Below are positions 1-57,259 of a stretch of 57,259 nucleotides of DNA, piece by piece. The position numbers and the translations under genes were made by a program. The notes beneath the pieces were generated by a model. The model saw nothing but the letters and a program-made list of their open reading frames with translations. It was not told where the DNA came from and did no database searches. Source of the stretch: Methanobacteriota archaeon (GTDB taxonomy: Archaea; Thermoplasmatota; Poseidoniia; Poseidoniales; Thalassarchaeaceae). The stretch spans positions 1-57,259 of the forward strand of contig PBPH01000051.1 in the NCBI GenBank assembly GCA_002725475.1, given 5' to 3'. Positions within the stretch are counted from its first letter, which is position 1. Each line of letters begins with the position of its first letter.

Positions 1-894
1 ACCTCGATCTTGGTTATGTGGCTCATCCGGTATTTCTATGATGCCAGCCCAATCATCTGAAACAAGCAACATTTCACCATCATTGAGTAGAACTCCTCTC
101 AAGAAATCTTTTCCAAGGAACTGTTCCGGAAGTTTGTATGTCCATGAGTGATTGGGAATATTCGGGTGGAAAGGATCAATTTTTTGAAGCAGAGTATCAA
201 TAATTTCCCAATCATATTCACTGGTAGAAAAACCCGCATTACAATGTACATCGTAAGTTGAAATGACGCTACCATCATTTTTATCCAATTTCACCCAACG
301 AGATTGATCACAAAATATGTAAGAATCAATATTATCAACAATCGTAATAGGGTGTGCAGAGAATGATTGATTTCCCATATCTAGAGGCCACGACCAAATT
401 TGATTTGCTTGTATGCCACTTTCAATTCCACTTGCCTCACTATATTTTATCAGGTGCGTCTGGTTATCAACAATGAAACCACTAGAATCCAAGTCTGTAA
501 AGTGGAAATCATGGTTGAAATGTTCTTCAGTTCTGAATTCTACAGTGGGTTGGGGGGTGTCAAGGGCGTAGGATGATAGTGGAATTAGGCAATAAGATAG
601 AGAAATCCATAGGATAATTAGGACCGCCCACTTGATTATCACCTGTAATCCACGTTTAGCAAGCCAAATTATCACACCAGTGAAAATTAGAATGAGAATA
701 AATTCTAATCCAATCAATCCAACTTTTGTTGTACCTGCCTCCCCAAAAGCCCTAGATTCTGGGCGATCCCAAAATGGTTGAATGTAAATAGCGAGCAATA
801 TTGTGCCAACAAACATGGCTGCCATACTCCCCATCGAACGCCATTGTCCGACCATCGCATCTTTGAGCAGAGCCATTCGACCTTCGCCGGTCAT
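1..894 (-). CDS. Membrane protein of unknown function; N-terminal 298 codons only (3' end lies beyond the left window edge)
   Basis: Hand translation of the reverse strand from the ATG at 894-892 gives an uninterrupted frame down to position 1 (MTGEGRMALLKDAMVGQWRSMGSMAAMFVGTILLAIYIQPFW...). It has several hydrophobic helices followed by a soluble region. No competing ORF is listed for 1-960. Confidence 0.5.
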   Translation of the reverse strand, partial: MTGEGRMALLKDAMVGQWRSMGSMAAMFVGTILLAIYIQPFWDRPESRAFGEAGTTKVGLIGLEFILILIFTGVIIWLAKRGLQVIIKWAVLIILWISLSYCLIPLSSYALDTPQPTVEFRTEEHFNHDFHFTDLDSSGFIVDNQTHLIKYSEASGIESGIQANQIWSWPLDMGNQSFSAHPITIVDNIDSYIFCDQSRWVKLDKNDGSVISTYDVHCNAGFSTSEYDWEIIDTLLQKIDPFHPNIPNHSWTYKLPEQFLGKDFLRGVLLNDGEMLLVSDDWAGIIEIPDEPHNQDRG

Positions 895-960
895 ACATGG
901 CGCGAGCCGTAAAACCCATTTGAAAGAGAGGGTCCCAAGAGACAGTTAGAGGGGCTATCA

Positions 961-2325
961 GTGAGCGAAATTAGAGATTGGCTTGAAGGATTACGGAGTT
1001 TGGGAATGCGCCCAGGCTTGGAAGTAACCTCAATTCTTCTTTCTAGATTGGGCATGCCTCATATGAAATTCCCTTGCATACATGTTGCAGGAAGTAACGG
1101 TAAAGGTTCCCTATGTGTAATTTTGTCAAATTCCTTTACCCTATCAGGAATTAGCTGTGGTTTATTCACTTCACCACATCTTTGTTTTGTTGAGGAAAGA
1201 GTTCGAATAGATGGAGTTCCAATTTCATCAGATGATTTTGATAAGGTGTTATTCAAAGTTAAAGAAGCTGCTGAAATGGAGCCAGTTACCCTACCTTCCT
1301 ACTATGAGGCAACATTTCTGGCAGCAATGGTCGCTTTTGCAGATGCTGGAATTGATAGAGCAGTCATTGAAACTGGCTTAGGGGGCAGATTGGATGCAAC
1401 TCGTTTATGTCTTGCAGATTGTTGTGTTTTGACTGAAATTGCTCTGGAGCACACTGATGTTCTGGGTGAAACTTTGGGAGAAATAGCAGCAGAAAAGGCA
1501 GCCATTGCACGCCCAACGGGTCTTTTCATTGCAAGATGGAACTACGATGCATCTGTAAGAAAGGCCATTGAAGATGCAGTACATAGACCCACACATGCTT
1601 GTTGGTGGAGGTATGATCGAGCAATGACTGTGCCATTTACTAAAGCCGATGAGAGTCATCGCCCAGTTCCTGATATCGAAGGATTCGATGGTTGGTCATC
1701 CTTTCAACAGGATGCTGCTAGATTAGCTGAAATAACGCTTAGATACTTTTCATCACCTTTGACAAATGTTGAACCTAAAGAAATGGTTTCTAGTGCAGTA
1801 ATGCATACCGTATGGCCTGGAAGAATGCAGTGGTTAGAATATGAAGGTGTGCCAATACTTCTTGATGCAGCACACAACCCATCTGGAATGGAGAAAGTCT
1901 GCGAACAATTGAGAGTTCAGATGGAAAATGACATTCATCCAACTCCTGGAATAATAATTATTGGTAGCACTCCACAAAATGATATTGTAGAATTTCTAAA
2001 TCCACTAATTGAATTAATCGTAGAAGGTGAGGTGGAACATATCATAGTTACAGAACCTCAAAAGGGACGTAGGGATGCAATACCTTCAGCAGAAATTGTG
2101 TTAGAATTACAAGCGCAGGGTGTCCTATCAAAAATTGAGCAACATCCATTACCAGAAGATGCACTCACTAGAGCCTTGGAGATTGCTAAAAGTGACCCAT
2201 CTCAACCCATATTGGCGTTTGGTAGTCTATATCTTGTAGGTAATTTACTTGAAGTGATGGGTTTGAATGATGTTGAGTCTATGACAGTCTTGCGCCCAGC
2301 CCCAGAAAAAAAATACTGGACTTGA
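961..2325 (+). CDS. folC: Folylpolyglutamate synthase / dihydrofolate synthase (Mur-ligase family)
   Basis: 454 aa with the P-loop HVAGSNGKGS and the FTSPHL and DAAHNP motifs typical of FolC. GTG start with GAGGGG about 5 nt upstream. Confidence 0.85.
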   Translation: MSEIRDWLEGLRSLGMRPGLEVTSILLSRLGMPHMKFPCIHVAGSNGKGSLCVILSNSFTLSGISCGLFTSPHLCFVEERVRIDGVPISSDDFDKVLFKVKEAAEMEPVTLPSYYEATFLAAMVAFADAGIDRAVIETGLGGRLDATRLCLADCCVLTEIALEHTDVLGETLGEIAAEKAAIARPTGLFIARWNYDASVRKAIEDAVHRPTHACWWRYDRAMTVPFTKADESHRPVPDIEGFDGWSSFQQDAARLAEITLRYFSSPLTNVEPKEMVSSAVMHTVWPGRMQWLEYEGVPILLDAAHNPSGMEKVCEQLRVQMENDIHPTPGIIIIGSTPQNDIVEFLNPLIELIVEGEVEHIIVTEPQKGRRDAIPSAEIVLELQAQGVLSKIEQHPLPEDALTRALEIAKSDPSQPILAFGSLYLVGNLLEVMGLNDVESMTVLRPAPEKKYWT

Positions 2326-2357
2326 CGACACCATGATATGTTAGCCCCGACACGCTA

Positions 2358-2861
2358 ATGATATTGGTGGTCACGGTGAAGGAGAAGCATCTAAGAATCC
2401 GCATTGAACAGTGCCTTGCTCTTGCCAAGGCTAGTAACTGCCCTAGAGCAAAATTTGGCTCATTATTAGTTGATCCTGAACGTAATGTAATTCTAATGGA
2501 TGGATACAATGGTGGCCCTAGGGGTGGCGGAGATTTGTGTGGCGGAGACGTTTGTTTGAGAGATTCTGAGCAAGTAATTTCTGGAACACGCGTTGAGGTG
2601 GGTTGCCATCATGCAGAAATGAACGTAATTTGTAATGCAGCTGCAAATGGGGTACCCACAAAAGGAGCATGGATGATTGTCACTGGCGAGCCATGTATGA
2701 TGTGCTCCAAGTTAATCCATCATTCAGGTGTGTCAAAAGTAATTGTTGTAGATGGTGGATTTGGTGGTGCAAATGGTGTAGACTACCTTGAATCTCATGG
2801 TGTGATGGTTCAAACAACTGAAGGGCCCAAAGATCCACGCGGTGATTTGAAGGAAGCATAG
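2358..2861 (+). CDS. dCMP deaminase (cytidine/deoxycytidylate deaminase zinc-binding family)
   Basis: 167 aa with the zinc motifs HAEMN (H-A-E) and PCMMC (PCxxC). Confidence 0.85.
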   Translation: MILVVTVKEKHLRIRIEQCLALAKASNCPRAKFGSLLVDPERNVILMDGYNGGPRGGGDLCGGDVCLRDSEQVISGTRVEVGCHHAEMNVICNAAANGVPTKGAWMIVTGEPCMMCSKLIHHSGVSKVIVVDGGFGGANGVDYLESHGVMVQTTEGPKDPRGDLKEA

Positions 2862-2904
2862 TATGTCTTGATGAAAATATCGGAAAACAATTTGAGGCTT
2901 CGTA

Positions 2905-3381
2905 ATGGAATTACATGAATTACAAAACAAAGACATCCCATCCATTTGGCTAATTAATCAAGAAGGGCTACCGGGAACAGGGGAAATATCTGAAAAAGAA
3001 ATTGCAGATTTACTCTCCATATCTGAACTTGCACTAGGGGCTTATGAAGAAAATGAATTAGTTGGATTTGTTCTCTGCCTTCCACCTAAGAAAAGATATG
3101 GAAGTCTAAACTATGCTTGGTTCAATAAAAGGTACGAAGATTTCCTCTATGTTGACAGAATAGCCGTATCTGAAAATCACCGAAACTGTAAAATTGGAAC
3201 TAAATTATACAAAGAGGTAATCTCTCATGCTGAAAAAAATAACTGTCCTATTGCAGCTGAAGTTAGTTTGAAACCACCAAATCCTGACTCATTGAGATTT
3301 CATGAAAGAAATGGTTTCAATGAAATTGGGATACTTCATCACGAAAGTAAATCTGTGACTATGATGATGCGATTATCTTGA
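2905..3381 (+). CDS. GNAT-family N-acetyltransferase
   Basis: 158 aa with a motif-A-like segment VDRIAVSENHRNCKIGTKLY and typical GNAT size. Confidence 0.7.
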   Translation: MELHELQNKDIPSIWLINQEGLPGTGEISEKEIADLLSISELALGAYEENELVGFVLCLPPKKRYGSLNYAWFNKRYEDFLYVDRIAVSENHRNCKIGTKLYKEVISHAEKNNCPIAAEVSLKPPNPDSLRFHERNGFNEIGILHHESKSVTMMMRLS

Positions 3382-3439
3382 ATCAATTCAAAGATTAGAT
3401 ACTAAATCTCTAAGACCTTACTGAAAAAGATAGGGTCAA

Positions 3440-3988
3440 TCAAGAATGTTCTTCCATAAAAGCATCTAGTTGTTTGTATAAATCATTCACGTTGCCGTTA
3501 TTGTGAATTACCACATCAGCCATCTTCCCAGTTGCGATTAATGCTTGCCCACTTTCATCATGAGCTACAAGTTCTGATTCTTCTTGTAGAGTAAATTGCT
3601 CGAATGTCTCTGCATCACCAGTGCGGCCTCGCTCAACCAATCGTTCCCATCGGAGTTCCCTCGGCGCCCTGATTTCCAATAATATGAAATCTTCTCTTTT
3701 CCGAAGTGCCTCTACTTCTGCAGGAGTTCGAATACTATCCACTGCATGGTTAGTTCCTTCTTCAATTAAATCAAGCAACATTTCTGCTAGAACTCCTGGC
3801 CCCCCCATTGCTCTGAGTTTTCTACCTCCATCGATTAGGTTGTCTCTAGTAATTTCACGTTGGTTTGAGCGTAACCAGTGGCGAATAGAATCTGAACAGG
3901 AATTAACGCCAAACCCTTTCGACTCAAACCACTCGATTACTGTAGTCTTGCCTGAGGCATTTCTACCGGTTAATCCCACCAACATCAA
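3440..3988 (-). CDS. P-loop nucleotide kinase, CoaE/dephospho-CoA-kinase-like
   Basis: 182 aa. The N-terminal VGLTGRNASGKTT Walker A sits in the xGLTGxxxSGKT context seen in CoaE-like kinases. Substrate not determinable from sequence. Confidence 0.55.
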   Translation of the reverse strand: MMLVGLTGRNASGKTTVIEWFESKGFGVNSCSDSIRHWLRSNQREITRDNLIDGGRKLRAMGGPGVLAEMLLDLIEEGTNHAVDSIRTPAEVEALRKREDFILLEIRAPRELRWERLVERGRTGDAETFEQFTLQEESELVAHDESGQALIATGKMADVVIHNNGNVNDLYKQLDAFMEEHS

Positions 3989-4031
3989 CTAAGGGAAGAG
4001 TAGTTGGTTCAAAGAAATGCCTATGGTAATT

Positions 4032-7000
4032 TTAACCCCAAAATCGCCTAGTTCTGGCATAATTTAGTTCTGCATCATGTATTAATCGCATCATTAATTC
4101 CCGTTCTCCTTTTGGTACCTTTCTCAAGATTCTGGTAGCAGTGTCTTCTCCTACCCCTCGAGCCATTAGACAAATGAGGGCTTCAATTCCTCTTTGTCGA
4201 ACAAGTTGGGCGTTACGCTCCATTCTTGATTGTACAGCATTATCTTCAGATGCTACCCATTCACTAAGACGATCTTCTAATCCTTCCCTCGCAACTGCTA
4301 ACATTGTACCACCACATTCACAGTGATGGTGCTTAATTCCATACATGGCTACACGTGTTCTCATACGGGAGTTACAAGCAAGGCAAATTAGAACAGCTCT
4401 TTCATTCATCAATCTTTCTTCTAACCTTAGTTTCACTTCGGCATCAGACCAATTAGGTAGTAACAAGTCACGCTCACTTTTTGGTGAAATTCCAAGCGCT
4501 CCGGATGCGGTTTGTTCAATTCTAACCGCCCCGGCTTGGATTGCTTCAAGTAGAGAGATAGTGCCATCAACATCCATTCTATCGTGGAACAATTTGTCCA
4601 ATGCTTCATCTAGAACTACGGTTCCACGATATCTATTGATAATTCCTTGCAAGTTTACCCTGCGAGGATCAATTCCTCGGTGTAATATCCCAAAGGTTTT
4701 GCATACCTGTACCAATCTTGCTCTCAGTTGCCTACCGTTTGGTATTGTCATCCACATTACGTCGCGCAAAGCTTCAGGTGGGGTTTCAGTGATCCACTTT
4801 ACTATTCCATCCGCTGTCAGAGCTGGAACTTGAAGGGTAATTCTGTATGGGTCAACTATTACTCGACCACTCTTTCCATCGATTGTAGATGCCATCGCCT
4901 GAAGAAAATGAGCCAAAGTAGAGTTCACTTTACTTCCATGGCAGCAATTTAGTACCAAAGCATCGCGTCTAGATTCAATAGTCAATAATCTTGCATCAGG
5001 AATTGAACCTGTAGCATCCAAGTGTTCTGCAACACTTTGGGAGAGGGCCCCCAGTGAATTCTGTGAAAGTGGATAATCTGAAACAGGTCTTTGTGTGGGT
5101 AATCTAGAAATCCAAGAGTTAACTTTTGGACCCCAATCCTCGAGTTTTTGTTCTTCAATTTTCCAACCATGTTCGTCAGCAATAGCCCTCCTTAAGTTCC
5201 CGACTTCTCTAGCAACTTCTGCGGGAACCGGTGGCAATTCACCGGCCCAAACTGGCGCTGAGCTCTGATCCGATACTGGGCTTACGAGAAGTTCGCTCTT
5301 CTCAGGATCCGCATCTACAATTTCCCAAGTCCTGCCAGCCATTACGAATCTTCGAGGCTTGCCATCTTCTTCGCCACCAGATGAATCAAGTGAAAGAACA
5401 AATGTTTCATCGACATTTCCTAGTGCTCTGCGAGTAACTGCATCTCTTACTGCATAGCGAGTTTCATCAGCGATCATACTTAGATGATTTAGCATGTAGT
5501 TTCTACTTCTTGAACCGGAACTAAACCAACCATTTTTTAGATTATTAGGAAGTGATGCACGTAGCGATTTAGACCATATTGAAATCTGTTTATCAGTTAC
5601 GTTTTCAAGTTCTTCAATCCTAGGTCTTTTGTCTGGTAAATCAGAACAATTCTGAGCGGCTTTTTCCCATAATATTGGGGGCCAAGTCAATGGGTCCGTG
5701 TCATGGGGGTTTTCTATAAGACGAACCAATCTTCTGTCATCAAGAATTCGTAAAATTTCTAGAACTTCATTGTCATCAATTTCGGTGAATAATGTTGCCC
5801 TACGAATTAGGGTTGAACCAGAATCTAGAGGAATAATTTTCTCAGAAATAGCTGTTAAAACCAATTGATTTGCTACAACTGAAAGAGGCTTTCTTCTCCA
5901 TTCAACCCCTTCCAATTCGTTTGCCATAGCTCGTCGGGCGATAACCGCGCCCTCTCCAATATCATCAGCCTCCCAACAGAGTATCATTCCACGAGATGTA
6001 CCTCCAAGAATATGTTCTGAACGCCCAACTCTTTGGAGCAATCTATCAACAGCGCGAGGAGATTGGATTTGGTGAACCTGCTTAATTGTACCAATATCAA
6101 TTCCTAATTCTAGGCTTGAGGTACAAACTAGCGCATGTAGGATGCCATCCTGTAATGCAGATTCCATTTCATGACGTGTTTCGGCAGCCAATGATCCGTG
6201 ATGAACGCCTATATTTAGATTAGAATCTAGTTTGGCTAATCTCTGAGATACTGTCTCTGCAGCATTCCTAGAATTAACAAAAATTAGACAGGGCGCACTT
6301 TCTCTTACTTTGCTAGATAGTTTGCGAAGTGCAGCCAAACCACGGGGCGATACATGTAATTCAAGTGAAAGCGCCCGATCTTCTCCTGTGGCTGGTTCTG
6401 TAACCACCTCTAGGTCTGTTGGCCTAGGTGCAGTCGCTACACACGCACTAGCAGTAGGCGAAAGTAATCGTGCCATTTCATCTGGATTACCAACTGTAGC
6501 AGATAGACCGATTCTCTGAACTCTGCGCCCACACAATTCATCAATCCTTTCTAATGCAATATTCAACTGAGCTCCTCGTTCTGATGCTGCAAGATCATGA
6601 ACTTCATCGATAACGACTGCCCTCAGGTTCCTCAAACCTTCTCTAAGCCTACTTCCAAACAGAAGTAATTGACATGTTTCAGGTGTTGTAATTAGTAAGT
6701 GAGGGGGTTTTCTTGCTTGTTTTGTCCTTTGTGATTGAGGGGTGTCCCCGTGACGAACATCTGCGTTAAGGCCAACTGCGCTACACAAGTCAGCAATCCT
6801 TCTGTCAATGTCTCTGTTCAGAGCCCTGAGGGGTGTAATGTAGAGAATGCACATAGGGTCCCAAGCTTCGGTCAAGGCATTTGATAGCAACGGCATTACC
6901 ACGGCTTCAGTTTTTCCGCTACCTGTTGGTGCGATAAGTAGCAGGTCTTCCCCAGCAAGAAGTTGCTTTTGAGAAGCAGATTGAATAGGCGTGGGGGTCC

Positions 7001-7061
7001 AACCTTTTTGTTCTGTCAAATTTTGAATTTGACTTGCTAATGCGCTGAAATCGGTTATCAC
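4032..7061 (-). CDS. lhr: Lhr-like superfamily-2 ATP-dependent helicase
   Basis: 1009 aa with helicase motifs APTGSGKTE (I), DEVH (II), LSAT (III), VCTSSLELGIDIG and QRVGRSEH (VI). A long C-terminal extension carries a Cys-rich zinc-ribbon-like segment (CLACNSR...HHHCECGG). Confidence 0.85.
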   Translation of the reverse strand: MITDFSALASQIQNLTEQKGWTPTPIQSASQKQLLAGEDLLLIAPTGSGKTEAVVMPLLSNALTEAWDPMCILYITPLRALNRDIDRRIADLCSAVGLNADVRHGDTPQSQRTKQARKPPHLLITTPETCQLLLFGSRLREGLRNLRAVVIDEVHDLAASERGAQLNIALERIDELCGRRVQRIGLSATVGNPDEMARLLSPTASACVATAPRPTDLEVVTEPATGEDRALSLELHVSPRGLAALRKLSSKVRESAPCLIFVNSRNAAETVSQRLAKLDSNLNIGVHHGSLAAETRHEMESALQDGILHALVCTSSLELGIDIGTIKQVHQIQSPRAVDRLLQRVGRSEHILGGTSRGMILCWEADDIGEGAVIARRAMANELEGVEWRRKPLSVVANQLVLTAISEKIIPLDSGSTLIRRATLFTEIDDNEVLEILRILDDRRLVRLIENPHDTDPLTWPPILWEKAAQNCSDLPDKRPRIEELENVTDKQISIWSKSLRASLPNNLKNGWFSSGSRSRNYMLNHLSMIADETRYAVRDAVTRRALGNVDETFVLSLDSSGGEEDGKPRRFVMAGRTWEIVDADPEKSELLVSPVSDQSSAPVWAGELPPVPAEVAREVGNLRRAIADEHGWKIEEQKLEDWGPKVNSWISRLPTQRPVSDYPLSQNSLGALSQSVAEHLDATGSIPDARLLTIESRRDALVLNCCHGSKVNSTLAHFLQAMASTIDGKSGRVIVDPYRITLQVPALTADGIVKWITETPPEALRDVMWMTIPNGRQLRARLVQVCKTFGILHRGIDPRRVNLQGIINRYRGTVVLDEALDKLFHDRMDVDGTISLLEAIQAGAVRIEQTASGALGISPKSERDLLLPNWSDAEVKLRLEERLMNERAVLICLACNSRMRTRVAMYGIKHHHCECGGTMLAVAREGLEDRLSEWVASEDNAVQSRMERNAQLVRQRGIEALICLMARGVGEDTATRILRKVPKGERELMMRLIHDAELNYARTRRFWG

Positions 7062-7118
7062 TTTGCCACCCCTTACAGTGAGGTGGTGGGCTTGAGTGTG
7101 AAAAGGGCGCCGGCTAAA

Positions 7119-10100
7119 TCAATAGTCGTCATCATCATCGTATTCATCATCATCATCGTATTCGTCATCAAATAGGTGGTCATCTTCAAATAATTCTGAA
7201 CGTCCAGTGATTGCGCCTTTCATACTTACGAATGCAACGATTGGAAGAACAATCATTGCGATAATTATCCCTATCACTGCCAAGAGGTTCTGGCGAGCAT
7301 TTTCCACCCACCCCATGCCCCAAGCATATTCAACAGAAATACCAACACTTGCACTGTTGTCAGTTTCATCAACTTCTATAATTTGATTATCAGCGTCTAC
7401 GATGACAACAACTCTATCAACACCTTTCTCAGCTTTCCAAGTAGCACTGATTGGGATTGCTTCGTCAGCAATTCCATTGAGTTTTTGGGTTGCAAATGGT
7501 TCTTCAGAATCGCCTGAATAGAATGAGACAGAAAATTCCGTGAAGGTTTCACCTCCAAGATTGGCAACCCATGCAGTAATTTCAATTTCAGCGCCATTAG
7601 CTACAATTTCCTTATCTGCTGATATCTTATCAATAGTTAATTGAGCACCAAGAGCACCGAATCGAATCCATTGTAACTCATTGTCTCCATTCAGATCGAC
7701 AGGTTCCCTAACGGGGTCACTCTTTGAATTACCTTCTGGAGCTAAGGGGTTTCCTGCAGAATCCCACCCTTCAATCCAAAACCCAACTTCATAGTCTTGT
7801 AGTGGTGGATTCATTCCATCACCAATCAAATCAACAGTTCCAGTCCAATTGATTGCCTGCCCATCTTGTAACATTCCAAGTAGTGAGGAACCCGAGGAAA
7901 TTTGCCTCTGGTTTTCATCTCGAATTAACCAATGAACCCATTGTGGGCTTCCGGATAGGTCAGCATCTTCCCAACCAAGGAACATCACCGGCACCTCTTG
8001 CAATGCACTTGAATTTGAAATATCAATTACATCAATTGGTGCAAGTCTTTCTAGAACTCTTGGTGGAGCATGGTCTACATGAACCTGAAGTGTCGTTGAT
8101 ACGGCATCTCTAGTCATATCCTCACCACGACCAGGAATATTTCGAACCCCTGATAGGAATGTACGTGTTTCACTTGATGCTAACGTGGGAGCCGCACCTA
8201 GAGGAACTTCGATGCTGAAACCACCATCATCTGTTAAACTTCCATCTGACCAATATTGTACCCCATCAAAAACTTCTACAGTAATGCCCACATTCTTTGG
8301 TGCAGGGACATCACTACCTTCGTAAATCACCCTGCCGGACCATCTCAGGCGATCGCTTGGAACTACTCTACTACCGTCAGATACAGGTCCCATTCGAGGC
8401 TCCTGAACATCTTCAACAGTGTATGTTTCAGCATCAAGAACCAAATCATTTTCTACTCTGAAAGTATGTTCAGTAAAAATTATTCTACGTGGTTCCGGAC
8501 TTCCCAATTGAGAGAATTCCAATGCGACATCTGATAAATCTGCATCAGGCCAATCCCAAGAAAATTGGAATCCAAATGTGACCATTATCCAGGGTAGCCC
8601 CGTTTCATTGGTAATCACTTCCGCTCCACAATTGTAATCAGAGATATCATTACAAGCAGGGCTAATCACTAGATACTCGTCATCGGTCCAAAAGGTGTTA
8701 TTTACACCGCTAAAGGAAAGTCTTTGTTGGTCACGTTCAGGATCGGGACCTTCAAAATCAAATATTAATGAGATATCTGTAAAGTCGATGAGTCCATTTG
8801 CATCAACAAGTCCTAGGGTAAGATATTGTGTAGTTCCAGCAAAAGCCCTTTCCCCATCTTCATGGCCGGCCCAATGTAGGCCAGTAAATACTGAATCCAT
8901 ATCTTTGCGTGTGCGGTATGTTACTAGGTCGTAATCAAATCCGGGCCCATCAAATCGTAATAGGGAATTTCCTGCAACATCAGTTCCCGTGATGTAATAA
9001 GAAACACGAGCCATATTTGGATTACTCGAATCATCAATATAACCAAAGAAAAGTTTGTCAATATCATCAGTTGTATTAGTCATTGTTTGATTCAAATATT
9101 CTGCAGCATCGGCCAATCCATTTCGGTTAGAGTCGTGTTCAGCTTCAACCCAGTAATGCAGAGTTAATTCTTCAGGTGAGCCAACTTCGTCTTGAATCCT
9201 TATTCGGACCATTTGTTCATCCATTCCCGCTTCATATGCATTGTCTGCAGGGCTGGCATCAACTAATATTGGACTAGAAGCATCAACGCGGATAGTTCGC
9301 TGCCATGATGAATTTACAGGTAGAACCTTGAGCGGATCTCGTGGATTATCAATTTGAACTTCATAGAAGACACCATCAGGTCTGTCAATGGTATCAACCG
9401 CAACTGGAATGAAGAATTCACCATATTGATTGGAACGGTCCTTTGCCTGAAGGAAATCACCCTCTGTTGTTCGCTTAATCACTGCGACATCGAAGGTCGA
9501 ATCAAGAGGTGCGTCTTCAGTGCCATCATACCAAACAGCACCCTGAAAATGAATGACCTCGCCAGCTTTAATCCATTCATTGTTTTCAATATCATCATGG
9601 AGGGCAGCCCCCTCGTTGTCACGAACTTTCAACCAACCAAGCCCATACGATTGATTGACTCTAATCCCAGCAGGACCAGTAGAAAGGAAGAGTGGCGTAA
9701 TTCCTTGGTCATCAGTACAGGAAACTTTGAATCCAACATTATTTTGCTCAACAAAATGTGATGTTACTTTGAATGCCCATTGAATCTCCATAATTCCATT
9801 ACTATTGTTTGATGTAGTTAGAGATGCATCAGGAATAATCCAATCTTCAGGATCATTATCCAATACGGTACCATCACTATTCCACGTGAGGCTCGGAGCA
9901 TCATTTGATGGGGATGCGATGAAATCAAGGGTGGCGCTGGTTATTGAATTAGCATTCTCTCCTATCACATGTCTAGTGATTACTTTGTAGGAATCTATGG
10001 TTTCGTGCAATACCATATCCTCATCCCAACTGATGTTAAGGTTGACTGTTTGCATTGTGTATGTGATTTGGAAATTGTTAATGTCAAGCTTACCGGCATT

Positions 10101-12164
10101 TGAAGATTTTACTTTAATTGGTACGAGTATCGTGCCTGAACCCGTTGATGGTATTAGGTTGTTTAAAGAACTGACAAGTGAAGCACCATCAGCAGTTACA
10201 GTTGATAGCAAGGTTCCCTGTCTAGTCCATTCATCAGTGCCATCTCCCCCTATATCCAACTCAACATCCTTTGGAGCATTGGAGTATAGTGCCACCTGAA
10301 AATCTTCAAGAACTGGACTATTTACATTCCCAGAACCACCTGTGTAGAAATATATACAGAAGGTCAAATAATTGAAAGCAGATGAACCGAAATCAACTGA
10401 TTGACCAGGTGTATTATGTACTAAATTTTGCTGAGTACTACTACAAGATGTGGTCGAAGTCAGCCATTTGACAACTAAGTAAGAACTTCCAGGGGTAGTG
10501 GCATTCCACCAAACTGTTGCTGCAATTGGCCGTGATGTAGTTGTGCCTCCCATGTAACTGTACATGCGCATGTAACCATTCTGCACGTACGAGCCGGTGT
10601 AACTGATTGAAACAGAATCTAGGATTGCTGCCACACCGCTATTTGTGCTGTTAAGATATGCTCTCCAACCAAGTTGATTCCCACTGTTTGTAAAAGTCAC
10701 TTGAGAACCTAGTTGCGCGGATTTCCAAGTTTGTCCTCCATCATTGGTTACTTCATAATCAATGCTAGTTCCGGTGGGTTTCCAACTTATGGCTGCAGTT
10801 AGAGAAATAACATCAGTTGCCCGAGTAGCCGTAATCGCTGCAGAAGTGACAGTTGAATTTCCAGAAGGAACTCCCATTGAATATGCAACAGATCTTCCGC
10901 TAGTGATAATCTTGTGAGAACTTCCACTAGGGCATTGTGTATTGAAATAACAAGTCCAACCGATATTCCCTGAGTCGACACCTTCAATTCCTCGATGTGC
11001 TCGATTTGGAAATAGTATGTCTCCCTGGTGCTCATACCAATTTCCATCTTTTAGGAAAATCGAGTGCCAATTCTTTGCCTTACAGTAGTTGCTACTTGTG
11101 TAAGTACAATGAACATTAGCAGTCACACGATCACTAACAACATCTAGTCCACTCCCTTGGCCACTAGTAGTTGGTATACTCATCAATAGTTTTGTAGAGA
11201 GTGCAATAGTTGGGCTTGAGCGGTTGACATTCCATAGATAGTAATTGTAATTTGGATATGCATACAGTGCAGCAAGGACGTACATCTCTCCGTCAGTCGG
11301 ATCAAACGCAACTCCCCCCATGTAGTAGTTGCCTGATACTGTCCAGTATTGATTACAAGACCAAGTTCCGTTATTGACAGTCCATTTTGAAATGTATCTG
11401 TAACTCCAACTACTTACCCAAACAGTCCCATCCCCGTCACTAGTAATATCTGATATGTAGTAGAGGGAAGTAGTTGTGCAACTGTTGTATTGAATAGTTA
11501 CACTGCCAATTTGTGATCCAGTGCTAGAGTTATACCGATAGATTGTAGGGGCTAAGTATGCACTTGAACTAGACCACTGAGCAACATAGGTGGTGTTACC
11601 TTGAAAGACAGCCGGACCAGCATAGTTCCAACTACCTCCAGAGTAACTCAAATAGCTGTTTGTAGTTGCCCCTACCAAATCTGAAGTGGCAGAACTAATT
11701 GCTCCTCCAGTGGTGTTGTGGGTTGCCCCAACCGAGCTAGAAATATCATTTGAACTAGTTAATGTCCAACTAGCTTCATTCTGTAGTTCTCTCAGATATG
11801 CTTCATCATTATCAACATCTATGCTGTATTTGTAGTCACTTGCGAAGTATGGCACATTCATTTGTCCATCAGTAGTAGATGGGCCGCCGAAATCCGAATT
11901 ACTAGTTGCGTTAGCCCAACTAGTCATTGAAGGGGTGCCTGTGAGGCTGAAAGATGCTGATGTAACCTCTGCTCCAAAAGGCAAATTTACCCCTGCAGTA
12001 TCACCACTTCCAGAACCTGCAAAGGTGTGTGAAAAACTGGTACTTCCATCAGCAAATTGGGTTTCTGTAGTTGCAGCAGATGCGAACGGCAGCAAAGAAC
12101 AAATGAGCATTAGCGTAACTAAATTTATTGCGATAGACTTGATTCCTCGAGTCGTTCGAAGCAT
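7119..12164 (-). CDS. Giant secreted, C-terminally membrane-anchored surface protein (paralog of 38032..43911)
   Basis: The ORF is open to 12290, but that start overlaps the divergent gene at 12278. The ATG at 12164 gives a canonical signal peptide MLRTTRGIKSIAINLVTLMLICSLLPFASAA (alternative ATG at 12197). Other features are a BNR/Asp-box-like TNDGGQTWK, a CARDB-like segment near the C-terminus (ANLGGETFTEFSVSFYSGD...VDADNQIIEVDETDN), a single C-terminal TM helix and a poly-acidic tail DDEYDDDDEYDDDDDY. Confidence 0.8.
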   Translation of the reverse strand: MLRTTRGIKSIAINLVTLMLICSLLPFASAATTETQFADGSTSFSHTFAGSGSGDTAGVNLPFGAEVTSASFSLTGTPSMTSWANATSNSDFGGPSTTDGQMNVPYFASDYKYSIDVDNDEAYLRELQNEASWTLTSSNDISSSVGATHNTTGGAISSATSDLVGATTNSYLSYSGGSWNYAGPAVFQGNTTYVAQWSSSSAYLAPTIYRYNSSTGSQIGSVTIQYNSCTTTSLYYISDITSDGDGTVWVSSWSYRYISKWTVNNGTWSCNQYWTVSGNYYMGGVAFDPTDGEMYVLAALYAYPNYNYYLWNVNRSSPTIALSTKLLMSIPTTSGQGSGLDVVSDRVTANVHCTYTSSNYCKAKNWHSIFLKDGNWYEHQGDILFPNRAHRGIEGVDSGNIGWTCYFNTQCPSGSSHKIITSGRSVAYSMGVPSGNSTVTSAAITATRATDVISLTAAISWKPTGTSIDYEVTNDGGQTWKSAQLGSQVTFTNSGNQLGWRAYLNSTNSGVAAILDSVSISYTGSYVQNGYMRMYSYMGGTTTSRPIAATVWWNATTPGSSYLVVKWLTSTTSCSSTQQNLVHNTPGQSVDFGSSAFNYLTFCIYFYTGGSGNVNSPVLEDFQVALYSNAPKDVELDIGGDGTDEWTRQGTLLSTVTADGASLVSSLNNLIPSTGSGTILVPIKVKSSNAGKLDINNFQITYTMQTVNLNISWDEDMVLHETIDSYKVITRHVIGENANSITSATLDFIASPSNDAPSLTWNSDGTVLDNDPEDWIIPDASLTTSNNSNGIMEIQWAFKVTSHFVEQNNVGFKVSCTDDQGITPLFLSTGPAGIRVNQSYGLGWLKVRDNEGAALHDDIENNEWIKAGEVIHFQGAVWYDGTEDAPLDSTFDVAVIKRTTEGDFLQAKDRSNQYGEFFIPVAVDTIDRPDGVFYEVQIDNPRDPLKVLPVNSSWQRTIRVDASSPILVDASPADNAYEAGMDEQMVRIRIQDEVGSPEELTLHYWVEAEHDSNRNGLADAAEYLNQTMTNTTDDIDKLFFGYIDDSSNPNMARVSYYITGTDVAGNSLLRFDGPGFDYDLVTYRTRKDMDSVFTGLHWAGHEDGERAFAGTTQYLTLGLVDANGLIDFTDISLIFDFEGPDPERDQQRLSFSGVNNTFWTDDEYLVISPACNDISDYNCGAEVITNETGLPWIMVTFGFQFSWDWPDADLSDVALEFSQLGSPEPRRIIFTEHTFRVENDLVLDAETYTVEDVQEPRMGPVSDGSRVVPSDRLRWSGRVIYEGSDVPAPKNVGITVEVFDGVQYWSDGSLTDDGGFSIEVPLGAAPTLASSETRTFLSGVRNIPGRGEDMTRDAVSTTLQVHVDHAPPRVLERLAPIDVIDISNSSALQEVPVMFLGWEDADLSGSPQWVHWLIRDENQRQISSGSSLLGMLQDGQAINWTGTVDLIGDGMNPPLQDYEVGFWIEGWDSAGNPLAPEGNSKSDPVREPVDLNGDNELQWIRFGALGAQLTIDKISADKEIVANGAEIEITAWVANLGGETFTEFSVSFYSGDSEEPFATQKLNGIADEAIPISATWKAEKGVDRVVVIVDADNQIIEVDETDNSASVGISVEYAWGMGWVENARQNLLAVIGIIIAMIVLPIVAFVSMKGAITGRSELFEDDHLFDDEYDDDDEYDDDDDY

Positions 12165-12168
12165 AGGC

Positions 12169-12183
12169 GGTCCCCTAGGGACC
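12169..12183 (-). promoter_or_regulatory. GC-rich hairpin (GGTCCC-cta-GGGACC) 4 nt upstream of the proposed start codon of the giant surface-protein gene
   Basis: Perfect 6-bp inverted repeat read directly from the sequence. An analogous hairpin abuts the paralog at 43924..43940. Confidence 0.3.
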
Positions 12184-12277
12184 GTTCGGAGTTCCATTTC
12201 AATGCTTTGGGTATTAGATGAACACACTTTTACCAAAACAGTAACAACAAAGATGCTTTCGAAGAGGTTGGATTGCG

Positions 12278-13117
12278 ATGTCGGGAGCAAGGCAGTGGAA
12301 GAAATTCAAGCGGGCAATATCAAAACCATTTGAAGATGCGTGGGAGAGGCAAAGAGCCAATCATTTGGTCATCCTTGGAATGTTATCAGTGTTAGCAGTG
12401 GCATTGGTTGCTTGGGCAATCGCATTTTTCATGATTTTCTCTTCAAACGCACAACAGGAAGCCAATAGTTGGGAGAATTACACCGCTGTAACTTGGGTTG
12501 GAGTAATGCTAGCATTCGTGATTTTGATATTTGTGATTCCGGAATTTTTCCACTATTTGGGTGTCAGGAATTCTCTAGTTGAGATACTGGAAACAGATTC
12601 TCGGGCCGAGTTACAGAGCAACAAGCGAGAATTAGTGGAGGGTGTCAAATTACTTTCTGGTGCCTGGCCAGCGCGTTATGAGGCAAAAAAGCTAGAACTT
12701 GGGTTAAGAAAAGAGATGCCAGATGGCATGGAACTACCCGAAAATGATGGGGGTTGGATTAGTAATTGGTTCAGCACAAAAAACTCCAGATTTGTCGATC
12801 GCTTTCCAGATTCTACATTGTTACAAGATCCAGGCATTAACAAGATAATAATTGGTGTATCATTTACTGGACTATTTCTATTTCTTTACAACGCCACTTT
12901 TGGTTTAGCGAGGGAGGTGGTGGGTGGCCCCAGAAATATGACTGTGGATTTTACAGCAATTGCTAAAGGTTCAGAATACAGTGCTACTTGGGCTCCTCAC
13001 ATGGATTTGATTGGCACGCTCATAATTCTAATGCTTGCTACCATTCTATTCATGACCACTCCAACTCCTTCAGAATACTCTGAAGACACTAGCGATTCTA
13101 ATTCCGAAGAGGAGTGA
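12278..13117 (+). CDS. Multi-pass membrane protein of unknown function with an acidic C-terminal tail
   Basis: 279 aa with several hydrophobic helices (e.g. LVILGMLSVLAVALVAWAIAFFMIF). Ends in SEDTSDSNSEEE. No recognisable catalytic motif. Confidence 0.5.
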   Translation: MSGARQWKKFKRAISKPFEDAWERQRANHLVILGMLSVLAVALVAWAIAFFMIFSSNAQQEANSWENYTAVTWVGVMLAFVILIFVIPEFFHYLGVRNSLVEILETDSRAELQSNKRELVEGVKLLSGAWPARYEAKKLELGLRKEMPDGMELPENDGGWISNWFSTKNSRFVDRFPDSTLLQDPGINKIIIGVSFTGLFLFLYNATFGLAREVVGGPRNMTVDFTAIAKGSEYSATWAPHMDLIGTLIILMLATILFMTTPTPSEYSEDTSDSNSEEE

Positions 13118-13133
13118 TGGGAGCGAAAGGAAG

Positions 13134-14057
13134 ATGGCCAACCCCTTGGGCTGGGCGCGTGAAGCGCTTCTTGCAATAGGCTTAATCTCGCTACTCGTGG
13201 TTGGTCTATGGGCGGCGACCGGTTCCCTCCCTCCAATGGTTGTGGTAGAATCATCATCAATGATGCACGACTCTGAAGGTGAGATAGGCGCTATAGATCC
13301 TGGTGATTTGGTATTAGTAATGTCAACCAATCGTAGAACAAATATCGTTAGTATGGCGGAAGCTATGGAAGAGAATGGGCAATGGGAGGGCTGGGTTTCG
13401 CATGGAAAACCAGGTGATGTGATAATTTACAAAAAGAATGGTGGAAATGATACACCTGTGATTCATAGAGTAATTCTTGAAGCAGTTGCAAATCAAACAT
13501 TAACTCCGACTGATAGGGAATTAGGTCTTTGTTCGGAGGGTAGTTGGGATCCAATTAGTATCGACGCAGATGGTGATGCAGGAACTTGCGTACTTACATG
13601 GGATGCACCTGGCACAACAGTAAGGAATCAACCCAACATCAATTGGACGTTTGATGAAATCACTTGCCCAGGTAATCCTCACGGATTAATCGTTCAAGAA
13701 TGGGACCCCGGTCATGCAGGTTACCTAACTCTGGGTGATAACAATAGGTGTGATGTTGATCAAGGTGACCGTGCCTATCAACTTGCAGGCGGGCTAACCG
13801 ATGAAAATGGCGACAGAGTTGAAGCCGTACGTTCAGATTGGGTTGTCGGTGTTGCTGGAGCAGAGATTCCGTGGCTGGGTACAGTTAAGTTGGCTGCCTC
13901 ATCAAATTCAGCCCAAGTTACAGGACATTCATGGAGAATGCTTGGTATCAGCGCAATAATATTACTAGGTGCGACGTTCATGGTAGAACAAGTAACTGAG
14001 AGATTATTGGGAAGGTCTCCCGAAATCTCCCAAGCCATGTTAGAAGAAGAAGAATGA
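13134..14057 (+). CDS. Signal peptidase I, archaeal/eukaryal (S26B, Sec11-like) type, with a large insertion
   Basis: N-terminal TM helix, then VVVESSSMMH (catalytic Ser box), GDLVLV, PVIHRVI (His box) and LTLGDNNRCDVDQ (GDNN box). About 85 aa of Cys-containing sequence lie between the His and GDNN boxes. C-terminal TM helix and acidic tail. Confidence 0.7.
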   Translation: MANPLGWAREALLAIGLISLLVVGLWAATGSLPPMVVVESSSMMHDSEGEIGAIDPGDLVLVMSTNRRTNIVSMAEAMEENGQWEGWVSHGKPGDVIIYKKNGGNDTPVIHRVILEAVANQTLTPTDRELGLCSEGSWDPISIDADGDAGTCVLTWDAPGTTVRNQPNINWTFDEITCPGNPHGLIVQEWDPGHAGYLTLGDNNRCDVDQGDRAYQLAGGLTDENGDRVEAVRSDWVVGVAGAEIPWLGTVKLAASSNSAQVTGHSWRMLGISAIILLGATFMVEQVTERLLGRSPEISQAMLEEEE

Positions 14058-14072
14058 AAATTCCATCTTGCA

Positions 14073-15566
14073 TTAAATTAACAGTGGCCAAATAATCATA
14101 ATCAAGAACATAAATAGTATGATTAAACTAGAGAACCCCGAAATTCGATTAACAGTTTTCTGTACTTTTAGAGGATGTGAGTTAGGTGAGAATTTCGCAA
14201 AGAATGCCAAGTAGTCATGCAATCTGTCTTTGAGAAGGTGGCCCCCATCGAATGGTAGTAATGGGATTAGATTAGCAAAACCAAGGAGCACATTCATCCA
14301 AATTATCCAAAAGAGTAGGTGTAGCAAGGCAGAAGTTAGAGTTGGGCCGATAAAAGAATCTGTAGTTAGCAATTCTGCTTCATTTGGATGCATGATTTCC
14401 CCCTTGAAAACGATTGGACTAGAAATGATTTGTAAAGGCTGTAAAGCGAAACCAAAAGCAACACTGAGCGGATCTTTAGGGGCATCATGTGCGAGCGGAC
14501 CTGCCAATCTTTTAGCCCCTTCTCCATTTGAGGCAAGTCCACTTACTCCTAGAAATGCATCCCCTTCAGAAATTCCATATGCATCGATTATCGCAGGGTC
14601 TGTTCCTTGTTCAATCGCATATTGATAATGGTCTGCTAAGGTCAAAGAAATTTCTCTCATCTCTCTATTTCCTTCTTCGTTTGGTAGAGAAAGAACTGTG
14701 AGAGTGATGTTGTCACCTGCCTTATGTGAATCAAGGAACGTAGTAAATTCAGAGTAATCACTGACCTCGGTTCCATTTGCATGAGTGATAATTTCCCATG
14801 GCTGTAATCCAGCATCATCTGCTGGTTGTTCCACAATGATTCCTTCTGCATGTACTCCTGCGATAGTCGGAGTCATAGTGTTGGCAACCAAAGCCAAAAT
14901 GAGAAAGCACAGAAAACCACCGTAGATGTTCACCGCTGGGCCGGCCGCAAAAACTCGCTGCCGCTCTTTTCTGGGTGCCCGTAACAATTCGCTCCCCTCG
15001 GGTTCTGCAAATGCCCCAATTGGAATCAATCCAACGATTAAAAGCCCAAAACTCCGCACTCTCATTCCGTGTGCTCTTGATAGAATCCCATGACCGTACT
15101 CGTGAACAACCAATGCTACGATTAGACCAATTAAACCCCAAAACAGTGGAATCGTGGGTGTAATTCCTGGAATTAGTAGCAATTCAGACGGGGTTGCAGA
15201 GGGGACATCTGAAGGTTTTGCCAACATCAAAATGAAATTCATTGTGAAGAGTAATAGAACGATAGCACTAACTAATCTGCAAGTCCATAACCCTACTTCT
15301 CCAAATATCCTCCATGCTTTACGAGGTTTTGAAATGAAATCCAATACCTTTTGTCCTCTCTCCGTCCTAATCATCAATAGAATCCCCAACACGCGGCTAG
15401 CATTCCATTTGTCTAGAATGCCGTTTGTTTCAAGTTGTTTGAGTAGATAGTACCAACCTACTATGATCAGTATAGACCAATGAATTTGAACAGCTAATAT
15501 TCCTGCAATAATAAGAAAAATTAACCTAACATATCTGGATGGACCAGCATCAACCTCTTCCTGCAC
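14073..15566 (-). CDS. Site-2 protease (M50 family intramembrane zinc metalloprotease) with a PDZ domain
   Basis: 497 aa with HEYGHG (HExxH) inside a TM region, the C-terminal NLIPLLPFDGGH motif (NxxPxxxxDG) and a soluble PDZ-like insertion between them. Confidence 0.85.
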   Translation of the reverse strand: MQEEVDAGPSRYVRLIFLIIAGILAVQIHWSILIIVGWYYLLKQLETNGILDKWNASRVLGILLMIRTERGQKVLDFISKPRKAWRIFGEVGLWTCRLVSAIVLLLFTMNFILMLAKPSDVPSATPSELLLIPGITPTIPLFWGLIGLIVALVVHEYGHGILSRAHGMRVRSFGLLIVGLIPIGAFAEPEGSELLRAPRKERQRVFAAGPAVNIYGGFLCFLILALVANTMTPTIAGVHAEGIIVEQPADDAGLQPWEIITHANGTEVSDYSEFTTFLDSHKAGDNITLTVLSLPNEEGNREMREISLTLADHYQYAIEQGTDPAIIDAYGISEGDAFLGVSGLASNGEGAKRLAGPLAHDAPKDPLSVAFGFALQPLQIISSPIVFKGEIMHPNEAELLTTDSFIGPTLTSALLHLLFWIIWMNVLLGFANLIPLLPFDGGHLLKDRLHDYLAFFAKFSPNSHPLKVQKTVNRISGFSSLIILFMFLIMIIWPLLI

Positions 15567-15653
15567 ATACCTTGCTCAACTCCTTCTGTTTTGAACCTGC
15601 GCCCGTTCATCAAAGGGTAGTTATCAAAGAGGATGAACTCTACCCGGCCAATA

Positions 15654-15841
15654 TGGAGGAATCCAGATCAGCTAGAATTTCCTCTCAAAGTGTTGAGCGC
15701 CGGCTTTCAGATTTGAAGCGAGAAGTGGATGCAATCAAGCGCATATTATCTCAAGCATCTCTTAATCGTTTAACTGCAGAAGTTGAGCGCCAAGAAACTG
15801 ACATCAATGTAATTGAAGAAGATTTACACCGTAGTATCTAG
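15654..15841 (+). CDS. Possible small coiled-coil protein (62 aa)
   Basis: This is the downstream ATG of the listed ORF 15539..15841; the upstream part overlaps the S2P gene. The sequence is heptad-like (RRLSDLKREVDAIKRILSQ...). No homology recognised. Confidence 0.25.
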
Positions 15842-15848
15842 AAATTTA

Positions 15849-17021
15849 TTAATCAGTGGAAGATTCATATTTCTCATTTTCATTCAAATATGTCATTACT
15901 TGTTCAAAATAACTATCTATTAATTGTCTGAGAGAATCTTCACTTACACTCACTCCCCTAAACTCTGTTATGGATTTATCAAAACGCAATTTTATATTTT
16001 GTATGATCTGCAGCGGGTCATCATTAGCCGTTGCTTTTCGCCAATCTCTGTCTTTCAATTTTATTGATTCATCATAAGGAAAAACAACACTAGCAATCCT
16101 CATAATGATCTTGTCCCTGCGTAACCTAGTGAATAACTGCTTAAAAGCTTCATTTAGTTCATCAGTACTTTGAATTTGATTTTTTATTTGCATGTATAAG
16201 ATAATACCCTCAGCAAATTCACTGGGTTTTTCTGGTAATCTCAAACCACTTCTCGAAGAAGTATTGAATCCCTTAATTTTGGGAAAATTCTTTGCTAACT
16301 CTTCTTCAGAAATCTCTTCTATAAGTTGAGTATTATCAATTAAGACGCGTTTTGTTTGTTTAGGTGGTTTATTTTCCTTACTTGTATTGTACCCAAAGAT
16401 TCTGTCGAAGAGCCTGATTCCTAAGGATCGGGAAGATTTTGATTTAATGGATTTTGATACGTTTTTATTATAATTCGATGATCTATTAAATTCATAATTT
16501 GGTTCATCACCAACTTTCCACTTGGATGCTCTTCCAAATGCTCTCTTTGGAGACAAAGGAAATGTCTCACCACCCGTTCTAAATTCCATAAATTTTTGTT
16601 GAATTGTTGGAGTTATAGTTTGGGCTAGGGGGGGGTCATCGATAGAAATGTTACACCAAATTAAGAATCTTTTAACATTAGTCCAATTTTCTGGATAATT
16701 CTTTCGGTATGGGGGGTGGCCAAGTATTGCCTGCATTACCTGATTTCTTGCACCGTTACATAATACACATATCTGTATTTTATTCTGAAGTACATTTACA
16801 CCACCGAGTCCAATAGGATACACATGTTCAGTATTGTGATTTGCACCTTCAAATCTAACCCCGCATAAAGGGCATTCAGCATTTGAATTTACTAGGAATG
16901 TCACTCGCTCTCTTGATAAATTACTACGTGTTTTCGCCTTTTCCTTCTTATTTTCAAGGAACTTCTTGGCATCTTTCAAGGTATTTTCATACCTTTTCTC
17001 CAAATCGAACATATCAGTCAT
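15849..17021 (-). CDS. HNH endonuclease domain protein with a C-terminal domain of unknown function
   Basis: 390 aa. Zinc-finger HNH signature CPLCGVRFEGANHNTEHVYPIGLGGVNVLQNKIQICVLCNGARNQ (CxxC...H...N...CxxC) at aa 50-92 (nt 16746-16874). The start ATG overlaps the upstream stop (ATGA at 17018-17021). The gene is visibly AT-rich. Confidence 0.75.
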   Translation of the reverse strand: MTDMFDLEKRYENTLKDAKKFLENKKEKAKTRSNLSRERVTFLVNSNAECPLCGVRFEGANHNTEHVYPIGLGGVNVLQNKIQICVLCNGARNQVMQAILGHPPYRKNYPENWTNVKRFLIWCNISIDDPPLAQTITPTIQQKFMEFRTGGETFPLSPKRAFGRASKWKVGDEPNYEFNRSSNYNKNVSKSIKSKSSRSLGIRLFDRIFGYNTSKENKPPKQTKRVLIDNTQLIEEISEEELAKNFPKIKGFNTSSRSGLRLPEKPSEFAEGIILYMQIKNQIQSTDELNEAFKQLFTRLRRDKIIMRIASVVFPYDESIKLKDRDWRKATANDDPLQIIQNIKLRFDKSITEFRGVSVSEDSLRQLIDSYFEQVMTYLNENEKYESSTD

Positions 17022-18265
17022 GATGCCACCTCTTCTTCGGAGATCAATTTTCTATATTCTTCAAGTTTTGTTGAATGTTCCTTGTTGTTAGCCCACTCAT
17101 TCCAATCTGCCCTCATTTTTTCCATTGCCTCATCATTTACAGGAACTAAAGTAAATTTACCTGATTCACGTGAAATCAGCAACAATAACATCCAATCCAT
17201 TTCGCAACCTTGAAGGTAAAGTGCAACCTGTTTGCAGTAATTTGTCTTCCACTTATATCTGAAAATTGATTGTTGATTTTCATCTTCAACTTCAAATGGG
17301 AATAACTTGAGAGTCTTTGTTTCTACGGGAATTCCTTGGAAAGATAAATCCGGTGTCCCACTAACTGTCACTCCCAATTCTTTACACTCAAACCAAATCC
17401 GCTCTCCAGAACTCCAATCATCAGAAGAGATATTCTTGAAATTGGAACTCAAGAACTCATCAAAAGCATGTCCAATTTCAATTACCCCAACCGGAGCAGA
17501 CCTAATTGGCCTAATCTTCAACTTTCTCCATTCTGCAATTTTAGATATGACTTGCTTGAATTTTCGATAGTCTTTCAAATCAGATACCCGCAAATACCTA
17601 GTCTTATAATTATACAACTCAAATACTTCGGGAGGCTTCATTTCAACTCTATTCAATATTTTTTCAAGTTCTCGACCGGCTTCTTCAGCAATACCATCAG
17701 CTATCGGATTATCTATCACTCCGATTTGCCCCTTACTAATGGTGTGGTGAGGGACAAACTCCCATTCAATACCGTTTAGGAATTTGTCAAACCATTTTTT
17801 TGAGTCATCGGAAACTTTTGAAAGTTGCCTTGGTTGTCGTGTGCAGTGAATTTCAGCAACATTAGAATCAAATTGATCTCCACAATCTCTACATCTCCAT
17901 TGGTATGGTTTTGATAAATAACGGGAAGTAGGTGCATTTCCATCATTTTTCTTTCCTTTTGCAACTTTTCCGCTTTTATTGACGAGCGGGCTGTTCTTGT
18001 TTGTTAGGATTAAAGGGGGTTGTCCAGAAGCTGTAATAATGACCAAATTCTTTGCAGGATTCGTGCCCTTGGAATTCTTATTTTTCCACACCTTTGATTG
18101 ATATTTAATAGCCCCCTTTGGTGCCTTTCCATCTTGTGCAATCCAAAGTCTAACAAGCACCAAATCATCATGGATTTTTTCTTCTATGTCATTTACAACT
18201 TTATGTTCTTCAGAGCGATTCTCGGAATACCAATCTTTCCAATCTTTCAATGTACCCTCTAGCAT
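17018..18265 (-). CDS. RecB/Cas4-like PD-(D/E)xK nuclease domain protein
   Basis: 415 aa. The C-terminal half carries GHAFDE (motif I-like), GTPDLSF (D306), PVETKT (E315-x-K317) and QVALY (QxxxY, aa 346-350), in the order typical of RecB-family nucleases. A CxxC...HC zinc-ribbon-like element lies at aa 125-141. AT-rich. Confidence 0.65.
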   Translation of the reverse strand: MLEGTLKDWKDWYSENRSEEHKVVNDIEEKIHDDLVLVRLWIAQDGKAPKGAIKYQSKVWKNKNSKGTNPAKNLVIITASGQPPLILTNKNSPLVNKSGKVAKGKKNDGNAPTSRYLSKPYQWRCRDCGDQFDSNVAEIHCTRQPRQLSKVSDDSKKWFDKFLNGIEWEFVPHHTISKGQIGVIDNPIADGIAEEAGRELEKILNRVEMKPPEVFELYNYKTRYLRVSDLKDYRKFKQVISKIAEWRKLKIRPIRSAPVGVIEIGHAFDEFLSSNFKNISSDDWSSGERIWFECKELGVTVSGTPDLSFQGIPVETKTLKLFPFEVEDENQQSIFRYKWKTNYCKQVALYLQGCEMDWMLLLLISRESGKFTLVPVNDEAMEKMRADWNEWANNKEHSTKLEEYRKLISEEEVAS

Positions 18266-18364
18266 ATTTTCACTTCATGATGAGCACTCTGGGTGCTCTA
18301 ATCAAGCATTGAAAAGAGGCGACCCTATTTGAACTACAACCTATGAAGGATTAGAAAACAAATG

Positions 18365-19486
18365 TTAGGGGCGATTTTTATCATCTACTTGGAGGCCGGG
18401 TTTCTTTGAAATATATATTCTCCACCATGCCTTGAGAACCCCACTGCCATATGACCAGTGTAATAGAAAAGTCATTACAGGCGCAACAAAAACGGTTGCT
18501 AATGATCTTGACGGCGAACTTCCTTTTGCTGCACCCAACCAACAAATTAGCACGTATATATAGGCAAGACTTACTGGAAGATGCACTGATGTTCTGGGGT
18601 GCCCAAATGGTACAGATGACGTTGAAATGTCCCAGAATTCAGGCCATGCGAGGCCGCCATTCATGGCACCCCAAACAAAAGCGACTAATGCAGAAACAAC
18701 TAGAATGGGAAATAGTCCAACAGCATCATGGCTCCATTCCTTCATTCCAGGATGAATCTTACTAGCAAGAATTCTGACAAGACCATAGTTCTGGATTTGT
18801 TTCCTTACTCTAGAGGGATTTCGTCGTCGGTGCCACATAATGGCAGAACGGTCCGTCCACAATTTGTGCCCTGCTTGTTCTATTCGATAATCCAACATAG
18901 CGTCTTCACAACCAATTGCCCCATCATCGAAACCACCAACTTCGTCAAGAACAGATTTTCTGTAAGCAGCATTTACACCTGGAAGTTGTTTTGCCGGTTC
19001 TAACTCAACGGTGCCTCGTTTTCCATAAACCGTTCCTGCAGTAACCCATTTTGAGCAGAACGTCACATCAATAACTCTCTGCCAAAATGTTGAGCGACTA
19101 TCTGGGGGTGCGAAATTGGGCCCACCAACTCCTGCAACCTCATCTCGGTCAAACCATGAAATTAATTTCTCAACCCAATCATCAGGAACCCAAACATCAT
19201 CATCCGTGAACATTACGATATCACAATCTATTTCCCTCAAAGCAACATTACAAGCATCAGCTCTGGTACGAGAACCTTCGTCATCTACAAATCTTGCCCC
19301 ATTTGCCAATGCAACTTCTTTACCAGGATCATCAGAAGGCCCTACGACTACAACATCCAGTACCCCTTCTTCATCAATAGGCCATGTTTGATTACTTAGC
19401 CCATTAAGGACAATATCCAATTCTTCGTGATTACGAAGACTAGGGATGATTACGCAAACTCGCATGCCCTCATCACCACTCCCCAT
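18365..19486 (-). CDS. Family-2 glycosyltransferase with C-terminal transmembrane region
   Basis: VCVIIPSLRN N-terminus, FTDDDV (DxD) and GCEDAMLDYR, followed by several TM helices. Alternative start ATG at 19465. Confidence 0.8.
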   Translation of the reverse strand: MGSGDEGMRVCVIIPSLRNHEELDIVLNGLSNQTWPIDEEGVLDVVVVGPSDDPGKEVALANGARFVDDEGSRTRADACNVALREIDCDIVMFTDDDVWVPDDWVEKLISWFDRDEVAGVGGPNFAPPDSRSTFWQRVIDVTFCSKWVTAGTVYGKRGTVELEPAKQLPGVNAAYRKSVLDEVGGFDDGAIGCEDAMLDYRIEQAGHKLWTDRSAIMWHRRRNPSRVRKQIQNYGLVRILASKIHPGMKEWSHDAVGLFPILVVSALVAFVWGAMNGGLAWPEFWDISTSSVPFGHPRTSVHLPVSLAYIYVLICWLGAAKGSSPSRSLATVFVAPVMTFLLHWSYGSGVLKAWWRIYISKKPGLQVDDKNRP

Positions 19487-19577
19487 ACAGGGCCGACTAG
19501 GGTCCGCATTTCAAGGCTAATGTGTTAAAGTCATGCACAGAGAGGTTTGATTAGGGATGTACTAGTGTGCGGTTAAC

Positions 19578-21944
19578 ATGAAATTAAGCCATTTACTGTT
19601 ATTGATATTGCCGCTGGCGGCCATTAGCCCAATGTTGCAGTTAGGTGACAGTAATCTTGAGACAATAGAAACCCATAATCAATCAGCAAAATCCAGTTCA
19701 ATTATGGTAGTGAATGAAAAAATAAATTGGTCATTTTCAAATGGCGACTATATGATTTATGATTCGACTAACATGTCTGAAGATATGCGCTCGAACATGG
19801 CAGGAGACCCTCATTGGGATCAAGTTGTTCTTAATTGGGCGGATGTAATCCGCATCGATTTTCTCCAAGATGAGGCATGCACTGTCGCATCATATAATGG
19901 GCAATGTCATAAGAGACAAATGAAAACCCAAATGAACATTACAGGCGAAAACAACACAAATAATGAAAAGATGTCAATGAATATTTCAATTCAGAATACA
20001 AATTTGATTCCTTTAACCTATTCTGGTTGGGAAGTGGAGATAATTGAAACAAATACTAGGATGTGGATGGGTGAATTGACTACAGGGCATTTGGAGTTTA
20101 GATCAGATAGATGGGTAAACTCAACAAATGAAATTGAGACCACAGGTTGGCAGTCTAATTACACTGTAGGCACATCTTGGAATGAGCATACACATACTTG
20201 GACCAATTCTACAACTGAAGAATTTAGCGAATTTAATCATAGTGGGAACTGGATGCCAAATTATTTCACTGACTCTGAGTCACTCGATGAAGAAAAAGAT
20301 TGGTTCTATGATGCCACACAAGAAGTACCAGTTACGTTCAATGGATACAATTTAGCAAACAGCGCAGGATCGAGCCCAACTACGTTAGATGGGATTTTGC
20401 TTGAGGTATGGGAGGACGATAAGGGGAATCTAATCCAAGAGCAATCTGAACATTACGGGGAGTATGGATATCCTTTATCTATGGCTGGAGGCGATATAAC
20501 TGAACTCTACCATTCTTTTGGTGCCACGATGGGTTCTGACACCGATGGTGATGGTGTTAGCGATGGCTCAGATTTATGCCCAAATACTCCTCCTGGTTCT
20601 ACGGTGGATTCTGATGGCTGCACTTGGGACGAAAGAGACGATGATGGCGATGGGGTGTTGAACCCTGCTGATAATTGTGCAGACACAACCTCATCGATGA
20701 CAGATGTCGATGCGCAGGGTTGCGCCTATGAACAGCGGGATGATGATAGCGATGGAGTGCTGAACCCTGCAGATCAATGCCCAACTACAGCAGCCAATTC
20801 TAATGTCGATAGTAATGGGTGCGCTCCTTATCAATTGGACTCAGACAACGATACTGTATCCGATGCTAATGACAGTTGTCCCGGCCATGATGATTTAATT
20901 GACGTTGACGGCGACGGAACTCCTGATGGGTGTGATACTCTAATTGATAATGATGGAGACGGAATCAGCAACGCAGCAGATTTGTGTGAAGGTCATGATG
21001 ACTCCATAGATATTGATCAAGATGGGACCCCTGATGGTTGCGATTCATTAATCGATTCAGATTCAGATGGGGTTGCGGACAGTAATGATCTATGCCCTGG
21101 TCATGATGATAGCATAGATGTAGATAGCGATGGCATTCCAGATAATTGCGACTCATTAATCGATTCAGACTCAGATGGAGTTTCAGACGGCACCGATGCT
21201 TGCCCTGGTTTTGATGACAGTGTTGACGCAGATTCAGATGGCATCCCTGATGGTTGTGATGACTTCGTCGATTCGGATTCAGATGGGGTTGCAGACTCAG
21301 ATGACAAATGCTTGGGATATGATGATACTATTGATTTAGATTCTGATGGCATTCCTGATGGTTGTGATTCACTACTCGATTCTGATGGTGACGGTGTTTC
21401 TGACACAAACGATCAGTGCCCAGGTTACATCGATAGTTTTGATGCAGATTCAGATGGAATACCAGATGGTTGTGATGATTTAATTGACAATGATGGAGAT
21501 GGTGTCTCTAATGGTCAGGATTTGTGTCCAAGTACTGATTCTGGTGTCACAGTGGATGATACCGGCTGTAAGAAGATAGTAACTTCTTCTACTTCAGAGG
21601 CAAGTGGGGGCTTTTCTCCAATAATGGCAGGAGGATTGATTGCCGCAGTGATTGTTGCTATATTGGTGGTAGTATTCGTCATGAGACAAAGAAGCTCTCA
21701 ACCCAGAGTTGATGAAGGGATTCCTGATTTGGGGGGCCCTTCCGCAAAACCAACAAGTTCACCTTCTGGTAACGCCTTCTCTCCATCTGTTGCTGCCGCT
21801 CCACCAATGCCAGCGCAGCCTCACCCATCGCAATCAGGAGAAGTACAACCTAACGGATACGAGTATCTCGAACATCCTGCAAATTCAGGTAATTGGTGGT
21901 ATCGAACCCAAGAGAACAGCAATTGGTTTGAATGGCAAAGATAA
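19578..21944 (+). CDS. Secreted, C-terminally anchored protein with thrombospondin type-3-like calcium-binding repeats
   Basis: Signal peptide MKLSHLLLLILPLAAISPML. About 10 DxDxDGxxDxxDxC units, of which 6-7 form 36-aa tandem repeats (e.g. DSLIDSDSDGVADSNDLCPGHDDSIDVDSDGIPDNC). TM helix IMAGGLIAAVIVAILVVVFVM and a Pro-rich tail. Confidence 0.8.
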   Translation: MKLSHLLLLILPLAAISPMLQLGDSNLETIETHNQSAKSSSIMVVNEKINWSFSNGDYMIYDSTNMSEDMRSNMAGDPHWDQVVLNWADVIRIDFLQDEACTVASYNGQCHKRQMKTQMNITGENNTNNEKMSMNISIQNTNLIPLTYSGWEVEIIETNTRMWMGELTTGHLEFRSDRWVNSTNEIETTGWQSNYTVGTSWNEHTHTWTNSTTEEFSEFNHSGNWMPNYFTDSESLDEEKDWFYDATQEVPVTFNGYNLANSAGSSPTTLDGILLEVWEDDKGNLIQEQSEHYGEYGYPLSMAGGDITELYHSFGATMGSDTDGDGVSDGSDLCPNTPPGSTVDSDGCTWDERDDDGDGVLNPADNCADTTSSMTDVDAQGCAYEQRDDDSDGVLNPADQCPTTAANSNVDSNGCAPYQLDSDNDTVSDANDSCPGHDDLIDVDGDGTPDGCDTLIDNDGDGISNAADLCEGHDDSIDIDQDGTPDGCDSLIDSDSDGVADSNDLCPGHDDSIDVDSDGIPDNCDSLIDSDSDGVSDGTDACPGFDDSVDADSDGIPDGCDDFVDSDSDGVADSDDKCLGYDDTIDLDSDGIPDGCDSLLDSDGDGVSDTNDQCPGYIDSFDADSDGIPDGCDDLIDNDGDGVSNGQDLCPSTDSGVTVDDTGCKKIVTSSTSEASGGFSPIMAGGLIAAVIVAILVVVFVMRQRSSQPRVDEGIPDLGGPSAKPTSSPSGNAFSPSVAAAPPMPAQPHPSQSGEVQPNGYEYLEHPANSGNWWYRTQENSNWFEWQR
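20531..21569 (+). repeat. In-frame coding tandem repeats (about 108-nt period over 20838-21480) encoding TSP3-like Asp/Cys units
   Basis: Repeated gattcagattcagatgg.../gatggcattcctgatggttgtgat blocks are visible in the DNA and in the translated protein. Confidence 0.85.
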
Positions 21945-22024
21945 GTTGCCCTACGGGCAAATATTACCCATTCCGCCATCCGAAAAGATTTGAAAGCACC
22001 CCCTCCTCTGAGGTTTTGGTTATC

Positions 22025-23062
22025 ATGGCTTTAGGTAGCGGTATTAGATTGAACAGCGCAATGAGTATCTTATTGGTGGCTCTACTAATTTTGGGTGGGA
22101 TGGCTTCTATGTCATCACTCGAAATGAGCGATGCTTCTGCTTCCGGTGGCAATGAAAATTCTGATGACAGCTCATCTAAAAGTAATTTGAAAGCGGGCTC
22201 CAATGCCGAATGGTTGGACAAATGCAAAGACTACAATCTAGATGATTCGAAAGCAGATTGGTTAGGTTTCAATGAAAGAAGCAGAACAGATTTTCTTAAC
22301 ATTCACCGATTGCAAGAAGTTTCCGAAGATGCTGAGGGAAGAGAATCTGCTGGCAACAATACTGCTGAAACAGAATCTGATGAGGTTGATTGGCATCTAC
22401 CAGATTACGTTACTGTGGTTCGTACGGAGGTAGGTTATACAATCTCAATCATTGATGCTGGTGTAACGAATACTGAGAACTATACTGAAGAGGAATTTGC
22501 AATCTTTCTTGAGAGATTTGGGTGGGAGTCTGAAGAAGACGAGTCCGCTGAAAGGGAAAGAGATAGGGGCGAAATCCGGGAGCGGGTAGCGGATTTGAGA
22601 GAAGCCTGTGAAAATGGTGATGGCGACTCTTGCCGAGAATTGCGTGGCTTGATGGAACGGTTCAGACAAGAGTACGACCAGAGAGATAGGCATGAGCGAG
22701 ATCCTCCTGCACTGCGTCTTGATCATCTTGATGATGGCACTATTATTGCTCATAGGGAATTCAGCGATGGCTCTATTCAGTACGATATTATCAGCACAGC
22801 GGATGATGGTGAGATTACCGTGGTTAGAGTATCTGCATGGGGTACTGAAGTGATTCACCCACAAGAAAAGGGTGAGCACCGTAAAGGAGAGTTTGAGAAG
22901 AAAGACACCTCTGACGCATTCCATAAATTCTCTTCATCTATGTCCGAAGAAGACATCAAGAAAAACTGTCAAGAATTCTTTGGCGACTCCTCACCAAGAA
23001 TGGATATTGATTTCGATAGATTAGATCGAGTTCCAGTAGAACAAAAATCTGAAAGAAGATAA
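22025..23062 (+). CDS. Acidic secreted or membrane-anchored protein of unknown function
   Basis: The listed ORF starts at 21932 and overlaps the previous gene. The ATG at 22025 gives MALGSGIRLNSAMSILLVALLILGGMASMSS (signal/anchor). The remainder is rich in E/D/R. Confidence 0.5.
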   Translation: MALGSGIRLNSAMSILLVALLILGGMASMSSLEMSDASASGGNENSDDSSSKSNLKAGSNAEWLDKCKDYNLDDSKADWLGFNERSRTDFLNIHRLQEVSEDAEGRESAGNNTAETESDEVDWHLPDYVTVVRTEVGYTISIIDAGVTNTENYTEEEFAIFLERFGWESEEDESAERERDRGEIRERVADLREACENGDGDSCRELRGLMERFRQEYDQRDRHERDPPALRLDHLDDGTIIAHREFSDGSIQYDIISTADDGEITVVRVSAWGTEVIHPQEKGEHRKGEFEKKDTSDAFHKFSSSMSEEDIKKNCQEFFGDSSPRMDIDFDRLDRVPVEQKSERR

Positions 23063-23162
23063 TTTACATTATTTCCTCCTTCAGTATTCAGTACTTTCGC
23101 GTAGCGAAGGCTTTTGTACCCTCTTCAAGGAGAGGCAATATCGAGGGGGCGTGGGCACCGAC

Positions 23163-23906
23163 ATGATGAATATTACAGCTAGGCAAGATACCTTTAGAAT
23201 GGTAGTCGATATCTTATCCACGTTGGTTGAAGAGGCGCGCTTTAATTTTGAGGACGACAAACTTGTAATCAGAATTGTTGATCCTAGTCATGTAGCCATG
23301 ATTCAAATGGAAGTTGACTCGGCAGCGTTTGAATCCTGGGAGGTCGCAGAAACAGTGTTGGGCTTGGAATTATCTAAAATTTCCAAACTAGTTCAACTGG
23401 CTGGTGCGGGTGATTTAATCGTTATGAATTACAATGACGCTGTAGGAAAGGTAGAGTTCCAAGTTGGCGAAATTCAAAGGACAATCCGCCCACTTGATAG
23501 ACAAAATATGCAGGAGCCAAAAGTACCGGAACTTGATACCAACATTTCAGTTAGCCTTACGGGAGCAAAGTTTTCTCGTGCCCTCAAAGCCGCTGATCAA
23601 GTTGGGGATTTGGTAACGTTCTCAATAGATCAAAACAGATTCAGTGTCAATGTGACTGGTGAATCCGATGCTGTAAATGTTAGTTATGAATCCGGAGAGT
23701 TACAAGAGTTAGTTTGTGATAATCCTGTGAAAAGCCAATACAGCCTTCAATACTTGCTTCCACTGGCTAAGCGAATAGAAGCAACAGTTGAAACAGTAAC
23801 AGCCAAATTTGGTGAAAACTATCCCCTAAGGCTTGAATTTACTTTCGCCGACGGTGGTGCGAATGTCATTTACTTCCTAGCCCCAAGGGTCGAAGGGGAC
23901 GCGTAA
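23163..23906 (+). CDS. pcn: DNA polymerase sliding clamp (PCNA)
   Basis: About 247 aa with the typical archaeal PCNA N-terminus pattern (FRMVVDILSTLVEEARFNFEDDKLVIRIVDPSHVAM...). The ORF is open from a GTG at 23151. The ATG at 23163 follows a GAGGGGG Shine-Dalgarno-like element. Confidence 0.9.
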   Translation: MMNITARQDTFRMVVDILSTLVEEARFNFEDDKLVIRIVDPSHVAMIQMEVDSAAFESWEVAETVLGLELSKISKLVQLAGAGDLIVMNYNDAVGKVEFQVGEIQRTIRPLDRQNMQEPKVPELDTNISVSLTGAKFSRALKAADQVGDLVTFSIDQNRFSVNVTGESDAVNVSYESGELQELVCDNPVKSQYSLQYLLPLAKRIEATVETVTAKFGENYPLRLEFTFADGGANVIYFLAPRVEGDA

Positions 23907-23924
23907 TCAACTAAGTTTTCTAGG

Positions 23925-23995
23925 TGCGCCCACCGGGATTTGAACCCGGGCGAAGAGGTTGGAAACCTCTGATGCTACCCCTACATCATGGACGC
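23925..23995 (-). tRNA. tRNA-Gly (anticodon UCC)
   Basis: Hand-folded cloverleaf: acceptor stem GCGUCCA/UGGGCGC, anticodon stem AGAGG/CCUCU with loop UUUCCAA (anticodon UCC), T arm CCGGG-UUCAAAU-CCCGG, discriminator A. The genome encodes CC but not the full CCA. Confidence 0.9.
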
Positions 23996-24053
23996 GTTAT
24001 ACCGCCGACCAAGCATTTGCCCTTAACCGCGTCTATGCGAGCCTTGATGTTCT

Positions 24054-24287
24054 ATGGCCTCTGCACGGTGTTTAATGACACCTAGAAATTGGTTCGGCGT
24101 TGCCCTAATAATTCTCTTCTTGCCAGTCAATGCCCCTCTTTGGGAAACCGTTTTTGAATTATTTTCAATGGATATTTCTGCAATTCCAATCGTTCCGGTA
24201 ATATTTTTATTCGGTCTAATTATACTATTTTACCCAGCTCGCGATAAACAAACAAGTGATAATCCCAATAATGACGAAGAGGAGTGA
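24054..24287 (+). CDS. Small two-helix membrane protein with an acidic tail (77 aa)
   Basis: Two hydrophobic segments (FGVALIILFLPV..., IPIVPVIFLFGLIILFY). Ends in NPNNDEEE. No homology recognised. Confidence 0.35.
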   Translation: MASARCLMTPRNWFGVALIILFLPVNAPLWETVFELFSMDISAIPIVPVIFLFGLIILFYPARDKQTSDNPNNDEEE

Positions 24288-24359
24288 AAATGGATAGCCC
24301 TTTTTCATGATGAGAATCTACCTGCAGATGTTGAATATAATCCACCATTTAGAATGATT

Positions 24360-25058
24360 TCAAATTTTTTCAGCAATTGCTAATGTGTTGAGTTGTCCAT
24401 TAAGAAAAGTTTTCCATCTATGGATGTTGAAAGTATGCTTTTTTCCTTCAATATTGATGTTAATTACATTCTGGCCTTCAACTTCAAAAGATTGGGGCGG
24501 AAGTCCCATTCCAAGGCCTATAGCCTTTTGAACAGCCTCTTTAGCTACCCAAACATCGGTAGTTCGTGAAGATGCAATTTCTTCATCATTATCAAATAGA
24601 GATTCTAAAATCATTTTTTCTTCACCAGAAGACATCATGCTGAGAAGATTTCTAGGGCGGGTCATAACTGGTTCGAGATCTAAACCAATATCAGCCCCCT
24701 TAGGGCCCAATGCGGCAGCCGCAAACCCGCCGCTATGGGTGATTGTAATGGAAGGGGCATTTGGGCCGATTAGCCGAGGTCTTCGAAAATCATCACGTTC
24801 AATTATGAATGAATTAGGATTACGCCCACTCTTCAACAATAGATACTCGATTAACCAACGTCCAGCAGCATGTTCTTCAGCTCTCTTAGCAGTAACAAAA
24901 CTCTCGGCTTCGGATGGATCGACGAAAATCAGATTCGATATATTTGGAACTGGTTCGGTAGGGTTAGTGGGTCGAACTCTAATCCAAGCAGCAATGGTGT
25001 CTCTTGGGCACCCATCAGGAAGATCAAGAAAAGCCGGTTCCCCATACTTCAACCACAT
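24360..25058 (-). CDS. 4'-phosphopantetheinyl transferase, Sfp/PfaE type
   Basis: 232 aa. IGLDLEP (GxD metal motif) and WVAKEAVQKA ((W/F)xxKE(A/S)xxK motif) at the spacing expected for Sfp-type PPTases. Lies 29 bp downstream of the megasynthase stop. Confidence 0.8.
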   Translation of the reverse strand: MWLKYGEPAFLDLPDGCPRDTIAAWIRVRPTNPTEPVPNISNLIFVDPSEAESFVTAKRAEEHAAGRWLIEYLLLKSGRNPNSFIIERDDFRRPRLIGPNAPSITITHSGGFAAAALGPKGADIGLDLEPVMTRPRNLLSMMSSGEEKMILESLFDNDEEIASSRTTDVWVAKEAVQKAIGLGMGLPPQSFEVEGQNVININIEGKKHTFNIHRWKTFLNGQLNTLAIAEKI

Positions 25059-25087
25059 GTTAATTCCTCAATTGATAAATTAATTTT

Positions 25088-28000
25088 TTAATTGCGATTT
25101 AGTGTGAATTTTTCCGCATCTGATAGCGGGGCCATTCCCTTTAATCTAAGGCCATTCAATGCCAAAACTGGTTTGCCATTCTGATTAATTATCAAACCGT
25201 CGTGATTTGTGATTCCACCTTCATCTCCACCGATTCTAAGGGTGCGTATTCTCAATGTATCATTTTTTTCTGATTTCCGAATCAATTCAACATGGTCTAT
25301 TCCAATTGGTAGAGATTGTAACTCATCAACTTCCATTGCTGCCATACCCGCATTTTGGAAACAAGCTTCGATTAACATTGGTTGTGCTTCCAATTTCATC
25401 ATTCCATCAGCAAATAGATTGGTATCAGGTAATTGATTTCGATTGAGTGCAATTCCATCAATCCCCTGCATTTCTTCAATCTGACAACCACATATTATTC
25501 CACCATGGGATTGGAATTTCGGCCCGTGGAAGAATCGTTTGTATATGAAATCAGGATTATCTGGGGTGCCATCTTGAGCAGGGATTCCTATTGATGGTAG
25601 GTGCAATAATCCTCGATCAGCGCCAACCTTTAGCATTCTAACAATACCTTCGTGATGCACTCTTGGCTCTCCAAAGGTTTCCCCCGACTTGTTAATCAAA
25701 TCAGATTCTAGATGACATGAAATCCAAACATTATCATCATCCTGCTTAGAAAAATTAGCCACAACTCTAACTTTCTGTTCATCGTGTAATAACTTAACTG
25801 GCAAGCCAAATTTGACATCATTAAATCCTATGACTGTACAAGGCGGCCAAAGTAATTGAGCAGCTTCTGCAAACATTTCCAATGCCATTACTCCTGGGTG
25901 ATAAGGAACCCCATCAATCGCATGATCAATTAGGAAAGGATATCGATTAACATCAAGAGTACACTCGTATGTAAGTTGATCAAAGTCCTCATGGGAAACA
26001 ATTTTTTCTACAAATGGAAATCGCTTCGCATCTTCCATTAGAGCAGAAACTTCAGGAGAGAGTCTCTGAGGCGGTTTTCTGTCACTCCCATCATCGTTGA
26101 GAACTCCAAGTTGCCCTGCAATTACTACCTTTCTCTTTCCACCACACATTACCTCATCAACAAATAGATTGACACCATTTTCGACTGAGACAGTTTCAAT
26201 TCCCGCCTCTTCAAAGACCTTCTCTATTGAACCCCTAGTCGCCATACCTACATCCCTCCATCCAGTCCATGCCAGTGCAACTCCTTGCGGTTCATTTTCT
26301 GTATGTGCAAGGCGGGACATCTCAGCATCTAGAATACAGTTTGCTGCAGCATAGTCAGTCTGACCAGCATTTCCAAAACGTCCAGCAATTGAAGTAAAAA
26401 CACAACAATATCTGAGCTCACTACTGTAGTCTTTTACAGCGTTAACCAATGCTTGCCAGCCATCGACCTTTACGGCCATAACTTGAGAAAAGGTTGACCA
26501 TTGCTTGTCAGCAACAAGTTTGGAATCTTCAATTCCGGCGCCGTGAATTATTCCAGTGACGGCCCCTCTCTTTTTCTTCAATTTCTTCAAAACTTTTCGA
26601 ATCTGCTTCCCATCTGTAATGTCACATGAATGATAAGAAGCAGTGTTTCCACTTTCACGAATTGAATGTAGGGTTTTGTGGATATCAATTGAACGAGTAA
26701 CTCTTGCCCATTCTCTTTCCCATTCAACAATTGTCACCTTTTCAGCCCCTTCTTGTAATTGCTCTCGTAATGACATCTTCATTTGCTGAAGTTCCTCATC
26801 GCCGGCAGAAATTTTGCTAACAAGGGAATCATCCAATTTGGTACGACCTAGCAACGCAAAATGCACGCCAACATCGAGATTCGCTTCTGCCAATCCAACC
26901 ATGCAGGCAGAAGTTACTCCTGTCCCTCCTCCAGATACAAGTAGAACATCATCAGATTGCAATGATTTCCGTTCTGATTCGTGCGGCTCATCGTAAATAC
27001 AAACAGCCCATCTACGGCCATCCGCATCAATCCCTAGTTCTCTGGGGCCCATCTGGTTAATCTCTTCCAAAATGGTATTGGCCAGGGAACTGGCATCTAC
27101 CAATAATTCGGGTGCGACATCGATTGCCCTAGATCTGATGTTTGGTCTTTCACGACCATAGGACTTTACTATCCCGTGTGCGCCAGCCCCAAGTGCATTG
27201 AATCTATGTCCCCCATTGCCATGTCTTCCGTCAAGAGCGGAAACAGAGCAGACAATTCCATCGTCTCTCTCTGCTAATTTACCATCAATAATTCGCAAAA
27301 CACCAAACAGGCCGTGACAAACCATCTGAGTTTGCTGCCGACTAGTTACTTCAGCCCAAGCCATCCCAGCAAGCGTGCAAGGGGCAGTATGGATTACTCC
27401 GACAACATCTAATGGTGCAAGAATTGCTCCAAACTGGGAGAGATGGGCCTCATTACCAGGGTCAAGCCTGATGATGTCTACCTCTCCATCTTTCTCTACC
27501 CTGATTTTTGATTTTATACTAGGATCTAACATTAGACGTACAGCCTCAGTTCCAGCCATCTCTAATTCTTGACAAATTGCATCACCAAGCCCCCATGAAT
27601 CATCTGTTACAATTAGATATGAGCCCTTCATTTCTATGGGGGCTGGCTCATTTAGTTCAGCTTCCTCTACTTCTACAACCCAACGACGAACTCCGATCTC
27701 ATCCACAACATTTTCCATTGTATTTTCCACAACATCTTGCTCAGGTAACTCAATTTCATCTACAGTTTCATCATTATCATCATTTTCTATTTTGGCTTGA
27801 TTCTGAGGAATACCTACACTCATTGAGATGATATAGGAAATCATATGCGCAAGTGTAGGATAATCACGTAACTGGAAAGATTCGTCAACGGGTAGCGAGA
27901 ACTGCTCTCGGCAATCAGCCATTATTTCAGCCTGTTTTACAGTGTCAATTCCTAATTCGCCTTCTAAATCTTGATCTAATTCAAGGAAATCTTCAGGATA

Positions 28001-31000
28001 TCCAGTATGTTTTACAACGATAGAGAGGACAACATCCTCAACTTCTGAATTGCTATGAATCGGAACCTCCTTTTCATCCGAAACCTCTTCCACCACCTCT
28101 TCAGTCTGTTTTGATTCTGTTTCTTGACTTGGAGTCGATATTGTTGGTTCATTTCCTTGGTCGGACATTGTGCAAATGTATGCAATCATATGGTTGAGTG
28201 TCGGGTGTTCTCTTAACTGGAAAGATTCGTCAACAGGTAATGAAAACATTTCTCGTAAATCGGCCATTATTTCAGCCTGTTTTACGGTGTCAATCCCTAA
28301 CTCTCCTTCAAGGTCTTGATCAAGTTCAATAAAATCAGTAGGATAACCGGTATGCTCTGCAACTGTTTTCACAACCTTCACAACAATTTCTTCGTTAGTT
28401 GATTTTGGTATAGTGACTTTACTAACCTCTTCCCGCTTTTCTATAGGGGTAGCCGGGATTTCGTTAGTTTTGATTTCAGTCACATTCTTTTCTTCAATTT
28501 TAGTTACTTTAGTGACAGGTTTAGAGTTTGAATCTGGTGCTGCATCCTGCTTTGTAGGAATCCATTCATCGCCATCCACGCCACCGATTAGATTTTCATC
28601 TGGCGCAACATAAGCGACGAGTTTTCTTTCTAAAATACGAGTAACAATGTCGCCTCCAACTTGCGTCCTTGTCCAATTCTCGACACTTTCCTTATCGATT
28701 CTATTTGTTGTTCGAGCAATTCTCTTGAACAATGTTAGAGCAATCTGGCTTCCAAATCCAGCAGCATGTCGGAACATGTATTCGATGTCATAAGAACCAC
28801 CTACTGAGAGCCTCAGATTACCAAGTTCTGGATCCGGCTGCTTGAAATTTGCAATAGGTGGCAGGCGTCCAGATGCTAATCCATACAACCCTGTAGCATC
28901 TTCAATTCCCACCCCCATAGGATGTCCCGTGAAACCTTTCGTATTGGTAATAATTAGATCATCAGCCGATGTACCGAAAGCACCTCTTAATGATTCGACT
29001 TCAGCAGCTGCAGAACCACCACGGGGTGGAGTAAATGGTTCATGCGACATGAAAGTTGTTTGTCGGGCGATTTCGTGTCGGTCAATCCCCCAATCTTTCT
29101 CCATCTTTGATACAAACTCTTCGAAAGTAGTGGCTACGTGATTAACATCTAGTCGAGTGGGGTGGAATGCAGAATTACCAATATGGGCACCAAGTAATTC
29201 CGCATATGGTATAATTCCTCTATCGGAGGCATGTGACGATTTTTCTATTACAAACGCCGCACCACCCATCCCAAGTAACATTCCGTTTCTACGTACATCA
29301 AATGGTAGAGCAACATCCTCTACGACATTACCCATTGAGTGTGCCCCAGCTGCAGCAAAACCAGTACCAATCCATTCCATCAAGTCATCACCAGTTGAGT
29401 CATCCCCGCTAATGACAATGACTCTGTCACATCTTCCCGATGACAACCAATCCTCAGCAATAGCAAAGGCGGCTGGTGTTGATGCGCAAGCGTTGTTTAT
29501 CGCTGCATTTGGCCCTCTTGCTCCTATCCATTGAGCAAATTGTGCATGCCCCATTGTTAGAACTTGTAGCAGAAATTTTCGATCAAAAGTACCATCTTCA
29601 TCAGCCCCATTGTTTTGTGCATGGCGCATTGCCATGGCCAAACCAGGCCAAACGGACGCGAATACAACACCAGTACGCTCTTTGATTGTAGATGGGAGGT
29701 TCCAACCTCTCACAAGTCGTTTGCCAGCACTACTCGATTGCTCAACGGGAATTAATGGCAAACCTGCATCTTTCAACGCTTCAAGTCCAGCAGCGAAAGA
29801 AAGAGTCGTTGATACATCCATTGCTGCTACAATCTTGGGATCAATTCCATATTGTTCTGACAAATCAAAATATCCGCCAATTCCTGCGAGTTGAGGTATA
29901 GTGTCAAATGAATCACAAGGAACAAATTCAGCTCTACCATCCTTATGTTTCACAATTCTAACGATGTTTTTATCGAGTAATTTCAATTTGGTTTCTTCAG
30001 GAAGTTCGCTTATGAAATTCTCTCCAGCAATTATTCTTTCTAGCGCATCATCACTAAACACCTCATCCATTCCTGGAAGTCCTAGACTAATTCCAGTAAC
30101 AACATAAGGGTTGATTTGTCGTTCCACAATTGAATTGCTTGCTAATGAAGTTCCCCCCCCTATTTGCTTGACCTTTTTTGTGAAACTAGGGGGTGGTGTC
30201 GTAACCCATTCGACAAGCGCTGATAACGTAGTTAGAGAATCATCAATTGGATGTTTTACAGATGATTCAGAAGAGATTCTGCCAAGTAATTGTGCTAGGC
30301 CCTCTCCAAATATTCCGAGAGTAGTTAGTTCTAATTCTCCTTTTATCATTCGAGCAGGGTACCCACAAACATCTGAAATTCGGTCTGCTAAATAACCTTC
30401 AACATCATCTTCCTGTTCGATTAATTGATTGGTTTGAATTTTGGTAGTAAGTGTAGGTGATTCTATGGTAGGGAAAGGCCTTGAGCGAGTACGCAGTTCT
30501 TCCCATTCTGAACTAGTGATTACTGATTCTTTTGGTAATCCTAAATTCTTCTGCCCCCAAACCTCTATTGGTCCAGCACGGAAACCTTCAGTCAATCTCA
30601 AAGAATCATGAGCATGCATTTCAGATTGTCTTCCCGACAGAGAACAGATGGCTAGAGATGAAAGGAATGATGCCACCCCTCCTACCTTTGGATGGTTCGT
30701 GTTAGTCACAACGAATGGGCGCCCCCCCTCTGATGATGCATTTTCATCCAATATTTGCTCAGCAAATAGAGCCAGGGCTCGTTTCGGTCCGACCTCCATA
30801 AAGAGCCTCCCTCCGCTTTCATACATTGTACGAATCTGTTTGGTCCATTCTACGGCCGAAGACATCTGAGGGGCTAACTGCCCCAGAATCGCCTGTTGAA
30901 CCGATTGATTCTGTTCCAATATTTCTGGATAGAAATTACCATCATAGTTTGCAGTGATTGGAATAGATGGAAGTGAAAGTTCTAAATCTTCAAGAAATTG

Positions 31001-33544
31001 CCTTAGCGGCTCATTAGCAGGGGCAACTATCTTTGAATGGAAAGCATGACTTGTCTGTAACTTTACACATTGTACATTTAATTCGGCAAATCTTCTAATT
31101 GCTTCGTTCATAGATTCTGTATCACCTGCAATAACAGTCATCAATGGAGAATTTTTGTTCGCAGCTATCACATATCCATCTATTGAATTTATCACCTCTT
31201 CAACTCTTTCAATAGGTGCTGTAACACTTGCCATAATCCCTTGATCAGGGACATCTACGTTACCCATTTCAGTCCCTCGAGCAGCAGCAGCTCTCAGAGC
31301 GTCATGGAATTTTAGAATCCCCGCAACCATCAATGCTGCATACTCGCCAAGGCTATGTCCAGCAACCATGTCAGGCTCAATTCCATGTTCAAGAAGAAGG
31401 CGATAGAGTGCTAAGTCTGCAGTCAGCATCGCAGGCTGAGTATATTCTGTCTGTTTCAATTTCTCTTCTGCAATTCTTGCATCCTCTTCTGAAAGATTTT
31501 CTCTTAGCACAAACTCAGAGAGAGTCTCCCCACCTAGGATTTCTATCATAGTGCGGTCCGCTTCAATCCATGTTTCACCCACAACTTCAAATCTCTTTGA
31601 CAAATCTAGTGTCATCCCAACATATTGGCTACCTTGCCCCGGAAACATCTGTACAAGTTTAGCATCAGGGGTGAGAGGTGGGTCATCTGTAATGAATACC
31701 ATCTGTTTTGCGAGGAAAGCCCATTTTGATTTATCAGACAGATTATCTTCAAGTAAATTCAGTCTCTTCTCCAATTGCGCCCAACTTGTGGCAACTACAC
31801 CACATCGGACACCTTCGGCTTTGAATCCATTAGATAGTGCAGATAATGCAACTGAAAGCCGCCGCCCCTCTGGAGAGTCATCAAAAGTTGGTGAAGATGG
31901 GGCAAGAAGCGCAATTTTGGCCATAGTGATTTCATCAGATAGTAAATCTAGAGTAGGAGCATTGAGTAATAGTAATCCACCTTCAATTTCTTTCAATTCA
32001 TCGTGTGTCATTGAAGGTTTGGCGTTTTGATCAAGAACACTGGCAGCAGAAGGTGGCTTGGATTCACTGGTTTTAGAAAGTTCAATTTCATTCACCATTT
32101 TCAGATGATATTCAGGATCATATTGTTCTAGGGTACAATGGAAATTGGTCCCTCCAAATCCGAACGATGAAATTCCTGCTCTTCTGGGTATTCCTGATTG
32201 GGGCGGTGGCCATTCACTGGCCATTGTTGGAACAAAGAATGGGATTTCGTCCCAGTTAACCGAAGTATTTGGCTGTTCAAAACCCGCAGACGGAGGAATA
32301 GTCCTATGATGAAGTGAAAGACAGGCCTTGAGTAACCCTACCATTCCAGCGGCCGCCTTCAAATGACCGATTTGACTTTTTACAGAACCAACAGCCACGT
32401 TATCTCCACCACTTTTCTCTGAGAAAATCTCTGCCAAAGCAGAGAGTTCAGTCGCATCACCTACTTTCGTACTTGTTCCATGAGCCTCAATCAATTCAAC
32501 AGATGATGCAGAGTAACCAGCTTGTTGGTAGGCACGTATTACTGCTTGTTTCTGACCTCTTATCGAGGGTGCTGTAATTCCCTTTCCTCTTCCGTCGCTA
32601 GAAGCACCAATTCCTCTAATAACACTGTAAATAACATCTCCATCACTTATTGCATCTTCCAGCCGTTTGAGGACAATACAACCAGCCCCTTCGCCCATTA
32701 CAAAACCATTAGCACGTGCATCAAACGGGCGTGAATGAATGGGCGATAATGCTCCAATAGCGGAGAATTTTGCATATGTTCCTGGATCCATGGTACAATC
32801 GCTGGCACCACATAGCATTACATCTGTCTGGCCTGTTTGTAGCATTTGACAAGCAGAAACTAGTGCTGCAAAGGTACTTGCACAAGCAGCATCAGCACTG
32901 AAGTTAGGTCCTTGTAAATCAAGAAGGTTTGCAACTCTTCCAGCAACTACATTTGCCAATTCACCAGGCATTGTATCCTCATCAATTCGAGGTTTTCCTT
33001 GAGTAATTGATTCTTTGAATTGCTTAATTTCTTCTTCAGGCATCCCCGCTTCAACAGCTTTCCTTGCAAATTGATCGGCATAGATTCGGTGACTAGACAT
33101 CACTCGATTCTCTCCACCTAGGGCATTAGCAAATATGACGCCACATCTCTCATTTGGCAACTCAAGCCGTTTTCTTTCACCAAGATAACCAGCATCTTCT
33201 AGTGCAGAGGCGGACACCTCAACTGCCCATAATTGAGTATCATCAATTTGTTCAAGTGTGCCTGGTGGCTGTTTCCATCTTCGCCAATCAAACTCAAAAT
33301 TCTCTATAAATGCCCCAATTTTTGAGTACGTCTTGTTTTCTAACACATTACCGGGTTCCCCTTCAACCCAGAAGTCATCAGTATTCCATCTATCATGTGG
33401 TACTTCTTTAATCGAAACATGTGCATTAATCACATTATCCCAGAATTTGTCAATATCTGGTGCGTCTGGCAGTAGTGCTGATACACCAACGATTGCAATC
33501 GGTGAGAATGATTGCTGGGGCTTTTCTTCAAGTTGGTTACTCAT
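25088..33544 (-). CDS. Type-I fatty-acid/polyketide (PfaA-like) megasynthase: KS - AT - degenerate ACP-like - KS - ACP - ACP - KR - DH
   Basis: Single 2818-aa ORF. The catalytic motifs listed in the domain features below are all intact. I verified the codons of Cys221 (tgt, 32882-32884), Ser731 (agc, 31352-31354) and Cys1353 (tgc, 29486-29488) in the DNA. Confidence 0.9.
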   Translation of the reverse strand: MSNQLEEKPQQSFSPIAIVGVSALLPDAPDIDKFWDNVINAHVSIKEVPHDRWNTDDFWVEGEPGNVLENKTYSKIGAFIENFEFDWRRWKQPPGTLEQIDDTQLWAVEVSASALEDAGYLGERKRLELPNERCGVIFANALGGENRVMSSHRIYADQFARKAVEAGMPEEEIKQFKESITQGKPRIDEDTMPGELANVVAGRVANLLDLQGPNFSADAACASTFAALVSACQMLQTGQTDVMLCGASDCTMDPGTYAKFSAIGALSPIHSRPFDARANGFVMGEGAGCIVLKRLEDAISDGDVIYSVIRGIGASSDGRGKGITAPSIRGQKQAVIRAYQQAGYSASSVELIEAHGTSTKVGDATELSALAEIFSEKSGGDNVAVGSVKSQIGHLKAAAGMVGLLKACLSLHHRTIPPSAGFEQPNTSVNWDEIPFFVPTMASEWPPPQSGIPRRAGISSFGFGGTNFHCTLEQYDPEYHLKMVNEIELSKTSESKPPSAASVLDQNAKPSMTHDELKEIEGGLLLLNAPTLDLLSDEITMAKIALLAPSSPTFDDSPEGRRLSVALSALSNGFKAEGVRCGVVATSWAQLEKRLNLLEDNLSDKSKWAFLAKQMVFITDDPPLTPDAKLVQMFPGQGSQYVGMTLDLSKRFEVVGETWIEADRTMIEILGGETLSEFVLRENLSEEDARIAEEKLKQTEYTQPAMLTADLALYRLLLEHGIEPDMVAGHSLGEYAALMVAGILKFHDALRAAAARGTEMGNVDVPDQGIMASVTAPIERVEEVINSIDGYVIAANKNSPLMTVIAGDTESMNEAIRRFAELNVQCVKLQTSHAFHSKIVAPANEPLRQFLEDLELSLPSIPITANYDGNFYPEILEQNQSVQQAILGQLAPQMSSAVEWTKQIRTMYESGGRLFMEVGPKRALALFAEQILDENASSEGGRPFVVTNTNHPKVGGVASFLSSLAICSLSGRQSEMHAHDSLRLTEGFRAGPIEVWGQKNLGLPKESVITSSEWEELRTRSRPFPTIESPTLTTKIQTNQLIEQEDDVEGYLADRISDVCGYPARMIKGELELTTLGIFGEGLAQLLGRISSESSVKHPIDDSLTTLSALVEWVTTPPPSFTKKVKQIGGGTSLASNSIVERQINPYVVTGISLGLPGMDEVFSDDALERIIAGENFISELPEETKLKLLDKNIVRIVKHKDGRAEFVPCDSFDTIPQLAGIGGYFDLSEQYGIDPKIVAAMDVSTTLSFAAGLEALKDAGLPLIPVEQSSSAGKRLVRGWNLPSTIKERTGVVFASVWPGLAMAMRHAQNNGADEDGTFDRKFLLQVLTMGHAQFAQWIGARGPNAAINNACASTPAAFAIAEDWLSSGRCDRVIVISGDDSTGDDLMEWIGTGFAAAGAHSMGNVVEDVALPFDVRRNGMLLGMGGAAFVIEKSSHASDRGIIPYAELLGAHIGNSAFHPTRLDVNHVATTFEEFVSKMEKDWGIDRHEIARQTTFMSHEPFTPPRGGSAAAEVESLRGAFGTSADDLIITNTKGFTGHPMGVGIEDATGLYGLASGRLPPIANFKQPDPELGNLRLSVGGSYDIEYMFRHAAGFGSQIALTLFKRIARTTNRIDKESVENWTRTQVGGDIVTRILERKLVAYVAPDENLIGGVDGDEWIPTKQDAAPDSNSKPVTKVTKIEEKNVTEIKTNEIPATPIEKREEVSKVTIPKSTNEEIVVKVVKTVAEHTGYPTDFIELDQDLEGELGIDTVKQAEIMADLREMFSLPVDESFQLREHPTLNHMIAYICTMSDQGNEPTISTPSQETESKQTEEVVEEVSDEKEVPIHSNSEVEDVVLSIVVKHTGYPEDFLELDQDLEGELGIDTVKQAEIMADCREQFSLPVDESFQLRDYPTLAHMISYIISMSVGIPQNQAKIENDDNDETVDEIELPEQDVVENTMENVVDEIGVRRWVVEVEEAELNEPAPIEMKGSYLIVTDDSWGLGDAICQELEMAGTEAVRLMLDPSIKSKIRVEKDGEVDIIRLDPGNEAHLSQFGAILAPLDVVGVIHTAPCTLAGMAWAEVTSRQQTQMVCHGLFGVLRIIDGKLAERDDGIVCSVSALDGRHGNGGHRFNALGAGAHGIVKSYGRERPNIRSRAIDVAPELLVDASSLANTILEEINQMGPRELGIDADGRRWAVCIYDEPHESERKSLQSDDVLLVSGGGTGVTSACMVGLAEANLDVGVHFALLGRTKLDDSLVSKISAGDEELQQMKMSLREQLQEGAEKVTIVEWEREWARVTRSIDIHKTLHSIRESGNTASYHSCDITDGKQIRKVLKKLKKKRGAVTGIIHGAGIEDSKLVADKQWSTFSQVMAVKVDGWQALVNAVKDYSSELRYCCVFTSIAGRFGNAGQTDYAAANCILDAEMSRLAHTENEPQGVALAWTGWRDVGMATRGSIEKVFEEAGIETVSVENGVNLFVDEVMCGGKRKVVIAGQLGVLNDDGSDRKPPQRLSPEVSALMEDAKRFPFVEKIVSHEDFDQLTYECTLDVNRYPFLIDHAIDGVPYHPGVMALEMFAEAAQLLWPPCTVIGFNDVKFGLPVKLLHDEQKVRVVANFSKQDDDNVWISCHLESDLINKSGETFGEPRVHHEGIVRMLKVGADRGLLHLPSIGIPAQDGTPDNPDFIYKRFFHGPKFQSHGGIICGCQIEEMQGIDGIALNRNQLPDTNLFADGMMKLEAQPMLIEACFQNAGMAAMEVDELQSLPIGIDHVELIRKSEKNDTLRIRTLRIGGDEGGITNHDGLIINQNGKPVLALNGLRLKGMAPLSDAEKFTLNRN
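25130..26032 (-). other. Megasynthase domain: PKS-type (double hot-dog) dehydratase (aa ~2505-2805)
   Basis: LIDHAIDGVPYHPGV (HxxxGxxxxP, His2541). The second-half motif PMLIEACFQ is ExxxQ where DxxxQ/H is usual. Confidence 0.7.
26105..27682 (-). other. Megasynthase domain: ketoreductase with structural subdomain (aa ~1955-2480)
   Basis: Rossmann motif LLVSGGGTGVTS (aa 2201-2212) and catalytic region TDYAAAN (Tyr2398), the PKS/FAS-type KR signature. Confidence 0.8.
27815..28048 (-). other. Megasynthase domain: ACP 2 (aa ~1833-1910), Thr1868 at the acceptor position
   Basis: LDQDLEGELGIDTVKQAEIMADCRE. Here the Thr codon is ACT, so it is not a copy artefact of ACP 1. Confidence 0.8.
28160..28399 (-). 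other. Megasynthase domain: ACP 1 (aa ~1716-1795), Thr1753 at the acceptor position
   Basis: LDQDLEGELGIDTVKQAEIMADLRE. The codon at 28286-28288 is ACC (Thr) where carrier proteins normally have the Ser of the DS(L/I) motif. Confidence 0.8.
28715..30109 (-). other. Megasynthase domain: ketosynthase 2 (aa ~1146-1610), active-site Cys retained
   Basis: NNACASTPAAF (Cys1353), an atypical first His box MSHEPFTPPRGG (His1501), and NTKGFTGHPMG (His1541). It is not a Gln-type chain-length factor. Confidence 0.75.
30200..30412 (-). other. Megasynthase segment: degenerate ACP-like region lacking an acceptor residue (aa ~1045-1115)
   Basis: YLADRISDVCGYPARMIKGELELTTLGIFGEGLAQLL parallels the true ACPs (VAEHTGYPTDFIELDQDLEGELGIDTVKQAEIM), but has GIFGEG in place of GID(S/T). 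Confidence 0.4.
30770..31657 (-). other. Megasynthase domain: acyltransferase, malonyl-type (aa ~630-925)
   Basis: FPGQGSQ, GHSLGEY (Ser731) and the HAFH specificity motif (SHAFHS, aa 832-837). Confidence 0.85.
32120..33505 (-). other. Megasynthase domain: ketosynthase 1 (aa ~14-475)
   Basis: IAIVGVSALLPDA...FW N-terminus as in PfaA-type KS, with DAACAS (Cys221), EAHGTST (His355) and KSQIGHLK (His394). Confidence 0.85.
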
Positions 33545-33553
33545 GGTATAACC

Positions 33554-34429
33554 TCAATCTGATATGCTATCCGGTACCATCGTGCTTGAATATCCAGCAT
33601 CTACGTGAATAATCTGTCCTGTGACCCCTGATGAAAGCGGTGAGGCAAGCCAAACAGCGCAGCCGGCAACATCCTTCTGATTCACATTTCTTCGAAGTGA
33701 TGAATTTCTCTCGACATGATTTAGGATGTCATCAAACCCTGGAATTCCACTAGCAGCGAGTGTTTGAATCGGCCCGGGTGAAATGGCATTTACTCGATGT
33801 CCTTCGGGACCAATATGATTGGCTAATTCGCGTGTCCAAGCCTCCAGCGCTGCTTTTGCAATACTCATCACCCCATAGTTTGGAACCCAGCGTGTAGATG
33901 CAGCATAGGTTAGAGTGATTGTAGAAGAGTTGGGTGCAAGGTGTGGTAAAGCATGGCGCATTACTCTCTGTAATGAGTGAGCACTAACCGTCATTGCGAT
34001 GTTCATAGGCTCATTTTCAGCAAAAAGTATTGGTCTGTCGAAACATTCCCTTGGAGCGAATCCTATTGCGTGAATTACAATGTCAGCCTTAGCCCCAGGA
34101 TTCTCAGCTTGCCATTCTGTGAAGAATTCAGCAGTCAACTCATTGGTAGAAACATCGATTGGATAGAATGCCTCAATGGCATCTAAATTCTCTTTCAATT
34201 GGAAAACACGACTCATAAAACGTCTCTGAAAACCAAGAATTAGTTTGCAACCAGCAGCTGCTAATTGTTCGCAAATTGCCCATGCGATGCTTTCCTCACT
34301 AGCGACGCCAAACACTAGTGCAGTCTTTCCCTCTAGTTCCAACATGAAACCACCTGTTCCTCCCAACATCGATTCGCCGGCGACATCGGCTTCAAGACCT
34401 TTGCCCACTCTGTGAAGTGAATGCATCAT
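33554..34429 (-). CDS. fabI: Enoyl-[acyl-carrier-protein] reductase, FabI type (SDR)
   Basis: LEGKTALVFGVASEESIAWAI N-terminus and PNYGVMSIAKAALEA (Tyr-x6-Lys, as in E. coli FabI PNYNVMGLAKASLEA). The homology-consistent start is the ATG at 34345 (MLELEGK...); the ORF is open to 34429. The stop lies 9 bp upstream of the megasynthase start. Confidence 0.85.
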   Translation of the reverse strand: MMHSLHRVGKGLEADVAGESMLGGTGGFMLELEGKTALVFGVASEESIAWAICEQLAAAGCKLILGFQRRFMSRVFQLKENLDAIEAFYPIDVSTNELTAEFFTEWQAENPGAKADIVIHAIGFAPRECFDRPILFAENEPMNIAMTVSAHSLQRVMRHALPHLAPNSSTITLTYAASTRWVPNYGVMSIAKAALEAWTRELANHIGPEGHRVNAISPGPIQTLAASGIPGFDDILNHVERNSSLRRNVNQKDVAGCAVWLASPLSSGVTGQIIHVDAGYSSTMVPDSISD

Positions 34430-34495
34430 TCAGCATAGCATCTATTTTTCCCCAGAAATCTCCAAGAAGTGTGGATTTACACTAATTTAGGGAAA

Positions 34496-35383
34496 TCACA
34501 CATATTCCCCATATAGTGCATCAGGTAAATCAATGTGAATTGCACTAAGGGTGGCCTCAGCATCAATTCCCATCCCAATCAAAGAAGAAGACAACTGTTG
34601 TGTTCTTTTTGGCACAGTCTTCGGTCCTAGTACAGCACCAGGTCTGCGAGGGTCATCCATGTAGTCAGTCTCCATTAAGAAACCCCCTTCATTTTGCCAT
34701 ATTGAATTTACAATGTCTTTAATTGCATCTCGTCCCACAACCACTGAAGAAGTCAAACCGTGAGTGTAATTCTTGCCAATGTTTCCATCAGCATGGTGGT
34801 GGATTGCACCAAATCTGGGAAAGCCAACGCTGTCACAAATTTTTGAAATTTCTTTATTCGTCATTTCCCCATTAGAATCTAAATGAAGCTGTGCAGGTAC
34901 ATTGGCTTGTTTGCACATTCCAAGAATTTCGGTAAGTAACTGATCTGCATGTTGAATCACTTCCTCCCCAACATCCCAATGGGGTCGGCCAACCTCGCCT
35001 ACCCCGACAGCAAGATTTTCATCACAGAATTCTATTGCGATTTCTACTGAAGAAATGTGTAGTTCTCCTGCTACTTCATATCCTAATTCTGCAGTTTGAT
35101 GCATCCAAGCTGCTGGATGTGGGCCAAGAACCACGCGAACTCGTAAATCATGTTCGCTACGTGTGTTCTCTGCCATTTCAATGGTCTCTTCATAGGCCCT
35201 ACGAATTTCATCTTCGTTAAGTGGTAAGTTATTGAAATCTGGTTTGTGAACCAATACTAAATCAGTCCCTCCTGCACGTTTGAAATCGAGTGCTGCATCA
35301 AGATATCTTCCAGCCTTATCTAAATGGAAATGGTTGTCAAGAATAGGGCCACTCCAACGCCCATCTGAGAGATTCATTTTCAC
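34496..35383 (-). CDS. TatD-related metal-dependent hydrolase (amidohydrolase fold)
   Basis: 295 aa with the N-terminal ILDNHFHLD (HxH) motif and later His/Asp ligand-like positions (QLHLD, IHHHAD, METDY). Confidence 0.7.
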   Translation of the reverse strand: MKMNLSDGRWSGPILDNHFHLDKAGRYLDAALDFKRAGGTDLVLVHKPDFNNLPLNEDEIRRAYEETIEMAENTRSEHDLRVRVVLGPHPAAWMHQTAELGYEVAGELHISSVEIAIEFCDENLAVGVGEVGRPHWDVGEEVIQHADQLLTEILGMCKQANVPAQLHLDSNGEMTNKEISKICDSVGFPRFGAIHHHADGNIGKNYTHGLTSSVVVGRDAIKDIVNSIWQNEGGFLMETDYMDDPRRPGAVLGPKTVPKRTQQLSSSLIGMGIDAEATLSAIHIDLPDALYGEYV

Positions 35384-35392
35384 CCTCCAATA

Positions 35393-35998
35393 TCAATCTT
35401 CAACATCGAGAACTTCTTCGGAAATATTTTCGTCAATTTCGTCTTCCTCATGTTTTTTCAGTAAAACTTTAACAAACAACTTTTCAGATTCGAATCTTGT
35501 TCCCCAGTGTGTGGCAGCCATTTCAACGAGATTTTTGTGCCTCGCACCAAGTGAAACGCCCCTACCATTGGAGAAAAACAGAAGATCCATGTCATGCATC
35601 TTATCGTTAATTCGAATACAATCTAGTCTAGAATCCTCCTCAAACTCAGGAAAATATTCTGATACTTGATCAATTCTCAAAGGTTGTCCATAATCAAAAG
35701 ATACGACCAGTGGTCCTTTCTCAGTAGTCAATCCCTCGTCAGCCCTGCCTAGTCTTAGTAACATTTCACGAGCAGCAGCCCATGCAATTTCAGAATGATT
35801 GGTGCCGTGAACAACCAATCTTCCGTCCTGATCGACTAGCAATGTGGCGCGTGGATTCTTAAGAGCTAAAATTACAAATTTACCACTTTTTTTGCCTCCA
35901 AGAGTAGTTATCACCTCTTCAGAGTTGAAAGGTTCTGGTGCCGTGAAACGTATCAATTGATTTTCAACGCGAACTTCAACAGCACTTTTTCTAGCCAT
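35393..35998 (-). CDS. Divergent TATA-box-binding-protein-like protein (two TBP-type repeats, acidic tail)
   Basis: 201 aa. Repeat 1 (VEVRVENQLIRF...PRATLLVDQDGRLVVHGTNHSEIAWAAAREMLLRLG) and repeat 2 (LVVSFDYGQPLRIDQVSEYFPEFEED...MDLLFFSNGRGVSLGARHKNLVEMAA) follow the TBP pattern (IENIVAS...EYEPEQFPG...LLIFSSGK.V.TGAKS). Ends in an acidic tail. Confidence 0.5.
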   Translation of the reverse strand: MARKSAVEVRVENQLIRFTAPEPFNSEEVITTLGGKKSGKFVILALKNPRATLLVDQDGRLVVHGTNHSEIAWAAAREMLLRLGRADEGLTTEKGPLVVSFDYGQPLRIDQVSEYFPEFEEDSRLDCIRINDKMHDMDLLFFSNGRGVSLGARHKNLVEMAATHWGTRFESEKLFVKVLLKKHEEDEIDENISEEVLDVED

Positions 35999-36000
35999 AA

Positions 36001-36783
36001 TTAGTCCTCCACATCAACCGCTTCAAAACTCTCCACCTCGGGGTTAGTCTTGAGCGTTGCGAGTACATCTTTCATCCAATCCTGATAGATAGGAACCATC
36101 AAAATTGCAGATTCTTTGTTAATTGTCAAATCAGCCAATGCCCCTCTAAGGCGGGCAGCGAACCTAAGATTTCTAGTATCACGAAGTTGTTTATTCAACA
36201 TTGATTCAGAGCATCTCCACCAAGCAGCAGCAAGTCCTGCGCAAATTGCGATTTCTTCAGAAGAATCTTTGACACTAGGTTCGGTAACATCTGACTGAAC
36301 GCCTTTCCAAGTTTTTCTAAATCTTCTCCGTGCGAATAAATGACCAATCATTCGTGATAATTTGCTTGCTTCATCTACCACCTCTAGTGACCAGTTCAAC
36401 CACTCTTCATCATCAGCCCCTGGTTCCAAAAAATACGTTGGCAAACCACTTTTTTTTGCTAGATTCACCAAACGAAAAGGCTCAGGATCTGGTAATTTCG
36501 CGGCCCTTATATCTTCAAGTAATTGCATTTTCATTAACATCCTAGAAAAGTCCCCCCCTCCATGAATTGCTAACATTGTTGCAGAGCCCTTTCCATTCTT
36601 TTCCATTTGAGATTCTTCTTCCCATATTTCTTGTTCATCTGGGTGAAGTAATAGGGCGAGTCCGTCCCAATCATCTCTTGGCCGCAATTCTCTAGGAGAA
36701 ACCATTGTTGGGATATAGGGGTAGAAACGGATGGTTCCGCCGTTGGGGTCGTTCCAATCAACAGACTTCCATGGCCAAGTCAC
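36001..36783 (-). CDS. Hypothetical protein (260 aa)
   Basis: Tightly packed in the minus-strand gene string (2-bp and 9-bp gaps). Acidic C-terminus. No motif I can assign with confidence. Confidence 0.5.
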   Translation of the reverse strand: MTWPWKSVDWNDPNGGTIRFYPYIPTMVSPRELRPRDDWDGLALLLHPDEQEIWEEESQMEKNGKGSATMLAIHGGGDFSRMLMKMQLLEDIRAAKLPDPEPFRLVNLAKKSGLPTYFLEPGADDEEWLNWSLEVVDEASKLSRMIGHLFARRRFRKTWKGVQSDVTEPSVKDSSEEIAICAGLAAAWWRCSESMLNKQLRDTRNLRFAARLRGALADLTINKESAILMVPIYQDWMKDVLATLKTNPEVESFEAVDVED

Positions 36784-36792
36784 TCAACCACC

Positions 36793-38001
36793 TCACCGAA
36801 TAATTGAGGAATCTTTTGCTAAATCGTTAGTGATATTCTTTTGATGGCTCTCTAATGTCCCTCCTCCAATTTCAAGCAGCTTTGCGTCACGCCATAATCT
36901 CTCAACAACGTATTCTCCGACGTAACCATAGCCCCCCATTACCTGCATTGCTCTATCAGCTATTTCTTTTGCAAGTGTAGTTGCAACTAATTTGATTCCA
37001 TCAGAATCCAAACGTTGGCTACTCTTTTCAAGATCCATTTGTCTAGCTACATTGTAGAGATATGATTCCATTGAACGCCATTCAGCGAAAGACTGTCCAA
37101 TGTAACGTTGGATTTGTCCGAATTTCCTAATTGGTTTCCCAAATGCTTCTCTCTCGCTAGCATATCTATTCATCTCAAATAAAGCACGTCGAGAGATACC
37201 TACACTCATCGCGGCCAACATTAATCTTTCAAGTTCTAAGTTTCTCATCATATGAATCATTGATTCACCTTGAGACCCAACTAAAGAATCAGCAGAAACG
37301 ATGCAGTCATCATAAACCAATTCAGCGGTGTTTGAAGCCCTCATTCCAGTTTTATCCATGATTTTCTGACCAACTGAAAAACCAGGACTATCTGCATAAA
37401 CTAGAAATGTAGAAATCTCAGAACGCCCCCTTGAATCTTGTCCGGTCTTAGCATATGTCCAAACCACATCACAAGGAGTATCATCATCATCAATGCATCC
37501 GTTAGTAATCCACATTTTTCTTCCGTTGATTTTCCAAGTTCCATCATCTTGTTCTTCTGCAGTTGTACCCATGCCAAGTACATCTGTACCAACATCAGGC
37601 TCTGACATGGCCATGGCGGCTATCCATTCGCCACTGCAAACTTTAGGCAATATTTCCTGCTTCTGATCATCGGATCCGTTTCGTGCAAGGTTGTTAACAA
37701 ACAACATACTATGAGCCAAATATGCTAGTGCAAAACCAGGGTCACTGTATGACAACTCTTCATGTACAATTGCAGCAGCCAATGCATCCATCCCGGCTCC
37801 TCCGTATTCTTCTTGAGCTGTTATCCCAAGGAGTCCCATTTCTCCCATATCTCTGAGAAGTTGAGCATTAAACCGCTCGGCTCTATCATAATCTAGTGCT
37901 TGAGGCTCAACTTCTACTGCGACCCAATCTCGGACCATTTCCCTGAGCATAGCATGCTCATCTGTTGGGTTCGCGATATCAAGATCCTTCCAATTTGTCA
38001 C
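36793..38001 (-). CDS. Acyl-CoA dehydrogenase
   Basis: 402 aa with AMSEPDVGTDV (A.(T/S)EP.aGsD) and the C-terminal ERLWRDAKLLEIGGGTLESHQ (R.yRDAk...i.eGT.Ei) signatures. Confidence 0.9.
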   Translation of the reverse strand: MTNWKDLDIANPTDEHAMLREMVRDWVAVEVEPQALDYDRAERFNAQLLRDMGEMGLLGITAQEEYGGAGMDALAAAIVHEELSYSDPGFALAYLAHSMLFVNNLARNGSDDQKQEILPKVCSGEWIAAMAMSEPDVGTDVLGMGTTAEEQDDGTWKINGRKMWITNGCIDDDDTPCDVVWTYAKTGQDSRGRSEISTFLVYADSPGFSVGQKIMDKTGMRASNTAELVYDDCIVSADSLVGSQGESMIHMMRNLELERLMLAAMSVGISRRALFEMNRYASEREAFGKPIRKFGQIQRYIGQSFAEWRSMESYLYNVARQMDLEKSSQRLDSDGIKLVATTLAKEIADRAMQVMGGYGYVGEYVVERLWRDAKLLEIGGGTLESHQKNITNDLAKDSSIIR

Positions 38002-38031
38002 GATTACACCCTACTGCGTAATACTAACCAC

Positions 38032-41000
38032 TCAGTTGTTTTCCTTAACCCAGTCTTGAAGTTGCTGTATTGACCATCCTTGGTCAAAGTATCCTTGAAT
38101 AGTTTCTTCATCCCATTGTGGGAAGATACGTTTTGCTCTGTCCATCTTTGACTCACCTGAGCCAGGCGGTCCTGCGCTACGACCAGGAGGACCTCCTCCA
38201 CTGTATCCAGAAGTTTCAGTTCCGCGCCCTCCGTAGTCACCTCTTGACATTGGTCGAACAGCTTCCCCTGGTGGGAGGTAATCTTCATCTTCTATGAAGA
38301 AATCATCCTCATCCTCTCCCCTGTTACCCATGAACATCATGATACCCACAACTAGTGCGATTAGAACAATGATTACCGCAGCAATTCCTCCATACAGGGC
38401 CCAATTGGTCCCTCCGCTAGCAGAGGTGCCTGCAGCACGAATATGGAAGGAGTCAGATTCTCCAAGATCATTGCCATCCATATCTTGTATCTTGAACTTC
38501 ACGGAAGAAACAGCTTCTGGGAATGCATCTACTTGCACACGACAGATTTCTGACATGCTCGGGGTGTATGTAACTCCGCAACTATGATTGAAATTACCAA
38601 CCTGTTGTCCTTCTATTACAGTGAAAATTTGTAGTTGTAACTCACCTGAATCAGTTCCAACATTTGTCACATCAACCAGTATTTCGAACATTTGGCCAGC
38701 TTCTGGCTGACTGGGTGAAATCATTACACGATCGATTCTAAACTCGGCTTCCTGATAGGTTAGTGAGTACTCTCCACCTTCAACAGCAGAACCAAATTGG
38801 CCAGCCAATGTAATTCCATTTCCGGCCGAATCAGTTCCTGAAATCCAAAATCGTAAATCAACACCATCAAGATCAGATGGCAATTCATGGCCGGGCCACA
38901 AATCTAGACAATCAACAGATGCTCGATTAGGGGATGCGGTCAAATCCAAATCCAAATCCGCAGTTTGCCATGGGTCTGGATAAGTTGATTTGTATTTTGA
39001 CCAATTCAAGTCATTATAGTAGTACATCCAATTGATTTGCATAGAACCTTCAATCAATTTTTGCCTTTCTTCAATTGCGAAATCGATGTTGACACAGTGT
39101 ATTGTGGAGGATGGTAAAATTCCTGAATAGGATTCTCCACTGCCACCAGATTCTAAGTCCCATGAGCCCCAGACTGCCGTTGGTGCTTCGTTATCTACCT
39201 TGACGTAAAATGTCCTGTCATCAGCAATTGAGAAATCAGTTGCTCCAATAGGTAATGAGAATTCACAATCGGGATTGCTAGAATCTTCAGCAGCACAAAT
39301 TCGGAATACGTATCTATATTCATTTGTAGAAAGTGCTGCTGGAACCGTTAGGTCAAAAGTTCCGTTATAGAATGGGTAGTAACTAACCTCTGTAGCAGCA
39401 GCGACGTATCCACTTCCAGGTTTGTCAGATTCTCCACCAGGGTAAATGGGGATTCTTGTAATCTCCAATGTCATTGGAATTTCTGGTTGTACAAAAATTC
39501 CTCCTTCCAAAGCAGATTTGAAGAGATAATCTCCTGTAATTTGGAGAAGGTCGCCTGGTCTAACGAAGCCGCCACTAGCAGAACCTACAGATTGAGTAAT
39601 GAACCCGGAAGTATCACTGACGCTTAGAGTGGCAACATCGAATTTAAGCCCATCAGAATAGGCCCAACGCTGAATATATCTACTGCTGGAAAGCTTTGTT
39701 TCACTACTCTCAGGATCCAAATCTTTCATGAATACTTCAGGAGTGATGACTCCTTGCAAAGTAGTAACTCCCCACTTTAGACGAATCGGTAAATCAACCA
39801 AAAATTCCGTTTCAAATGGATCAATAAGTGCGGTACCATCCAAGCGAGTAGCTCTAGGTTTTATTCCGTCATCTTCTACATTCAAAAACTCAGCAGAAGT
39901 GCTTTCAGTCCATGCTGTCCCATTACGTGGAGAGAAGAAAAGAACTAGGTTATTGTTGTAAGCTGGATTCAAATCTACTTTGACATAATCAACATCTCTC
40001 CATCCATTTTCATCAGTTCCATCAATCAACAAATGGTAGACATTCCCAGCATACATGGATTTGTTAAACTCAGTTAGAGGATTTCCAAATGCATCTTCAA
40101 TATGTAGTGAATATGCTTGAGGGGGAATGGACATTTTTCCTATGTAAGTGACCAAGTCACCAATGAATCCACCCTCTCCACCATTTATCGGATTGCCAGA
40201 GATATCTGTGCCAGAAACAAACAAACTGGTTCTTGGGGCAGGCGCTCCATTGGGCACAGTTAATCCTGTTTGTCTATCATCAATACAATCATTTGTTGGG
40301 GGGCAACTGGGATTTGAAATGAAGTATGTTGTGTTTCCATTTGCATCTGTAGAATACTCTGTCAGAGCTACAGATTGGTACTCATCAATTTCAGCTTGCC
40401 TGTTGCTATTACTATCATGCTGTGCTTCAACCCAATAGTTCAAGGTAAATTCTGGTGGTGTTTCAGGTATGTCACGAACGATAACTCTGAACTTTTGGTT
40501 CGCAGCAGGTTCAATCCAAGTGTCATCCATCAATTCACGCCAATTTGTTCCAGTCCAGACACTTATATTCACAAGGAATGGAGAAAATTGGTCGATGTAT
40601 ACTGTCATAGGGATGCCACATTCGCTATCTGGAGAAAGTGATTGAGGTGGGCAAATTGTATTGCCGCCTGTATAATTTGCAAGACGCAGACGGAAGGTAT
40701 CATTGCCCGCTGAAAGTTCTGGCACAACTGGTTGCCAGGAAAAGTTACCACCCAATACTCCATTCAGTCGATCAACTTCAATCCATTCAGTTAGGTTTGA
40801 CTCATTCTGAGTTTCAAAAATTAGGAAATATGATGATGGGTCTGGGGCAACGTCAAGGTTCTCAAGACGAACGGTACCCTCAAGCGTGAATATGTTGTTA
40901 CTATGGACATTTGAAAGATCTGCTTGTGGGTCCCCTGCCTGATTAAATACAGTTAGTTGTGATATGGATGCATCATTTTCCACCGCATTCCCCGGGCCCG

Positions 41001-43911
41001 CGGGGTTAAATAATCTGGCTGCAGGTAATCCTTCAGAGCCAGAATCTGTAATCAATGTAGTAAAAATTCTAGCAGATTCAGAATCCTCCCAAGCCGAATT
41101 AATTCGGAATCGCCAGGTTATCTCCTTTCCATTTGCAATATCAGTAGAACTTGATAAGGCCGCCAAAATTGATACGAGCTCAGATGATTCACTGTTCGGA
41201 TACCAAAATGAATCATTGTTAGAAGACCAAATAATCTCAGAGAAACCACTTTCAGACTCAAATTGTAGGCTTGCTCCAACCATAGAAACTCCAGAAATAG
41301 ATGGGTCGATTGAATGTGAAGAAATCACCTCATAAACTTCGCCAGTGGCATACAAACCACCCCATTCCTCACTCATGTTTAGCGTAGAATCATAACCACT
41401 TTCTGTAGTGACTAATAGATTGGAAAGAGACAATCCCCCACCACTATCTGATGTAAATTTCATTGGGACTAATACTTCTCCACCGATTGCTTGTCCAAGC
41501 GCGACACCTTGGTTTAGTTCTCTAGCAATATTGTTGTCATCCGATAGAGTGCGACTCCAGGTGTAGAATATGTCTAAGTCCTTCAGGTTGATACTTGATG
41601 CTGCCTGGGCTGTCGGGTTTGTAAATCGGAAGCGGAATTGAATCCACTCGTTCCCATATGAATCGACATTACTTACAGGTACAGTTGAATTATCGATTAG
41701 AGATTGAAGGTTGTGGGCGAATTGCTTCAAATCGCTCCTTTCGTCATCAGGTGTTAGCCGAGCCTCTTCACCGACAGTTCCTATCAACTCGGAAGCCTGT
41801 CCAGCGAGTAGTTCAATTGTTGCGTTTCCAATATTGGCATTATCGAATGATAATTCAGCATGGCTGATGTCAGCACCTTTTGGTAAGAAGAAAACAGCAC
41901 CTTCAGCTTCGCCGTTGATATTCATCGACAAGATGGTATTATCCGATCCATAATTGATTCCGTTAATCATTTGTGTTCTGAACATCTGCTGACGACCCAA
42001 TGAACCATATGCGCTTTCGGTGATTCCCCATTCTATGTCCCCGTCACCCGCAACATCGAGTTCGATGTTAGACATGGTGTGAGCAAATTGAATCTCCATC
42101 CACATTGAATATACAGTACATTGGGCTGAATATTGTATTCCTAAAGCGATTCCTGTAGAGGGTGCACCAAAACTCAACCATTGATTATTTAATGGACTAA
42201 AGGTGCCAGAATTATTGTTTGTTGGAACAACAAATATTTGTCTATCTGAGGAGGTACAAGAATCAGAAATAATTGGTTTGACTGCCATAATCGGCATCTT
42301 GAATCTATTTTTTGATAACGCGGGGGACCAGTCGTTATCTATCATCGTGGGGCTGTATCCAATTACTCCCCCTCCTGGTTCACTTGTCCACTGGCCATTA
42401 GCAAAATTTCCACCAATGTACATTATGGAATCAGATGAATTTAGTCCAGTACCTATTTTCGATCCAAGTGTGAAGCCGTATAATACGGGGGTATTCATTC
42501 TGCTAGCTCCCGAATTGTAATTAAATCGCAAATCAATCAAACCATACTGATCAGTATCAATATCCCACAATTCAATCAACTCACCTTCAAGCCCAGACAA
42601 AGATTTTCCATTACTGTCAATTACAACTTGGCCGTTTGAAGAATCTAGAATATCTACTGTGAATGAACCCGGCCCAGTAGTTACCACTTCAACATCAAGA
42701 ATCCCGTAACCCTCAGGGAAACTATCCCCGCTCAATTGAGGGGTTGCAGAGAACGATTTCATTACTACACTTCCAGATTGAGGCAACGGGTCACCAATCT
42801 GTAATGTGTCAATATACCAACCGGGCATGGTGGCATTCACCGGTGTTCCCATTACTACATTTCTTTCAAGAATAAATCGCAAACGGATGTACTTACCTTC
42901 TGACATTGACAAATCTAATCCTATGTTTGCCCAACCATTCTGATTGTTTGGAGACATGCTTTCCCCCGCTAGGAGCCAAGCATTTGCTGGTACCGAAATT
43001 GTACCCTTGCCGTTACAATTTGATTGAACTTTGTTTGCACCTGAAGTTTGGACTTTCTGGAATAGTCCATGAGTACCCTGCTGCACTCCAGTAGTGTTTC
43101 CGATATCAAAATCGAGGAAACTCCACTGAGACCAACCAACCGCATCGGAGGAATCCTGGAAAGCAACGTATGCACAATCCTCGTAGTACATTGCTCCTGG
43201 TCCGGTGGAGCGATAGTTTAGGCTGTGCCAAGAATTGAATGATGCAGAACCTTTGTTGGGATGAACCCAGATAGGGCTCGTATCCATAGTATATTCAAAA
43301 CTATTTGTCATTGAATCATCGGTGTAATCAGGATCGTCAAAGTTGGTCCCCCAACAGTAGTTACCCATGCCACAACCAGTGGGGGGCATCATTAGGCCAC
43401 CCATGCCTCCGCCGGGCGTCTTTCTTTCCCAATTGAATAAACCATCAATGGCAGGTCCCGGAACCATTCCTTGGCCCCCTGTCTCGAATTCAGCATTGAA
43501 TCCCAGGCTTGATAGAGACAAATGGTCTTGTTCTGCAGAGAATGAACAATCCATAATATTGGTGGGGTGGTGGCAGTTGGCATCACTGTAAGTTGTCAAA
43601 CCATTGTTGTATCTAGGATCCCAAATCCCGCCCCCGTTAGGAGGCATAATCGACTCGTCATAAGTTATGAAGTCACTATGTGTTGCAAAACCTGTAGAAA
43701 CATTCAGACTTGCAGATGTAATTGTTTCTCCTTCCGGTAGTGAAATTGCCCCACTCAAACTATCCTGATAACTGCCGGGAATCCTAAGTTCGACATCAAC
43801 TTCTGTACTCCCGTCAGAAAATATCGTCACTGACGCAGCACCCGCTGATGTGGATAAGAGCATTAGCCCAATTATCAGGTAACTTACCGACTTTTTATTT
43901 CTATTATTCAT
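38032..43911 (-). CDS. Giant secreted, C-terminally membrane-anchored surface protein (paralog of 7119..12164)
   Basis: The ORF is open to 43923. The ATG at 43911 follows GGTGAGG and gives the signal peptide MNNRNKKSVSYLIIGLMLLSTSAGA. C-terminal TM helix GGIAAVIIVLIALVVGIMMFM, then an acidic and Gly/Pro-rich cytoplasmic tail. Shares sequence blocks with the 7119 gene (see findings). Confidence 0.8.
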   Translation of the reverse strand: MNNRNKKSVSYLIIGLMLLSTSAGAASVTIFSDGSTEVDVELRIPGSYQDSLSGAISLPEGETITSASLNVSTGFATHSDFITYDESIMPPNGGGIWDPRYNNGLTTYSDANCHHPTNIMDCSFSAEQDHLSLSSLGFNAEFETGGQGMVPGPAIDGLFNWERKTPGGGMGGLMMPPTGCGMGNYCWGTNFDDPDYTDDSMTNSFEYTMDTSPIWVHPNKGSASFNSWHSLNYRSTGPGAMYYEDCAYVAFQDSSDAVGWSQWSFLDFDIGNTTGVQQGTHGLFQKVQTSGANKVQSNCNGKGTISVPANAWLLAGESMSPNNQNGWANIGLDLSMSEGKYIRLRFILERNVVMGTPVNATMPGWYIDTLQIGDPLPQSGSVVMKSFSATPQLSGDSFPEGYGILDVEVVTTGPGSFTVDILDSSNGQVVIDSNGKSLSGLEGELIELWDIDTDQYGLIDLRFNYNSGASRMNTPVLYGFTLGSKIGTGLNSSDSIMYIGGNFANGQWTSEPGGGVIGYSPTMIDNDWSPALSKNRFKMPIMAVKPIISDSCTSSDRQIFVVPTNNNSGTFSPLNNQWLSFGAPSTGIALGIQYSAQCTVYSMWMEIQFAHTMSNIELDVAGDGDIEWGITESAYGSLGRQQMFRTQMINGINYGSDNTILSMNINGEAEGAVFFLPKGADISHAELSFDNANIGNATIELLAGQASELIGTVGEEARLTPDDERSDLKQFAHNLQSLIDNSTVPVSNVDSYGNEWIQFRFRFTNPTAQAASSINLKDLDIFYTWSRTLSDDNNIARELNQGVALGQAIGGEVLVPMKFTSDSGGGLSLSNLLVTTESGYDSTLNMSEEWGGLYATGEVYEVISSHSIDPSISGVSMVGASLQFESESGFSEIIWSSNNDSFWYPNSESSELVSILAALSSSTDIANGKEITWRFRINSAWEDSESARIFTTLITDSGSEGLPAARLFNPAGPGNAVENDASISQLTVFNQAGDPQADLSNVHSNNIFTLEGTVRLENLDVAPDPSSYFLIFETQNESNLTEWIEVDRLNGVLGGNFSWQPVVPELSAGNDTFRLRLANYTGGNTICPPQSLSPDSECGIPMTVYIDQFSPFLVNISVWTGTNWRELMDDTWIEPAANQKFRVIVRDIPETPPEFTLNYWVEAQHDSNSNRQAEIDEYQSVALTEYSTDANGNTTYFISNPSCPPTNDCIDDRQTGLTVPNGAPAPRTSLFVSGTDISGNPINGGEGGFIGDLVTYIGKMSIPPQAYSLHIEDAFGNPLTEFNKSMYAGNVYHLLIDGTDENGWRDVDYVKVDLNPAYNNNLVLFFSPRNGTAWTESTSAEFLNVEDDGIKPRATRLDGTALIDPFETEFLVDLPIRLKWGVTTLQGVITPEVFMKDLDPESSETKLSSSRYIQRWAYSDGLKFDVATLSVSDTSGFITQSVGSASGGFVRPGDLLQITGDYLFKSALEGGIFVQPEIPMTLEITRIPIYPGGESDKPGSGYVAAATEVSYYPFYNGTFDLTVPAALSTNEYRYVFRICAAEDSSNPDCEFSLPIGATDFSIADDRTFYVKVDNEAPTAVWGSWDLESGGSGESYSGILPSSTIHCVNIDFAIEERQKLIEGSMQINWMYYYNDLNWSKYKSTYPDPWQTADLDLDLTASPNRASVDCLDLWPGHELPSDLDGVDLRFWISGTDSAGNGITLAGQFGSAVEGGEYSLTYQEAEFRIDRVMISPSQPEAGQMFEILVDVTNVGTDSGELQLQIFTVIEGQQVGNFNHSCGVTYTPSMSEICRVQVDAFPEAVSSVKFKIQDMDGNDLGESDSFHIRAAGTSASGGTNWALYGGIAAVIIVLIALVVGIMMFMGNRGEDEDDFFIEDEDYLPPGEAVRPMSRGDYGGRGTETSGYSGGGPPGRSAGPPGSGESKMDRAKRIFPQWDEETIQGYFDQGWSIQQLQDWVKENN

Positions 43912-43923
43912 GTTCCTCACCAT

Positions 43924-43940
43924 GAACCGCTATGCGGTTC
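43924..43940 (-). promoter_or_regulatory. Hairpin (GAACCGC-tat-GCGGTTC) directly upstream of the giant surface-protein gene
   Basis: Perfect 7-bp inverted repeat with a 3-nt loop between the ThiI-like stop (43997) and the giant gene start. It could be a terminator or a 5'-UTR element. Confidence 0.3.
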
Positions 43941-43996
43941 AGCAAACCGACTCCTGATTTGCATTTAACCTCAATGGGCTATTGTACTTCCCAATC

Positions 43997-44677
43997 TTAC
44001 ACAGAAAGTGCTTCAAAACGGCGCTGCGAGTAACAACTTTCTGCTAATTTCGCCAGTCCTCCGAGTTCGCCCTCGTTCTCGATTAAACGTTCAATATTTG
44101 CTACTGTGGTAGGTCTTTTTGGGCCCAGCGCATCACACAATTCAGGGCCTTTGCTAATTTCAAAAGTCCCCAACATTCTGGCTTCATCTACAATCTCCTG
44201 TTTATCTAGCCCCAAAAGGGGCCTAAGGATGGGCAAAGATGAAGCTAATTCTACAGCACCTAGATTTCCTAATGTTTGACTAGAAACCTGCCCAAGGTTT
44301 TCACCAGTTAAAAGATGAGTTGCGCCTACATCTTTTGCTATAAGACAACCCAGCTGATTAAACAGTCTTTTCATATGGACAAAATAATCTCTGTGGGATG
44401 AAGGTTTAGTGAATTTAGCTAGTGTTTCACCAACAGGAATTACCATTAATTCCGTCATAATTTGACTTGATAATTCAGCAAGAGGTCCATCGGGATCAGC
44501 AAGATGAGTAAGTGTGGAGAGCGTTTTTTCTTCAGCCTCCCGCCCAGTAATGGGTTCTTGACTGCAATGCATTGGGTAAATTTTCCATCCTGCTTTAGCC
44601 ATTCTTGCTACTGCAACAGGAGAATCGATGCCACCCGAAACTAAAGCAATTGCAACTCGTTCCCGGCCCCCTTCCAT
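43997..44677 (-). CDS. ThiI-like PP-loop ATP pyrophosphatase (tRNA sulfurtransferase catalytic domain only)
   Basis: VAIALVSGGIDSPVA (SGGxDS PP-loop, as in ThiI). Start trimmed to the ATG at 44677 (MEGGRERV...) because the longer ORF to 44923 overlaps the divergent thioesterase gene. There is no room for a THUMP domain. Confidence 0.65.
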   Translation of the reverse strand: MEGGRERVAIALVSGGIDSPVAVARMAKAGWKIYPMHCSQEPITGREAEEKTLSTLTHLADPDGPLAELSSQIMTELMVIPVGETLAKFTKPSSHRDYFVHMKRLFNQLGCLIAKDVGATHLLTGENLGQVSSQTLGNLGAVELASSLPILRPLLGLDKQEIVDEARMLGTFEISKGPELCDALGPKRPTTVANIERLIENEGELGGLAKLAESCYSQRRFEALSV

Positions 44678-44787
44678 GAATCTCGGAAGTGGTTCTACCG
44701 GATGAGCGCTTCTCTTACAATCGCAATCACGTGCCTTCAAAAAAACAAGGCTTGATGAGGGGGGAGCGCTGGGAGCATATTGATAAT

Positions 44788-45249
44788 ATGACATCTGAAC
44801 CATTCTCCATCGAACCTGTGGTCTTGATTCAGGAGGTTTTTCCTGGTGATACAAATGCCTACAATACGCTGTTTGGCGGTAGGTTACTATCAATGATGGA
44901 TACCGCAGCAGGAATTGTCTCAAGCAAATTTGCTCACCGCCAATTTGTTACAGTAAGTATAGATGCTCTGAAATTCAAAAAACCAGCATATCAAGGAGAT
45001 TTGATTGAGGTTACTGCCAAGGTAGTTTTTACTTCAACACACACAGCGGGTTGTCATGTAGTCGCTCGAAGAATAGATAGAAGTGTATGGGAAACTGAAG
45101 ACATATGCTCCGGCTTCTTCTTCATGGTAGCAATCGATAGTCAAATGCGACCAATTCCAATCCCACAATTTGAACCCCAAAATGCCGAAGAACAACAACT
45201 CTGGGATGAAGCAAAATCAGCACGTGATGCAATGAAGTCGAACGACTGA
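44788..45249 (+). CDS. Acyl-CoA thioester hydrolase (hot-dog fold, YciA/BFIT-like)
   Basis: VFPGDTNAYNTLFGGRLLSMMDTAAGI...FVTVSIDALKFKKPAYQGDLIEV matches the acyl-CoA thioesterase hot-dog pattern. Start set to the ATG at 44788 (MTSEPF...). Confidence 0.75.
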   Translation: MTSEPFSIEPVVLIQEVFPGDTNAYNTLFGGRLLSMMDTAAGIVSSKFAHRQFVTVSIDALKFKKPAYQGDLIEVTAKVVFTSTHTAGCHVVARRIDRSVWETEDICSGFFFMVAIDSQMRPIPIPQFEPQNAEEQQLWDEAKSARDAMKSND

Positions 45250-45288
45250 GCCGGCGGGTTCAATTCTGATAGTCCATCCCGCACACTC

Positions 45289-46293
45289 ATGTCGGTTTTG
45301 AATGTCGCATTTGTTGGCACTCAAGATTATGCTAGGAAGATAGCAAAACTAAATGATACTAGAGACATTGAAAGCTACGTATTCAAAGTTGTAGAAAATT
45401 CAATTACGAAAGTCATTTCATTGCTTAGGCCATTGCGCCACCCAGAGAAAATCAGACCCCTTCTTTCAGTGCTAAATGTTGCACGGTGTGGTGTGGTAGA
45501 GGTTGAGACGATTGACCCCTCCCTCGGCGAAATTCTTGTTGCCTTTGGTTGCGCAGGTATTGAACATGGACACATTATTCTTAGGCCTGAAGAGGGTGAA
45601 TGGATAGACCCAGAACAAATTAAAGTGATTCAGCAACAAGCAGGACTCACGTCATGGAAACTCCATTCAACCCCGCCCGATGAGCATGAAATGCGAACAC
45701 TTCTTCTGGAGGTGTTAGATAATTTAGAGGATCAATCCATAAAAAATCTAGTGATTCCTGTAGATCAATTTTTCAATGTCAAGGGGGTAGGTCTTGTTGC
45801 TATTGGATATGTTCAATCAGGCAGCGTCAATAAACATGACAAATTAATCGCACTGCCAACGATGGATATTGGGACTGCACGTTCTCTTCAAGTAATGGAT
45901 GACGATGTAGATACAGCAATTGCTGGAGATAGGGTGGGTGTAGCAATGCGTGATCTGAGGCAAGAGGCTTTAGAACGTGGGAGCTTACTAGTAAAACCAG
46001 ATGTCGATGGTAGTAATCAATCAACTTTGGTTCAACACGTGAAAAGTAACCTCAAATTGAAGCCGGCCCCATTTCAACAAAAGTTGCTAGGTGTGGGGGA
46101 TGTAATTCATGCAGCAGTAGATTTGCAATTTGTGGTGGGGAGGGTGGAATCGATTGAAGAGGATATTGTACAAATTTCTTGGGATAATCCTCTATTTATT
46201 AGACGCGACGAACAACCACGTGTGTTGATTAATCAATTAGATTTGAAAATGCGTATTCTAGGATACAGCGATGATCTTTCAATAGTCGAGTAA
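45289..46293 (+). CDS. EF-Tu/SelB-like protein with a degenerate G domain (probable pseudo-GTPase)
   Basis: 334 aa with a clear EF-Tu domain-II beta-barrel signature (VDQFFNVKGVGLVAIGYVQSGSVNKHDKLIALP...AIAGDRVGVAMRDL). The N-terminal NVAFVGTQDYARKIAK replaces the GHVDHGKT P-loop, and no DxxG or NKxD motif is present. Confidence 0.55.
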   Translation: MSVLNVAFVGTQDYARKIAKLNDTRDIESYVFKVVENSITKVISLLRPLRHPEKIRPLLSVLNVARCGVVEVETIDPSLGEILVAFGCAGIEHGHIILRPEEGEWIDPEQIKVIQQQAGLTSWKLHSTPPDEHEMRTLLLEVLDNLEDQSIKNLVIPVDQFFNVKGVGLVAIGYVQSGSVNKHDKLIALPTMDIGTARSLQVMDDDVDTAIAGDRVGVAMRDLRQEALERGSLLVKPDVDGSNQSTLVQHVKSNLKLKPAPFQQKLLGVGDVIHAAVDLQFVVGRVESIEEDIVQISWDNPLFIRRDEQPRVLINQLDLKMRILGYSDDLSIVE

Positions 46294-46466
46294 TTTTCTA
46301 ACGACCGCGACTTTCTAGTCTTGCTAAATTGTAATTACTTCCAATACCGGCTTTTGTGACCTGTTAATTGGGGTAACGTGTATAAGCAGACCGCTAACCT
46401 GCTAGTCTTGGGATGCACACTGGGGCTAGGCCCTAAACGATGAACTGAGTAGATGGGGGCAGGTAA

Positions 46467-48257
46467 TTGGATAACGAAAAATTCGCACCATTGAAGATGG
46501 CAGGTGTTGAAGGCCAAGTTACCGCTATTTTGACCGATGAAAATCTGCTATTGGAGCGTAGTGACGGTAAAGGAATGCGATTCGAACTGGACTCGATTGC
46601 CCGGATCAGAAATCATCATGTTGCAGTCACCCCTCCTCTTTTGACGCTATTTGGTGTATTGTCACTTCTAGCTAGCATTCGCGTATTTAGCGGCCAAATT
46701 CAGATTTATTCATTTATTCTTGGAGTTAGTTCATTACTAGTCTGGTTTCTAGGTAGAAAACCTGCTCTTTGTCTAGACACAAAGCAAGGAGACAGGCATA
46801 TCTTACATGGGCGTGATAATCTATTACAAAGAATGTACATCATTTTAGATAGGATGTCCGATGGTTGTCCATTAGAAGATGCAGTAATTGGTTTGGAGGA
46901 TTTTCAAACTTTAGAGTTGGCACCCATAGGTGATATCGATGACATCAGGCATGAAGAAGAATCTGTTGCTGCCGTAGAAGCACAACTGAATATTTCTAAT
47001 GAACAGGAACAATCTCTTGAACAAGCGCTTGAAGAATTGCACAGAAATAAAAACAAAAACGCTTTTTCGTTTGACCAGACAAACCCTCCGGCAAGAACTC
47101 CCCAACCATCTAGTAGTTCCGCATATGAAAGAGTCTGGGGGAGGGGCGAACCAGAGTGGTACTCTGAAAAAGAAACTCAAACGAAGCAAACTGGCATGTT
47201 TGAACGTTCTACTAAGGCATTATCAGAGCAGAGGGAAACAGCCAAAGTCGAAACTACAAACTATGACAAGCCATTCCAATTACCAAGTTTTGATAATTTG
47301 CATTCAAATGAATCTGAATCATCAATGAATCGAGCTCAAGTTGCAATTCAGGAAGCTAGCGATGCTGCATTTGATGTTGGGGGAGGTATGTTCGATATCT
47401 TCGATCAATTAGATAATGATCCGAGTCCCCCGCAACAACAAGCAATTTCACCAGCCACAAGTCCTCCTCCATTACAGAGTCACTCACTTCAATCTGCAAC
47501 TCAACCAATTTTGAGGCCAAGTGAGAGTAGGGCCTCGTCATATTCGATGATTGCTTCTGCTGCAGGTCCAAATTTACCTGAGCCTACTAGAGTTGCACTG
47601 AGAACAGATATCCACACGAGTCCAGGGTTGGTTGCATCCGCTACGGTGTCTAATACTTCTGAAAATGCTAAAGCACTTCCCAAGAAACTTGGAGACACAT
47701 TTACTCGAGTAACAAAACCAGATCCACTTGCTGGCTACCCGGCGTTGAGCAAGATGCAAAAGAAATATGCTCAGGAATCTCGTTTGCGAGTGAATAGTTC
47801 ATCATTAAAGAGAAGAAGTCGCACTCACAAAGTAATAGAACAATGGGTCAAACCTAGTTTGAAGAGAATTGATGAAACAAGGCGTCAAATTGGACGTAAA
47901 TTAACTGGTGCAGGGGATGGTTATCGTGACGTTTATGGTGACATGGATGGGAATCAAGATGACTCATTTATTGATGAAAATTTCCAAACAAGTCAAATCA
48001 TCCGACTTCGCGCAGATCAAGATTCTCAATCAGATGTCCAAGAGCGTCTGCAATTGCTGACAGTTAATGGTGGTGGCCAGATTGCCGAAGATCTTGCAAA
48101 TAGAACTTTGCGGGGGATCTCAAATGGCACTGAATCGACCCCTATTTCTCTATCGGGTAAATCTACCAAAAAGTTGGATGCTCCAAATAGCTTCAGTGGG
48201 ATGGTTGCAAGTACTGAACCAGCACCAAGATTCGCTGGCATGAGGAGACTCGGTTAA
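46467..48257 (+). CDS. Hypothetical membrane-associated protein with a long low-complexity (Ser/Pro/Gln-rich) region
   Basis: 596 aa. TTG start in the ORF track (alternative ATG at 46497). Two hydrophobic helices near aa 55-100, followed by mostly disordered-looking sequence. Confidence 0.45.
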   Translation: MDNEKFAPLKMAGVEGQVTAILTDENLLLERSDGKGMRFELDSIARIRNHHVAVTPPLLTLFGVLSLLASIRVFSGQIQIYSFILGVSSLLVWFLGRKPALCLDTKQGDRHILHGRDNLLQRMYIILDRMSDGCPLEDAVIGLEDFQTLELAPIGDIDDIRHEEESVAAVEAQLNISNEQEQSLEQALEELHRNKNKNAFSFDQTNPPARTPQPSSSSAYERVWGRGEPEWYSEKETQTKQTGMFERSTKALSEQRETAKVETTNYDKPFQLPSFDNLHSNESESSMNRAQVAIQEASDAAFDVGGGMFDIFDQLDNDPSPPQQQAISPATSPPPLQSHSLQSATQPILRPSESRASSYSMIASAAGPNLPEPTRVALRTDIHTSPGLVASATVSNTSENAKALPKKLGDTFTRVTKPDPLAGYPALSKMQKKYAQESRLRVNSSSLKRRSRTHKVIEQWVKPSLKRIDETRRQIGRKLTGAGDGYRDVYGDMDGNQDDSFIDENFQTSQIIRLRADQDSQSDVQERLQLLTVNGGGQIAEDLANRTLRGISNGTESTPISLSGKSTKKLDAPNSFSGMVASTEPAPRFAGMRRLG

Positions 48258-48258
48258 A

Positions 48259-49593
48259 TCAGATTAAATCCGGGTGCTCTTCCAAATATTGGATAGTAAT
48301 TTTCCTATCTAAATAATCAGGCTCATCTAGAATTTTTTTATGAAGCGGAATAACAGTATCCACTCCAACAAGAACAGTCTCTGAAAGTGCAGTCTTCATG
48401 CTTGCAATAGCATCTTCACGTGTTCGACCCCAGACAATCATTTTGGCAAGGAGTGAATCAAAACATCCCGGCATCTCGTACCCGATATGTGCGTGAGTAT
48501 CAACTCTAATTCCAAATCCTGTTGGGAAATGGCAATCCCAAAGTCTTCCTGGCGATGGGGCGAATTTCACAGGGTCTTCTGCATTGATGCGGCATTGGAT
48601 GGCATGGCCAAAAATTCTGATGTCCTCTTGATTCAGGGTAAGAGGCTCCCCGGCTGCAACTCTAATACCAAGTGATACCAAATCGTAACCAGTAATCATT
48701 TCGGTAACGGTGTGCTCAACTTGAACCCTCGGGTTTACTTCTAAGAAGTAGAACTTCCCATGAACATCTCTTAGAAATTCAAATGTTGCCAATCCCTTGT
48801 AGCCAACGGCTTCGGCCCCAGCGCAAACTCTAGAACCAATTTCTGCACGAACTTCATCAGATAACCAAGGCCCTTCTTCAAGCAACTTTTGGTGCCTTCT
48901 TTGTATTGAACAGAACCGCTCACCAAAATGAATTGCTCGATTACCGTCGGCCAATACTTGAAACTCAACGTGTTGTGCGCCTTCGATATATTTCTCAACA
49001 AAAACCCGTTCATCTCCAAATGCAGAACTTGCACGTGATTGACAGATATTTAACGCAGATTCGAATTCATCTTCTTCATGAACAATTTGCATTCCAATTC
49101 CACCCCCTCCTGCGGCGGCTTTGATAATCACAGGATAACCAATTTCAATGGCTATTTTTTTTGCATCCTTCACACTTGAAATGGGCTCACTACTACCTTT
49201 AGCCACAGGTAATCCTGCTTCTTCCATTGCCCTACGGGCCTCAATTTTATCACCGAGTAGTGAAATGACATTAGAGGACGGCCCAATGAATGTAATGGCT
49301 TCCTCTTCACACCGTTTGACGAAAGCCGCATTTTCAGCTAAGAACCCATAGCCAGGGTGGATTGCTTCAGCACCGATCTTCTTTGCGGCTGTAATGACAG
49401 ATTCATAATCAAGATAGGAATCAAGAGGATTCTTGGTATAATTGGAGACAGCGATATCCGAGAACCGAACGGGCAATGATAGCCGGTCTTCTCTCCCATG
49501 AATGATAGCAACTTCGCACCCTAGGTTGCGCAATGCTCGAGAAATTCTCAGTGCGATTTCACCGCGGTTGGCAATGAGCACTCTCTTGAACAT
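48259..49593 (-). CDS. accC: Biotin carboxylase (acetyl/acyl-CoA carboxylase subunit, ATP-grasp)
   Basis: MFKRVLIANRGEIALRI N-terminus (ATG at 49593; the ORF is open to 49641), the AAAGGGGIGMQIV glycine loop and EVNPRVQVEHTVTE. No BCCP or carboxyltransferase gene in the window. Confidence 0.9.
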   Translation of the reverse strand: MFKRVLIANRGEIALRISRALRNLGCEVAIIHGREDRLSLPVRFSDIAVSNYTKNPLDSYLDYESVITAAKKIGAEAIHPGYGFLAENAAFVKRCEEEAITFIGPSSNVISLLGDKIEARRAMEEAGLPVAKGSSEPISSVKDAKKIAIEIGYPVIIKAAAGGGGIGMQIVHEEDEFESALNICQSRASSAFGDERVFVEKYIEGAQHVEFQVLADGNRAIHFGERFCSIQRRHQKLLEEGPWLSDEVRAEIGSRVCAGAEAVGYKGLATFEFLRDVHGKFYFLEVNPRVQVEHTVTEMITGYDLVSLGIRVAAGEPLTLNQEDIRIFGHAIQCRINAEDPVKFAPSPGRLWDCHFPTGFGIRVDTHAHIGYEMPGCFDSLLAKMIVWGRTREDAIASMKTALSETVLVGVDTVIPLHKKILDEPDYLDRKITIQYLEEHPDLI

Positions 49594-49658
49594 AGATAAC
49601 CACACTAGGCCACGGTTCAAGATTATGACGCATAAATTCAATATTAGTATAAATGAAA

Positions 49659-50942
49659 TTAGTAGACATCTCTGAGATATCTTTTCTCTTCTTTCATCAT
49701 CCTCTTCTCAACGAATTCTTTAGCATCTTCTGGAGACATTCCCCCGTGCTCAACAGCTATATCTATGAGGGTTTGATGTACGTCCTTAGCCATTCGGAAT
49801 TTATCACCACAGACATAGAAATATGCTCCGCCTTCAATCCATGACCACAATTCTTCACCATGCTTTGCCATCAGATTTTGGACGTAAGTTTTGGGAATAT
49901 CTGCCATTCTAGACCACGCCAAATCAAGTTTTGTCAAAAGGCCGCTTTCTTTCCAATCATTCAATTCGTTTTCGTAGAGGTAATCGTGAGTGGACGTCCT
50001 GTCTCCGAAGAACAACCAATTTCTCCCCTTAGATTTGTCAAACTCTCGTTGCTCAAGGAAAGCCCTGAACGGTGCAATACCTGTTCCCGGCCCCACCATG
50101 ATGATGTCAGTATCGCCATCTTTAGGGAGGATAAAACTGCGGGTTGGAGACATGAACATTGGGACGCACATCTCGTTTAGAGGTGCATGGTCGGCCATAT
50201 AGACGGTGCATAATCCCCCTCGATCCCTACCATGGTGATTGTATCTGACAATTGCTACGGTCAATTCAACCTCGCCGGGATGTGCATCAGGGGAAGACGC
50301 AATTGAGTAAAGGCGAGGTTTGAGCCTGTCAAGGTTTGTTACGAATTCTTGCGGGGTGAATGAAAGGTTTGGCATATCGGAAAGAAGGTCAATGTAATCT
50401 CGACTCCAAATATAATCCTCCATGGAATCGGGGTTATTGACTAATGATTCCCATAGGATTAGTGCTGGGTCATCAGCAGAACCAACAGGGGAAAATTCAG
50501 CAGGATAATCATCCTTCTCACCAGACCAATTCCATTGCAATTTACTTTCACCTGTGTGTGCGTATTTTCGACTTCTACCAACTAGTCTTAGTGAAACCTT
50601 GGGGCCAGAATCTGAGAATTTCCCTTCAAGCCCTTGAATGAATTTCTTTGAAAGTCGGTGAACTTCGTAATGGTTAGTCAAAGCCTCTTCAATCGTTGCT
50701 TCACCAAGATGGGTTTCTACTACCTCATCGTTGCTGAAATTTAGTAGTCCAATTAAATCTGAAACTAGTTCTGGGGGGTTGTGGGGAATTATTCCAAGAG
50801 CATCTCCTACTTTGTATTCTAGCCCGGATTTTCCTAAATCAAAGCATATGTGCCTCGTCTCTTTTGTAGAATCTGGATGGGTAATCAATTTTTTATCAAT
50901 CATTTCACCGAGGTATGGGTTCTTACTACTATAATCGCTCAT
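49659..50942 (-). CDS. FNR-like FAD/NADPH oxidoreductase (CysJ / CPR C-terminal module, no flavodoxin domain)
   Basis: RLYSIASSP (RxYS FAD motif), GPGTGIAPFRAF, FFGDR, YVCGD and the C-terminal RYLRDVY. Confidence 0.8.
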   Translation of the reverse strand: MSDYSSKNPYLGEMIDKKLITHPDSTKETRHICFDLGKSGLEYKVGDALGIIPHNPPELVSDLIGLLNFSNDEVVETHLGEATIEEALTNHYEVHRLSKKFIQGLEGKFSDSGPKVSLRLVGRSRKYAHTGESKLQWNWSGEKDDYPAEFSPVGSADDPALILWESLVNNPDSMEDYIWSRDYIDLLSDMPNLSFTPQEFVTNLDRLKPRLYSIASSPDAHPGEVELTVAIVRYNHHGRDRGGLCTVYMADHAPLNEMCVPMFMSPTRSFILPKDGDTDIIMVGPGTGIAPFRAFLEQREFDKSKGRNWLFFGDRTSTHDYLYENELNDWKESGLLTKLDLAWSRMADIPKTYVQNLMAKHGEELWSWIEGGAYFYVCGDKFRMAKDVHQTLIDIAVEHGGMSPEDAKEFVEKRMMKEEKRYLRDVY

Positions 50943-51095
50943 TCTAATCTATTCCCCCTATAGTCAGCCCCTTGCTGTTATTTGTCCGTTCAACCATCCG
51001 TTTATCAAGCGAATGGAGTGGCGTTCCCAAATATAATATCGTATAGATGCGCGTTACTAAAGCCACCATCCAACGTCGCACAGTTGGGTGGCACT

Positions 51096-51872
51096 ATGGT
51101 GGAGGTGTATTTTCTTGGAAGCGGCAATGCTTTTTGCCCCGACGGAAGACTACATTCCTTAGTCCTAATCGATAACAAAATGCTAGTTGATGCACCACCT
51201 ACAATTATACCACAATTGAAGAGAGCAAACATCAGCCCATCTGAAATTAACACCATGCTAATTACGCATTGGCACGGAGATCATATCTTTGGCTTCCCTT
51301 TCTTCATTCTTGAACGCAAGTATATCTCAGATAGAGATGCTTCTAATATTCTAAATGTACACCTTCACAAAGGGGGTAGTGAGCGATTAGAAAATATCTC
51401 AGAACTTGCCTTCCCTAAGACATTGACAATAGACATGAGTAGTCGAGTAAAGTTTTGTGAAGAGGGTAGTGGCCAAGTAGCTGGATGTCCTGAATGGCAA
51501 TATGAAAGATTTGAGGTAGAACATGTCCCAGAGACCGAACCTCATGGTTACCAATTACAACATAATTCAGGATTAACAATTCTTCATTGTGGTGATTCAG
51601 GTCCTTGTAGGGAAATTGAAGATAGGGCCAGTGGCGCAGATGTAGTAATCATTGAAGTGGGTGTTCCAGATGGGGTCCCCACAGAAATGCATTACAAACC
51701 ATCATCAATTTCAGAATTGGCAAATAAAAATCCCGGAACAACTTTTCTTGCAACGCATTTATTCACTGCAGCAAATGAGAAAATCCCCAATCTCCCTGGT
51801 AATGTTATTCAAGTCACTGATGGGGATAAATTTACTTTAAATGGCGATGGATCTGTAGGAAAAATGGCCTGA
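51096..51872 (+). CDS. Metallo-beta-lactamase-fold hydrolase
   Basis: MVEVYFLGSGNAF start (ATG at 51096; the ORF is open from 50982) and ITHWHGDH (HxHxDH). Confidence 0.75.
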   Translation: MVEVYFLGSGNAFCPDGRLHSLVLIDNKMLVDAPPTIIPQLKRANISPSEINTMLITHWHGDHIFGFPFFILERKYISDRDASNILNVHLHKGGSERLENISELAFPKTLTIDMSSRVKFCEEGSGQVAGCPEWQYERFEVEHVPETEPHGYQLQHNSGLTILHCGDSGPCREIEDRASGADVVIIEVGVPDGVPTEMHYKPSSISELANKNPGTTFLATHLFTAANEKIPNLPGNVIQVTDGDKFTLNGDGSVGKMA

Positions 51873-52349
51873 ACATTTTTAGATGAATGTAAGAATATAA
51901 ATAATTATTATAACAACGTTTTGTACTTATTTGAGCAAATGGTGTTTTTCGCCGATCTAATATTTTAGATTGGGGGTTGTTTCAATTTCAAAATCAGATT
52001 TCTACCAAATTGTTACAAAAATCCTTCCAAAAAAATCACTCCTCCGATTTGAGAATTATTTATCGAACAAATGTTAGGCGCTCATGAGGTGCTTCGGGGA
52101 CACCTTGGCTAGAAAAATATCAAAACCCTAGTCCAGCAAGGAAAAAATAGTTATTTTTTCTCCAATTCCAATTGGAAGTTCATATAGTAGAATTCTATTT
52201 TGACTCTAAGAAAAAATGATGTTATCCTCCAAGATGGCAATTAGACTTATTAGACCGTCACGCCTCCTCATCAATCTCCGTAACGGGGGCGACCGAGACT
52301 CTTACAAGAAAGATTGACTAGTTAAGAAGAAAAAGAATGGTGTTATAAA
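51873..52349. promoter_or_regulatory. Candidate replication origin (oriC) upstream of orc1/cdc6
   Basis: 477-bp non-coding, AT-rich spacer. It contains a very AT-rich run at about 51889-51920, the 12-bp perfect palindrome TTCCAATTGGAA (52166-52177) resembling the TCCA-n-TGGA dyad of archaeal ORB elements, recurrent CTCC(A/G) words, and two GGGGG strings (51972-51976, 52285-52289). Confidence 0.45.
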
Positions 52350-53588
52350 ATGAGTGAAAATATTTTCAACCATCTACTTACTAGTGATAGCCTCTTCAAA
52401 AATCGTGAAGTCCTACATCATGGCTTCATTCCAGAGAACTTGCCACATAGGGATAAAGAGATTGAATCATTAGTTCATAATCTCGTTGAGGCATTACATG
52501 GCCAGATCCCTTCAAACATGATTCTCTACGGGCAGCCAGGCCTTGGAAAGACTGCAGCTACAAGGCATGTTTGTCAGCAATTATTAGCTCGGGGTAAAGA
52601 GTTGGGAAGAACAATCCATACAGTGGAAGTTAACTGTTGTACTGTGGATACCAAGTATAGGGTACTCGCTCAATTAGCAAATGATTTGGTGGAGGACAGT
52701 AGCAAACACGTCCCTTTCACTGGGTGGCCAACTGACAAAGTGTTTGACCGTCTGCGAGAAAATATGGATTCCTTAGGGGGGGTTCATATCTTCGTTTTAG
52801 ACGAAATAGACCATTTAGTAAAACGACATGGGGACGACATTCTCTATCCTCTAACTAGCCTTAACTATGAATTGAGAAACTCACGATGTTGTATTATTGG
52901 TATTACTAATGATTTACAATTTACAGATTTATTGGACGCTAGAATTGCTTCACGCCTTGGCTCTGAAGATGTCGCTTTTTCACCGTATAATGCTCAACAG
53001 ATTGAGGATATTTTGGAGCACCGCGCGCACGCGGGTATACGCGAGGGCGTACTTTCCGAAGGTGTGATTAAACTCTGTTCTGCGCTTGCCGCTCAAGAAC
53101 ACGGAGATGCAAGGCGTGCATTGGATTTACTTCGAGTAGCAGTTCATAAAGCAGATATTAAAGGGGCAAACTCTGTTTCTACCGAGCATGTTAGGTTGGC
53201 CCAAAATCAATTACAATTCGACCAAATGACACCAGTAATTTCTAGTTTACCATTCCACCAGAAGTTGGTTCTATACAGTATTCTTCTAAATGAAACCAAT
53301 GGACTCACAAATGTTTCAACTGGTGAGATTTACTCTGTATATCAGATGGCGTGCCACAACGCTTCGGTAACTCCACTTGTATCCCGTTCAATTGGTAATG
53401 TTGTCAAGAATCTAGATTCTCTAGGACTGGTCACCACCAAAACCACAAGTTTGGGCAGATATGGGAGGAGTAATAGAATCAACTCATGCATCCCTAGCAA
53501 CATCAATCCAATACCAATCATGCTTGAGGCAGATGAAGGGATGAAACCGGTGATAAACGCTGCTTATCGCCTACAATCTAGGCTTTAA
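52350..53588 (+). CDS. cdc6: Orc1/Cdc6 replication initiator (AAA+ with C-terminal winged helix)
   Basis: 412 aa with Walker A YGQPGLGKTA, Walker B FVLDEIDHL, sensor region GDARRALDLLR and a C-terminal wHTH-like region. Confidence 0.9.
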   Translation: MSENIFNHLLTSDSLFKNREVLHHGFIPENLPHRDKEIESLVHNLVEALHGQIPSNMILYGQPGLGKTAATRHVCQQLLARGKELGRTIHTVEVNCCTVDTKYRVLAQLANDLVEDSSKHVPFTGWPTDKVFDRLRENMDSLGGVHIFVLDEIDHLVKRHGDDILYPLTSLNYELRNSRCCIIGITNDLQFTDLLDARIASRLGSEDVAFSPYNAQQIEDILEHRAHAGIREGVLSEGVIKLCSALAAQEHGDARRALDLLRVAVHKADIKGANSVSTEHVRLAQNQLQFDQMTPVISSLPFHQKLVLYSILLNETNGLTNVSTGEIYSVYQMACHNASVTPLVSRSIGNVVKNLDSLGLVTTKTTSLGRYGRSNRINSCIPSNINPIPIMLEADEGMKPVINAAYRLQSRL

Positions 53589-53651
53589 GCGGATATTTTC
53601 AGGCCAATCTCGCTAAGAATTGTTAAGAAAGGGTCGCCGGTCGCCCGCTTC

Positions 53652-54242
53652 ATGGGTGATGACATTGATGCGAGCGAAGGCGGCAGTGAAGCTGTTGACA
53701 TGGTGCTTGGATGGATTAAGTCACCCGGCAAAACATTCTCATCCCTAATATTCGGTCTTGGAGTTTGGGGATTAATTCTTGGAATAGTTAATGTCACTCT
53801 CGGTGCTGTAGTTGCAGGAGAGAGAAAAATTGTATGGGCAGGATATCTTACTATGGGTTATCTATGGGATGATCCATATTCAGAGATGATATACCGACCT
53901 TACTCTGATACAGTATTCATTGGTATGGCACTTGTTGGAATCTTGTGGGGTGCATATGGGATTAATCAAAAGGTTGAGGGTGGATTTCAAGCATGGATTT
54001 CAGGAGTTATCTTCAATCCTATTTGGACCAGTCTTGTATCAGGTAGCGAAGAAGGTGGTATGACAATGAGTGCGGCTGCATGGTGTCTTCTGCTAGGTTT
54101 TGGCTTCTACGCTTATTGGTCAATAGTTCACTGGGCTTGGACAGATATCGGAGTTTATGCAGTAACCGCGCCTCTACTAGCTTTTGGTTTTGGTCTTCGA
54201 TACCTAGCCCTAGTTGGTGATGAAGCCCCAGCGTCTGAATGA
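53652..54242 (+). CDS. Multi-pass membrane protein of unknown function
   Basis: 196 aa with 5-6 hydrophobic helices. No recognisable motif. Confidence 0.45.
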   Translation: MGDDIDASEGGSEAVDMVLGWIKSPGKTFSSLIFGLGVWGLILGIVNVTLGAVVAGERKIVWAGYLTMGYLWDDPYSEMIYRPYSDTVFIGMALVGILWGAYGINQKVEGGFQAWISGVIFNPIWTSLVSGSEEGGMTMSAAAWCLLLGFGFYAYWSIVHWAWTDIGVYAVTAPLLAFGFGLRYLALVGDEAPASE

Positions 54243-54251
54243 AAGGTTAAG

Positions 54252-55193
54252 TCACCTTTTGAATAAATGGCTGTGGCCATTTATTCCGCGAAGCGCGTCG
54301 TTATATCCCTCTAAGGCTCCAATCCAAAGTGCAGCACTCCATAGGAAATAATTACGAAAAATCAAAACACATAGGATTAAGGTAGTTAATGAAATCAAAG
54401 AATCAACAGCGCCAAAAATTATTGGAATTAAGAGGGCTGGTAGAAGAATTGCTATTAATTTTCCATCAGAATTAAAATCATGTTTGACTCTAGGATATTT
54501 TCTCATGATTCGAATATGAGCACGTGCATCTCTTCTACGTTTTTTTAGAAAGTGTCCGATTTCATTTTCAGCAACATGATCTACTATTGCATCAGGTTCG
54601 TAGCGAATTTCTCCACCAGATTCTAATATTTTCATTGATACTTCCATATCCTCTGCGTGGAACCATTCTGGATCAAACCCTCCACGTGAAATTAACGAAT
54701 CTTTCTTGAACATAGAGCATGGGCCATTTGCTAGTGTGGCTTGCTTTCCACGTTTAGAATACTTGTTTGCCACAGATGTGGCTCGTAATCTACTCACTGA
54801 TGTTTTACCTTCATCAAATACTACTCTTCCTGTTACTGCTTCGACGCCTGCGCAGGAAGCATACAACTTCTCAATCCAATTAGTTCTTGGCCGACAATCT
54901 ATATCTGTAATTGCAACCCACTCACCATTAGCTTCGTTGAGGGCTCGGTTTCTCCCTGCGGATAATCCAAGTGGCGCCTGGGAAATGACTCTTACTGGAA
55001 CCCCTTCGGAAAAATGACCATCCAAACTATGCCACTTCTGGAGAACGTCAGTACCCCCGTCAGTTGAACCGTCATCAACTGCGATAACTTCTATCGGCCG
55101 GTAAGTTTGAGCACAAATTGCTTTCATGCAGTTATCAATCCAATGTTGTCCATTCCTAACACAAACAGTGATAGAAATTAAGGGGTTGGACAT
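54252..55193 (-). CDS. Family-2 glycosyltransferase
   Basis: MSNPLISITVCVRNG (ATG at 55193; the longer ORF to 55220 would overlap the upstream gene), VDDGSTDG and ITDIDC (DxD), followed by C-terminal TM helices. Confidence 0.8.
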   Translation of the reverse strand: MSNPLISITVCVRNGQHWIDNCMKAICAQTYRPIEVIAVDDGSTDGGTDVLQKWHSLDGHFSEGVPVRVISQAPLGLSAGRNRALNEANGEWVAITDIDCRPRTNWIEKLYASCAGVEAVTGRVVFDEGKTSVSRLRATSVANKYSKRGKQATLANGPCSMFKKDSLISRGGFDPEWFHAEDMEVSMKILESGGEIRYEPDAIVDHVAENEIGHFLKKRRRDARAHIRIMRKYPRVKHDFNSDGKLIAILLPALLIPIIFGAVDSLISLTTLILCVLIFRNYFLWSAALWIGALEGYNDALRGINGHSHLFKR

Positions 55194-55197
55194 ATAA

Positions 55198-56220
55198 TCA
55201 CACCACCCGTGTGAAAACATCCAATAATCTTCTACAGTTATTTTTCGTTTCTTCTGTGGTAATTCTAAGCACGACTCCTTTGCTTGGTTGCCCGTAAACT
55301 AAAGCACATCCTAAGGGTGCAATTAGATGAATAATTAGTGGCGCCAAATCTTCTTCCCCATTTACAACTACTAATGTCGGCTCATTATTAGAAAGGGCCA
55401 CCTTGGTAGCTAGTTTCAAATCCGCTGTAATTACTCCAGGCGGACTAGTGCAAGTTGTTAATGAAGTAAATACGGTCCTATCCAAGTCTGCTGCAGGCCC
55501 CCATGGTTTTCTTTTGGTCATTCCATCTACAAAAGCAACGTCTGGGATAATGTTCATTTCAACTAGGGTTTGAACACATACATCACCAACTGCAATTAGT
55601 TTTGGACAGTTTTCTTGAATCGTTGAAATTGCCTTTTTCATGGCAATTGATGTATTAGATTCAGGCCCCTCGAAAAGAGTCCCATATGGCTTTTTCAATT
55701 CACTATCCAAAATTTCTGGCATTTGCTGATCTATGTACATTTCAGCATCTCCCAGCCAACAGGTCCCATCCCTTCCAATCTCTCCTGCCCGAATTCTACT
55801 GGACGATATGATATTTCCATCTGGGCTAGAAACGTGATTAGCTTCAATAATTGATAATTGAGGTAGTCCCCTGTGCTGACGTCTTGAATTAATATCTTCA
55901 CAAGCGGCCCTTGTTTCAGTTGTACAACCAATCGCGTCAGCTTCCTGGGTGGTGGCGGCTGGGCCGATAGAATCATTCAGGAGATGAATCGTAAGGTTTT
56001 CAGAAAAACCAAATTTTTCAACCCAAACTAAAATATCATTTTTCCTCTCATCCCAACTAAGGATTAGCGGATTCTTTTTCTTGGCTATTTCGTCACTGAT
56101 TAGCCAAACTTGTACGGTATCAGATTTTTCTAGACATGTGTTTAGTAAGTGCTCATGGCCAACATGAAAGCGGTCAAAAGTGCCTCCGATTAGGCATAGT
56201 GAGACCCGGTCCATCATCAC
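55198..56220 (-). CDS. Fusion of archaeal phosphopantetheine adenylyltransferase (PPAT) with a DUF359-type GTP-dependent dephospho-CoA kinase
   Basis: The N-terminal half has IGGTFDRFHVGHEHLL (HxGH nucleotidyltransferase motif) and ISSSRIRAGE, as in archaeal PPAT. The C-terminal half (LKKPYGTLFEG...IAVGDVCVQTL...VVVNGEEDLAPL) resembles the DUF359 family. The C-terminal assignment is by recollection of the family pattern only. Confidence 0.65.
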   Translation of the reverse strand: MMMDRVSLCLIGGTFDRFHVGHEHLLNTCLEKSDTVQVWLISDEIAKKKNPLILSWDERKNDILVWVEKFGFSENLTIHLLNDSIGPAATTQEADAIGCTTETRAACEDINSRRQHRGLPQLSIIEANHVSSPDGNIISSSRIRAGEIGRDGTCWLGDAEMYIDQQMPEILDSELKKPYGTLFEGPESNTSIAMKKAISTIQENCPKLIAVGDVCVQTLVEMNIIPDVAFVDGMTKRKPWGPAADLDRTVFTSLTTCTSPPGVITADLKLATKVALSNNEPTLVVVNGEEDLAPLIIHLIAPLGCALVYGQPSKGVVLRITTEETKNNCRRLLDVFTRVV

Positions 56221-56269
56221 TCCGTGTTAGTAGGGCCTCAATCAAACCTGCGCTGAAAATCGGAAAAAA

Positions 56270-56545
56270 GTGTGCCCCGGGGCGTAACGAACCACCTCAT
56301 CGCTTCTCAGCTTGGAGGTTCTGACCCACCCCGGGGCGTCTGTCGGGTGAGTGGGTGGTCCCATGAATCATTCCGCGCACAGCAGTCCTATGGGGACCTT
56401 CTCACCCTGCCGCCATTTGCACCACAATTCATTCCCAAAAGGGTCACCGTGGCCTTCGAAGGCGGCGATGCCCCGAACTTGGTACCACAGTTCATCCCCC
56501 GCCGGCGAAGGCCAGGGTCCGTGTGGTGTTGCTGTCGGGGCATGT
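56270..56545. ncRNA. Candidate structured RNA (family unassigned) in a GC-rich island
   Basis: The 367-bp spacer between two minus-strand genes is far more GC-rich than its surroundings. Its ends can pair (GTGTGCCCC 56270-56278 with GGGGCATGT 56537-56545). A long nested hairpin forms from GGCCTTCG/CGAAGGCC (56451-58 / 56506-13), CGGCG/CGCCG and GAACT/AGTTC. CACCACA (56422-28) pairs with TGTGGTG (56521-27), and GGGTGAG pairs with CTCACCC. Strand is unresolved: the G-U pairs favour plus, while a T6 run after the element favours minus. Confidence 0.4.
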
Positions 56546-56587
56546 ATCGAGCCGTACGGCTCCTTCTTGAATGCTGTCATTCAGTTT

Positions 56588-57259
56588 TCAGAGCCGTCTT
56601 TGGATTTTTTCACGTAATCCTGGATGAAATCCACTTTTCCGAGCTGCAATACGTATGGAAACTTCTGGGGCGCCCATAGTAATCTCAGAAGCGTTGAATT
56701 CCGGCCATTTGTCAACTGGTTGTAGTAGCCACCCGATTAATGGATGAGTATTGCCGGTATGGGGCGATTGATCTTTTGAAACTGCGAGTAAAGCATTTTG
56801 TAAATCAGATAATTCACCCACACCTATCAAATTGGAATCACTTTCAATTCCATGGAGGATTCGCTCAAGTCTCGAGATTAATTCAGTTGGGGTCCCGGGG
56901 TGTTCAATTGCCCCAATACCAGGGATTGAATGTTCTTCCCCAGGGGGCCTAAAAATTGCAGCAGCCCAAGATATTTCACCGGATAACAACTTCTCTCTAC
57001 CATCTGATAACTCAGTCATCTTCAGGAACAAATCGGGAGAGAAAGGTGCCCACCACTCTATCGGTAATGATGTGATATTCCCCACATCTTCAATACTTGG
57101 GGCTCTGCCATTATTCGCCATCCCGACTAGTGCTTGCCACCCACTCAATGTCTTAGAATCAGTTCCAGAATAATCTAGCAATTCAACCCAATCAGAATCT
57201 AACTTTCCTTGTTGAGCAAGCCAGTTCAATCCACAAAGTGAAGGGACTATGTTTTTGGG
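56588..57259 (-). CDS. Hypothetical protein, C-terminal part (frame stays open to the right window edge)
   Basis: The listed ORF starts at a TTG (57229), but the frame has no stop upstream to 57259, so the true start may lie outside the window. No motif recognised. Confidence 0.4.
   Translation of the reverse strand, partial: PKNIVPSLCGLNWLAQQGKLDSDWVELLDYSGTDSKTLSGWQALVGMANNGRAPSIEDVGNITSLPIEWWAPFSPDLFLKMTELSDGREKLLSGEISWAAAIFRPPGEEHSIPGIGAIEHPGTPTELISRLERILHGIESDSNLIGVGELSDLQNALLAVSKDQSPHTGNTHPLIGWLLQPVDKWPEFNASEITMGAPEVSIRIAARKSGFHPGLREKIQRRL

What the first reader, a model, noticed from the sequence alone, without database searches (positions are those of the whole stretch)
15849..18265. 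AT-rich two-gene island: a RecB/Cas4-like PD-(D/E)xK nuclease translationally coupled to an HNH nuclease (candidate defence or mobile module)
Seen in sequence: two minus-strand genes overlap by ATGA (17018-17021). They sit between conserved housekeeping genes (S2P protease and a GT2 glycosyltransferase). The upstream protein has the D...ExK...QxxxY motif order (GTPDLSF, PVETKT, QVALY) plus a zinc-ribbon-like CxxC...HC. The downstream protein has a zinc-finger HNH (CPLC...EH...N...CVLCN) followed by about 290 aa with no recognisable domain. My hand counts on sample 60-nt lines gave roughly 23-38% G+C inside the island and about 48% in the flanking S2P gene. Inference: the composition shift, the dual nucleases and the operonic coupling are typical of horizontally acquired anti-virus systems or remnants of mobile elements. 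No methyltransferase, ATPase, integrase or CRISPR array accompanies them, so the pair does not fit the classic restriction-modification or Cas4 contexts I know.
Basis: partly seen in the sequence, partly recalled or inferred. Interest (0 to 1): 0.65.

Follow-up and report, generated by a model that had tools for sequence, protein, structure and literature searches.

The report
Optional HNH cassette docked on nuclease gene
In a marine group II archaeon, a resident Cas4-like nuclease gene carries a strain-variable HNH nuclease gene inserted exactly at its stop codon; this is probably an uncharacterised nuclease pair used in genetic conflict, not an imported two-gene island.

Summary
The sequence observations hold. 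Two minus-strand genes overlap by ATGA. The nuclease motifs are invariant in homologues, and the predicted folds agree. The "AT-rich imported island" reading is only half right.

Gene X (17018-18265) is a Poseidoniales-only protein with a zinc ribbon and a Cas4/RecE-like nuclease domain. In relatives it sits at the same GT2-X-S2P position without the HNH gene. Its low G+C comes from amino-acid composition; third-position G+C is native.

The HNH gene (15849-17021) is a 1.18-kb cassette inserted between X's last Glu codon and its stop codon. It carries its own GAGGTG ribosome-binding-like sequence.

All five closest HNH lineages sit on X with this same junction, in two X clades whose downstream flanks are unrelated. 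X alleles 99.3-100% identical occur with and without the tail that marks the insertion.

The HNH nuclease half tracks the X clade. Its acidic C-terminal domain is shuffled across clades.

Neither protein matches a known defence system or any viral gene.

Best reading (about 0.45): X is the constant nuclease and HNH an optional, modular partner in a conflict module. Main rival (about 0.25): a free-standing homing endonuclease.

The parts
17018..18265 (-). Gene X: 415-aa nuclease restricted to Poseidoniales. It is resident and syntenic in relatives.
   Evidence: ORF. 65 homologue clusters, and every named one is from a Poseidoniales-type archaeal MAG. The same position is kept in relatives.
17936..18265 (-). 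X N-terminal basic domain (aa 1-110, pI 9.6). It is absent from the short (~300 aa) family members and is replaced by an NT5C nucleotidase in P0045.
   Evidence: Alignment; pLDDT 85-94; pI; NT5C fusion.
17843..17893 (-). X zinc ribbon CxxC...HC (C125, C128, H140, C141).
   Evidence: Invariant or near-invariant in 38 sequences. Weak Zn_ribbon_8 hits in 7 members.
17021..17638 (-). X PD-(D/E)xK nuclease domain (aa 210-415), Cas4/RecE/lambda-exonuclease-like. Catalytic motifs D306, E315-x-K317 and Q346xxxY350 lie at 17216-17350.
   Evidence: Invariant residues. Foldseek: 4ic1 at 1.1e-4, plus 8d3l, 3h4r and 8xa9; viral exonucleases down to 3e-6.
17018..17038 (-). Docking junction. GAAGAAGAG (the last Glu codons of X) is followed by GTGGCATCATGA. 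This holds a Shine-Dalgarno-like GAGGTG (17027-17032), an added VAS tail on X, and the ATGA stop/start overlap.
   Evidence: The same junction is seen in L011-13, L036-41.
15849..17029 (-). The 1,181-bp insert relative to empty alleles. It is the whole HNH gene plus its 5' leader.
   Evidence: Filled versus empty alignment against L014, L001 and L015.
16482..17021 (-). HNH N-terminal nuclease domain (aa 1-180, basic). The zinc-finger beta-beta-alpha-metal core is aa 50-93 (16743-16874).
   Evidence: HNH_5 at 1.7e-5; invariant motif; pLDDT >90; pI 9.3.
15852..16304 (-). HNH C-terminal helical domain (aa 240-390, acidic, pI 5.7). No known fold match. It is exchangeable among X-linked HNH genes.
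15846..15848 (-). A second TAA directly after the HNH stop codon. It aligns with the original stop codon of X in empty alleles.
15539..15841 (+). Conserved small convergent ORF (62-aa conserved core), of unknown function. It marks the right border of the insertion site.
   Evidence: no Pfam match.
14073..15566 (-). S2P (Peptidase_M50 + PDZ) flank.
18365..19486 (-). GT2 glycosyltransferase flank.

Best explanation
The locus is composite.

Shown:
- X is a resident nuclease restricted to Poseidoniales. It has a basic N-terminal domain, a CxxC...HC zinc ribbon and a Cas4/RecE-like PD-(D/E)xK domain.
- It keeps its chromosomal position in relatives and usually stands alone.
- The HNH gene is a strain-variable 1.18-kb cassette. 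It is docked between X's last Glu codon and its stop codon.
- The cassette carries a GAGGTG ribosome-binding-like sequence. Its start codon overlaps the new X stop codon, so it is set up to be translated by coupling to X.

Inferred:
- The two act as a nuclease pair in genetic conflict (anti-virus or anti-mobile-element).
- The basic HNH half nicks or cuts target DNA, under the control of its exchangeable acidic C-terminal domain (a sensor or regulator).
- X, a Mg-dependent end-processing exonuclease of the Cas4/RecE type, then resects or destroys the ends.
- X alone supplies a basal DNA-end-processing function, and HNH is an optional add-on kept polymorphic in populations.
For: - All five closest HNH lineages with upstream DNA follow X with the same ATGA junction, in two X clades with unrelated downstream flanks.
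- The dependence runs one way. These five X-linked HNH lineages always follow X, whereas most X alleles lack HNH.
- The HNH nuclease half co-diverges with X: 83% identity within clade A, 81-84% within clade B, and 55-59% between clades. The last 85 aa of X are 59-69% identical between clades.
- The C-terminal domain groups across clades instead: 63% and 38% across clades against 23-34% within. It is acidic in four of the five X-linked lineages (pI 5.0-5.7; P0054 8.3), so it is unlikely to bind DNA. That fits a sensor or regulator under diversifying selection.
- X behaves like a conflict gene:
  - it evolves faster than its flanks (72-82% against 78-94% amino-acid identity);
  - it was found in only 22 species genomes;
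  - it is reduced to a 54-codon stub in L046;
  - in clade B it borders a slot holding an NsnB-like ATPase, an HNH_2 nuclease and type II methyltransferases.
- Catalytic residues of both nucleases are invariant.
Against: - No physical or functional interaction has been shown.
- Most X genes work without HNH.
- PADLOC has no model for X and only weak HNH-domain hits.
- The association with defence genes is seen in only one clade and is not statistical.
- The precise, repeat-flanked insertion and the strain-level gain or loss fit a selfish mobile gene equally well.
- Co-divergence of the N-terminal domain with X could be plain vertical co-inheritance.
Confidence: 0.45

Rival explanations
1. The HNH gene is a free-standing homing endonuclease. 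It cuts HNH-less alleles at or near the X stop-codon junction. Recombinational repair from an HNH-bearing copy then copies the cassette in, and the insertion destroys the target site. X is only the landing site and the source of expression.
For: - The insertion point is identical in three filled/empty comparisons in two clades with unrelated right flanks: window vs L014; L039 vs L019; L011 vs L004/L016/L021.
- X alleles 99.3-100% identical occur with and without the tail.
- Short GAAGAAGAG direct repeats flank the cassette in clade B, and a degenerate copy is present in L036.
- Paralogues sit as single-gene inserts between housekeeping genes.
- The architecture (catalytic domain plus a variable tail) and the expression from the upstream gene resemble phage T4 MobE-type elements (PMC2790892, PMC2988022).
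Against: - The presumed recognition domain is hypervariable, is acidic in four of the five X-linked lineages, and is shuffled, although the putative target is conserved.
- The nuclease half tracks the X clade rather than spreading across it.
- No protective substitutions or co-conversion signal appear in the last 230 nt of X.
- No degenerate copies were seen.
- Genetic exchange in these uncultured archaea is uncharacterised.
Confidence: 0.25
2. The HNH is a solitary restriction-type nuclease (Type IV-like or orphan Type II-like) with no functional link to X. An ancient chance insertion behind X was inherited, then lost many times by slippage between the GAAGAAGAG repeats or by recombination with empty alleles.
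For: - Weak PADLOC hits to an HNH Type II REase (8.8e-4; 5.3e-5 for P0056) and to PtuB.
- In L011 the homologue lies 4-7 kb from two type II methyltransferases.
- The flanking repeat offers a simple route to precise deletion.
Against: - The junction and coupling are kept in all five lineages over a divergence of about 57% identity.
- No methyltransferase lies within about 5 kb in the window.
- No modification-reader domain was detected.
- Clade-A cassettes lack a clean repeat, yet empty alleles exist at 99.3-99.5% X identity.
Confidence: 0.15
3. One reading: X and HNH together form one horizontally acquired AT-rich two-gene defence or mobile island.
For: - G+C dips over both genes.
- Both are nucleases and are coupled.
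Against: - X is syntenic without HNH in the closest relatives.
- Its third-position G+C is native (0.329 against 0.334), and the dip reflects amino-acid composition.
- The insert boundaries enclose only the HNH gene.
- A housekeeping GNAT gene in the window is equally AT-rich.
Confidence: 0.05

Closest known systems
Cas4 / RecB-family PD-(D/E)xK nucleases (e.g. SSO0001, PDB 4ic1; type I-C Cas4, 8d3l)
   Same: The fold of the C-terminal half matches, and the D...ExK...QxxxY motif order is invariant.
   Different: - No conserved Fe-S cysteines in the nuclease domain.
- An upstream CxxC...HC zinc ribbon and a basic N-terminal domain instead.
- No cas genes or CRISPR context.
- No Pfam Cas4 or PDDEXK hit; only about 15% identity.
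RecE / lambda exonuclease / YqaJ and MGME1 / EXO5 end-processing exonucleases
   Same: Structural matches of similar strength, which suggests 5'-to-3' end processing.
   Different: - No partner annealase.
- Not viral.
- The architecture and lineage restriction are unique.
Free-standing HNH homing endonucleases of phage T4 (MobE and relatives; PMC2790892, PMC2988022)
   Same: A single HNH ORF placed next to a conserved gene, sporadic among close relatives, with an N-terminal catalytic domain and a variable C-terminal part.
   Different: - Lies in a cellular archaeal chromosome.
- The C-terminal domain is acidic in most lineages and shuffled, although the site is the same.
- No cleavage data and no co-conversion signal.
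HNH effectors of defence systems (Type II/IV HNH restriction enzymes; PtuB of Septu)
   Same: A zinc-finger HNH core, with weak profile hits; the related loci lie in a defence-rich neighbourhood.
   Different: - No PtuA-type ATPase or methyltransferase partner here.
- The scores are far below membership level.
- The partner is a Cas4-like nuclease, a pairing that no PADLOC model matched.

Membership tests
Cas4 (DUF83 / PF01930) family | RecB nuclease motifs D, ExK, QxxxY | tested here: met
   D306, E315, K317, Q346 and Y350 are invariant in 38 sequences. Foldseek 4ic1 at 1.1e-4, probability 1.0.
Cas4 (DUF83 / PF01930) family | Four conserved cysteines binding an Fe-S cluster around the nuclease core | tested here: not met
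   The only invariant cysteines are C125, C128 and C141 of the upstream zinc ribbon. None lies in aa 210-415.
Cas4 (DUF83 / PF01930) family | Sequence-profile membership and a CRISPR-cas neighbourhood | tested here: not met
   No Pfam, NCBIfam or PADLOC Cas4 hit. The PHROG Cas4 hit is only E 0.11. No Cas family appears in the Pfam lists of neighbouring genes in the loci where genes were called.
HNH endonuclease (PF01844 / PF14279) | Beta-beta-alpha-metal core with catalytic His, Asn residues and two CxxC zinc ligand pairs | tested here: met
   C50, C53, H62, E65, H66, N80, C85, C88 and N89 are invariant in 22 sequences. HNH_5 scores E 1.7e-5 (25.0 bits against a 27.5 cut-off) for the window protein, and 21 of the 23 homologue clusters carry the Pfam assignment.
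Free-standing homing endonuclease | Nuclease ORF beside a conserved gene, with precise presence/absence among close relatives | tested here: met
Free-standing homing endonuclease | Site-specific cleavage of the endonuclease-less allele | not testable with these tools
   Needs purified protein and empty-site DNA.
Free-standing homing endonuclease | Co-conversion tracts or protective substitutions in flanking DNA; phylogeny incongruent with the host gene | tested here: inconclusive
   No fixed differences in the last 230 nt of X. The N-terminal domain is congruent with X, while the C-terminal domain is not.
Catalogued anti-phage defence systems (PADLOC-DB v2) | Profile hits to the system's component proteins in the required gene set | tested here: not met
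   X has no hit. HNH has only weak domain-level hits: REase_II 8.8e-4, PDC-M01B 4.4e-3, PtuB 7e-3.
Type II restriction-modification | Cognate DNA methyltransferase next to the nuclease | tested here: not met
   Genes from 12278 to 23906 are a membrane protein, an SPase-like gene, S2P, the small ORF, HNH, X, GT2, a TSP3-repeat protein, an unknown gene and PCNA. Methyltransferases are present only in the related locus L011.

The most novel reading that the evidence does not exclude
X plus HNH is a previously undescribed two-nuclease immunity locus specific to marine group II archaea. X is the constant component. The HNH partner exists as a null allele and several ancient C-terminal domain types. 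These are kept across clades by balancing selection (a trans-clade polymorphism), all docked on one stop codon.
Probability: 0.25. Interest if true: 0.7.

Novelty: new variant of a known kind. Interest (0 to 1): 0.5.

Why it matters
Marine group II archaea are among the most abundant planktonic archaea, yet they are uncultured and no characterised defence or mobile-element system could be assigned at this locus.

- This locus gives a concrete, testable candidate: a lineage-specific Cas4-like nuclease family with a docked, polymorphic, modular HNH partner.
- The 3-aa tail on X (EEEV[AV]S or EEVAP instead of EEE) appears to mark cassette presence. It was confirmed in every lineage with DNA in hand, so strain-level cassette frequency could be read from metagenomic protein or read data.
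- If the homing reading is right instead, it would be a rare case of a free-standing HNH homing gene in a cellular archaeal chromosome.
- It is also a caution that AT-richness caused by amino-acid composition can mimic an imported island.

Tried and rejected
- Sequence profile of X against PDB sequences: no hit even at E <= 10.
- Pfam on all 38 X homologues: only noise-level hits.
- Exhaustive HMMER search of 1.84 billion representatives: 45 hits, no bridge to a named family. Pfam on 10 distant hits gave nothing useful.
- Foldseek of the HNH model: no significant match, and none for the C-terminal domain.
- Viral origin: no homologue in IMG/VR by pattern scan, nor in GenBank phages by tblastn.
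- tRNA or integrase-type integration site at the variable slot: no tRNA at the junctions, and no integrase family among the called neighbouring genes.
- RNA-guided (IscB/Cas9-like) reading prompted by weak NCBIfam hits: there is no RuvC domain, and Rfam found only a tRNA in the window.
- Idea that the HNH family generally docks on genes ending in EEE: rejected, because the paralogues follow genes with other C-termini.
- Search for protective substitutions in HNH-bearing X alleles: none.
Full report

Yes. Two minus-strand ORFs occupy 17018-18265 (415 aa, here called X) and 15849-17021 (390 aa, HNH). The minus strand reads GAAGAAGAGGTGGCATCATGACTG, so the X stop codon TGA and the HNH start codon ATG overlap as ATGA at 17018-17021.

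The flanking genes are a Peptidase_M50/PDZ site-2 protease and a family-2 glycosyltransferase. It is conserved in relatives and forms the right border of the site.

**2. The proteins.**

*X.* X has no Pfam, NCBIfam or PADLOC family.
- In an alignment of 38 homologues, D306, E315, K317, Q346 and Y350 are invariant. So are E263/G265/D269 and the zinc-ribbon cysteines C125, C128 and C141; H140 is nearly invariant.
- The AlphaFold model is confident (pLDDT 89.9).
- Its C-terminal half matches Cas4 SSO0001 (E 1.1e-4), type I-C Cas4, MGME1, RecE and lambda exonuclease, and viral Cas4/YqaJ-type exonucleases.
- X lacks the Fe-S cysteines of Cas4. Instead it has an upstream CxxC...HC ribbon and a basic N-terminal domain (pI 9.6).
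- Short family members lack that N-terminal domain. In one member it is replaced by an NT5C deoxyribonucleotidase.

*HNH.* The protein has three parts.
- A basic N-terminal domain of about 180 aa holds an invariant zinc-finger HNH core.
- A disordered basic linker follows.
- The C-terminal domain is helical and acidic, and has no match.

**3. Composition.**

The G+C dip exists, but it is an amino-acid effect. Gene-level G+C is 0.345 (HNH) and 0.378 (X), against 0.425 +/- 0.025 for the window's genes. Third-position G+C is 0.286 and 0.329, against 0.334 +/- 0.034. Both proteins are rich in K/N/I/F/Y (0.33 and 0.30, against about 0.2). A GNAT acetyltransferase gene elsewhere in the window is just as AT-rich. 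Composition therefore does not show recent import.

**4. Distribution and context of X.**

The X family is small and closed.
- It forms 65 clusters among 5.8 billion proteins.
- The exhaustive search of 1.84 billion representatives gave 45 hits, about 17 of them clear family members.
- Every cluster that carries an organism name is from a Poseidoniales-type archaeal MAG.
- It was found in 22 species-representative genomes by a pattern-limited scan.
- No viral homologues were found.

In the closest relatives the order is GT2-X-small ORF-S2P, without HNH. The flanks are 78-94% identical, while X is only 72-82% identical. A second clade (here B) has X between a 585-aa gene and ThrRS. Other clades place X beside PyrB/PyrI or TtuA.

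X is dispensable. In L046 only a 54-codon stub remains, and L045 lacks it.

In clade B the slot between X and ThrRS varies:
- nothing;
- an NsnB-like AAA_15/21 ATPase plus a 382-aa gene;
- an HNH_2-type nuclease;
- the HNH homologue plus three unknown genes and two type II methyltransferases;
- in other contigs (L018, L019), genes that look like housekeeping genes from their sequence (named from my own reading, not profile-tested).

**5. The HNH gene is a docked cassette.**

*Boundaries in the window.* Alignment of the window with the empty alleles L014, L001 and L015 shows that exactly 1,181 bp (17029 to 15849) are inserted. The insert lies between the last Glu codon of X and its stop codon. 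A second TAA right after the HNH stop codon aligns with X's original stop codon. The insert begins GTGGCATCATGA. Together with the preceding GAG, this forms a Shine-Dalgarno-like GAGGTG five bases before the ATG, and it adds the tail VAS to X.

*The same junction elsewhere.* All five closest HNH lineages for which upstream DNA exists show this junction. They are the window's own HNH (P0052), P0053, P0054, P0055 and P0056. In each, X ends EEEV(A/V)S or EEVAP and is followed by ATGA. They lie in both clade A and clade B, whose downstream flanks are unrelated.

*Filled and empty pairs in clade B.* L039 (filled) and L019 (empty) share the sequence beyond the stop codon (TGACGCTAAGAAAGTGG...). L011 compares in the same way with L004, L016 and L021. 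In clade B the HNH ORF itself ends GAAGAAGAG and uses X's old stop codon, so the insert is flanked by a 9-bp direct repeat. L036 keeps a degenerate copy of the repeat, and the window has none.

*More distant paralogues.* They are single genes in other contexts and do not follow genes ending in EEE.

**6. Strain-level polymorphism.**

The tail on X appears to report the cassette. Every HNH-bearing locus with DNA in hand has it, and every empty locus ends EE/EEE.
- In the 90% cluster of the window's X, six alleles end EEEVAS and two end EEE, at 99.3-99.5% identity.
- In the next cluster, five end EEEV(V/A)S and nine end EEE, at up to 100% identity.
- A third cluster has only EEE.
- Among cluster representatives, 2 of about 60 carry the tail.

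Gain or loss is therefore recent and precise.

**7. Mosaic evolution of HNH.**

The N-terminal nuclease domains group with the X clade: 83% identity within A, 81-84% within B, and 55-59% between them. This parallels the last 85 aa of X, which are 59-69% identical between clades.

The C-terminal 150 aa group across clades instead. P0053 (A) and P0056 (B) are 63% identical, and the window (A) and P0054 (B) are 38% identical. Same-clade pairs are only 23-34% identical. The C-terminal domains are acidic in four of the five lineages (pI 5.0-5.7; 8.3 in P0054), while the N-terminal domain and linker are basic.

No fixed nucleotide differences separate HNH-bearing from HNH-less X alleles in the last 230 nt, apart from the junction itself.

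**8. Interpretation.**

*Shown:* X is resident, HNH is an optional cassette docked on X's stop codon, and both keep intact catalytic residues.

*Inferred:* the function. I favour (about 0.45) a conflict module in which X is the constant end-processing nuclease and HNH an optional partner whose exchangeable acidic domain senses or regulates. The reasons are:
- the one-way dependence of HNH on X;
- the co-divergence of the nuclease half with X;
- the shuffled, largely acidic C-terminal domain;
- X's behaviour as a fast-evolving, patchy, sometimes decaying gene;
- the defence-rich slot next to X in clade B.

The main rival (about 0.25) is a free-standing homing endonuclease of the T4 MobE kind (PMC2790892, PMC2988022). 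It explains the identical insertion point, the repeats and the strain polymorphism well. It does not explain why the presumed recognition domain varies while the site stays constant.

A solitary restriction-type HNH with no link to X (about 0.15) needs an ancient chance insertion whose coupling was then kept in every lineage.

**9. Comparison and novelty.**

X works like a Cas4/RecE-type nuclease, but it fails the Cas4 membership tests for Fe-S cysteines, sequence profile and cas context. HNH is a bona fide HNH domain, but the protein is not a member of any catalogued system. No PADLOC model matches the pair.

I rate this a new variant of a known kind (nuclease-based conflict or mobile modules), with moderate interest (0.5). 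The precise stop-codon docking, the tail that reports the cassette and the cross-clade domain types are unusual and testable. Function remains inferred.

Noticed in passing
window 17021-17038 (X), 13134-14057(+), 12278-13117(+); HNH homologues P0056, P0065-P0073: Conserved -EEE (or -EE) C-termini occur in 4 of 102 conserved ORF clusters: X, the HNH family, an SPase-like protein and a 279-aa membrane protein. About 0.03 clusters would be expected by chance for EEE. The HNH insertion masks X's EEE tail with VAS, and in clade B the HNH protein takes over the EEE end. This may be a C-terminal signal of unknown meaning.
   Followed up: partly
window 15539-15841 (+): A small convergent ORF (100 aa as listed; 62-aa conserved core). 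It looks coiled-coil-like, is conserved in L001, L014 and L046, and has no family match. It is probably a real, unannotated small protein.
   Followed up: partly
L004 9401-12032; L006 9295-10255; L011 1461-7952: In a sister clade, the slot between X and ThrRS holds different defence-type cargo. L004 has a 382-aa gene plus an NsnB-like AAA_15/21 ATPase (PADLOC 2.4e-54). L006 has an HNH_2-type nuclease. L011 has three unknown genes (743, 253 and 175 aa) plus two type II methyltransferases.
   Followed up: partly
protein P0045 (relative of X): In one X family member, a 5'(3')-deoxyribonucleotidase (NT5C, Pfam 2.3e-10) replaces the N-terminal domain. This hints at a link between X and nucleotide or DNA breakdown.
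   Followed up: no
window 16293-16323 vs 17024-17054: A 31-nt stretch inside the HNH linker (encoding ...IEEISEEELA...) is 74% identical to the 3' end of X (...KLISEEEVA...). It may be a recombination footprint at GAAGAAGAG microhomology, or a chance match in low-complexity sequence.
   Followed up: no
L046 4046-4725: X is reduced to a 54-codon N-terminal stub followed by about 540 bp of unrelated DNA, in a relative whose S2P is 83% identical. This is a natural knockout of X.
   Followed up: yes
window 2905-3381 (+): A GNAT acetyltransferase gene is as AT-rich as the supposed island (G+C 0.352, third-position G+C 0.252).
   Followed up: yes
proteins P0059-P0074 (HNH paralogues); loci L009, L010, L042, L051: HNH paralogues not linked to X carry repeated copies (two or more, counted by eye) of a module of about 45 aa (..G..I......G.....T..FL...GL..GLKKAI..). 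They sit singly between housekeeping genes in several contexts.
   Followed up: partly
window 25088-33544, 38032-43923, 7119-12290 (all -): Three giant ORFs (2818, 1963 and 1723 aa), not examined here. The L001 homologue of the 1723-aa ORF carries a CARDB domain, and the 1723-aa protein ends in an acidic DDDDDY tail.
   Followed up: no

What the first reader, a model, noticed from the sequence alone, without database searches (positions are those of the whole stretch)
24360..34429. Complete ACP-dependent type-I fatty-acid/polyketide synthase operon (fabI, 2818-aa megasynthase, PPTase) inside an archaeal chromosome
Seen in sequence: three co-directional genes are separated by only 9 bp and 29 bp. 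They encode a FabI-type enoyl-ACP reductase (Tyr-x6-Lys), a megasynthase with intact KS (Cys-His-His), malonyl-type AT (GHSLG, HAFH), two ACPs, a KR (GGGTG, YAAAN) and a PKS-type DH (HxxxGxxxxP), and an Sfp-type PPTase. Together these supply every activity of an iterative elongation cycle plus carrier activation. Established knowledge: archaeal membranes are built from isoprenoid ethers, and archaea generally lack ACP, holo-ACP synthases and type-I FAS/PKS. The KS-AT-ACPn-KR-DH layout is the hallmark of bacterial PfaA/HglE-type and eukaryotic PUFA synthases. Inference: the flanks carry genuine archaeal informational genes (PCNA 450 bp away, tRNA-Gly, Orc1/Cdc6, archaeal PPAT/DPCK) with similar composition, so this looks like a resident, probably horizontally derived lipid or secondary-metabolite system rather than contamination. 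The product (fatty acid, PUFA-like chain, alkyl moiety of a hybrid lipid or a signalling polyketide) is unknown. Comparative-genomic work has suggested that some uncultured marine euryarchaeota carry bacterial-type fatty-acid genes. I cannot tell from here whether this exact architecture has been described.
Basis: partly seen in the sequence, partly recalled or inferred. Interest (0 to 1): 0.85.

Follow-up and report, generated by a model that had tools for sequence, protein, structure and literature searches.

The report
Bacterial-type lipid megasynthase in marine archaea
Marine Group II archaea carry a three-gene, bacterial-derived fatty-acid/polyketide assembly line (reductase, giant two-ketosynthase enzyme, activating enzyme) that belongs to a widespread but uncharacterised bacterial family, and its carrier domains have threonine where the serine that normally holds the cofactor should be.

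Summary
Two things were missed. A second, FabF-like ketosynthase with an intact Cys-His-His sits between the AT and the ACPs. Both ACPs carry Thr, not Ser, at the phosphopantetheine site. The layout KS-AT-KS-ACPn-KR-DH plus a downstream PPTase is therefore not PfaA/HglE. It matches the "Type R secondary lipid synthase" catalogued in bacteria by Shulse & Allen (2011), whose product is still unknown. The family is very large: 823 clusters at 50% identity and more than 599 GTDB species, mostly Acidobacteriota, Actinomycetota and Chloroflexota. It is almost uniformly Thr-type. The window is a Marine Group II (Thalassarchaeaceae) MAG contig. The operon is not an assembly artefact: independent assemblies reproduce both junctions, tetranucleotide composition shows no breakpoint, and seven MGII lineages share the synteny. 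MGII enzymes form one clade nested among bacterial relatives, which fits one ancient transfer. In bacteria the reductase slot holds an acyl-CoA-dehydrogenase/ETF module; in MGII it holds FabI. The most likely function is iterative synthesis of a saturated acyl chain. This is a new archaeal variant of a known, uncharacterised kind.

The parts
33554..34429 (-). FabI-like enoyl-(ACP) reductase (SDR), inferred trans-acting ER of the megasynthase. The true start may be an internal Met, since orthologs are 263-271 aa.
   Evidence: Pfam adh_short_C2 E 3e-67. The best NCBIfam hits are all FabI but fall below the equivalog cut-offs (223 bits vs >=299). PDB best hit is Thermus FabI 1ulu, E 4e-54, with Tyr...Tyr-x6-Lys aligned. 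It sits directly upstream of the megasynthase in 7/7 MGII lineages and in 0/80 bacterial loci.
25088..33544 (-). 2818-aa type I megasynthase: KS1-AT-(ACP-like remnant)-KS2-ACP(Thr)-ACP(Thr)-pseudoKR-KR-DH
   Evidence: GenBank MBO57965.1 is annotated 'hypothetical protein'.
32009..33505 (-). KS1 (aa 14-512), PKS/PfaA-type ketosynthase with C-terminal extension; Cys221, His355, His394
   Evidence: Pfam ketoacyl-synt E 1e-73, Ketoacyl-synt_C E 2e-40, KAsynt_C_assoc. The triad is invariant in 121/121 orthologs. The closest solved relatives are modular PKS KS-AT didomains (7zma, CurL 4mz0).
30653..31648 (-). Acyltransferase (aa 633-964), malonyl-type: GQGSQ, GHSLG (Ser731), Arg756, HAFH (His833)
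   Evidence: Pfam Acyl_transf_1 E 2e-37 and NCBIfam FabD E 3e-54. The motifs are invariant. The link from HAFH to malonyl specificity is established PKS knowledge.
30236..30415 (-). Possible vestigial ACP-like segment (aa ~1044-1103) with no Ser or Thr at the attachment position
   Evidence: It matches the family ACP HMM only weakly (6.7 bits) and has no Pfam hit. Some relatives carry a genuine Thr-ACP at this position (KS1-AT-ACP-KS2...). This is suggestive only.
28625..30097 (-). KS2 (aa ~1150-1640), FabF-like second ketosynthase with intact Cys1353/His1501/His1541. It is the 'CLF' of the Type R description but is not a Gln-type chain-length factor.
   Evidence: Pfam ketoacyl-synt E 1e-15 on the isolated segment. 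NCBIfam FabF E 1e-31. PDB FabF 4ddo E 1e-23 with Cys/His/His aligned. The residues are invariant in 121 orthologs.
28160..28402 (-). Carrier domain 1 (aa 1715-1795); Thr1753 (codon ACC, 28286-28288) at the phosphopantetheine position
   Evidence: Pfam PP-binding. The Thr aligns with the modified Ser of PigH and Streptomyces ACPs. The codon is given.
27815..28057 (-). Carrier domain 2 (aa 1830-1910); Thr1868 (codon ACT, 27941-27943)
   Evidence: The two repeat cores are 73% identical in DNA and use different Thr codons.
26975..27667 (-). Pseudo-KR / structural subdomain (aa ~1960-2190)
   Evidence: It has no Pfam hit, but it is conserved as a block and is recovered by the family HMM in most relatives. 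The function is inferred by analogy with PKS/PfaA KR structural subdomains.
26135..26962 (-). Ketoreductase (aa ~2195-2470): GGGxGxT, Lys2359, Ser2385, Tyr2398, Asn2402
   Evidence: Pfam KR E 1e-27. The residues are invariant.
25115..26032 (-). PKS-type double-hotdog dehydratase (aa ~2505-2810): His2541 in HxxxGxxxxP; ExxxQ (Glu2726/Gln2730)
   Evidence: Pfam PKS_DH_N E 1e-8 and PS-DH E 4e-6. The residues are invariant.
24360..25058 (-). Sfp-type 4'-phosphopantetheinyl transferase
   Evidence: Pfam ACPS 38.8 bits (cut-off 25) and 4PPT_N weak. It has no PDB sequence hit. The motifs KR..GRW, ITITHS, IGLDLE and WVAKEAVQK align with the PPTases that follow the bacterial megasynthases. It lies downstream of the megasynthase in 7/7 MGII lineages.

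Best explanation
This is the Marine Group II (Poseidoniales; here Thalassarchaeaceae/MGIIb) version of the bacterial 'Type R' pfa-like secondary-lipid synthase. It is an iteratively acting, ACP-dependent type I fatty-acid-synthase-like enzyme. Proposed cycle: the Sfp-type PPTase loads phosphopantetheine onto the hydroxyl of Thr1753 and Thr1868 in the tandem carriers. The malonyl-specific AT charges the carriers. The two active ketosynthases (PKS-type KS1 and FabF-type KS2) carry out decarboxylative condensations, probably dividing the work between priming or early elongation and late elongation. KR then reduces, the PKS-type DH dehydrates, and the separately encoded FabI reduces the enoyl thioester in trans. 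The result is a fully reduced, straight, probably long acyl chain. No FabA-type isomerising DH is present, so PUFA-type cis double bonds are not expected. No release domain is encoded, so the chain is probably handed directly from the carrier to an acyltransferase or hydrolase encoded elsewhere. The megasynthase-PPTase core was acquired once from bacteria by an ancestor of MGII and has been inherited vertically under purifying selection. The bacterial acyl-CoA-dehydrogenase/ETF reductase module was replaced by FabI. Shown: gene and domain content, active-site integrity, family membership, distribution, synteny and residency. Inferred: iterative mode, the roles of KS1 and KS2, FabI acting on the megasynthase, Thr as the attachment site, the nature of the product, and the release route.
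For: Domains and catalytic residues are intact and invariant in 121 orthologs of 54-89% identity. The AT is malonyl-type and the full KR/DH set is present with an adjacent FabI that has an aligned catalytic triad. The fabI-megasynthase-PPTase order, with spacers of about 9-13 bp, is kept in seven divergent MGII lineages while the downstream flanks differ. The same architecture, KS1-AT-KS2-ACPn-psiKR-KR-DH, occurs in about 150 representative clusters and 80 taxonomically labelled bacterial loci. It matches the Type R description KS-MAT-CLF-ACP(3-6)-KR plus downstream PPTase (PMC3098273). In bacteria the slot directly upstream of the megasynthase holds a long ACAD (59 loci) preceded by ETF alpha, ETF beta and an Fe-S/CCG oxidoreductase. 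FabI holds that slot only in MGII, which fits a non-orthologous replacement of an enoyl-reducing module. MGII is monophyletic within the family, and the MGIIa-like/MGIIb split is reproduced. On Thr: it aligns to the Ppant-Ser. It is encoded by all four ACN codons across loci (ACG 101, ACC 88, ACT 18, ACA 14). The only alternative seen is Ser, encoded by TCN, and in MGII proteins every copy carries the same residue. A dedicated PPTase always accompanies it. No FabA/FabZ, PfaB/C/D or thioesterase was found among window ORFs of 110 aa or more.
Against: There is no biochemical or lipid evidence for any member of the family, and Type R products were unknown in 2011 with no later study found. FabI scores below every NCBIfam FabI equivalog cut-off, and its action on a type I carrier is inferred only from adjacency. 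Typical PPTases are regarded as Ser-specific (my recollection, not verified here), so Thr loading is unproven. The absence of a release enzyme and of a demonstrated fatty-acyl lipid in MGII leaves the end product open. KS1 is closest to modular PKS ketosynthases among solved structures, so a polyketide-like product that is partly reduced or hydroxylated cannot be excluded. The trees are NJ with a midpoint root and have no support values.
Confidence: 0.6

Rival explanations
1. It is a dedicated secondary-metabolite polyketide synthase that makes a specialised, non-membrane product such as a signalling lipid, polyol, hydroxy-acid or alkyl precursor, rather than a bulk fatty acid.
For: KS1-AT is closest to modular PKS didomains among solved structures. 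BGC surveys count such loci as T1PKS in marine archaea (PMC10304266). No thioesterase or lipid acyltransferase is nearby. MGII genome papers infer isoprenoid ether lipid synthesis and fatty-acid degradation, not synthesis.
Against: The locus is conserved across both MGII families like a core gene, not patchily like typical BGCs. It has a single iterative module with a full reducing set, a malonyl-only AT and 1-4 tandem carriers, as in high-flux pfa-type lipid synthases. No tailoring enzymes are clustered with it.
Confidence: 0.22
2. It is a PUFA synthase (PfaA equivalent) or a heterocyst-glycolipid-type HglE synthase.
For: The best NCBIfam model is TIGR02813 omega_3_PfaA (863 bits). Tandem ACPs followed by KR and a PKS-type DH resemble PfaA.
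Against: The score is below the PfaA cut-off of 1010 bits. An extra in-line active KS is present. No PfaB, PfaC (KS-CLF-FabA-type DH x2) or PfaD is found in the window or in six other MGII loci. The reductase is FabI, not PfaD. The carriers are Thr-type.
Confidence: 0.04
3. It is a bacterial fragment mis-binned or mis-assembled into an archaeal contig.
For: All three genes have bacterial affinities, and the window is a MAG contig.
Against: The identical megasynthase with the same archaeal neighbours on both sides (PCNA on one side; TatD, TBP-like and a giant protein on the other) recurs on independent assemblies. The operon's tetranucleotide distance is 0.0159, against 0.0157 +/- 0.0022 for the rest of the contig, and GC3 is 0.31-0.36 throughout. 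Seven lineages are syntenic, on contigs up to 393 kb.
Confidence: 0.01
4. It is an inactive relic: loss of the carrier Ser means the enzyme can no longer be phosphopantetheinylated, so it does something else or nothing.
For: Thr replaces the canonical Ser in both carriers.
Against: Thr is the family-wide state in hundreds of diverged proteins. It is encoded by all four synonymous codons and is flanked by an invariant LG(I/V)D-(V/I)K motif. All catalytic residues of six domains are invariant, and a PPTase gene is co-inherited. The only substitution seen is the other hydroxyl residue, Ser.
Confidence: 0.04

Closest known systems
Type R secondary-lipid synthase cluster (Shulse & Allen 2011, PMC3098273): Koribacter, Solibacter, Elusimicrobium, Roseiflexus
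   Same: Both have a single pfaA homolog with KS-MAT-second KS ('CLF')-tandem ACPs-KR, immediately followed by a PPTase gene. The product is unknown in both. Relatives from Korobacteraceae, Solibacteraceae and Chloroflexota share the KS2 domain and the whole architecture.
   Different: The host is an archaeon, whereas the 2011 survey covered 86 bacterial species and no archaea. MGII has FabI upstream instead of the ACAD + ETF-alpha/beta + Fe-S oxidoreductase module, and no adjacent ACC genes. It has 1-4 ACPs rather than 3-6. The 'CLF' retains the catalytic Cys, and a C-terminal DH is detectable. The Thr-type carrier is not mentioned in the parts of the paper I searched.
PfaA of bacterial/thraustochytrid PUFA synthases (pfaABCDE)
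   Same: Both have a PKS-type KS, a malonyl AT, tandem ACPs, a KR with a structural subdomain and a PKS-type DH. Both depend on an Sfp-type PPTase (PfaE). PfaA is the best-scoring NCBIfam model.
   Different: The score is below the family cut-off. A second active KS is in line. PfaB/C/D and the FabA-type DH are absent. The ER is FabI instead of PfaD. The attachment residue is Thr instead of Ser.
ArsA/ArsD type I fatty-acid synthase of Azotobacter vinelandii ('Type P' phenolic-lipid system) and HglE-type heterocyst glycolipid synthases
   Same: These are pfa-like iterative synthases that make saturated long chains which stay on the carrier and are handed directly to a downstream enzyme, without a thioesterase. 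This is my recollection of the literature; the Type P link to phenolic lipids appears. They serve as a functional model for release without a thioesterase.
   Different: Their domain distribution over proteins differs, they have dedicated partner enzymes (type III PKS; reductase and glycosyltransferase), and they have Ser carriers. No such partners lie near the MGII operon.
Type II FAS enoyl-ACP reductase FabI
   Same: The SDR fold, Tyr...Tyr-x6-Lys, and all top PDB and NCBIfam hits are FabI.
   Different: It scores below the equivalog thresholds. It is encoded next to a type I megasynthase in an organism with no detected type II FAS in this window, so it is presumed to act in trans on a megasynthase-bound carrier.

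Membership tests
Type R pfa-like secondary lipid synthase (Shulse & Allen 2011) | Single pfaA homolog with the order KS-MAT-CLF(second KS)-ACPn-KR | tested here: met
   KS1 14-512, AT 633-964, KS2 ~1150-1640, ACP x2, KR 2195-2470.
Type R pfa-like secondary lipid synthase (Shulse & Allen 2011) | PPTase gene immediately downstream | tested here: met
   The ACPS-family gene starts 29 bp after the megasynthase stop. This holds in 7/7 MGII lineages, and a PPTase lies near the megasynthase in 24 of the bacterial loci.
Type R pfa-like secondary lipid synthase (Shulse & Allen 2011) | Sequence homology to the enzymes of the original host groups (Acidobacteria, Chloroflexi, Elusimicrobia) | tested here: met
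   KS2-core relatives occur in Korobacteraceae, Solibacteraceae, Kouleothrix, Anaerolineae and Elusimicrobiaceae MAGs with the same full architecture. The Ellin345/Ellin6076/Roseiflexus proteins themselves were not in hand.
Type R pfa-like secondary lipid synthase (Shulse & Allen 2011) | ACAD/ETF/Fe-S module upstream and ACC genes downstream. This is a context seen here in bacteria and is not part of the 2011 definition. | tested here: not met
   It is absent from all MGII loci. The window's ACAD (36793-38001) is only 31-32% identical to the partner ACADs and is 402 aa rather than ~558 aa.
PUFA synthase PfaA (TIGR02813) | Score at or above the curated cut-off | tested here: not met
   863 bits vs a 1010-bit cut-off, matched in 3 stretches.
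PUFA synthase PfaA (TIGR02813) | Partner genes pfaB, pfaC (KS-CLF-2x FabA-type DH) and pfaD (ER) | tested here: not met
   None were found among the window ORFs scanned with Pfam or in the gene tables of six other MGII loci. Whole genomes were not searched.
Acyl carrier protein (PP-binding, PF00550) | Profile match above the gathering score | tested here: met
   57.2 bits over 2 stretches, cut-off 20.8.
Acyl carrier protein (PP-binding, PF00550) | Conserved Ser in (L/I)GxDS as the phosphopantetheine attachment site | tested here: not met
   Thr1753 and Thr1868 occupy the position that aligns with the Ser of PigH and Streptomyces ACPs.
Acyl carrier protein (PP-binding, PF00550) | The domain is actually phosphopantetheinylated | not testable with these tools
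   This needs mass spectrometry of the native or co-expressed protein.
Enoyl-ACP reductase FabI | Catalytic Tyr/Tyr-x6-Lys and SDR fold | tested here: met
   TYAASTRWVPNYGVMSIAK aligns to TYYASEKVVPKYNVMAIAK of 1ulu.
Enoyl-ACP reductase FabI | NCBIfam equivalog cut-off | tested here: not met
   The best score is 223 bits (PRK07370, cut-off 391), and the lowest FabI cut-off is 299.
Sfp-type PPTase | ACPS domain above cut-off plus the motifs GxD(x)E and WxxKE(A/S)xxK | tested here: met
   ACPS scores 38.8 bits vs 25. IGLDLE and WVAKEAVQK are present and alignable. 4PPT_N is below its cut-off, and there is no PDB sequence hit.
Chain-length factor (KS-beta) | Active-site Cys replaced, typically by Gln | tested here: not met
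   KS2 keeps Cys1353 in 121/121 orthologs, so it is a ketosynthase rather than a CLF.

The most novel reading that the evidence does not exclude
Two linked readings remain open. (1) The whole Type R family (hundreds of bacterial lineages plus MGII and some other archaea) uses O-phosphopantetheinyl-threonine as the carrier linkage, installed by a co-evolved PPTase. As far as I could find, this natural variant of a universal post-translational modification has not been described. (2) In MGII the enzyme is a de novo fatty-acid source that feeds glycerol-3-phosphate-based acyl or mixed lipids. That would make one of the ocean's most abundant archaeal groups a natural exception to the archaeal/bacterial 'lipid divide'.
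Probability: 0.35. Interest if true: 0.88.

Novelty: new variant of a known kind. Interest (0 to 1): 0.68.

Why it matters
MGII archaea are among the most abundant planktonic archaea, yet they are uncultured and their membrane lipids are unknown. Published genome analyses report that they lack the gene for the archaeal glycerol-1-phosphate backbone but have the bacterial G3P dehydrogenase (Rinke 2019). Those analyses discuss only fatty-acid degradation. A conserved, intact, ACP-dependent acyl-chain synthase across MGII supplies the missing biosynthetic candidate. It also turns the 'mixed membrane' hypothesis into a three-gene expression experiment. Independently, the near-universal Thr at the phosphopantetheine site of a family with more than 800 clusters at 50% identity questions the assumed Ser-specificity of carrier-protein activation. 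It matters for annotation as well: these proteins are currently labelled 'SDR family oxidoreductase', 'hypothetical' or 'Pks15/1'. Cultured hosts exist (Koribacter, Solibacter, Roseiflexus, Nostocoides, Kibdelosporangium), so the family's product can be determined.

Tried and rejected
1. Chimerism or contamination: rejected.

2. PfaA/PUFA-synthase membership: rejected (below cut-off, no partners; and the context calls).

3. The window's ACAD (36793-38001) as ortholog of the bacterial partner ACAD: rejected (31-32% identity, 402 vs ~558 aa, absent from that position in five of seven MGII lineages).

4. KS2 as a chain-length factor: rejected (Cys retained).

5. AlphaFold2 model of the conserved 260-aa upstream neighbour, made to look for a release enzyme: unusable (mean pLDDT 35, single sequence), so no fold search was run.

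6. PDB sequence search with the PPTase and with the 1963-aa neighbour: no hits.

7. The search for homologous proteins with the sister protein P0173 failed. The retry with its KS2 segment returned mostly short fragments and did not identify P0173's organism.

8. Literature. Ten searches found no paper describing this locus in MGII, no follow-up on Type R, and nothing on Thr-linked phosphopantetheine. Villanueva et al. 2017 and the Beld et al. PPTase review are not held. So 'not described' means not found in this library.

9. Pfam and NCBIfam on the segment between AT and KS2 and on the pseudo-KR: no significant families.

10. Rfam on 22-36 kb: only the tRNA-Gly.

Full report
OBSERVATION. The spacers are 9 and 29 bp. 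Pfam and NCBIfam confirm a FabI-like SDR and an ACPS-family PPTase. In the megasynthase they confirm KS (N and C), AT, two PP-binding domains, KR and a PKS-type DH. The flanks carry archaeal genes: PCNA, tRNA-Gly(tcc), a TBP-like protein, Orc1/Cdc6 and PPAT/DUF359. An exact-sequence look-up shows that the window is a 57,259-bp GenBank MAG contig labelled 'Euryarchaeota archaeon' (proteins MBO57962-MBO57979). There the megasynthase and the PPTase are annotated 'hypothetical protein'.

Reading the translation and scanning sub-segments shows a second thiolase-fold domain at aa ~1150-1640, between the AT and the carriers. It is FabF-like (PDB 4ddo, E 1e-23; NCBIfam FabF, E 1e-31). Its Cys1353, His1501 and His1541 align to the FabF triad. 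Secondly, both carrier domains read ELGIDTVKQAEI. HMMER alignments to solved carrier proteins put this Thr on the phosphopantetheinyl Ser (PigH LGVDSI, Streptomyces ACP LDVDSL). The true architecture is KS1-AT-(weak ACP-like remnant)-KS2-ACP(Thr)-ACP(Thr)-pseudoKR-KR-DH. No thioesterase, reductase or other release domain is present. No FabA/FabZ, PfaB/C/D, thioesterase or acyltransferase was detected among the window ORFs scanned.

IS IT REAL AND RESIDENT? Yes.

- The identical megasynthase, with the same neighbours on both sides, occurs on independently assembled contigs (Tara SAMEA2619907 scaffold_1158 of 41.7 kb, and ERZ27286375 k119_1722861).
- GC is flat at 0.42-0.44.
- The tetranucleotide distance of operon windows to the rest of the contig is 0.0159, against 0.0157 +/- 0.0022 for other windows. 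GC3 is 0.31-0.36 in operon and flank genes alike.
- More than 100 full-length orthologs of 54-89% identity exist. Where they carry a name, it is Candidatus Thalassarchaeaceae, Poseidoniales, Thermoplasmatota or 'Marine Group II euryarchaeote'.
- In a 121-sequence alignment every catalytic residue is invariant: KS1 C221/H355/H394; AT S731/R756/H833; KS2 C1353/H1501/H1541; KR K2359/S2385/Y2398; DH H2541.
- Seven divergent MGII lineages keep the same gene order while the downstream genes differ. The order is [~1950-aa protein without Pfam hits]-[~260 aa]-[TBP-like ~180-200 aa]-[TatD]-(0-1 gene)-[FabI-like]-[megasynthase]-[PPTase].
- A convergent 77-aa hydrophobic ORF and the tRNA close the operon on the 3' side.

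WHAT FAMILY IS IT? A search of the 50%-identity representative library with aa 1001-1800 (KS2 plus ACP1) gave 823 clusters at E <= 1e-30. I annotated the best 150 with HMMs built from the MGII domains. Essentially all have the order KS1-AT-KS2-ACPn-(pseudoKR)-KR-DH or are fragments of it, and nearly all have Thr in every carrier motif.

The best 80 are all bacterial: many Acidobacteriota; Actinomycetota (Acidimicrobiia, Solirubrobacterales); Chloroflexota (Anaerolineae, Kouleothrix, Amarolinea); Calditrichota; Saprospiraceae; Rhodothermales; Myxococcota; Dormibacterota; and Binatia. They have the same architecture and Thr carriers. A further search also named Gemmatimonadota, Elusimicrobiaceae and Steroidobacter MAGs. 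It found the cultured actinomycetes Nostocoides australiense and Kibdelosporangium lantanae, and MAGs labelled Heimdallarchaeota, Halobacteriales and Methanobacteriota.

This is the 'Type R' cluster of Shulse & Allen (2011). They describe one pfaA homolog with KS-MAT-CLF-ACP(3-6)-KR, followed by a PPTase gene, in Koribacter, Solibacter, Elusimicrobium and Roseiflexus, with the product unknown (PMC3098273). That survey covered 86 bacterial species in 10 phyla (PMC4882568). I found no later work on Type R. The megasynthase is not a PfaA equivalog: it scores 863 bits against a 1010-bit cut-off, and the 'CLF' keeps its catalytic Cys.

EVOLUTION. A concatenated five-domain NJ tree (1683 columns, 130 sequences) places all MGII enzymes in one clade. 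Its only sister is one unlabelled, GC-rich protein (P0173, on a 3.0-Mb contig). The clade is nested among Thr-type relatives. Within MGII the tree splits into a clade with 3-4 ACPs and a clade with 1-3 ACPs that contains the window and the Thalassarchaeaceae-labelled sequences. The simplest reading is a single ancient acquisition followed by vertical descent. These are distance trees with midpoint rooting and no support values.

THE REDUCTASE SWAP. In the bacterial loci the gene directly upstream of the megasynthase is a long acyl-CoA-dehydrogenase homolog (~558 aa; found in 59 loci, and directly upstream in 42 of them). It is usually preceded by ETF-alpha, ETF-beta and a membrane Fe-S/CCG oxidoreductase. 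A PPTase and biotin-carboxylase/ACC-like genes follow the megasynthase. A FabI homolog was found next to the megasynthase only in the MGII loci, in none of the 80 bacterial loci and in 7/7 MGII lineages. The ACAD four genes upstream in the window is a generic paralog (31-32% identity, 402 aa) and is missing from that position in most MGII lineages. I infer that MGII replaced an ACAD/ETF-type enoyl-reducing module with an NAD(P)H-dependent FabI. This in turn argues that enoyl reduction, and hence a saturated chain, is part of the pathway.

THE THREONINE CARRIERS. MGII proteins have 1-4 tandem carriers. Motif counts in the orthologs were 248 Thr and 24 Ser. Within each protein the residue is all-or-none, and the Ser forms are confined to two MGIIb sub-lineages. 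Outside MGII, Thr is also the rule, and rare Ser proteins include a Heimdallarchaeota MAG. Across loci Thr is encoded by all four ACN codons (ACG 101, ACC 88, ACT 18, ACA 14), while the Ser variants use TCN. In the window the two copies use ACC and ACT, and the repeat cores are only 73% identical in DNA. So the residue is held by selection, and the only tolerated alternative is the other hydroxyl amino acid. With a co-inherited Sfp-type PPTase whose motifs are intact, the most economical inference is that Thr is the phosphopantetheine acceptor. I could not find this described, but key reviews are not in the library, so prior description cannot be excluded. That typical PPTases are Ser-specific is my recollection, not something tested here.

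MECHANISM (inferred). The PPTase activates the carriers. The malonyl-specific AT (GHSLG, Arg756, HAFH) loads them. KS1 and KS2 condense. By analogy with the two KS activities of PUFA synthases, they may split early and late chain lengths or priming and elongation, but this is speculative. KR, DH and trans-acting FabI then complete each cycle. There is no FabA-type DH, so PUFA-like cis double bonds are not expected. Release is unexplained: no candidate was recognised in the window, and the bacterial loci also lack a conserved thioesterase within 10 kb. Direct hand-off from the carrier, as reported for ArsA/ArsD-type synthases (recollection), is the working model.

COMPARISON WITH THE LITERATURE ON MGII. 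Rinke et al. 2019, Tully 2019 and Pereira et al. 2019 discuss fatty-acid degradation and isoprenoid lipid genes. Rinke et al. also note the absence of G1P dehydrogenase with presence of G3P dehydrogenase. None of the three mentions a PKS, FAS or ACP. A global BGC survey notes only that T1PKS is the second-largest BGC class in marine archaeal genomes (PMC10304266). Another reports polyketide-synthase transcripts from Thermoplasmatota MAGs (PMC9902471). So the genes are in databases and are counted by pipelines. In the literature I could search, however, the locus has not been analysed, linked to Type R, or connected to the MGII membrane question.

VERDICT. The interpretation needs correcting from 'PfaA/HglE-type' to 'archaeal, FabI-dependent variant of the uncharacterised bacterial Type R secondary-lipid synthase with Thr-type carriers'. 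This is a new variant of a known kind. Interest is moderately high, because it gives a concrete and experimentally tractable candidate for fatty-acyl synthesis in a dominant marine archaeal group, and because it exposes a family-wide departure from the canonical carrier-protein Ser.

Noticed in passing
window 34496-43923 (minus strand); also L003, L004, L085-L088: A block of four genes lies directly upstream of fabI on the same strand in all seven MGII lineages examined. It consists of a ~1950-aa protein with no Pfam, NCBIfam or PDB match, a ~260-aa protein with no match, a weakly TBP-like ~180-200-aa protein, and a TatD-family hydrolase. Whether it is functionally linked to the synthase is unknown.
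   Followed up: partly
L005-L084 (bacterial loci), positions -4 to +2 relative to the megasynthase: Bacterial Type R loci share a conserved module that the 2011 description does not include. A membrane Fe-S/CCG oxidoreductase, ETF-beta, ETF-alpha and a long (~558 aa) acyl-CoA dehydrogenase lie upstream. A PPTase and biotin-carboxylase/ACC-like genes lie downstream. This suggests an ETF-coupled enoyl reduction (or desaturation) step.
   Followed up: partly
P0201 (MCY3414055.1), P0349, P0390, P0410, P0412: Megasynthases of the same family, or fragments of them, are labelled Heimdallarchaeota, Halobacteriales and Methanobacteriota MAGs. The full-length Heimdallarchaeota protein has Ser-type carriers. 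There may have been several independent transfers into archaea.
   Followed up: no
P0057, P0058, P0065, P0066, P0070, P0091-P0093, P0096, P0097, P0099, P0115; locus L003: Two MGIIb sub-lineages have Ser (TCN codons) instead of Thr in every carrier copy. These are natural revertants, useful for testing whether the partner PPTase co-varies.
   Followed up: partly
window 30236-30415 (aa ~1044-1103 of the megasynthase): A weak ACP-like segment without Ser or Thr lies between the AT and KS2. Some relatives have a genuine Thr-ACP at this position, so it may be a decayed carrier or a docking element.
   Followed up: partly
window 48259-50942 (minus strand): A stand-alone biotin carboxylase (AccC-like) sits next to a FAD/NAD-binding flavoprotein reductase, about 14 kb from the operon. 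No carboxyltransferase or BCCP was recognised beside it. It could be a malonyl-CoA supply, but no link was established.
   Followed up: no
window 24054-24287 (+): A 77-aa hydrophobic ORF (two predicted membrane helices by eye) converges on the PPTase gene. It is also called in the independent assemblies.
   Followed up: no
window 33554-34429: The FabI ORF has an N-terminal extension of about 28 aa compared with the Rossmann start and with the 263-271-aa orthologs in other MGII lineages. The annotated start may be too far upstream.
   Followed up: no
L087:2309-2758 (minus strand): A 4HBT hotdog thioesterase gene lies four genes upstream of the fabI-like gene, on the opposite strand, in one Ser-type MGII lineage only. 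It is a possible but unsupported release candidate.
   Followed up: no
window 4032-12290 and 19578-21944: Other large genes in the window include an Lhr-type helicase (1009 aa), a 1723-aa CARDB-domain protein and a 788-aa protein with thrombospondin type 3 repeats. Several ORFs of 280-600 aa have no family match (12278-14057, 17018-18265, 21932-23062, 46467-48257).
   Followed up: no

What the first reader, a model, noticed from the sequence alone, without database searches (positions are those of the whole stretch)
27815..28399. Both tandem ACP domains carry Thr instead of the universally conserved phosphopantetheine-acceptor Ser
Seen in sequence: both carrier domains read ...LEGELGIDTVKQAEIM..., with Thr1753 (codon ACC, 28286-28288) and Thr1868 (codon ACT, about 27941-27943). 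Type-I PKS/FAS and PfaA ACPs have LGxDS(L/I) at this point. The two Thr residues use different codons inside diverged DNA copies, so the substitution is maintained and is not a sequencing error or a recent copy artefact. Established knowledge: PPTases transfer 4'-phosphopantetheine to the hydroxyl of that Ser, and Ser-to-Thr variants are usually poor or inactive substrates. Inference: one possibility is that the adjacent PPTase is adapted to a Thr acceptor, which would be an unusual post-translational chemistry. Alternatively, the carriers may work without a canonical prosthetic arm, or another residue may be modified.
Basis: partly seen in the sequence, partly recalled or inferred. Interest (0 to 1): 0.7.

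Follow-up and report, generated by a model that had tools for sequence, protein, structure and literature searches.

The report
Threonine-type acyl carrier domains, archaeal synthase
Both carrier domains of a giant fatty-acid/polyketide-type synthase from a marine archaeon have threonine where every studied carrier protein has the serine that holds its cofactor arm; this threonine turns out to be the conserved norm in a large bacterial and archaeal enzyme family that keeps its own arm-attaching enzyme, which points to an undescribed threonine-linked form of the modification.

Summary
ORF 25088-33544 (-) is a 2818-aa PfaA-like synthase (KS-AT-KS2-ACP-ACP-KR-DH) in a Marine Group II (Poseidoniales) archaeal context. 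Both ACPs read LGIDTVKQAEIM, with Thr1753 (ACC) and Thr1868 (ACT). These Thr align with the DS serine of solved ACPs and form the first residue of helix II in a confident model.

It is not a local oddity. In 69 other species-level Poseidoniales loci all 187 domains have Thr, using all four ACN codons. Thirteen loci have Ser (TCN) in every domain, and no locus mixes the two. Among the 150 best representatives of the wider family, which includes Elusimicrobia, Polyangiaceae, a cultured Nonomuraea and Heimdallarchaeota, 132 are all-Thr. Ser forms are nested and arose several times.

A Sfp-type PPTase with intact catalytic residues lies directly downstream in the archaea. It is fused to the synthase C-terminus in 48 of the 150 representatives, and 41 of those are all-Thr. 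No other conserved Ser exists in the domain.

Best explanation: the Thr is the phosphopantetheine acceptor, loaded by a dedicated PPTase lineage that takes Thr or Ser. This is inferred, not shown. E. coli ACP S36T is unmodifiable, and I found no report of Thr-linked phosphopantetheine. New variant of a known kind; interest is high.

The parts
25088..33544 (-). 2818-aa PfaA-like iterative type I synthase with domain order KS1-AT-KS2-ACP-ACP-KR-DH
   Evidence: It is a single ORF. Pfam finds ketoacyl-synt (2 stretches), Acyl_transf_1, PP-binding (2 stretches), KR, PKS_DH_N and PS-DH. TIGR02813 PfaA scores 863 bits, below its 1010 cut-off. There are 120 full-length Poseidoniales orthologs at 53-89% identity.
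28166..28387 (-). ACP domain 1 (residues 1720-1793), motif DQDLEGELGIDTVKQAEIM
   Evidence: It matches the family ACP HMM at 138 bits and Pfam PP-binding. The AF2 model has pLDDT 86.4, and its Foldseek matches are ACPs.
28286..28288 (-). Thr1753 codon ACC, at the phosphopantetheine acceptor position of ACP1
   Evidence: Read directly. It aligns with the DS Ser of solved ACPs. It is the first residue of helix II in the model.
27821..28045 (-). ACP domain 2 (residues 1834-1908), with the same motif as ACP1
   Evidence: It matches the family ACP HMM at 138 bits. It is 71% identical to ACP1 in protein and 68% in DNA.
27941..27943 (-). Thr1868 codon ACT, at the acceptor position of ACP2
   Evidence: Read directly. 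It uses a different synonymous codon from ACP1.
24360..25058 (-). Sfp-type 4'-phosphopantetheinyl transferase (232 aa). Its start codon lies 29 nt downstream of the synthase stop, so the two genes are probably co-transcribed.
   Evidence: Pfam ACPS PF01648 scores 38.8 bits (cut-off 25), and 4PPT_N is weak. The match to Sfp and AASDHPPT in PDB is weak. Equivalents of Sfp H90, D107, E109, W147, E151 and K155 are present as H108, D127, E129, W170, E174 and K178. A homolog lies directly downstream of the synthase in 54 Thr-type loci (window included) and 11 Ser-type loci, and is fused to the synthase in 48 of 150 family representatives.
32114..33505 (-). KS1 domain (residues 14-477), with Cys in DAACAS and His in EAHGTST
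   Evidence: Pfam hit and motif scan.
30653..31648 (-). Acyltransferase domain (residues 633-964), with GHSLG and HAFH motifs
   Evidence: Pfam hit and motif scan.
28844..30103 (-). KS2, a second FabF-like ketosynthase domain (residues ~1148-1567, Cys in NNACAS). It lies between the AT and the ACPs and is the hallmark of this family.
   Evidence: Pfam ketoacyl-synt E = 3.4e-15. Best PDB matches are FabF enzymes at about 1e-23. This is the most conserved part of the hits in the representative search.
25139..26686 (-). KR domain (Pfam stretch 2287-2431, YAAAN motif) and DH domain (2510-2802, HxxxGxxxxP motif)
   Evidence: Pfam hits and motif scan.
33554..34429 (-). FabI-like enoyl-ACP reductase (291 aa) directly upstream of the synthase; probably the trans-acting ER
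   Evidence: Pfam adh_short_C2 E = 3.2e-67. A short-chain dehydrogenase gene sits in the same position in L001 and L002.

Best explanation
The two Thr residues are the real 4'-phosphopantetheine attachment sites. The downstream Sfp-type PPTase takes the phosphopantetheine moiety from CoA and puts it on the side-chain oxygen of Thr1753 and Thr1868, at the N-terminus of helix II. The product would be an O-(4'-phosphopantetheinyl)-threonine holo-carrier.

The holo-ACPs then shuttle malonyl and acyl intermediates between KS1/KS2, AT, KR, DH and the trans FabI-like enoyl reductase, in an iterative fatty-acid or polyketide-type cycle.

This is not peculiar to the window. Thr is the ancestral and dominant acceptor in a large bacterial and archaeal family of KS-AT-KS2-ACPn-KR-DH synthases. 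That family carries its own PPTase, either as the next gene or as a C-terminal domain. The PPTase lineage appears to accept Thr and Ser alike, so Ser reappears sporadically.

Shown here: the position, the conservation, the selection, the linkage to a PPTase and the intact catalytic motifs. Inferred: the transfer to Thr itself.
For: 1. Acceptor column. The Thr aligns with the DS Ser of solved ACPs and starts helix II in a confident model.

2. Selection. In 189 Thr-type domains from 70 species-level Poseidoniales loci (window included), DQDLEGELGIDTVKQAEIM is almost invariant while synonymous sites are saturated. The Thr codons are ACG 65, ACT 44, ACA 41 and ACC 39. In the protein-cluster set, 108 of 120 orthologs are all-Thr, covering 246 domains.

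3. Breadth. Of the 150 best 50%-identity representatives of the KS2-ACP region, 132 are all-Thr with DLGIDTVKQAE. Named members include Elusimicrobia and Polyangiaceae and the cultured Nonomuraea gerenzanensis.

4. Interchange with Ser at the same site.
- Thirteen Poseidoniales loci have Ser (TCN) in all copies.
- Ser clades are nested among Thr clades at four or more places in the tree.
- P0352 has intact Ser, Thr and Ser domains in one chain.

5. Decayed copies. Copies with D, G or E at the site have lost the whole motif, whereas Thr copies keep it perfectly.

6. No alternative acceptor. The other Ser positions in the domain are variable.

7. Dedicated PPTase.
- It lies directly downstream in 54 Thr-type loci (window included) and 11 Ser-type loci.
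- It is fused to the C-terminus in 48 of 150 representatives, of which 41 are all-Thr.
- The Sfp D107, E109, E151 and K155 equivalents are conserved.

8. The synthase's own catalytic motifs are intact, so it needs a working carrier.
Against: - There is no direct evidence of modification.
- In the best-studied system the same substitution is dead. [quoted passage not shown]
- I found no report of Thr-linked phosphopantetheine in ten literature searches, so the chemistry is unprecedented as far as I can tell.
- No PPTase residue was found that explains acceptance of a secondary alcohol.
- The PPTase could not be modelled. The single-sequence AF2 model had pLDDT 38.
Confidence: 0.75

Rival explanations
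1. The Thr-type domains are never phosphopantetheinylated. They would act as structural, regulatory or decoy carrier-like domains, and the chemistry would run on CoA thioesters or on an unlinked carrier encoded elsewhere. Archaeal fatty-acid synthesis has been proposed to be ACP-independent.
For: E. coli ACP S36T is unmodifiable (PMC3340395). Archaea generally lack ACP systems (established knowledge). No MS data exist.
Against: - The helix II recognition motif is invariant under saturated synonymous change, while truly decayed copies lose it.
- Orthologs with Ser at the same site are otherwise equivalent.
- A PPTase with intact catalytic residues is adjacent or fused even when every carrier in the chain has Thr: 41 all-Thr proteins carry a fused PPTase.
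- There is no other carrier in the protein.
Confidence: 0.07
2. The arm is attached to another residue of the domain, for example the Thr of the conserved TGYP loop or a Ser after helix II, and the helix II Thr is only structural.
For: The Thr in HTGYP is invariant in both Thr- and Ser-type domains.
Against: - TGYP is equally conserved in the Ser-type orthologs, which have a canonical DS site.
- From memory, TGYP is also a feature of ordinary PfaA ACPs.
- The Ser residues at +19, +25 and +29 are variable.
- The Ser/Thr alternation occurs precisely at the canonical column.
Confidence: 0.03
3. Thr is the acceptor, but only because the family's PPTase has been specifically re-tooled for Thr. On this view the adaptation is strict, Ser-type relatives use a differently specialised enzyme, and generic PPTases would fail.
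For: - AcpS does not modify S36T in E. coli.
- Within a Poseidoniales protein the copies are always all-Thr or all-Ser.
- The Sfp His90 equivalent is invariant in 95 Thr-context PPTases but lost in 5 of 13 Ser-context ones.
Against: - No alignment column separates Thr- from Ser-context PPTases.
- P0352 combines intact Ser and Thr domains with one fused PPTase.
- Thr-to-Ser switches recur within one PPTase lineage.
- The all-or-none pattern can also come from concerted evolution of tandem copies.
Confidence: 0.25
4. It is a sequencing, assembly or annotation artefact, or a recent polymorphism.
For: None beyond the rarity of Thr at this site.
Against: The same residue is found in hundreds of independent assemblies with all four codons, and in two diverged copies within the window.
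Confidence: 0

Closest known systems
PfaA subunit of bacterial polyunsaturated fatty acid (PUFA) synthases (TIGR02813), with tandem ACPs carrying LGIDSIKRVEIL
   Same: It is the best NCBIfam match (863 bits; the ACP pair alone gives 6.5e-25). The order KS-AT-tandem ACP-KR-DH is shared. The ACP motifs are near-identical in form (…TGYP…EADLGID-x-[IV]K…E), and both have a dedicated Sfp-type PPTase (PfaE in PUFA systems; established knowledge).
   Different: - The score is below the family cut-off of 1010.
- A second FabF-like KS sits between the AT and the ACPs.
- The acceptor is Thr, not Ser.
- No PfaB, PfaC or PfaD genes are in the window, and the ER is FabI-like.
- The host is archaeal.
- The PPTase is often fused to the synthase in relatives.
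Canonical carrier proteins (PF00550; E. coli AcpP, PCPs, type I PKS/FAS ACPs) modified on the DS serine
   Same: The fold, the helix II position of the hydroxyl residue, the preceding Asp and the following hydrophobic residue are shared.
   Different: The hydroxyl donor is Thr, a secondary alcohol with an extra methyl group. In E. coli AcpP this exact change blocks modification and function (PMC3340395).
Sfp-type (group II) PPTases, including the C-terminal PPT domain of fungal FAS alpha subunits
   Same: The ~230-aa enzyme matches Pfam ACPS and has the Sfp D107, E109, E151 and K155 equivalents. Like the fungal FAS PPT domain, the family's PPTase is often fused to the synthase it serves (the fungal case is established knowledge).
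   Different: Sequence similarity to Sfp is marginal (E = 0.03). The presumed substrate hydroxyl is Thr.

Membership tests
Carrier protein / PP-binding (PF00550) | Profile match above the curated cut-off | tested here: met
   PF00550 scores 57.2 bits against a cut-off of 20.8, with two stretches.
Carrier protein / PP-binding (PF00550) | Small helical ACP fold with the acceptor at the N-terminus of helix II | tested here: met
   The AF2 model has pLDDT 86.4 and helix II starts at the Thr. Foldseek top hits are ACPs with target-normalised TM 0.8-0.9 and rmsd about 1.5 A.
Carrier protein / PP-binding (PF00550) | Serine acceptor in the (D/H)S(L/I/V) motif (PROSITE PS00012 requires Ser; from memory) | tested here: not met
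   Both domains have DTV. The Thr aligns with the Ser of every solved ACP matched.
Carrier protein / PP-binding (PF00550) | Covalent 4'-phosphopantetheine on that residue | not testable with these tools
   This needs mass spectrometry. The only evidence is indirect: a dedicated or fused PPTase.
PfaA of PUFA synthases (TIGR02813) | Whole-protein score above the curated cut-off | tested here: not met
   863.2 bits against a cut-off of 1010.1.
PfaA of PUFA synthases (TIGR02813) | KS-MAT-tandem ACP-KR-DH order | tested here: inconclusive
   All these domains are present in that order, but an extra FabF-like KS is inserted before the ACPs.
PfaA of PUFA synthases (TIGR02813) | Partner genes pfaB, pfaC and pfaD (KS-CLF-DH-DH and an NMO-type ER) in the cluster | tested here: not met
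   The neighbours are a FabI-like ENR, TatD, a TBP-like protein, an acyl-CoA dehydrogenase and the PPTase. No PfaC- or PfaD-like genes are in the window.
Sfp-type PPTase (for ORF 24360-25058) | ACPS superfamily profile match above the cut-off | tested here: met
   PF01648 scores 38.8 bits against a cut-off of 25. 4PPT_N scores 19.8, below its cut-off of 27.
Sfp-type PPTase (for ORF 24360-25058) | Mg/CoA-binding and catalytic residues (Sfp D107, E109, E151, K155, H90) | tested here: met
   D127, E129, E174, K178 and H108 align with the Sfp residues.
Sfp-type PPTase (for ORF 24360-25058) | Pseudo-dimeric two-lobe fold of about 230 aa | tested here: inconclusive
   The length fits (232 aa), but the single-sequence AF2 model was unusable (pLDDT 38.5).

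The most novel reading that the evidence does not exclude
O-(4'-phosphopantetheinyl)-threonine is a natural post-translational modification not on record. It would be the normal holo form of the carriers in a large, cross-domain family of KS-AT-KS2-ACPn-KR-DH synthases, installed by a family-specific PPTase lineage (adjacent or fused) that can use a secondary alcohol. In Marine Group II archaea, among the most abundant microbes of the surface ocean, this system would be a bacterial-style, ACP-dependent fatty-acid or polyketide synthase working inside an archaeon.
Probability: 0.7. Interest if true: 0.85.

Novelty: new variant of a known kind. Interest (0 to 1): 0.78.

Why it matters
Every textbook and every annotation rule (PROSITE, and active-site checks in genome-mining tools, from memory) treats the carrier-protein acceptor as a serine. 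The Ser-to-Thr change is used in E. coli as a standard dead control (PMC3340395).

A large natural family whose carriers are all Thr would:
- add a new residue to the phosphopantetheinylation repertoire;
- define a PPTase class with relaxed or altered nucleophile specificity, which could be useful for orthogonal protein labelling;
- warn that genome-mining pipelines may score these synthases as inactive;
- bear on the 'lipid divide', because the window's host lineage (Marine Group II / Poseidoniales) is a very abundant archaeon that here carries a complete ACP-dependent synthase, enoyl reductase and PPTase.

It is directly testable. The ACP pair and the PPTase are small, adjacent genes, and a cultured actinomycete (Nonomuraea gerenzanensis) has a family member.

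Tried and rejected
- **Short ACP hits.** The first homolog search with the ACP pair returned only short 'ACP' proteins, which suggested stand-alone carriers. Context look-ups showed these are fragments of the same large gene, from frameshifted long-read assemblies or short contigs. The idea was rejected.
- **PPTase residues that discriminate Thr from Ser contexts.** No clean column was found in 54 Thr-context versus 11 Ser-context archaeal enzymes, nor after adding the 48 fused domains, which gave 95 Thr-context versus 13 Ser-context sequences. The only difference is a relaxed His90 equivalent in one Ser clade. Phylogenetic confounding limits this test.
- **PPTase structure.** A single-sequence AF2 run gave pLDDT 38.5 and is unusable. 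Orthologs from fetched loci may not be submitted, so no alignment-based model or complex model was possible.
- **Third homolog search.** Run with a profile of bacterial Thr-type ACPs, it again gave only short unnamed fragments and no taxonomy.
- **Literature.** Ten full-text searches covered MGII/Poseidoniales with PKS, FAS or ACP terms; threonine phosphopantetheinylation; the motif strings GIDTVK, LGIDT and IDTVKQ; and S36T. They found nothing on Thr-linked phosphopantetheine or on this archaeal synthase. The only relevant finding was the E. coli S36T control. The Beld et al. PPTase review is not held.
- **Degenerate third ACP.** A candidate between AT and KS2 (residues 1053-1091) has only a non-significant resemblance (E = 0.38).
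- **Artefact or polymorphism.** Rejected.


Full report
**1. What is in the window**

The finding lies inside one 8.4-kb ORF, 25088-33544 on the minus strand, encoding 2818 aa. Pfam gives the order KS, AT, a second KS-like region, two PP-binding domains, KR and DH.

The best NCBIfam match is PfaA of PUFA synthases (TIGR02813). It scores 863 bits, below the curated cut-off of 1010. The second KS (about residues 1148-1567) is FabF-like and keeps its active-site Cys.

The catalytic motifs of KS1 (DAACAS, EAHGTST), AT (GHSLG, HAFH), KR (YAAAN) and DH (HxxxGxxxxP) are all present.

Directly upstream is a FabI-like enoyl-ACP reductase (33554-34429). A 232-aa ACPS-family PPTase (24360-25058) starts 29 nt downstream of the synthase stop.

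Other neighbours include PCNA, a TBP-like protein and TatD. The closest homologs are named Candidatus Thalassarchaeaceae, Poseidoniales or Thermoplasmatota. The window therefore comes from a Marine Group II archaeon.

**2.

Both carrier domains read DQDLEGELGIDTVKQAEIM. Thr1753 is ACC at 28286-28288 and Thr1868 is ACT at 27941-27943.

phmmer alignments against solved structures place this Thr opposite the Ser of the DS motif. This holds for PigH, the Streptomyces coelicolor FAS ACP, AcpM and the Thermotoga ACP.

An AlphaFold2 model of ACP1, built on 52 sequences, has mean pLDDT 86.4 with helices at 3-18, 39-52 and 69-82. The Thr is residue 39, the first residue of helix II. The model superposes on solved ACPs with target-normalised TM 0.8-0.9.

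The two copies are 68% identical in DNA, and 24 of the 58 shared residues use different codons.

**3. It is a lineage trait, not a local oddity**

Among 120 full-length orthologous protein clusters (53-89% identity, 1-4 ACPs each):
- 108 have Thr in every ACP (246 domains).
- 12 have Ser in every ACP (24 domains).
- None is mixed.

A scan of one genome per GTDB species found 291 matching stretches. The 80 kept loci are all Poseidoniales or unclassified 'Methanobacteriota/Euryarchaeota' MAGs.

Counting those 80 loci together with two metagenome loci of the same gene (L001, L002), 69 carry only Thr and 13 only Ser. With the window's two domains the Thr total is 189.
- Thr-type: 189 domains, codons ACG 65, ACT 44, ACA 41, ACC 39.
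- Ser-type: 25 domains, TCN codons only.

The two states are therefore one first-position transversion apart.

Across the 189 Thr domains the 19-residue motif is virtually invariant, while every degenerate codon position in it is saturated. That is strong purifying selection on Thr itself and on the helix II surface that PPTases and partner domains read.

The other Ser residues in the domain (+19, +25, +29) are variable. There is therefore no alternative conserved acceptor.

**4. It is a family trait well beyond these archaea**

I ran an exhaustive HMMER search with the KS2-ACP region against 1.84 billion 50%-identity representatives. It found 962 proteins at E < 1e-30.

For the best 150, I read the acceptor column with an HMM of the ACP domain:
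- 132 are all-Thr with the core DLG[IV]DT[VI]KQ.E.
- 3 are all-Ser: a Marine Group II protein, a Heimdallarchaeota protein and one unnamed protein.
- P0352 has three intact domains in the order Ser, Thr, Ser.
- P0254 has four intact Thr domains plus a fifth copy that keeps Ser but has otherwise lost the motif.
- A few arrays contain a copy with D, G or E at the site. In those copies the whole motif has decayed.

Named members include an Elusimicrobia bacterium, a Polyangiaceae bacterium and 'bacterium'.

A tblastn search against PLSDB found a member in the cultured actinomycete Nonomuraea gerenzanensis. It is KS-AT-KS2-ACP(EADLGVDTVKQAEIF)-KR-DH, followed by a fused acetyl-CoA carboxylase and then a PPTase-like ORF.

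A bacterial member on a 3.2-Mb contig is a 4019-aa protein. It adds an NMO-type ER and a further KS, has six Thr-ACPs, and sits next to BirA, a fused ACC and BioY. That arrangement looks like a self-contained fatty-acid synthase.

A rough neighbour-joining tree of the region upstream of the ACPs gives these placements:
- Thr-type bacterial sequences and the Marine Group IIa clade fall outside the IIb clade.
- The Marine Group II Ser clades are nested inside the IIb clade.
- The two other Ser proteins (P0279 and P0348) each pair with a Thr protein.

Thr is therefore most simply the ancestral state, with at least four independent returns to Ser. The tree is only distance-based and should be redone properly.

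**5. The PPTase link**

A homolog of the window's PPTase lies immediately downstream of the synthase wherever the contig continues. That is 54 Thr-type loci (window included) and 11 Ser-type loci.

In 48 of the 150 family representatives the same PPTase is a C-terminal domain of the synthase itself. Of these, 41 are all-Thr, 2 are all-Ser, and one is the Ser-Thr-Ser protein.

The equivalents of Sfp D107, E109, E151, K155 and W147 are conserved in all contexts. A PPTase kept under selection in a polypeptide whose only carriers have Thr is hard to explain unless it loads them.

I found no column that separates Thr-context from Ser-context PPTases. The only difference is that the His90 equivalent is invariant in the 95 Thr-context enzymes and lost in 5 of the 13 Ser-context ones.

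**6. Mechanism proposed**

The PPTase transfers phosphopantetheine from CoA to the Thr side-chain oxygen at the start of helix II of each ACP. The holo-ACPs then serve KS1/KS2, AT, KR, DH and the trans enoyl reductase iteratively.

Which steps are shown and which inferred:
- Shown: the position of the Thr, its conservation and selection, the Ser/Thr alternation at exactly this site, the PPTase linkage, and the intact catalytic motifs.
- Inferred: the transfer to Thr itself.

Why Thr is preferred is unknown. A phosphodiester on a secondary carbon might resist beta-elimination or AcpH-type hydrolysis, or it might restrict the arm's rotamers. This is speculation.

**7. Against**

[quoted passage not shown] Thr is therefore not a trivially acceptable substitute.

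Ten literature searches found no description of Thr-linked phosphopantetheine, of the DTVKQ motif, or of this archaeal synthase. The library lacks most subscription journals, so 'not described' is provisional.

**8. Comparison with known systems**

It works like a PfaA-type tandem-ACP synthase with a dedicated Sfp-type PPTase. It is not a PfaA member, for four reasons:
- The score is below the family cut-off.
- There is an extra KS.
- There are no pfaB, pfaC or pfaD partners.
- The acceptor is Thr.

The carrier domains meet the fold and profile criteria of PF00550 but fail the defining Ser.

**9. Verdict**

It is a new variant of a known kind. Confidence that Thr is the attachment site is about 0.75. 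Interest is 0.78.

Noticed in passing
window 24360-25058 compared with family representatives P0261, P0336, P0268 and others: The PPTase is a separate downstream gene in Marine Group II archaea. In 48 of 150 family representatives it is a C-terminal domain of the synthase, a gene fission/fusion polymorphism reminiscent of the PPT domain of fungal FAS.
   Followed up: yes
L086 (Nonomuraea gerenzanensis NZ_LT559118.1, record 5989505-6013690), ORFs 5396-7210, 7207-14874, 14876-20341 and about 20425-20836: A cultured actinomycete has a Thr-type family member. It is flanked by an acyl-CoA dehydrogenase, a eukaryote-like fused acetyl-CoA carboxylase (BC-BCCP-ACC_central-CT, 1821 aa) and a PPTase-like ORF. 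The record is the 11.85-Mb chromosome, although PLSDB labels it a plasmid. PLSDB lists no annotated feature in this stretch.
   Followed up: partly
L083 10001-28670 (3.16-Mb bacterial contig): A 4019-aa megasynthase with NMO-type ER, KS, KS, AT, KS, six Thr-ACPs, KR and DH sits next to BirA, a 1941-aa fused ACC and BioY. It looks like a complete single-locus fatty-acid synthesis module. The organism was not identified.
   Followed up: partly
L018, L019, L020, L021, L028 (Ser-type Marine Group II loci), PPTase ORFs: In this Ser-type clade the PPTase has lost the Sfp His90 equivalent (SISTT or SISSS instead of SxxHS). The His is invariant in all 95 Thr-context PPTases examined.
   Followed up: partly
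window 30272-30388 (-), residues 1053-1091 of the synthase: A stretch between AT and KS2 (…DVCGYPARMIKGELELTTLGIFGEGLAQLL…) resembles the GYP…LGID part of the ACP motif without any acceptor residue. It may be a decayed carrier or a docking element. The HMM match is not significant (E = 0.38).
   Followed up: partly
window 38032-43923 (-): A 1963-aa ORF with no Pfam match lies a few genes upstream of the synthase cluster. A 1952-aa counterpart occupies the same position in L001, so it is conserved in synteny. Its function is unknown.
   Followed up: no
L001 and L002 (long-read metagenome assemblies); proteins P0001-P0120 and P0397-P0516: In several long contigs the synthase gene is broken into 3-8 ORFs. 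A neighbouring Cpn60 gene is also split, which indicates indel errors. As a result, protein databases hold many spurious 100-340-aa 'acyl carrier protein' entries that are fragments of this gene.
   Followed up: yes
window 35393-35998 (-), 23151-23906 (+), 19578-21944 (+), 7119-12290 (-): The context includes archaeal housekeeping genes (a TBP-like protein with a weak Pfam TBP match, and PCNA) and large surface-type proteins (a 788-aa protein with thrombospondin type 3 repeats and a 1723-aa protein with a CARDB domain).
   Followed up: no
window 36793-38001 (-): An acyl-CoA dehydrogenase lies four genes upstream of the synthase. An acyl-CoA dehydrogenase also directly precedes the Nonomuraea family member (L086 5396-7210), but none was seen in L001. 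A functional link is possible but unproven.
   Followed up: partly
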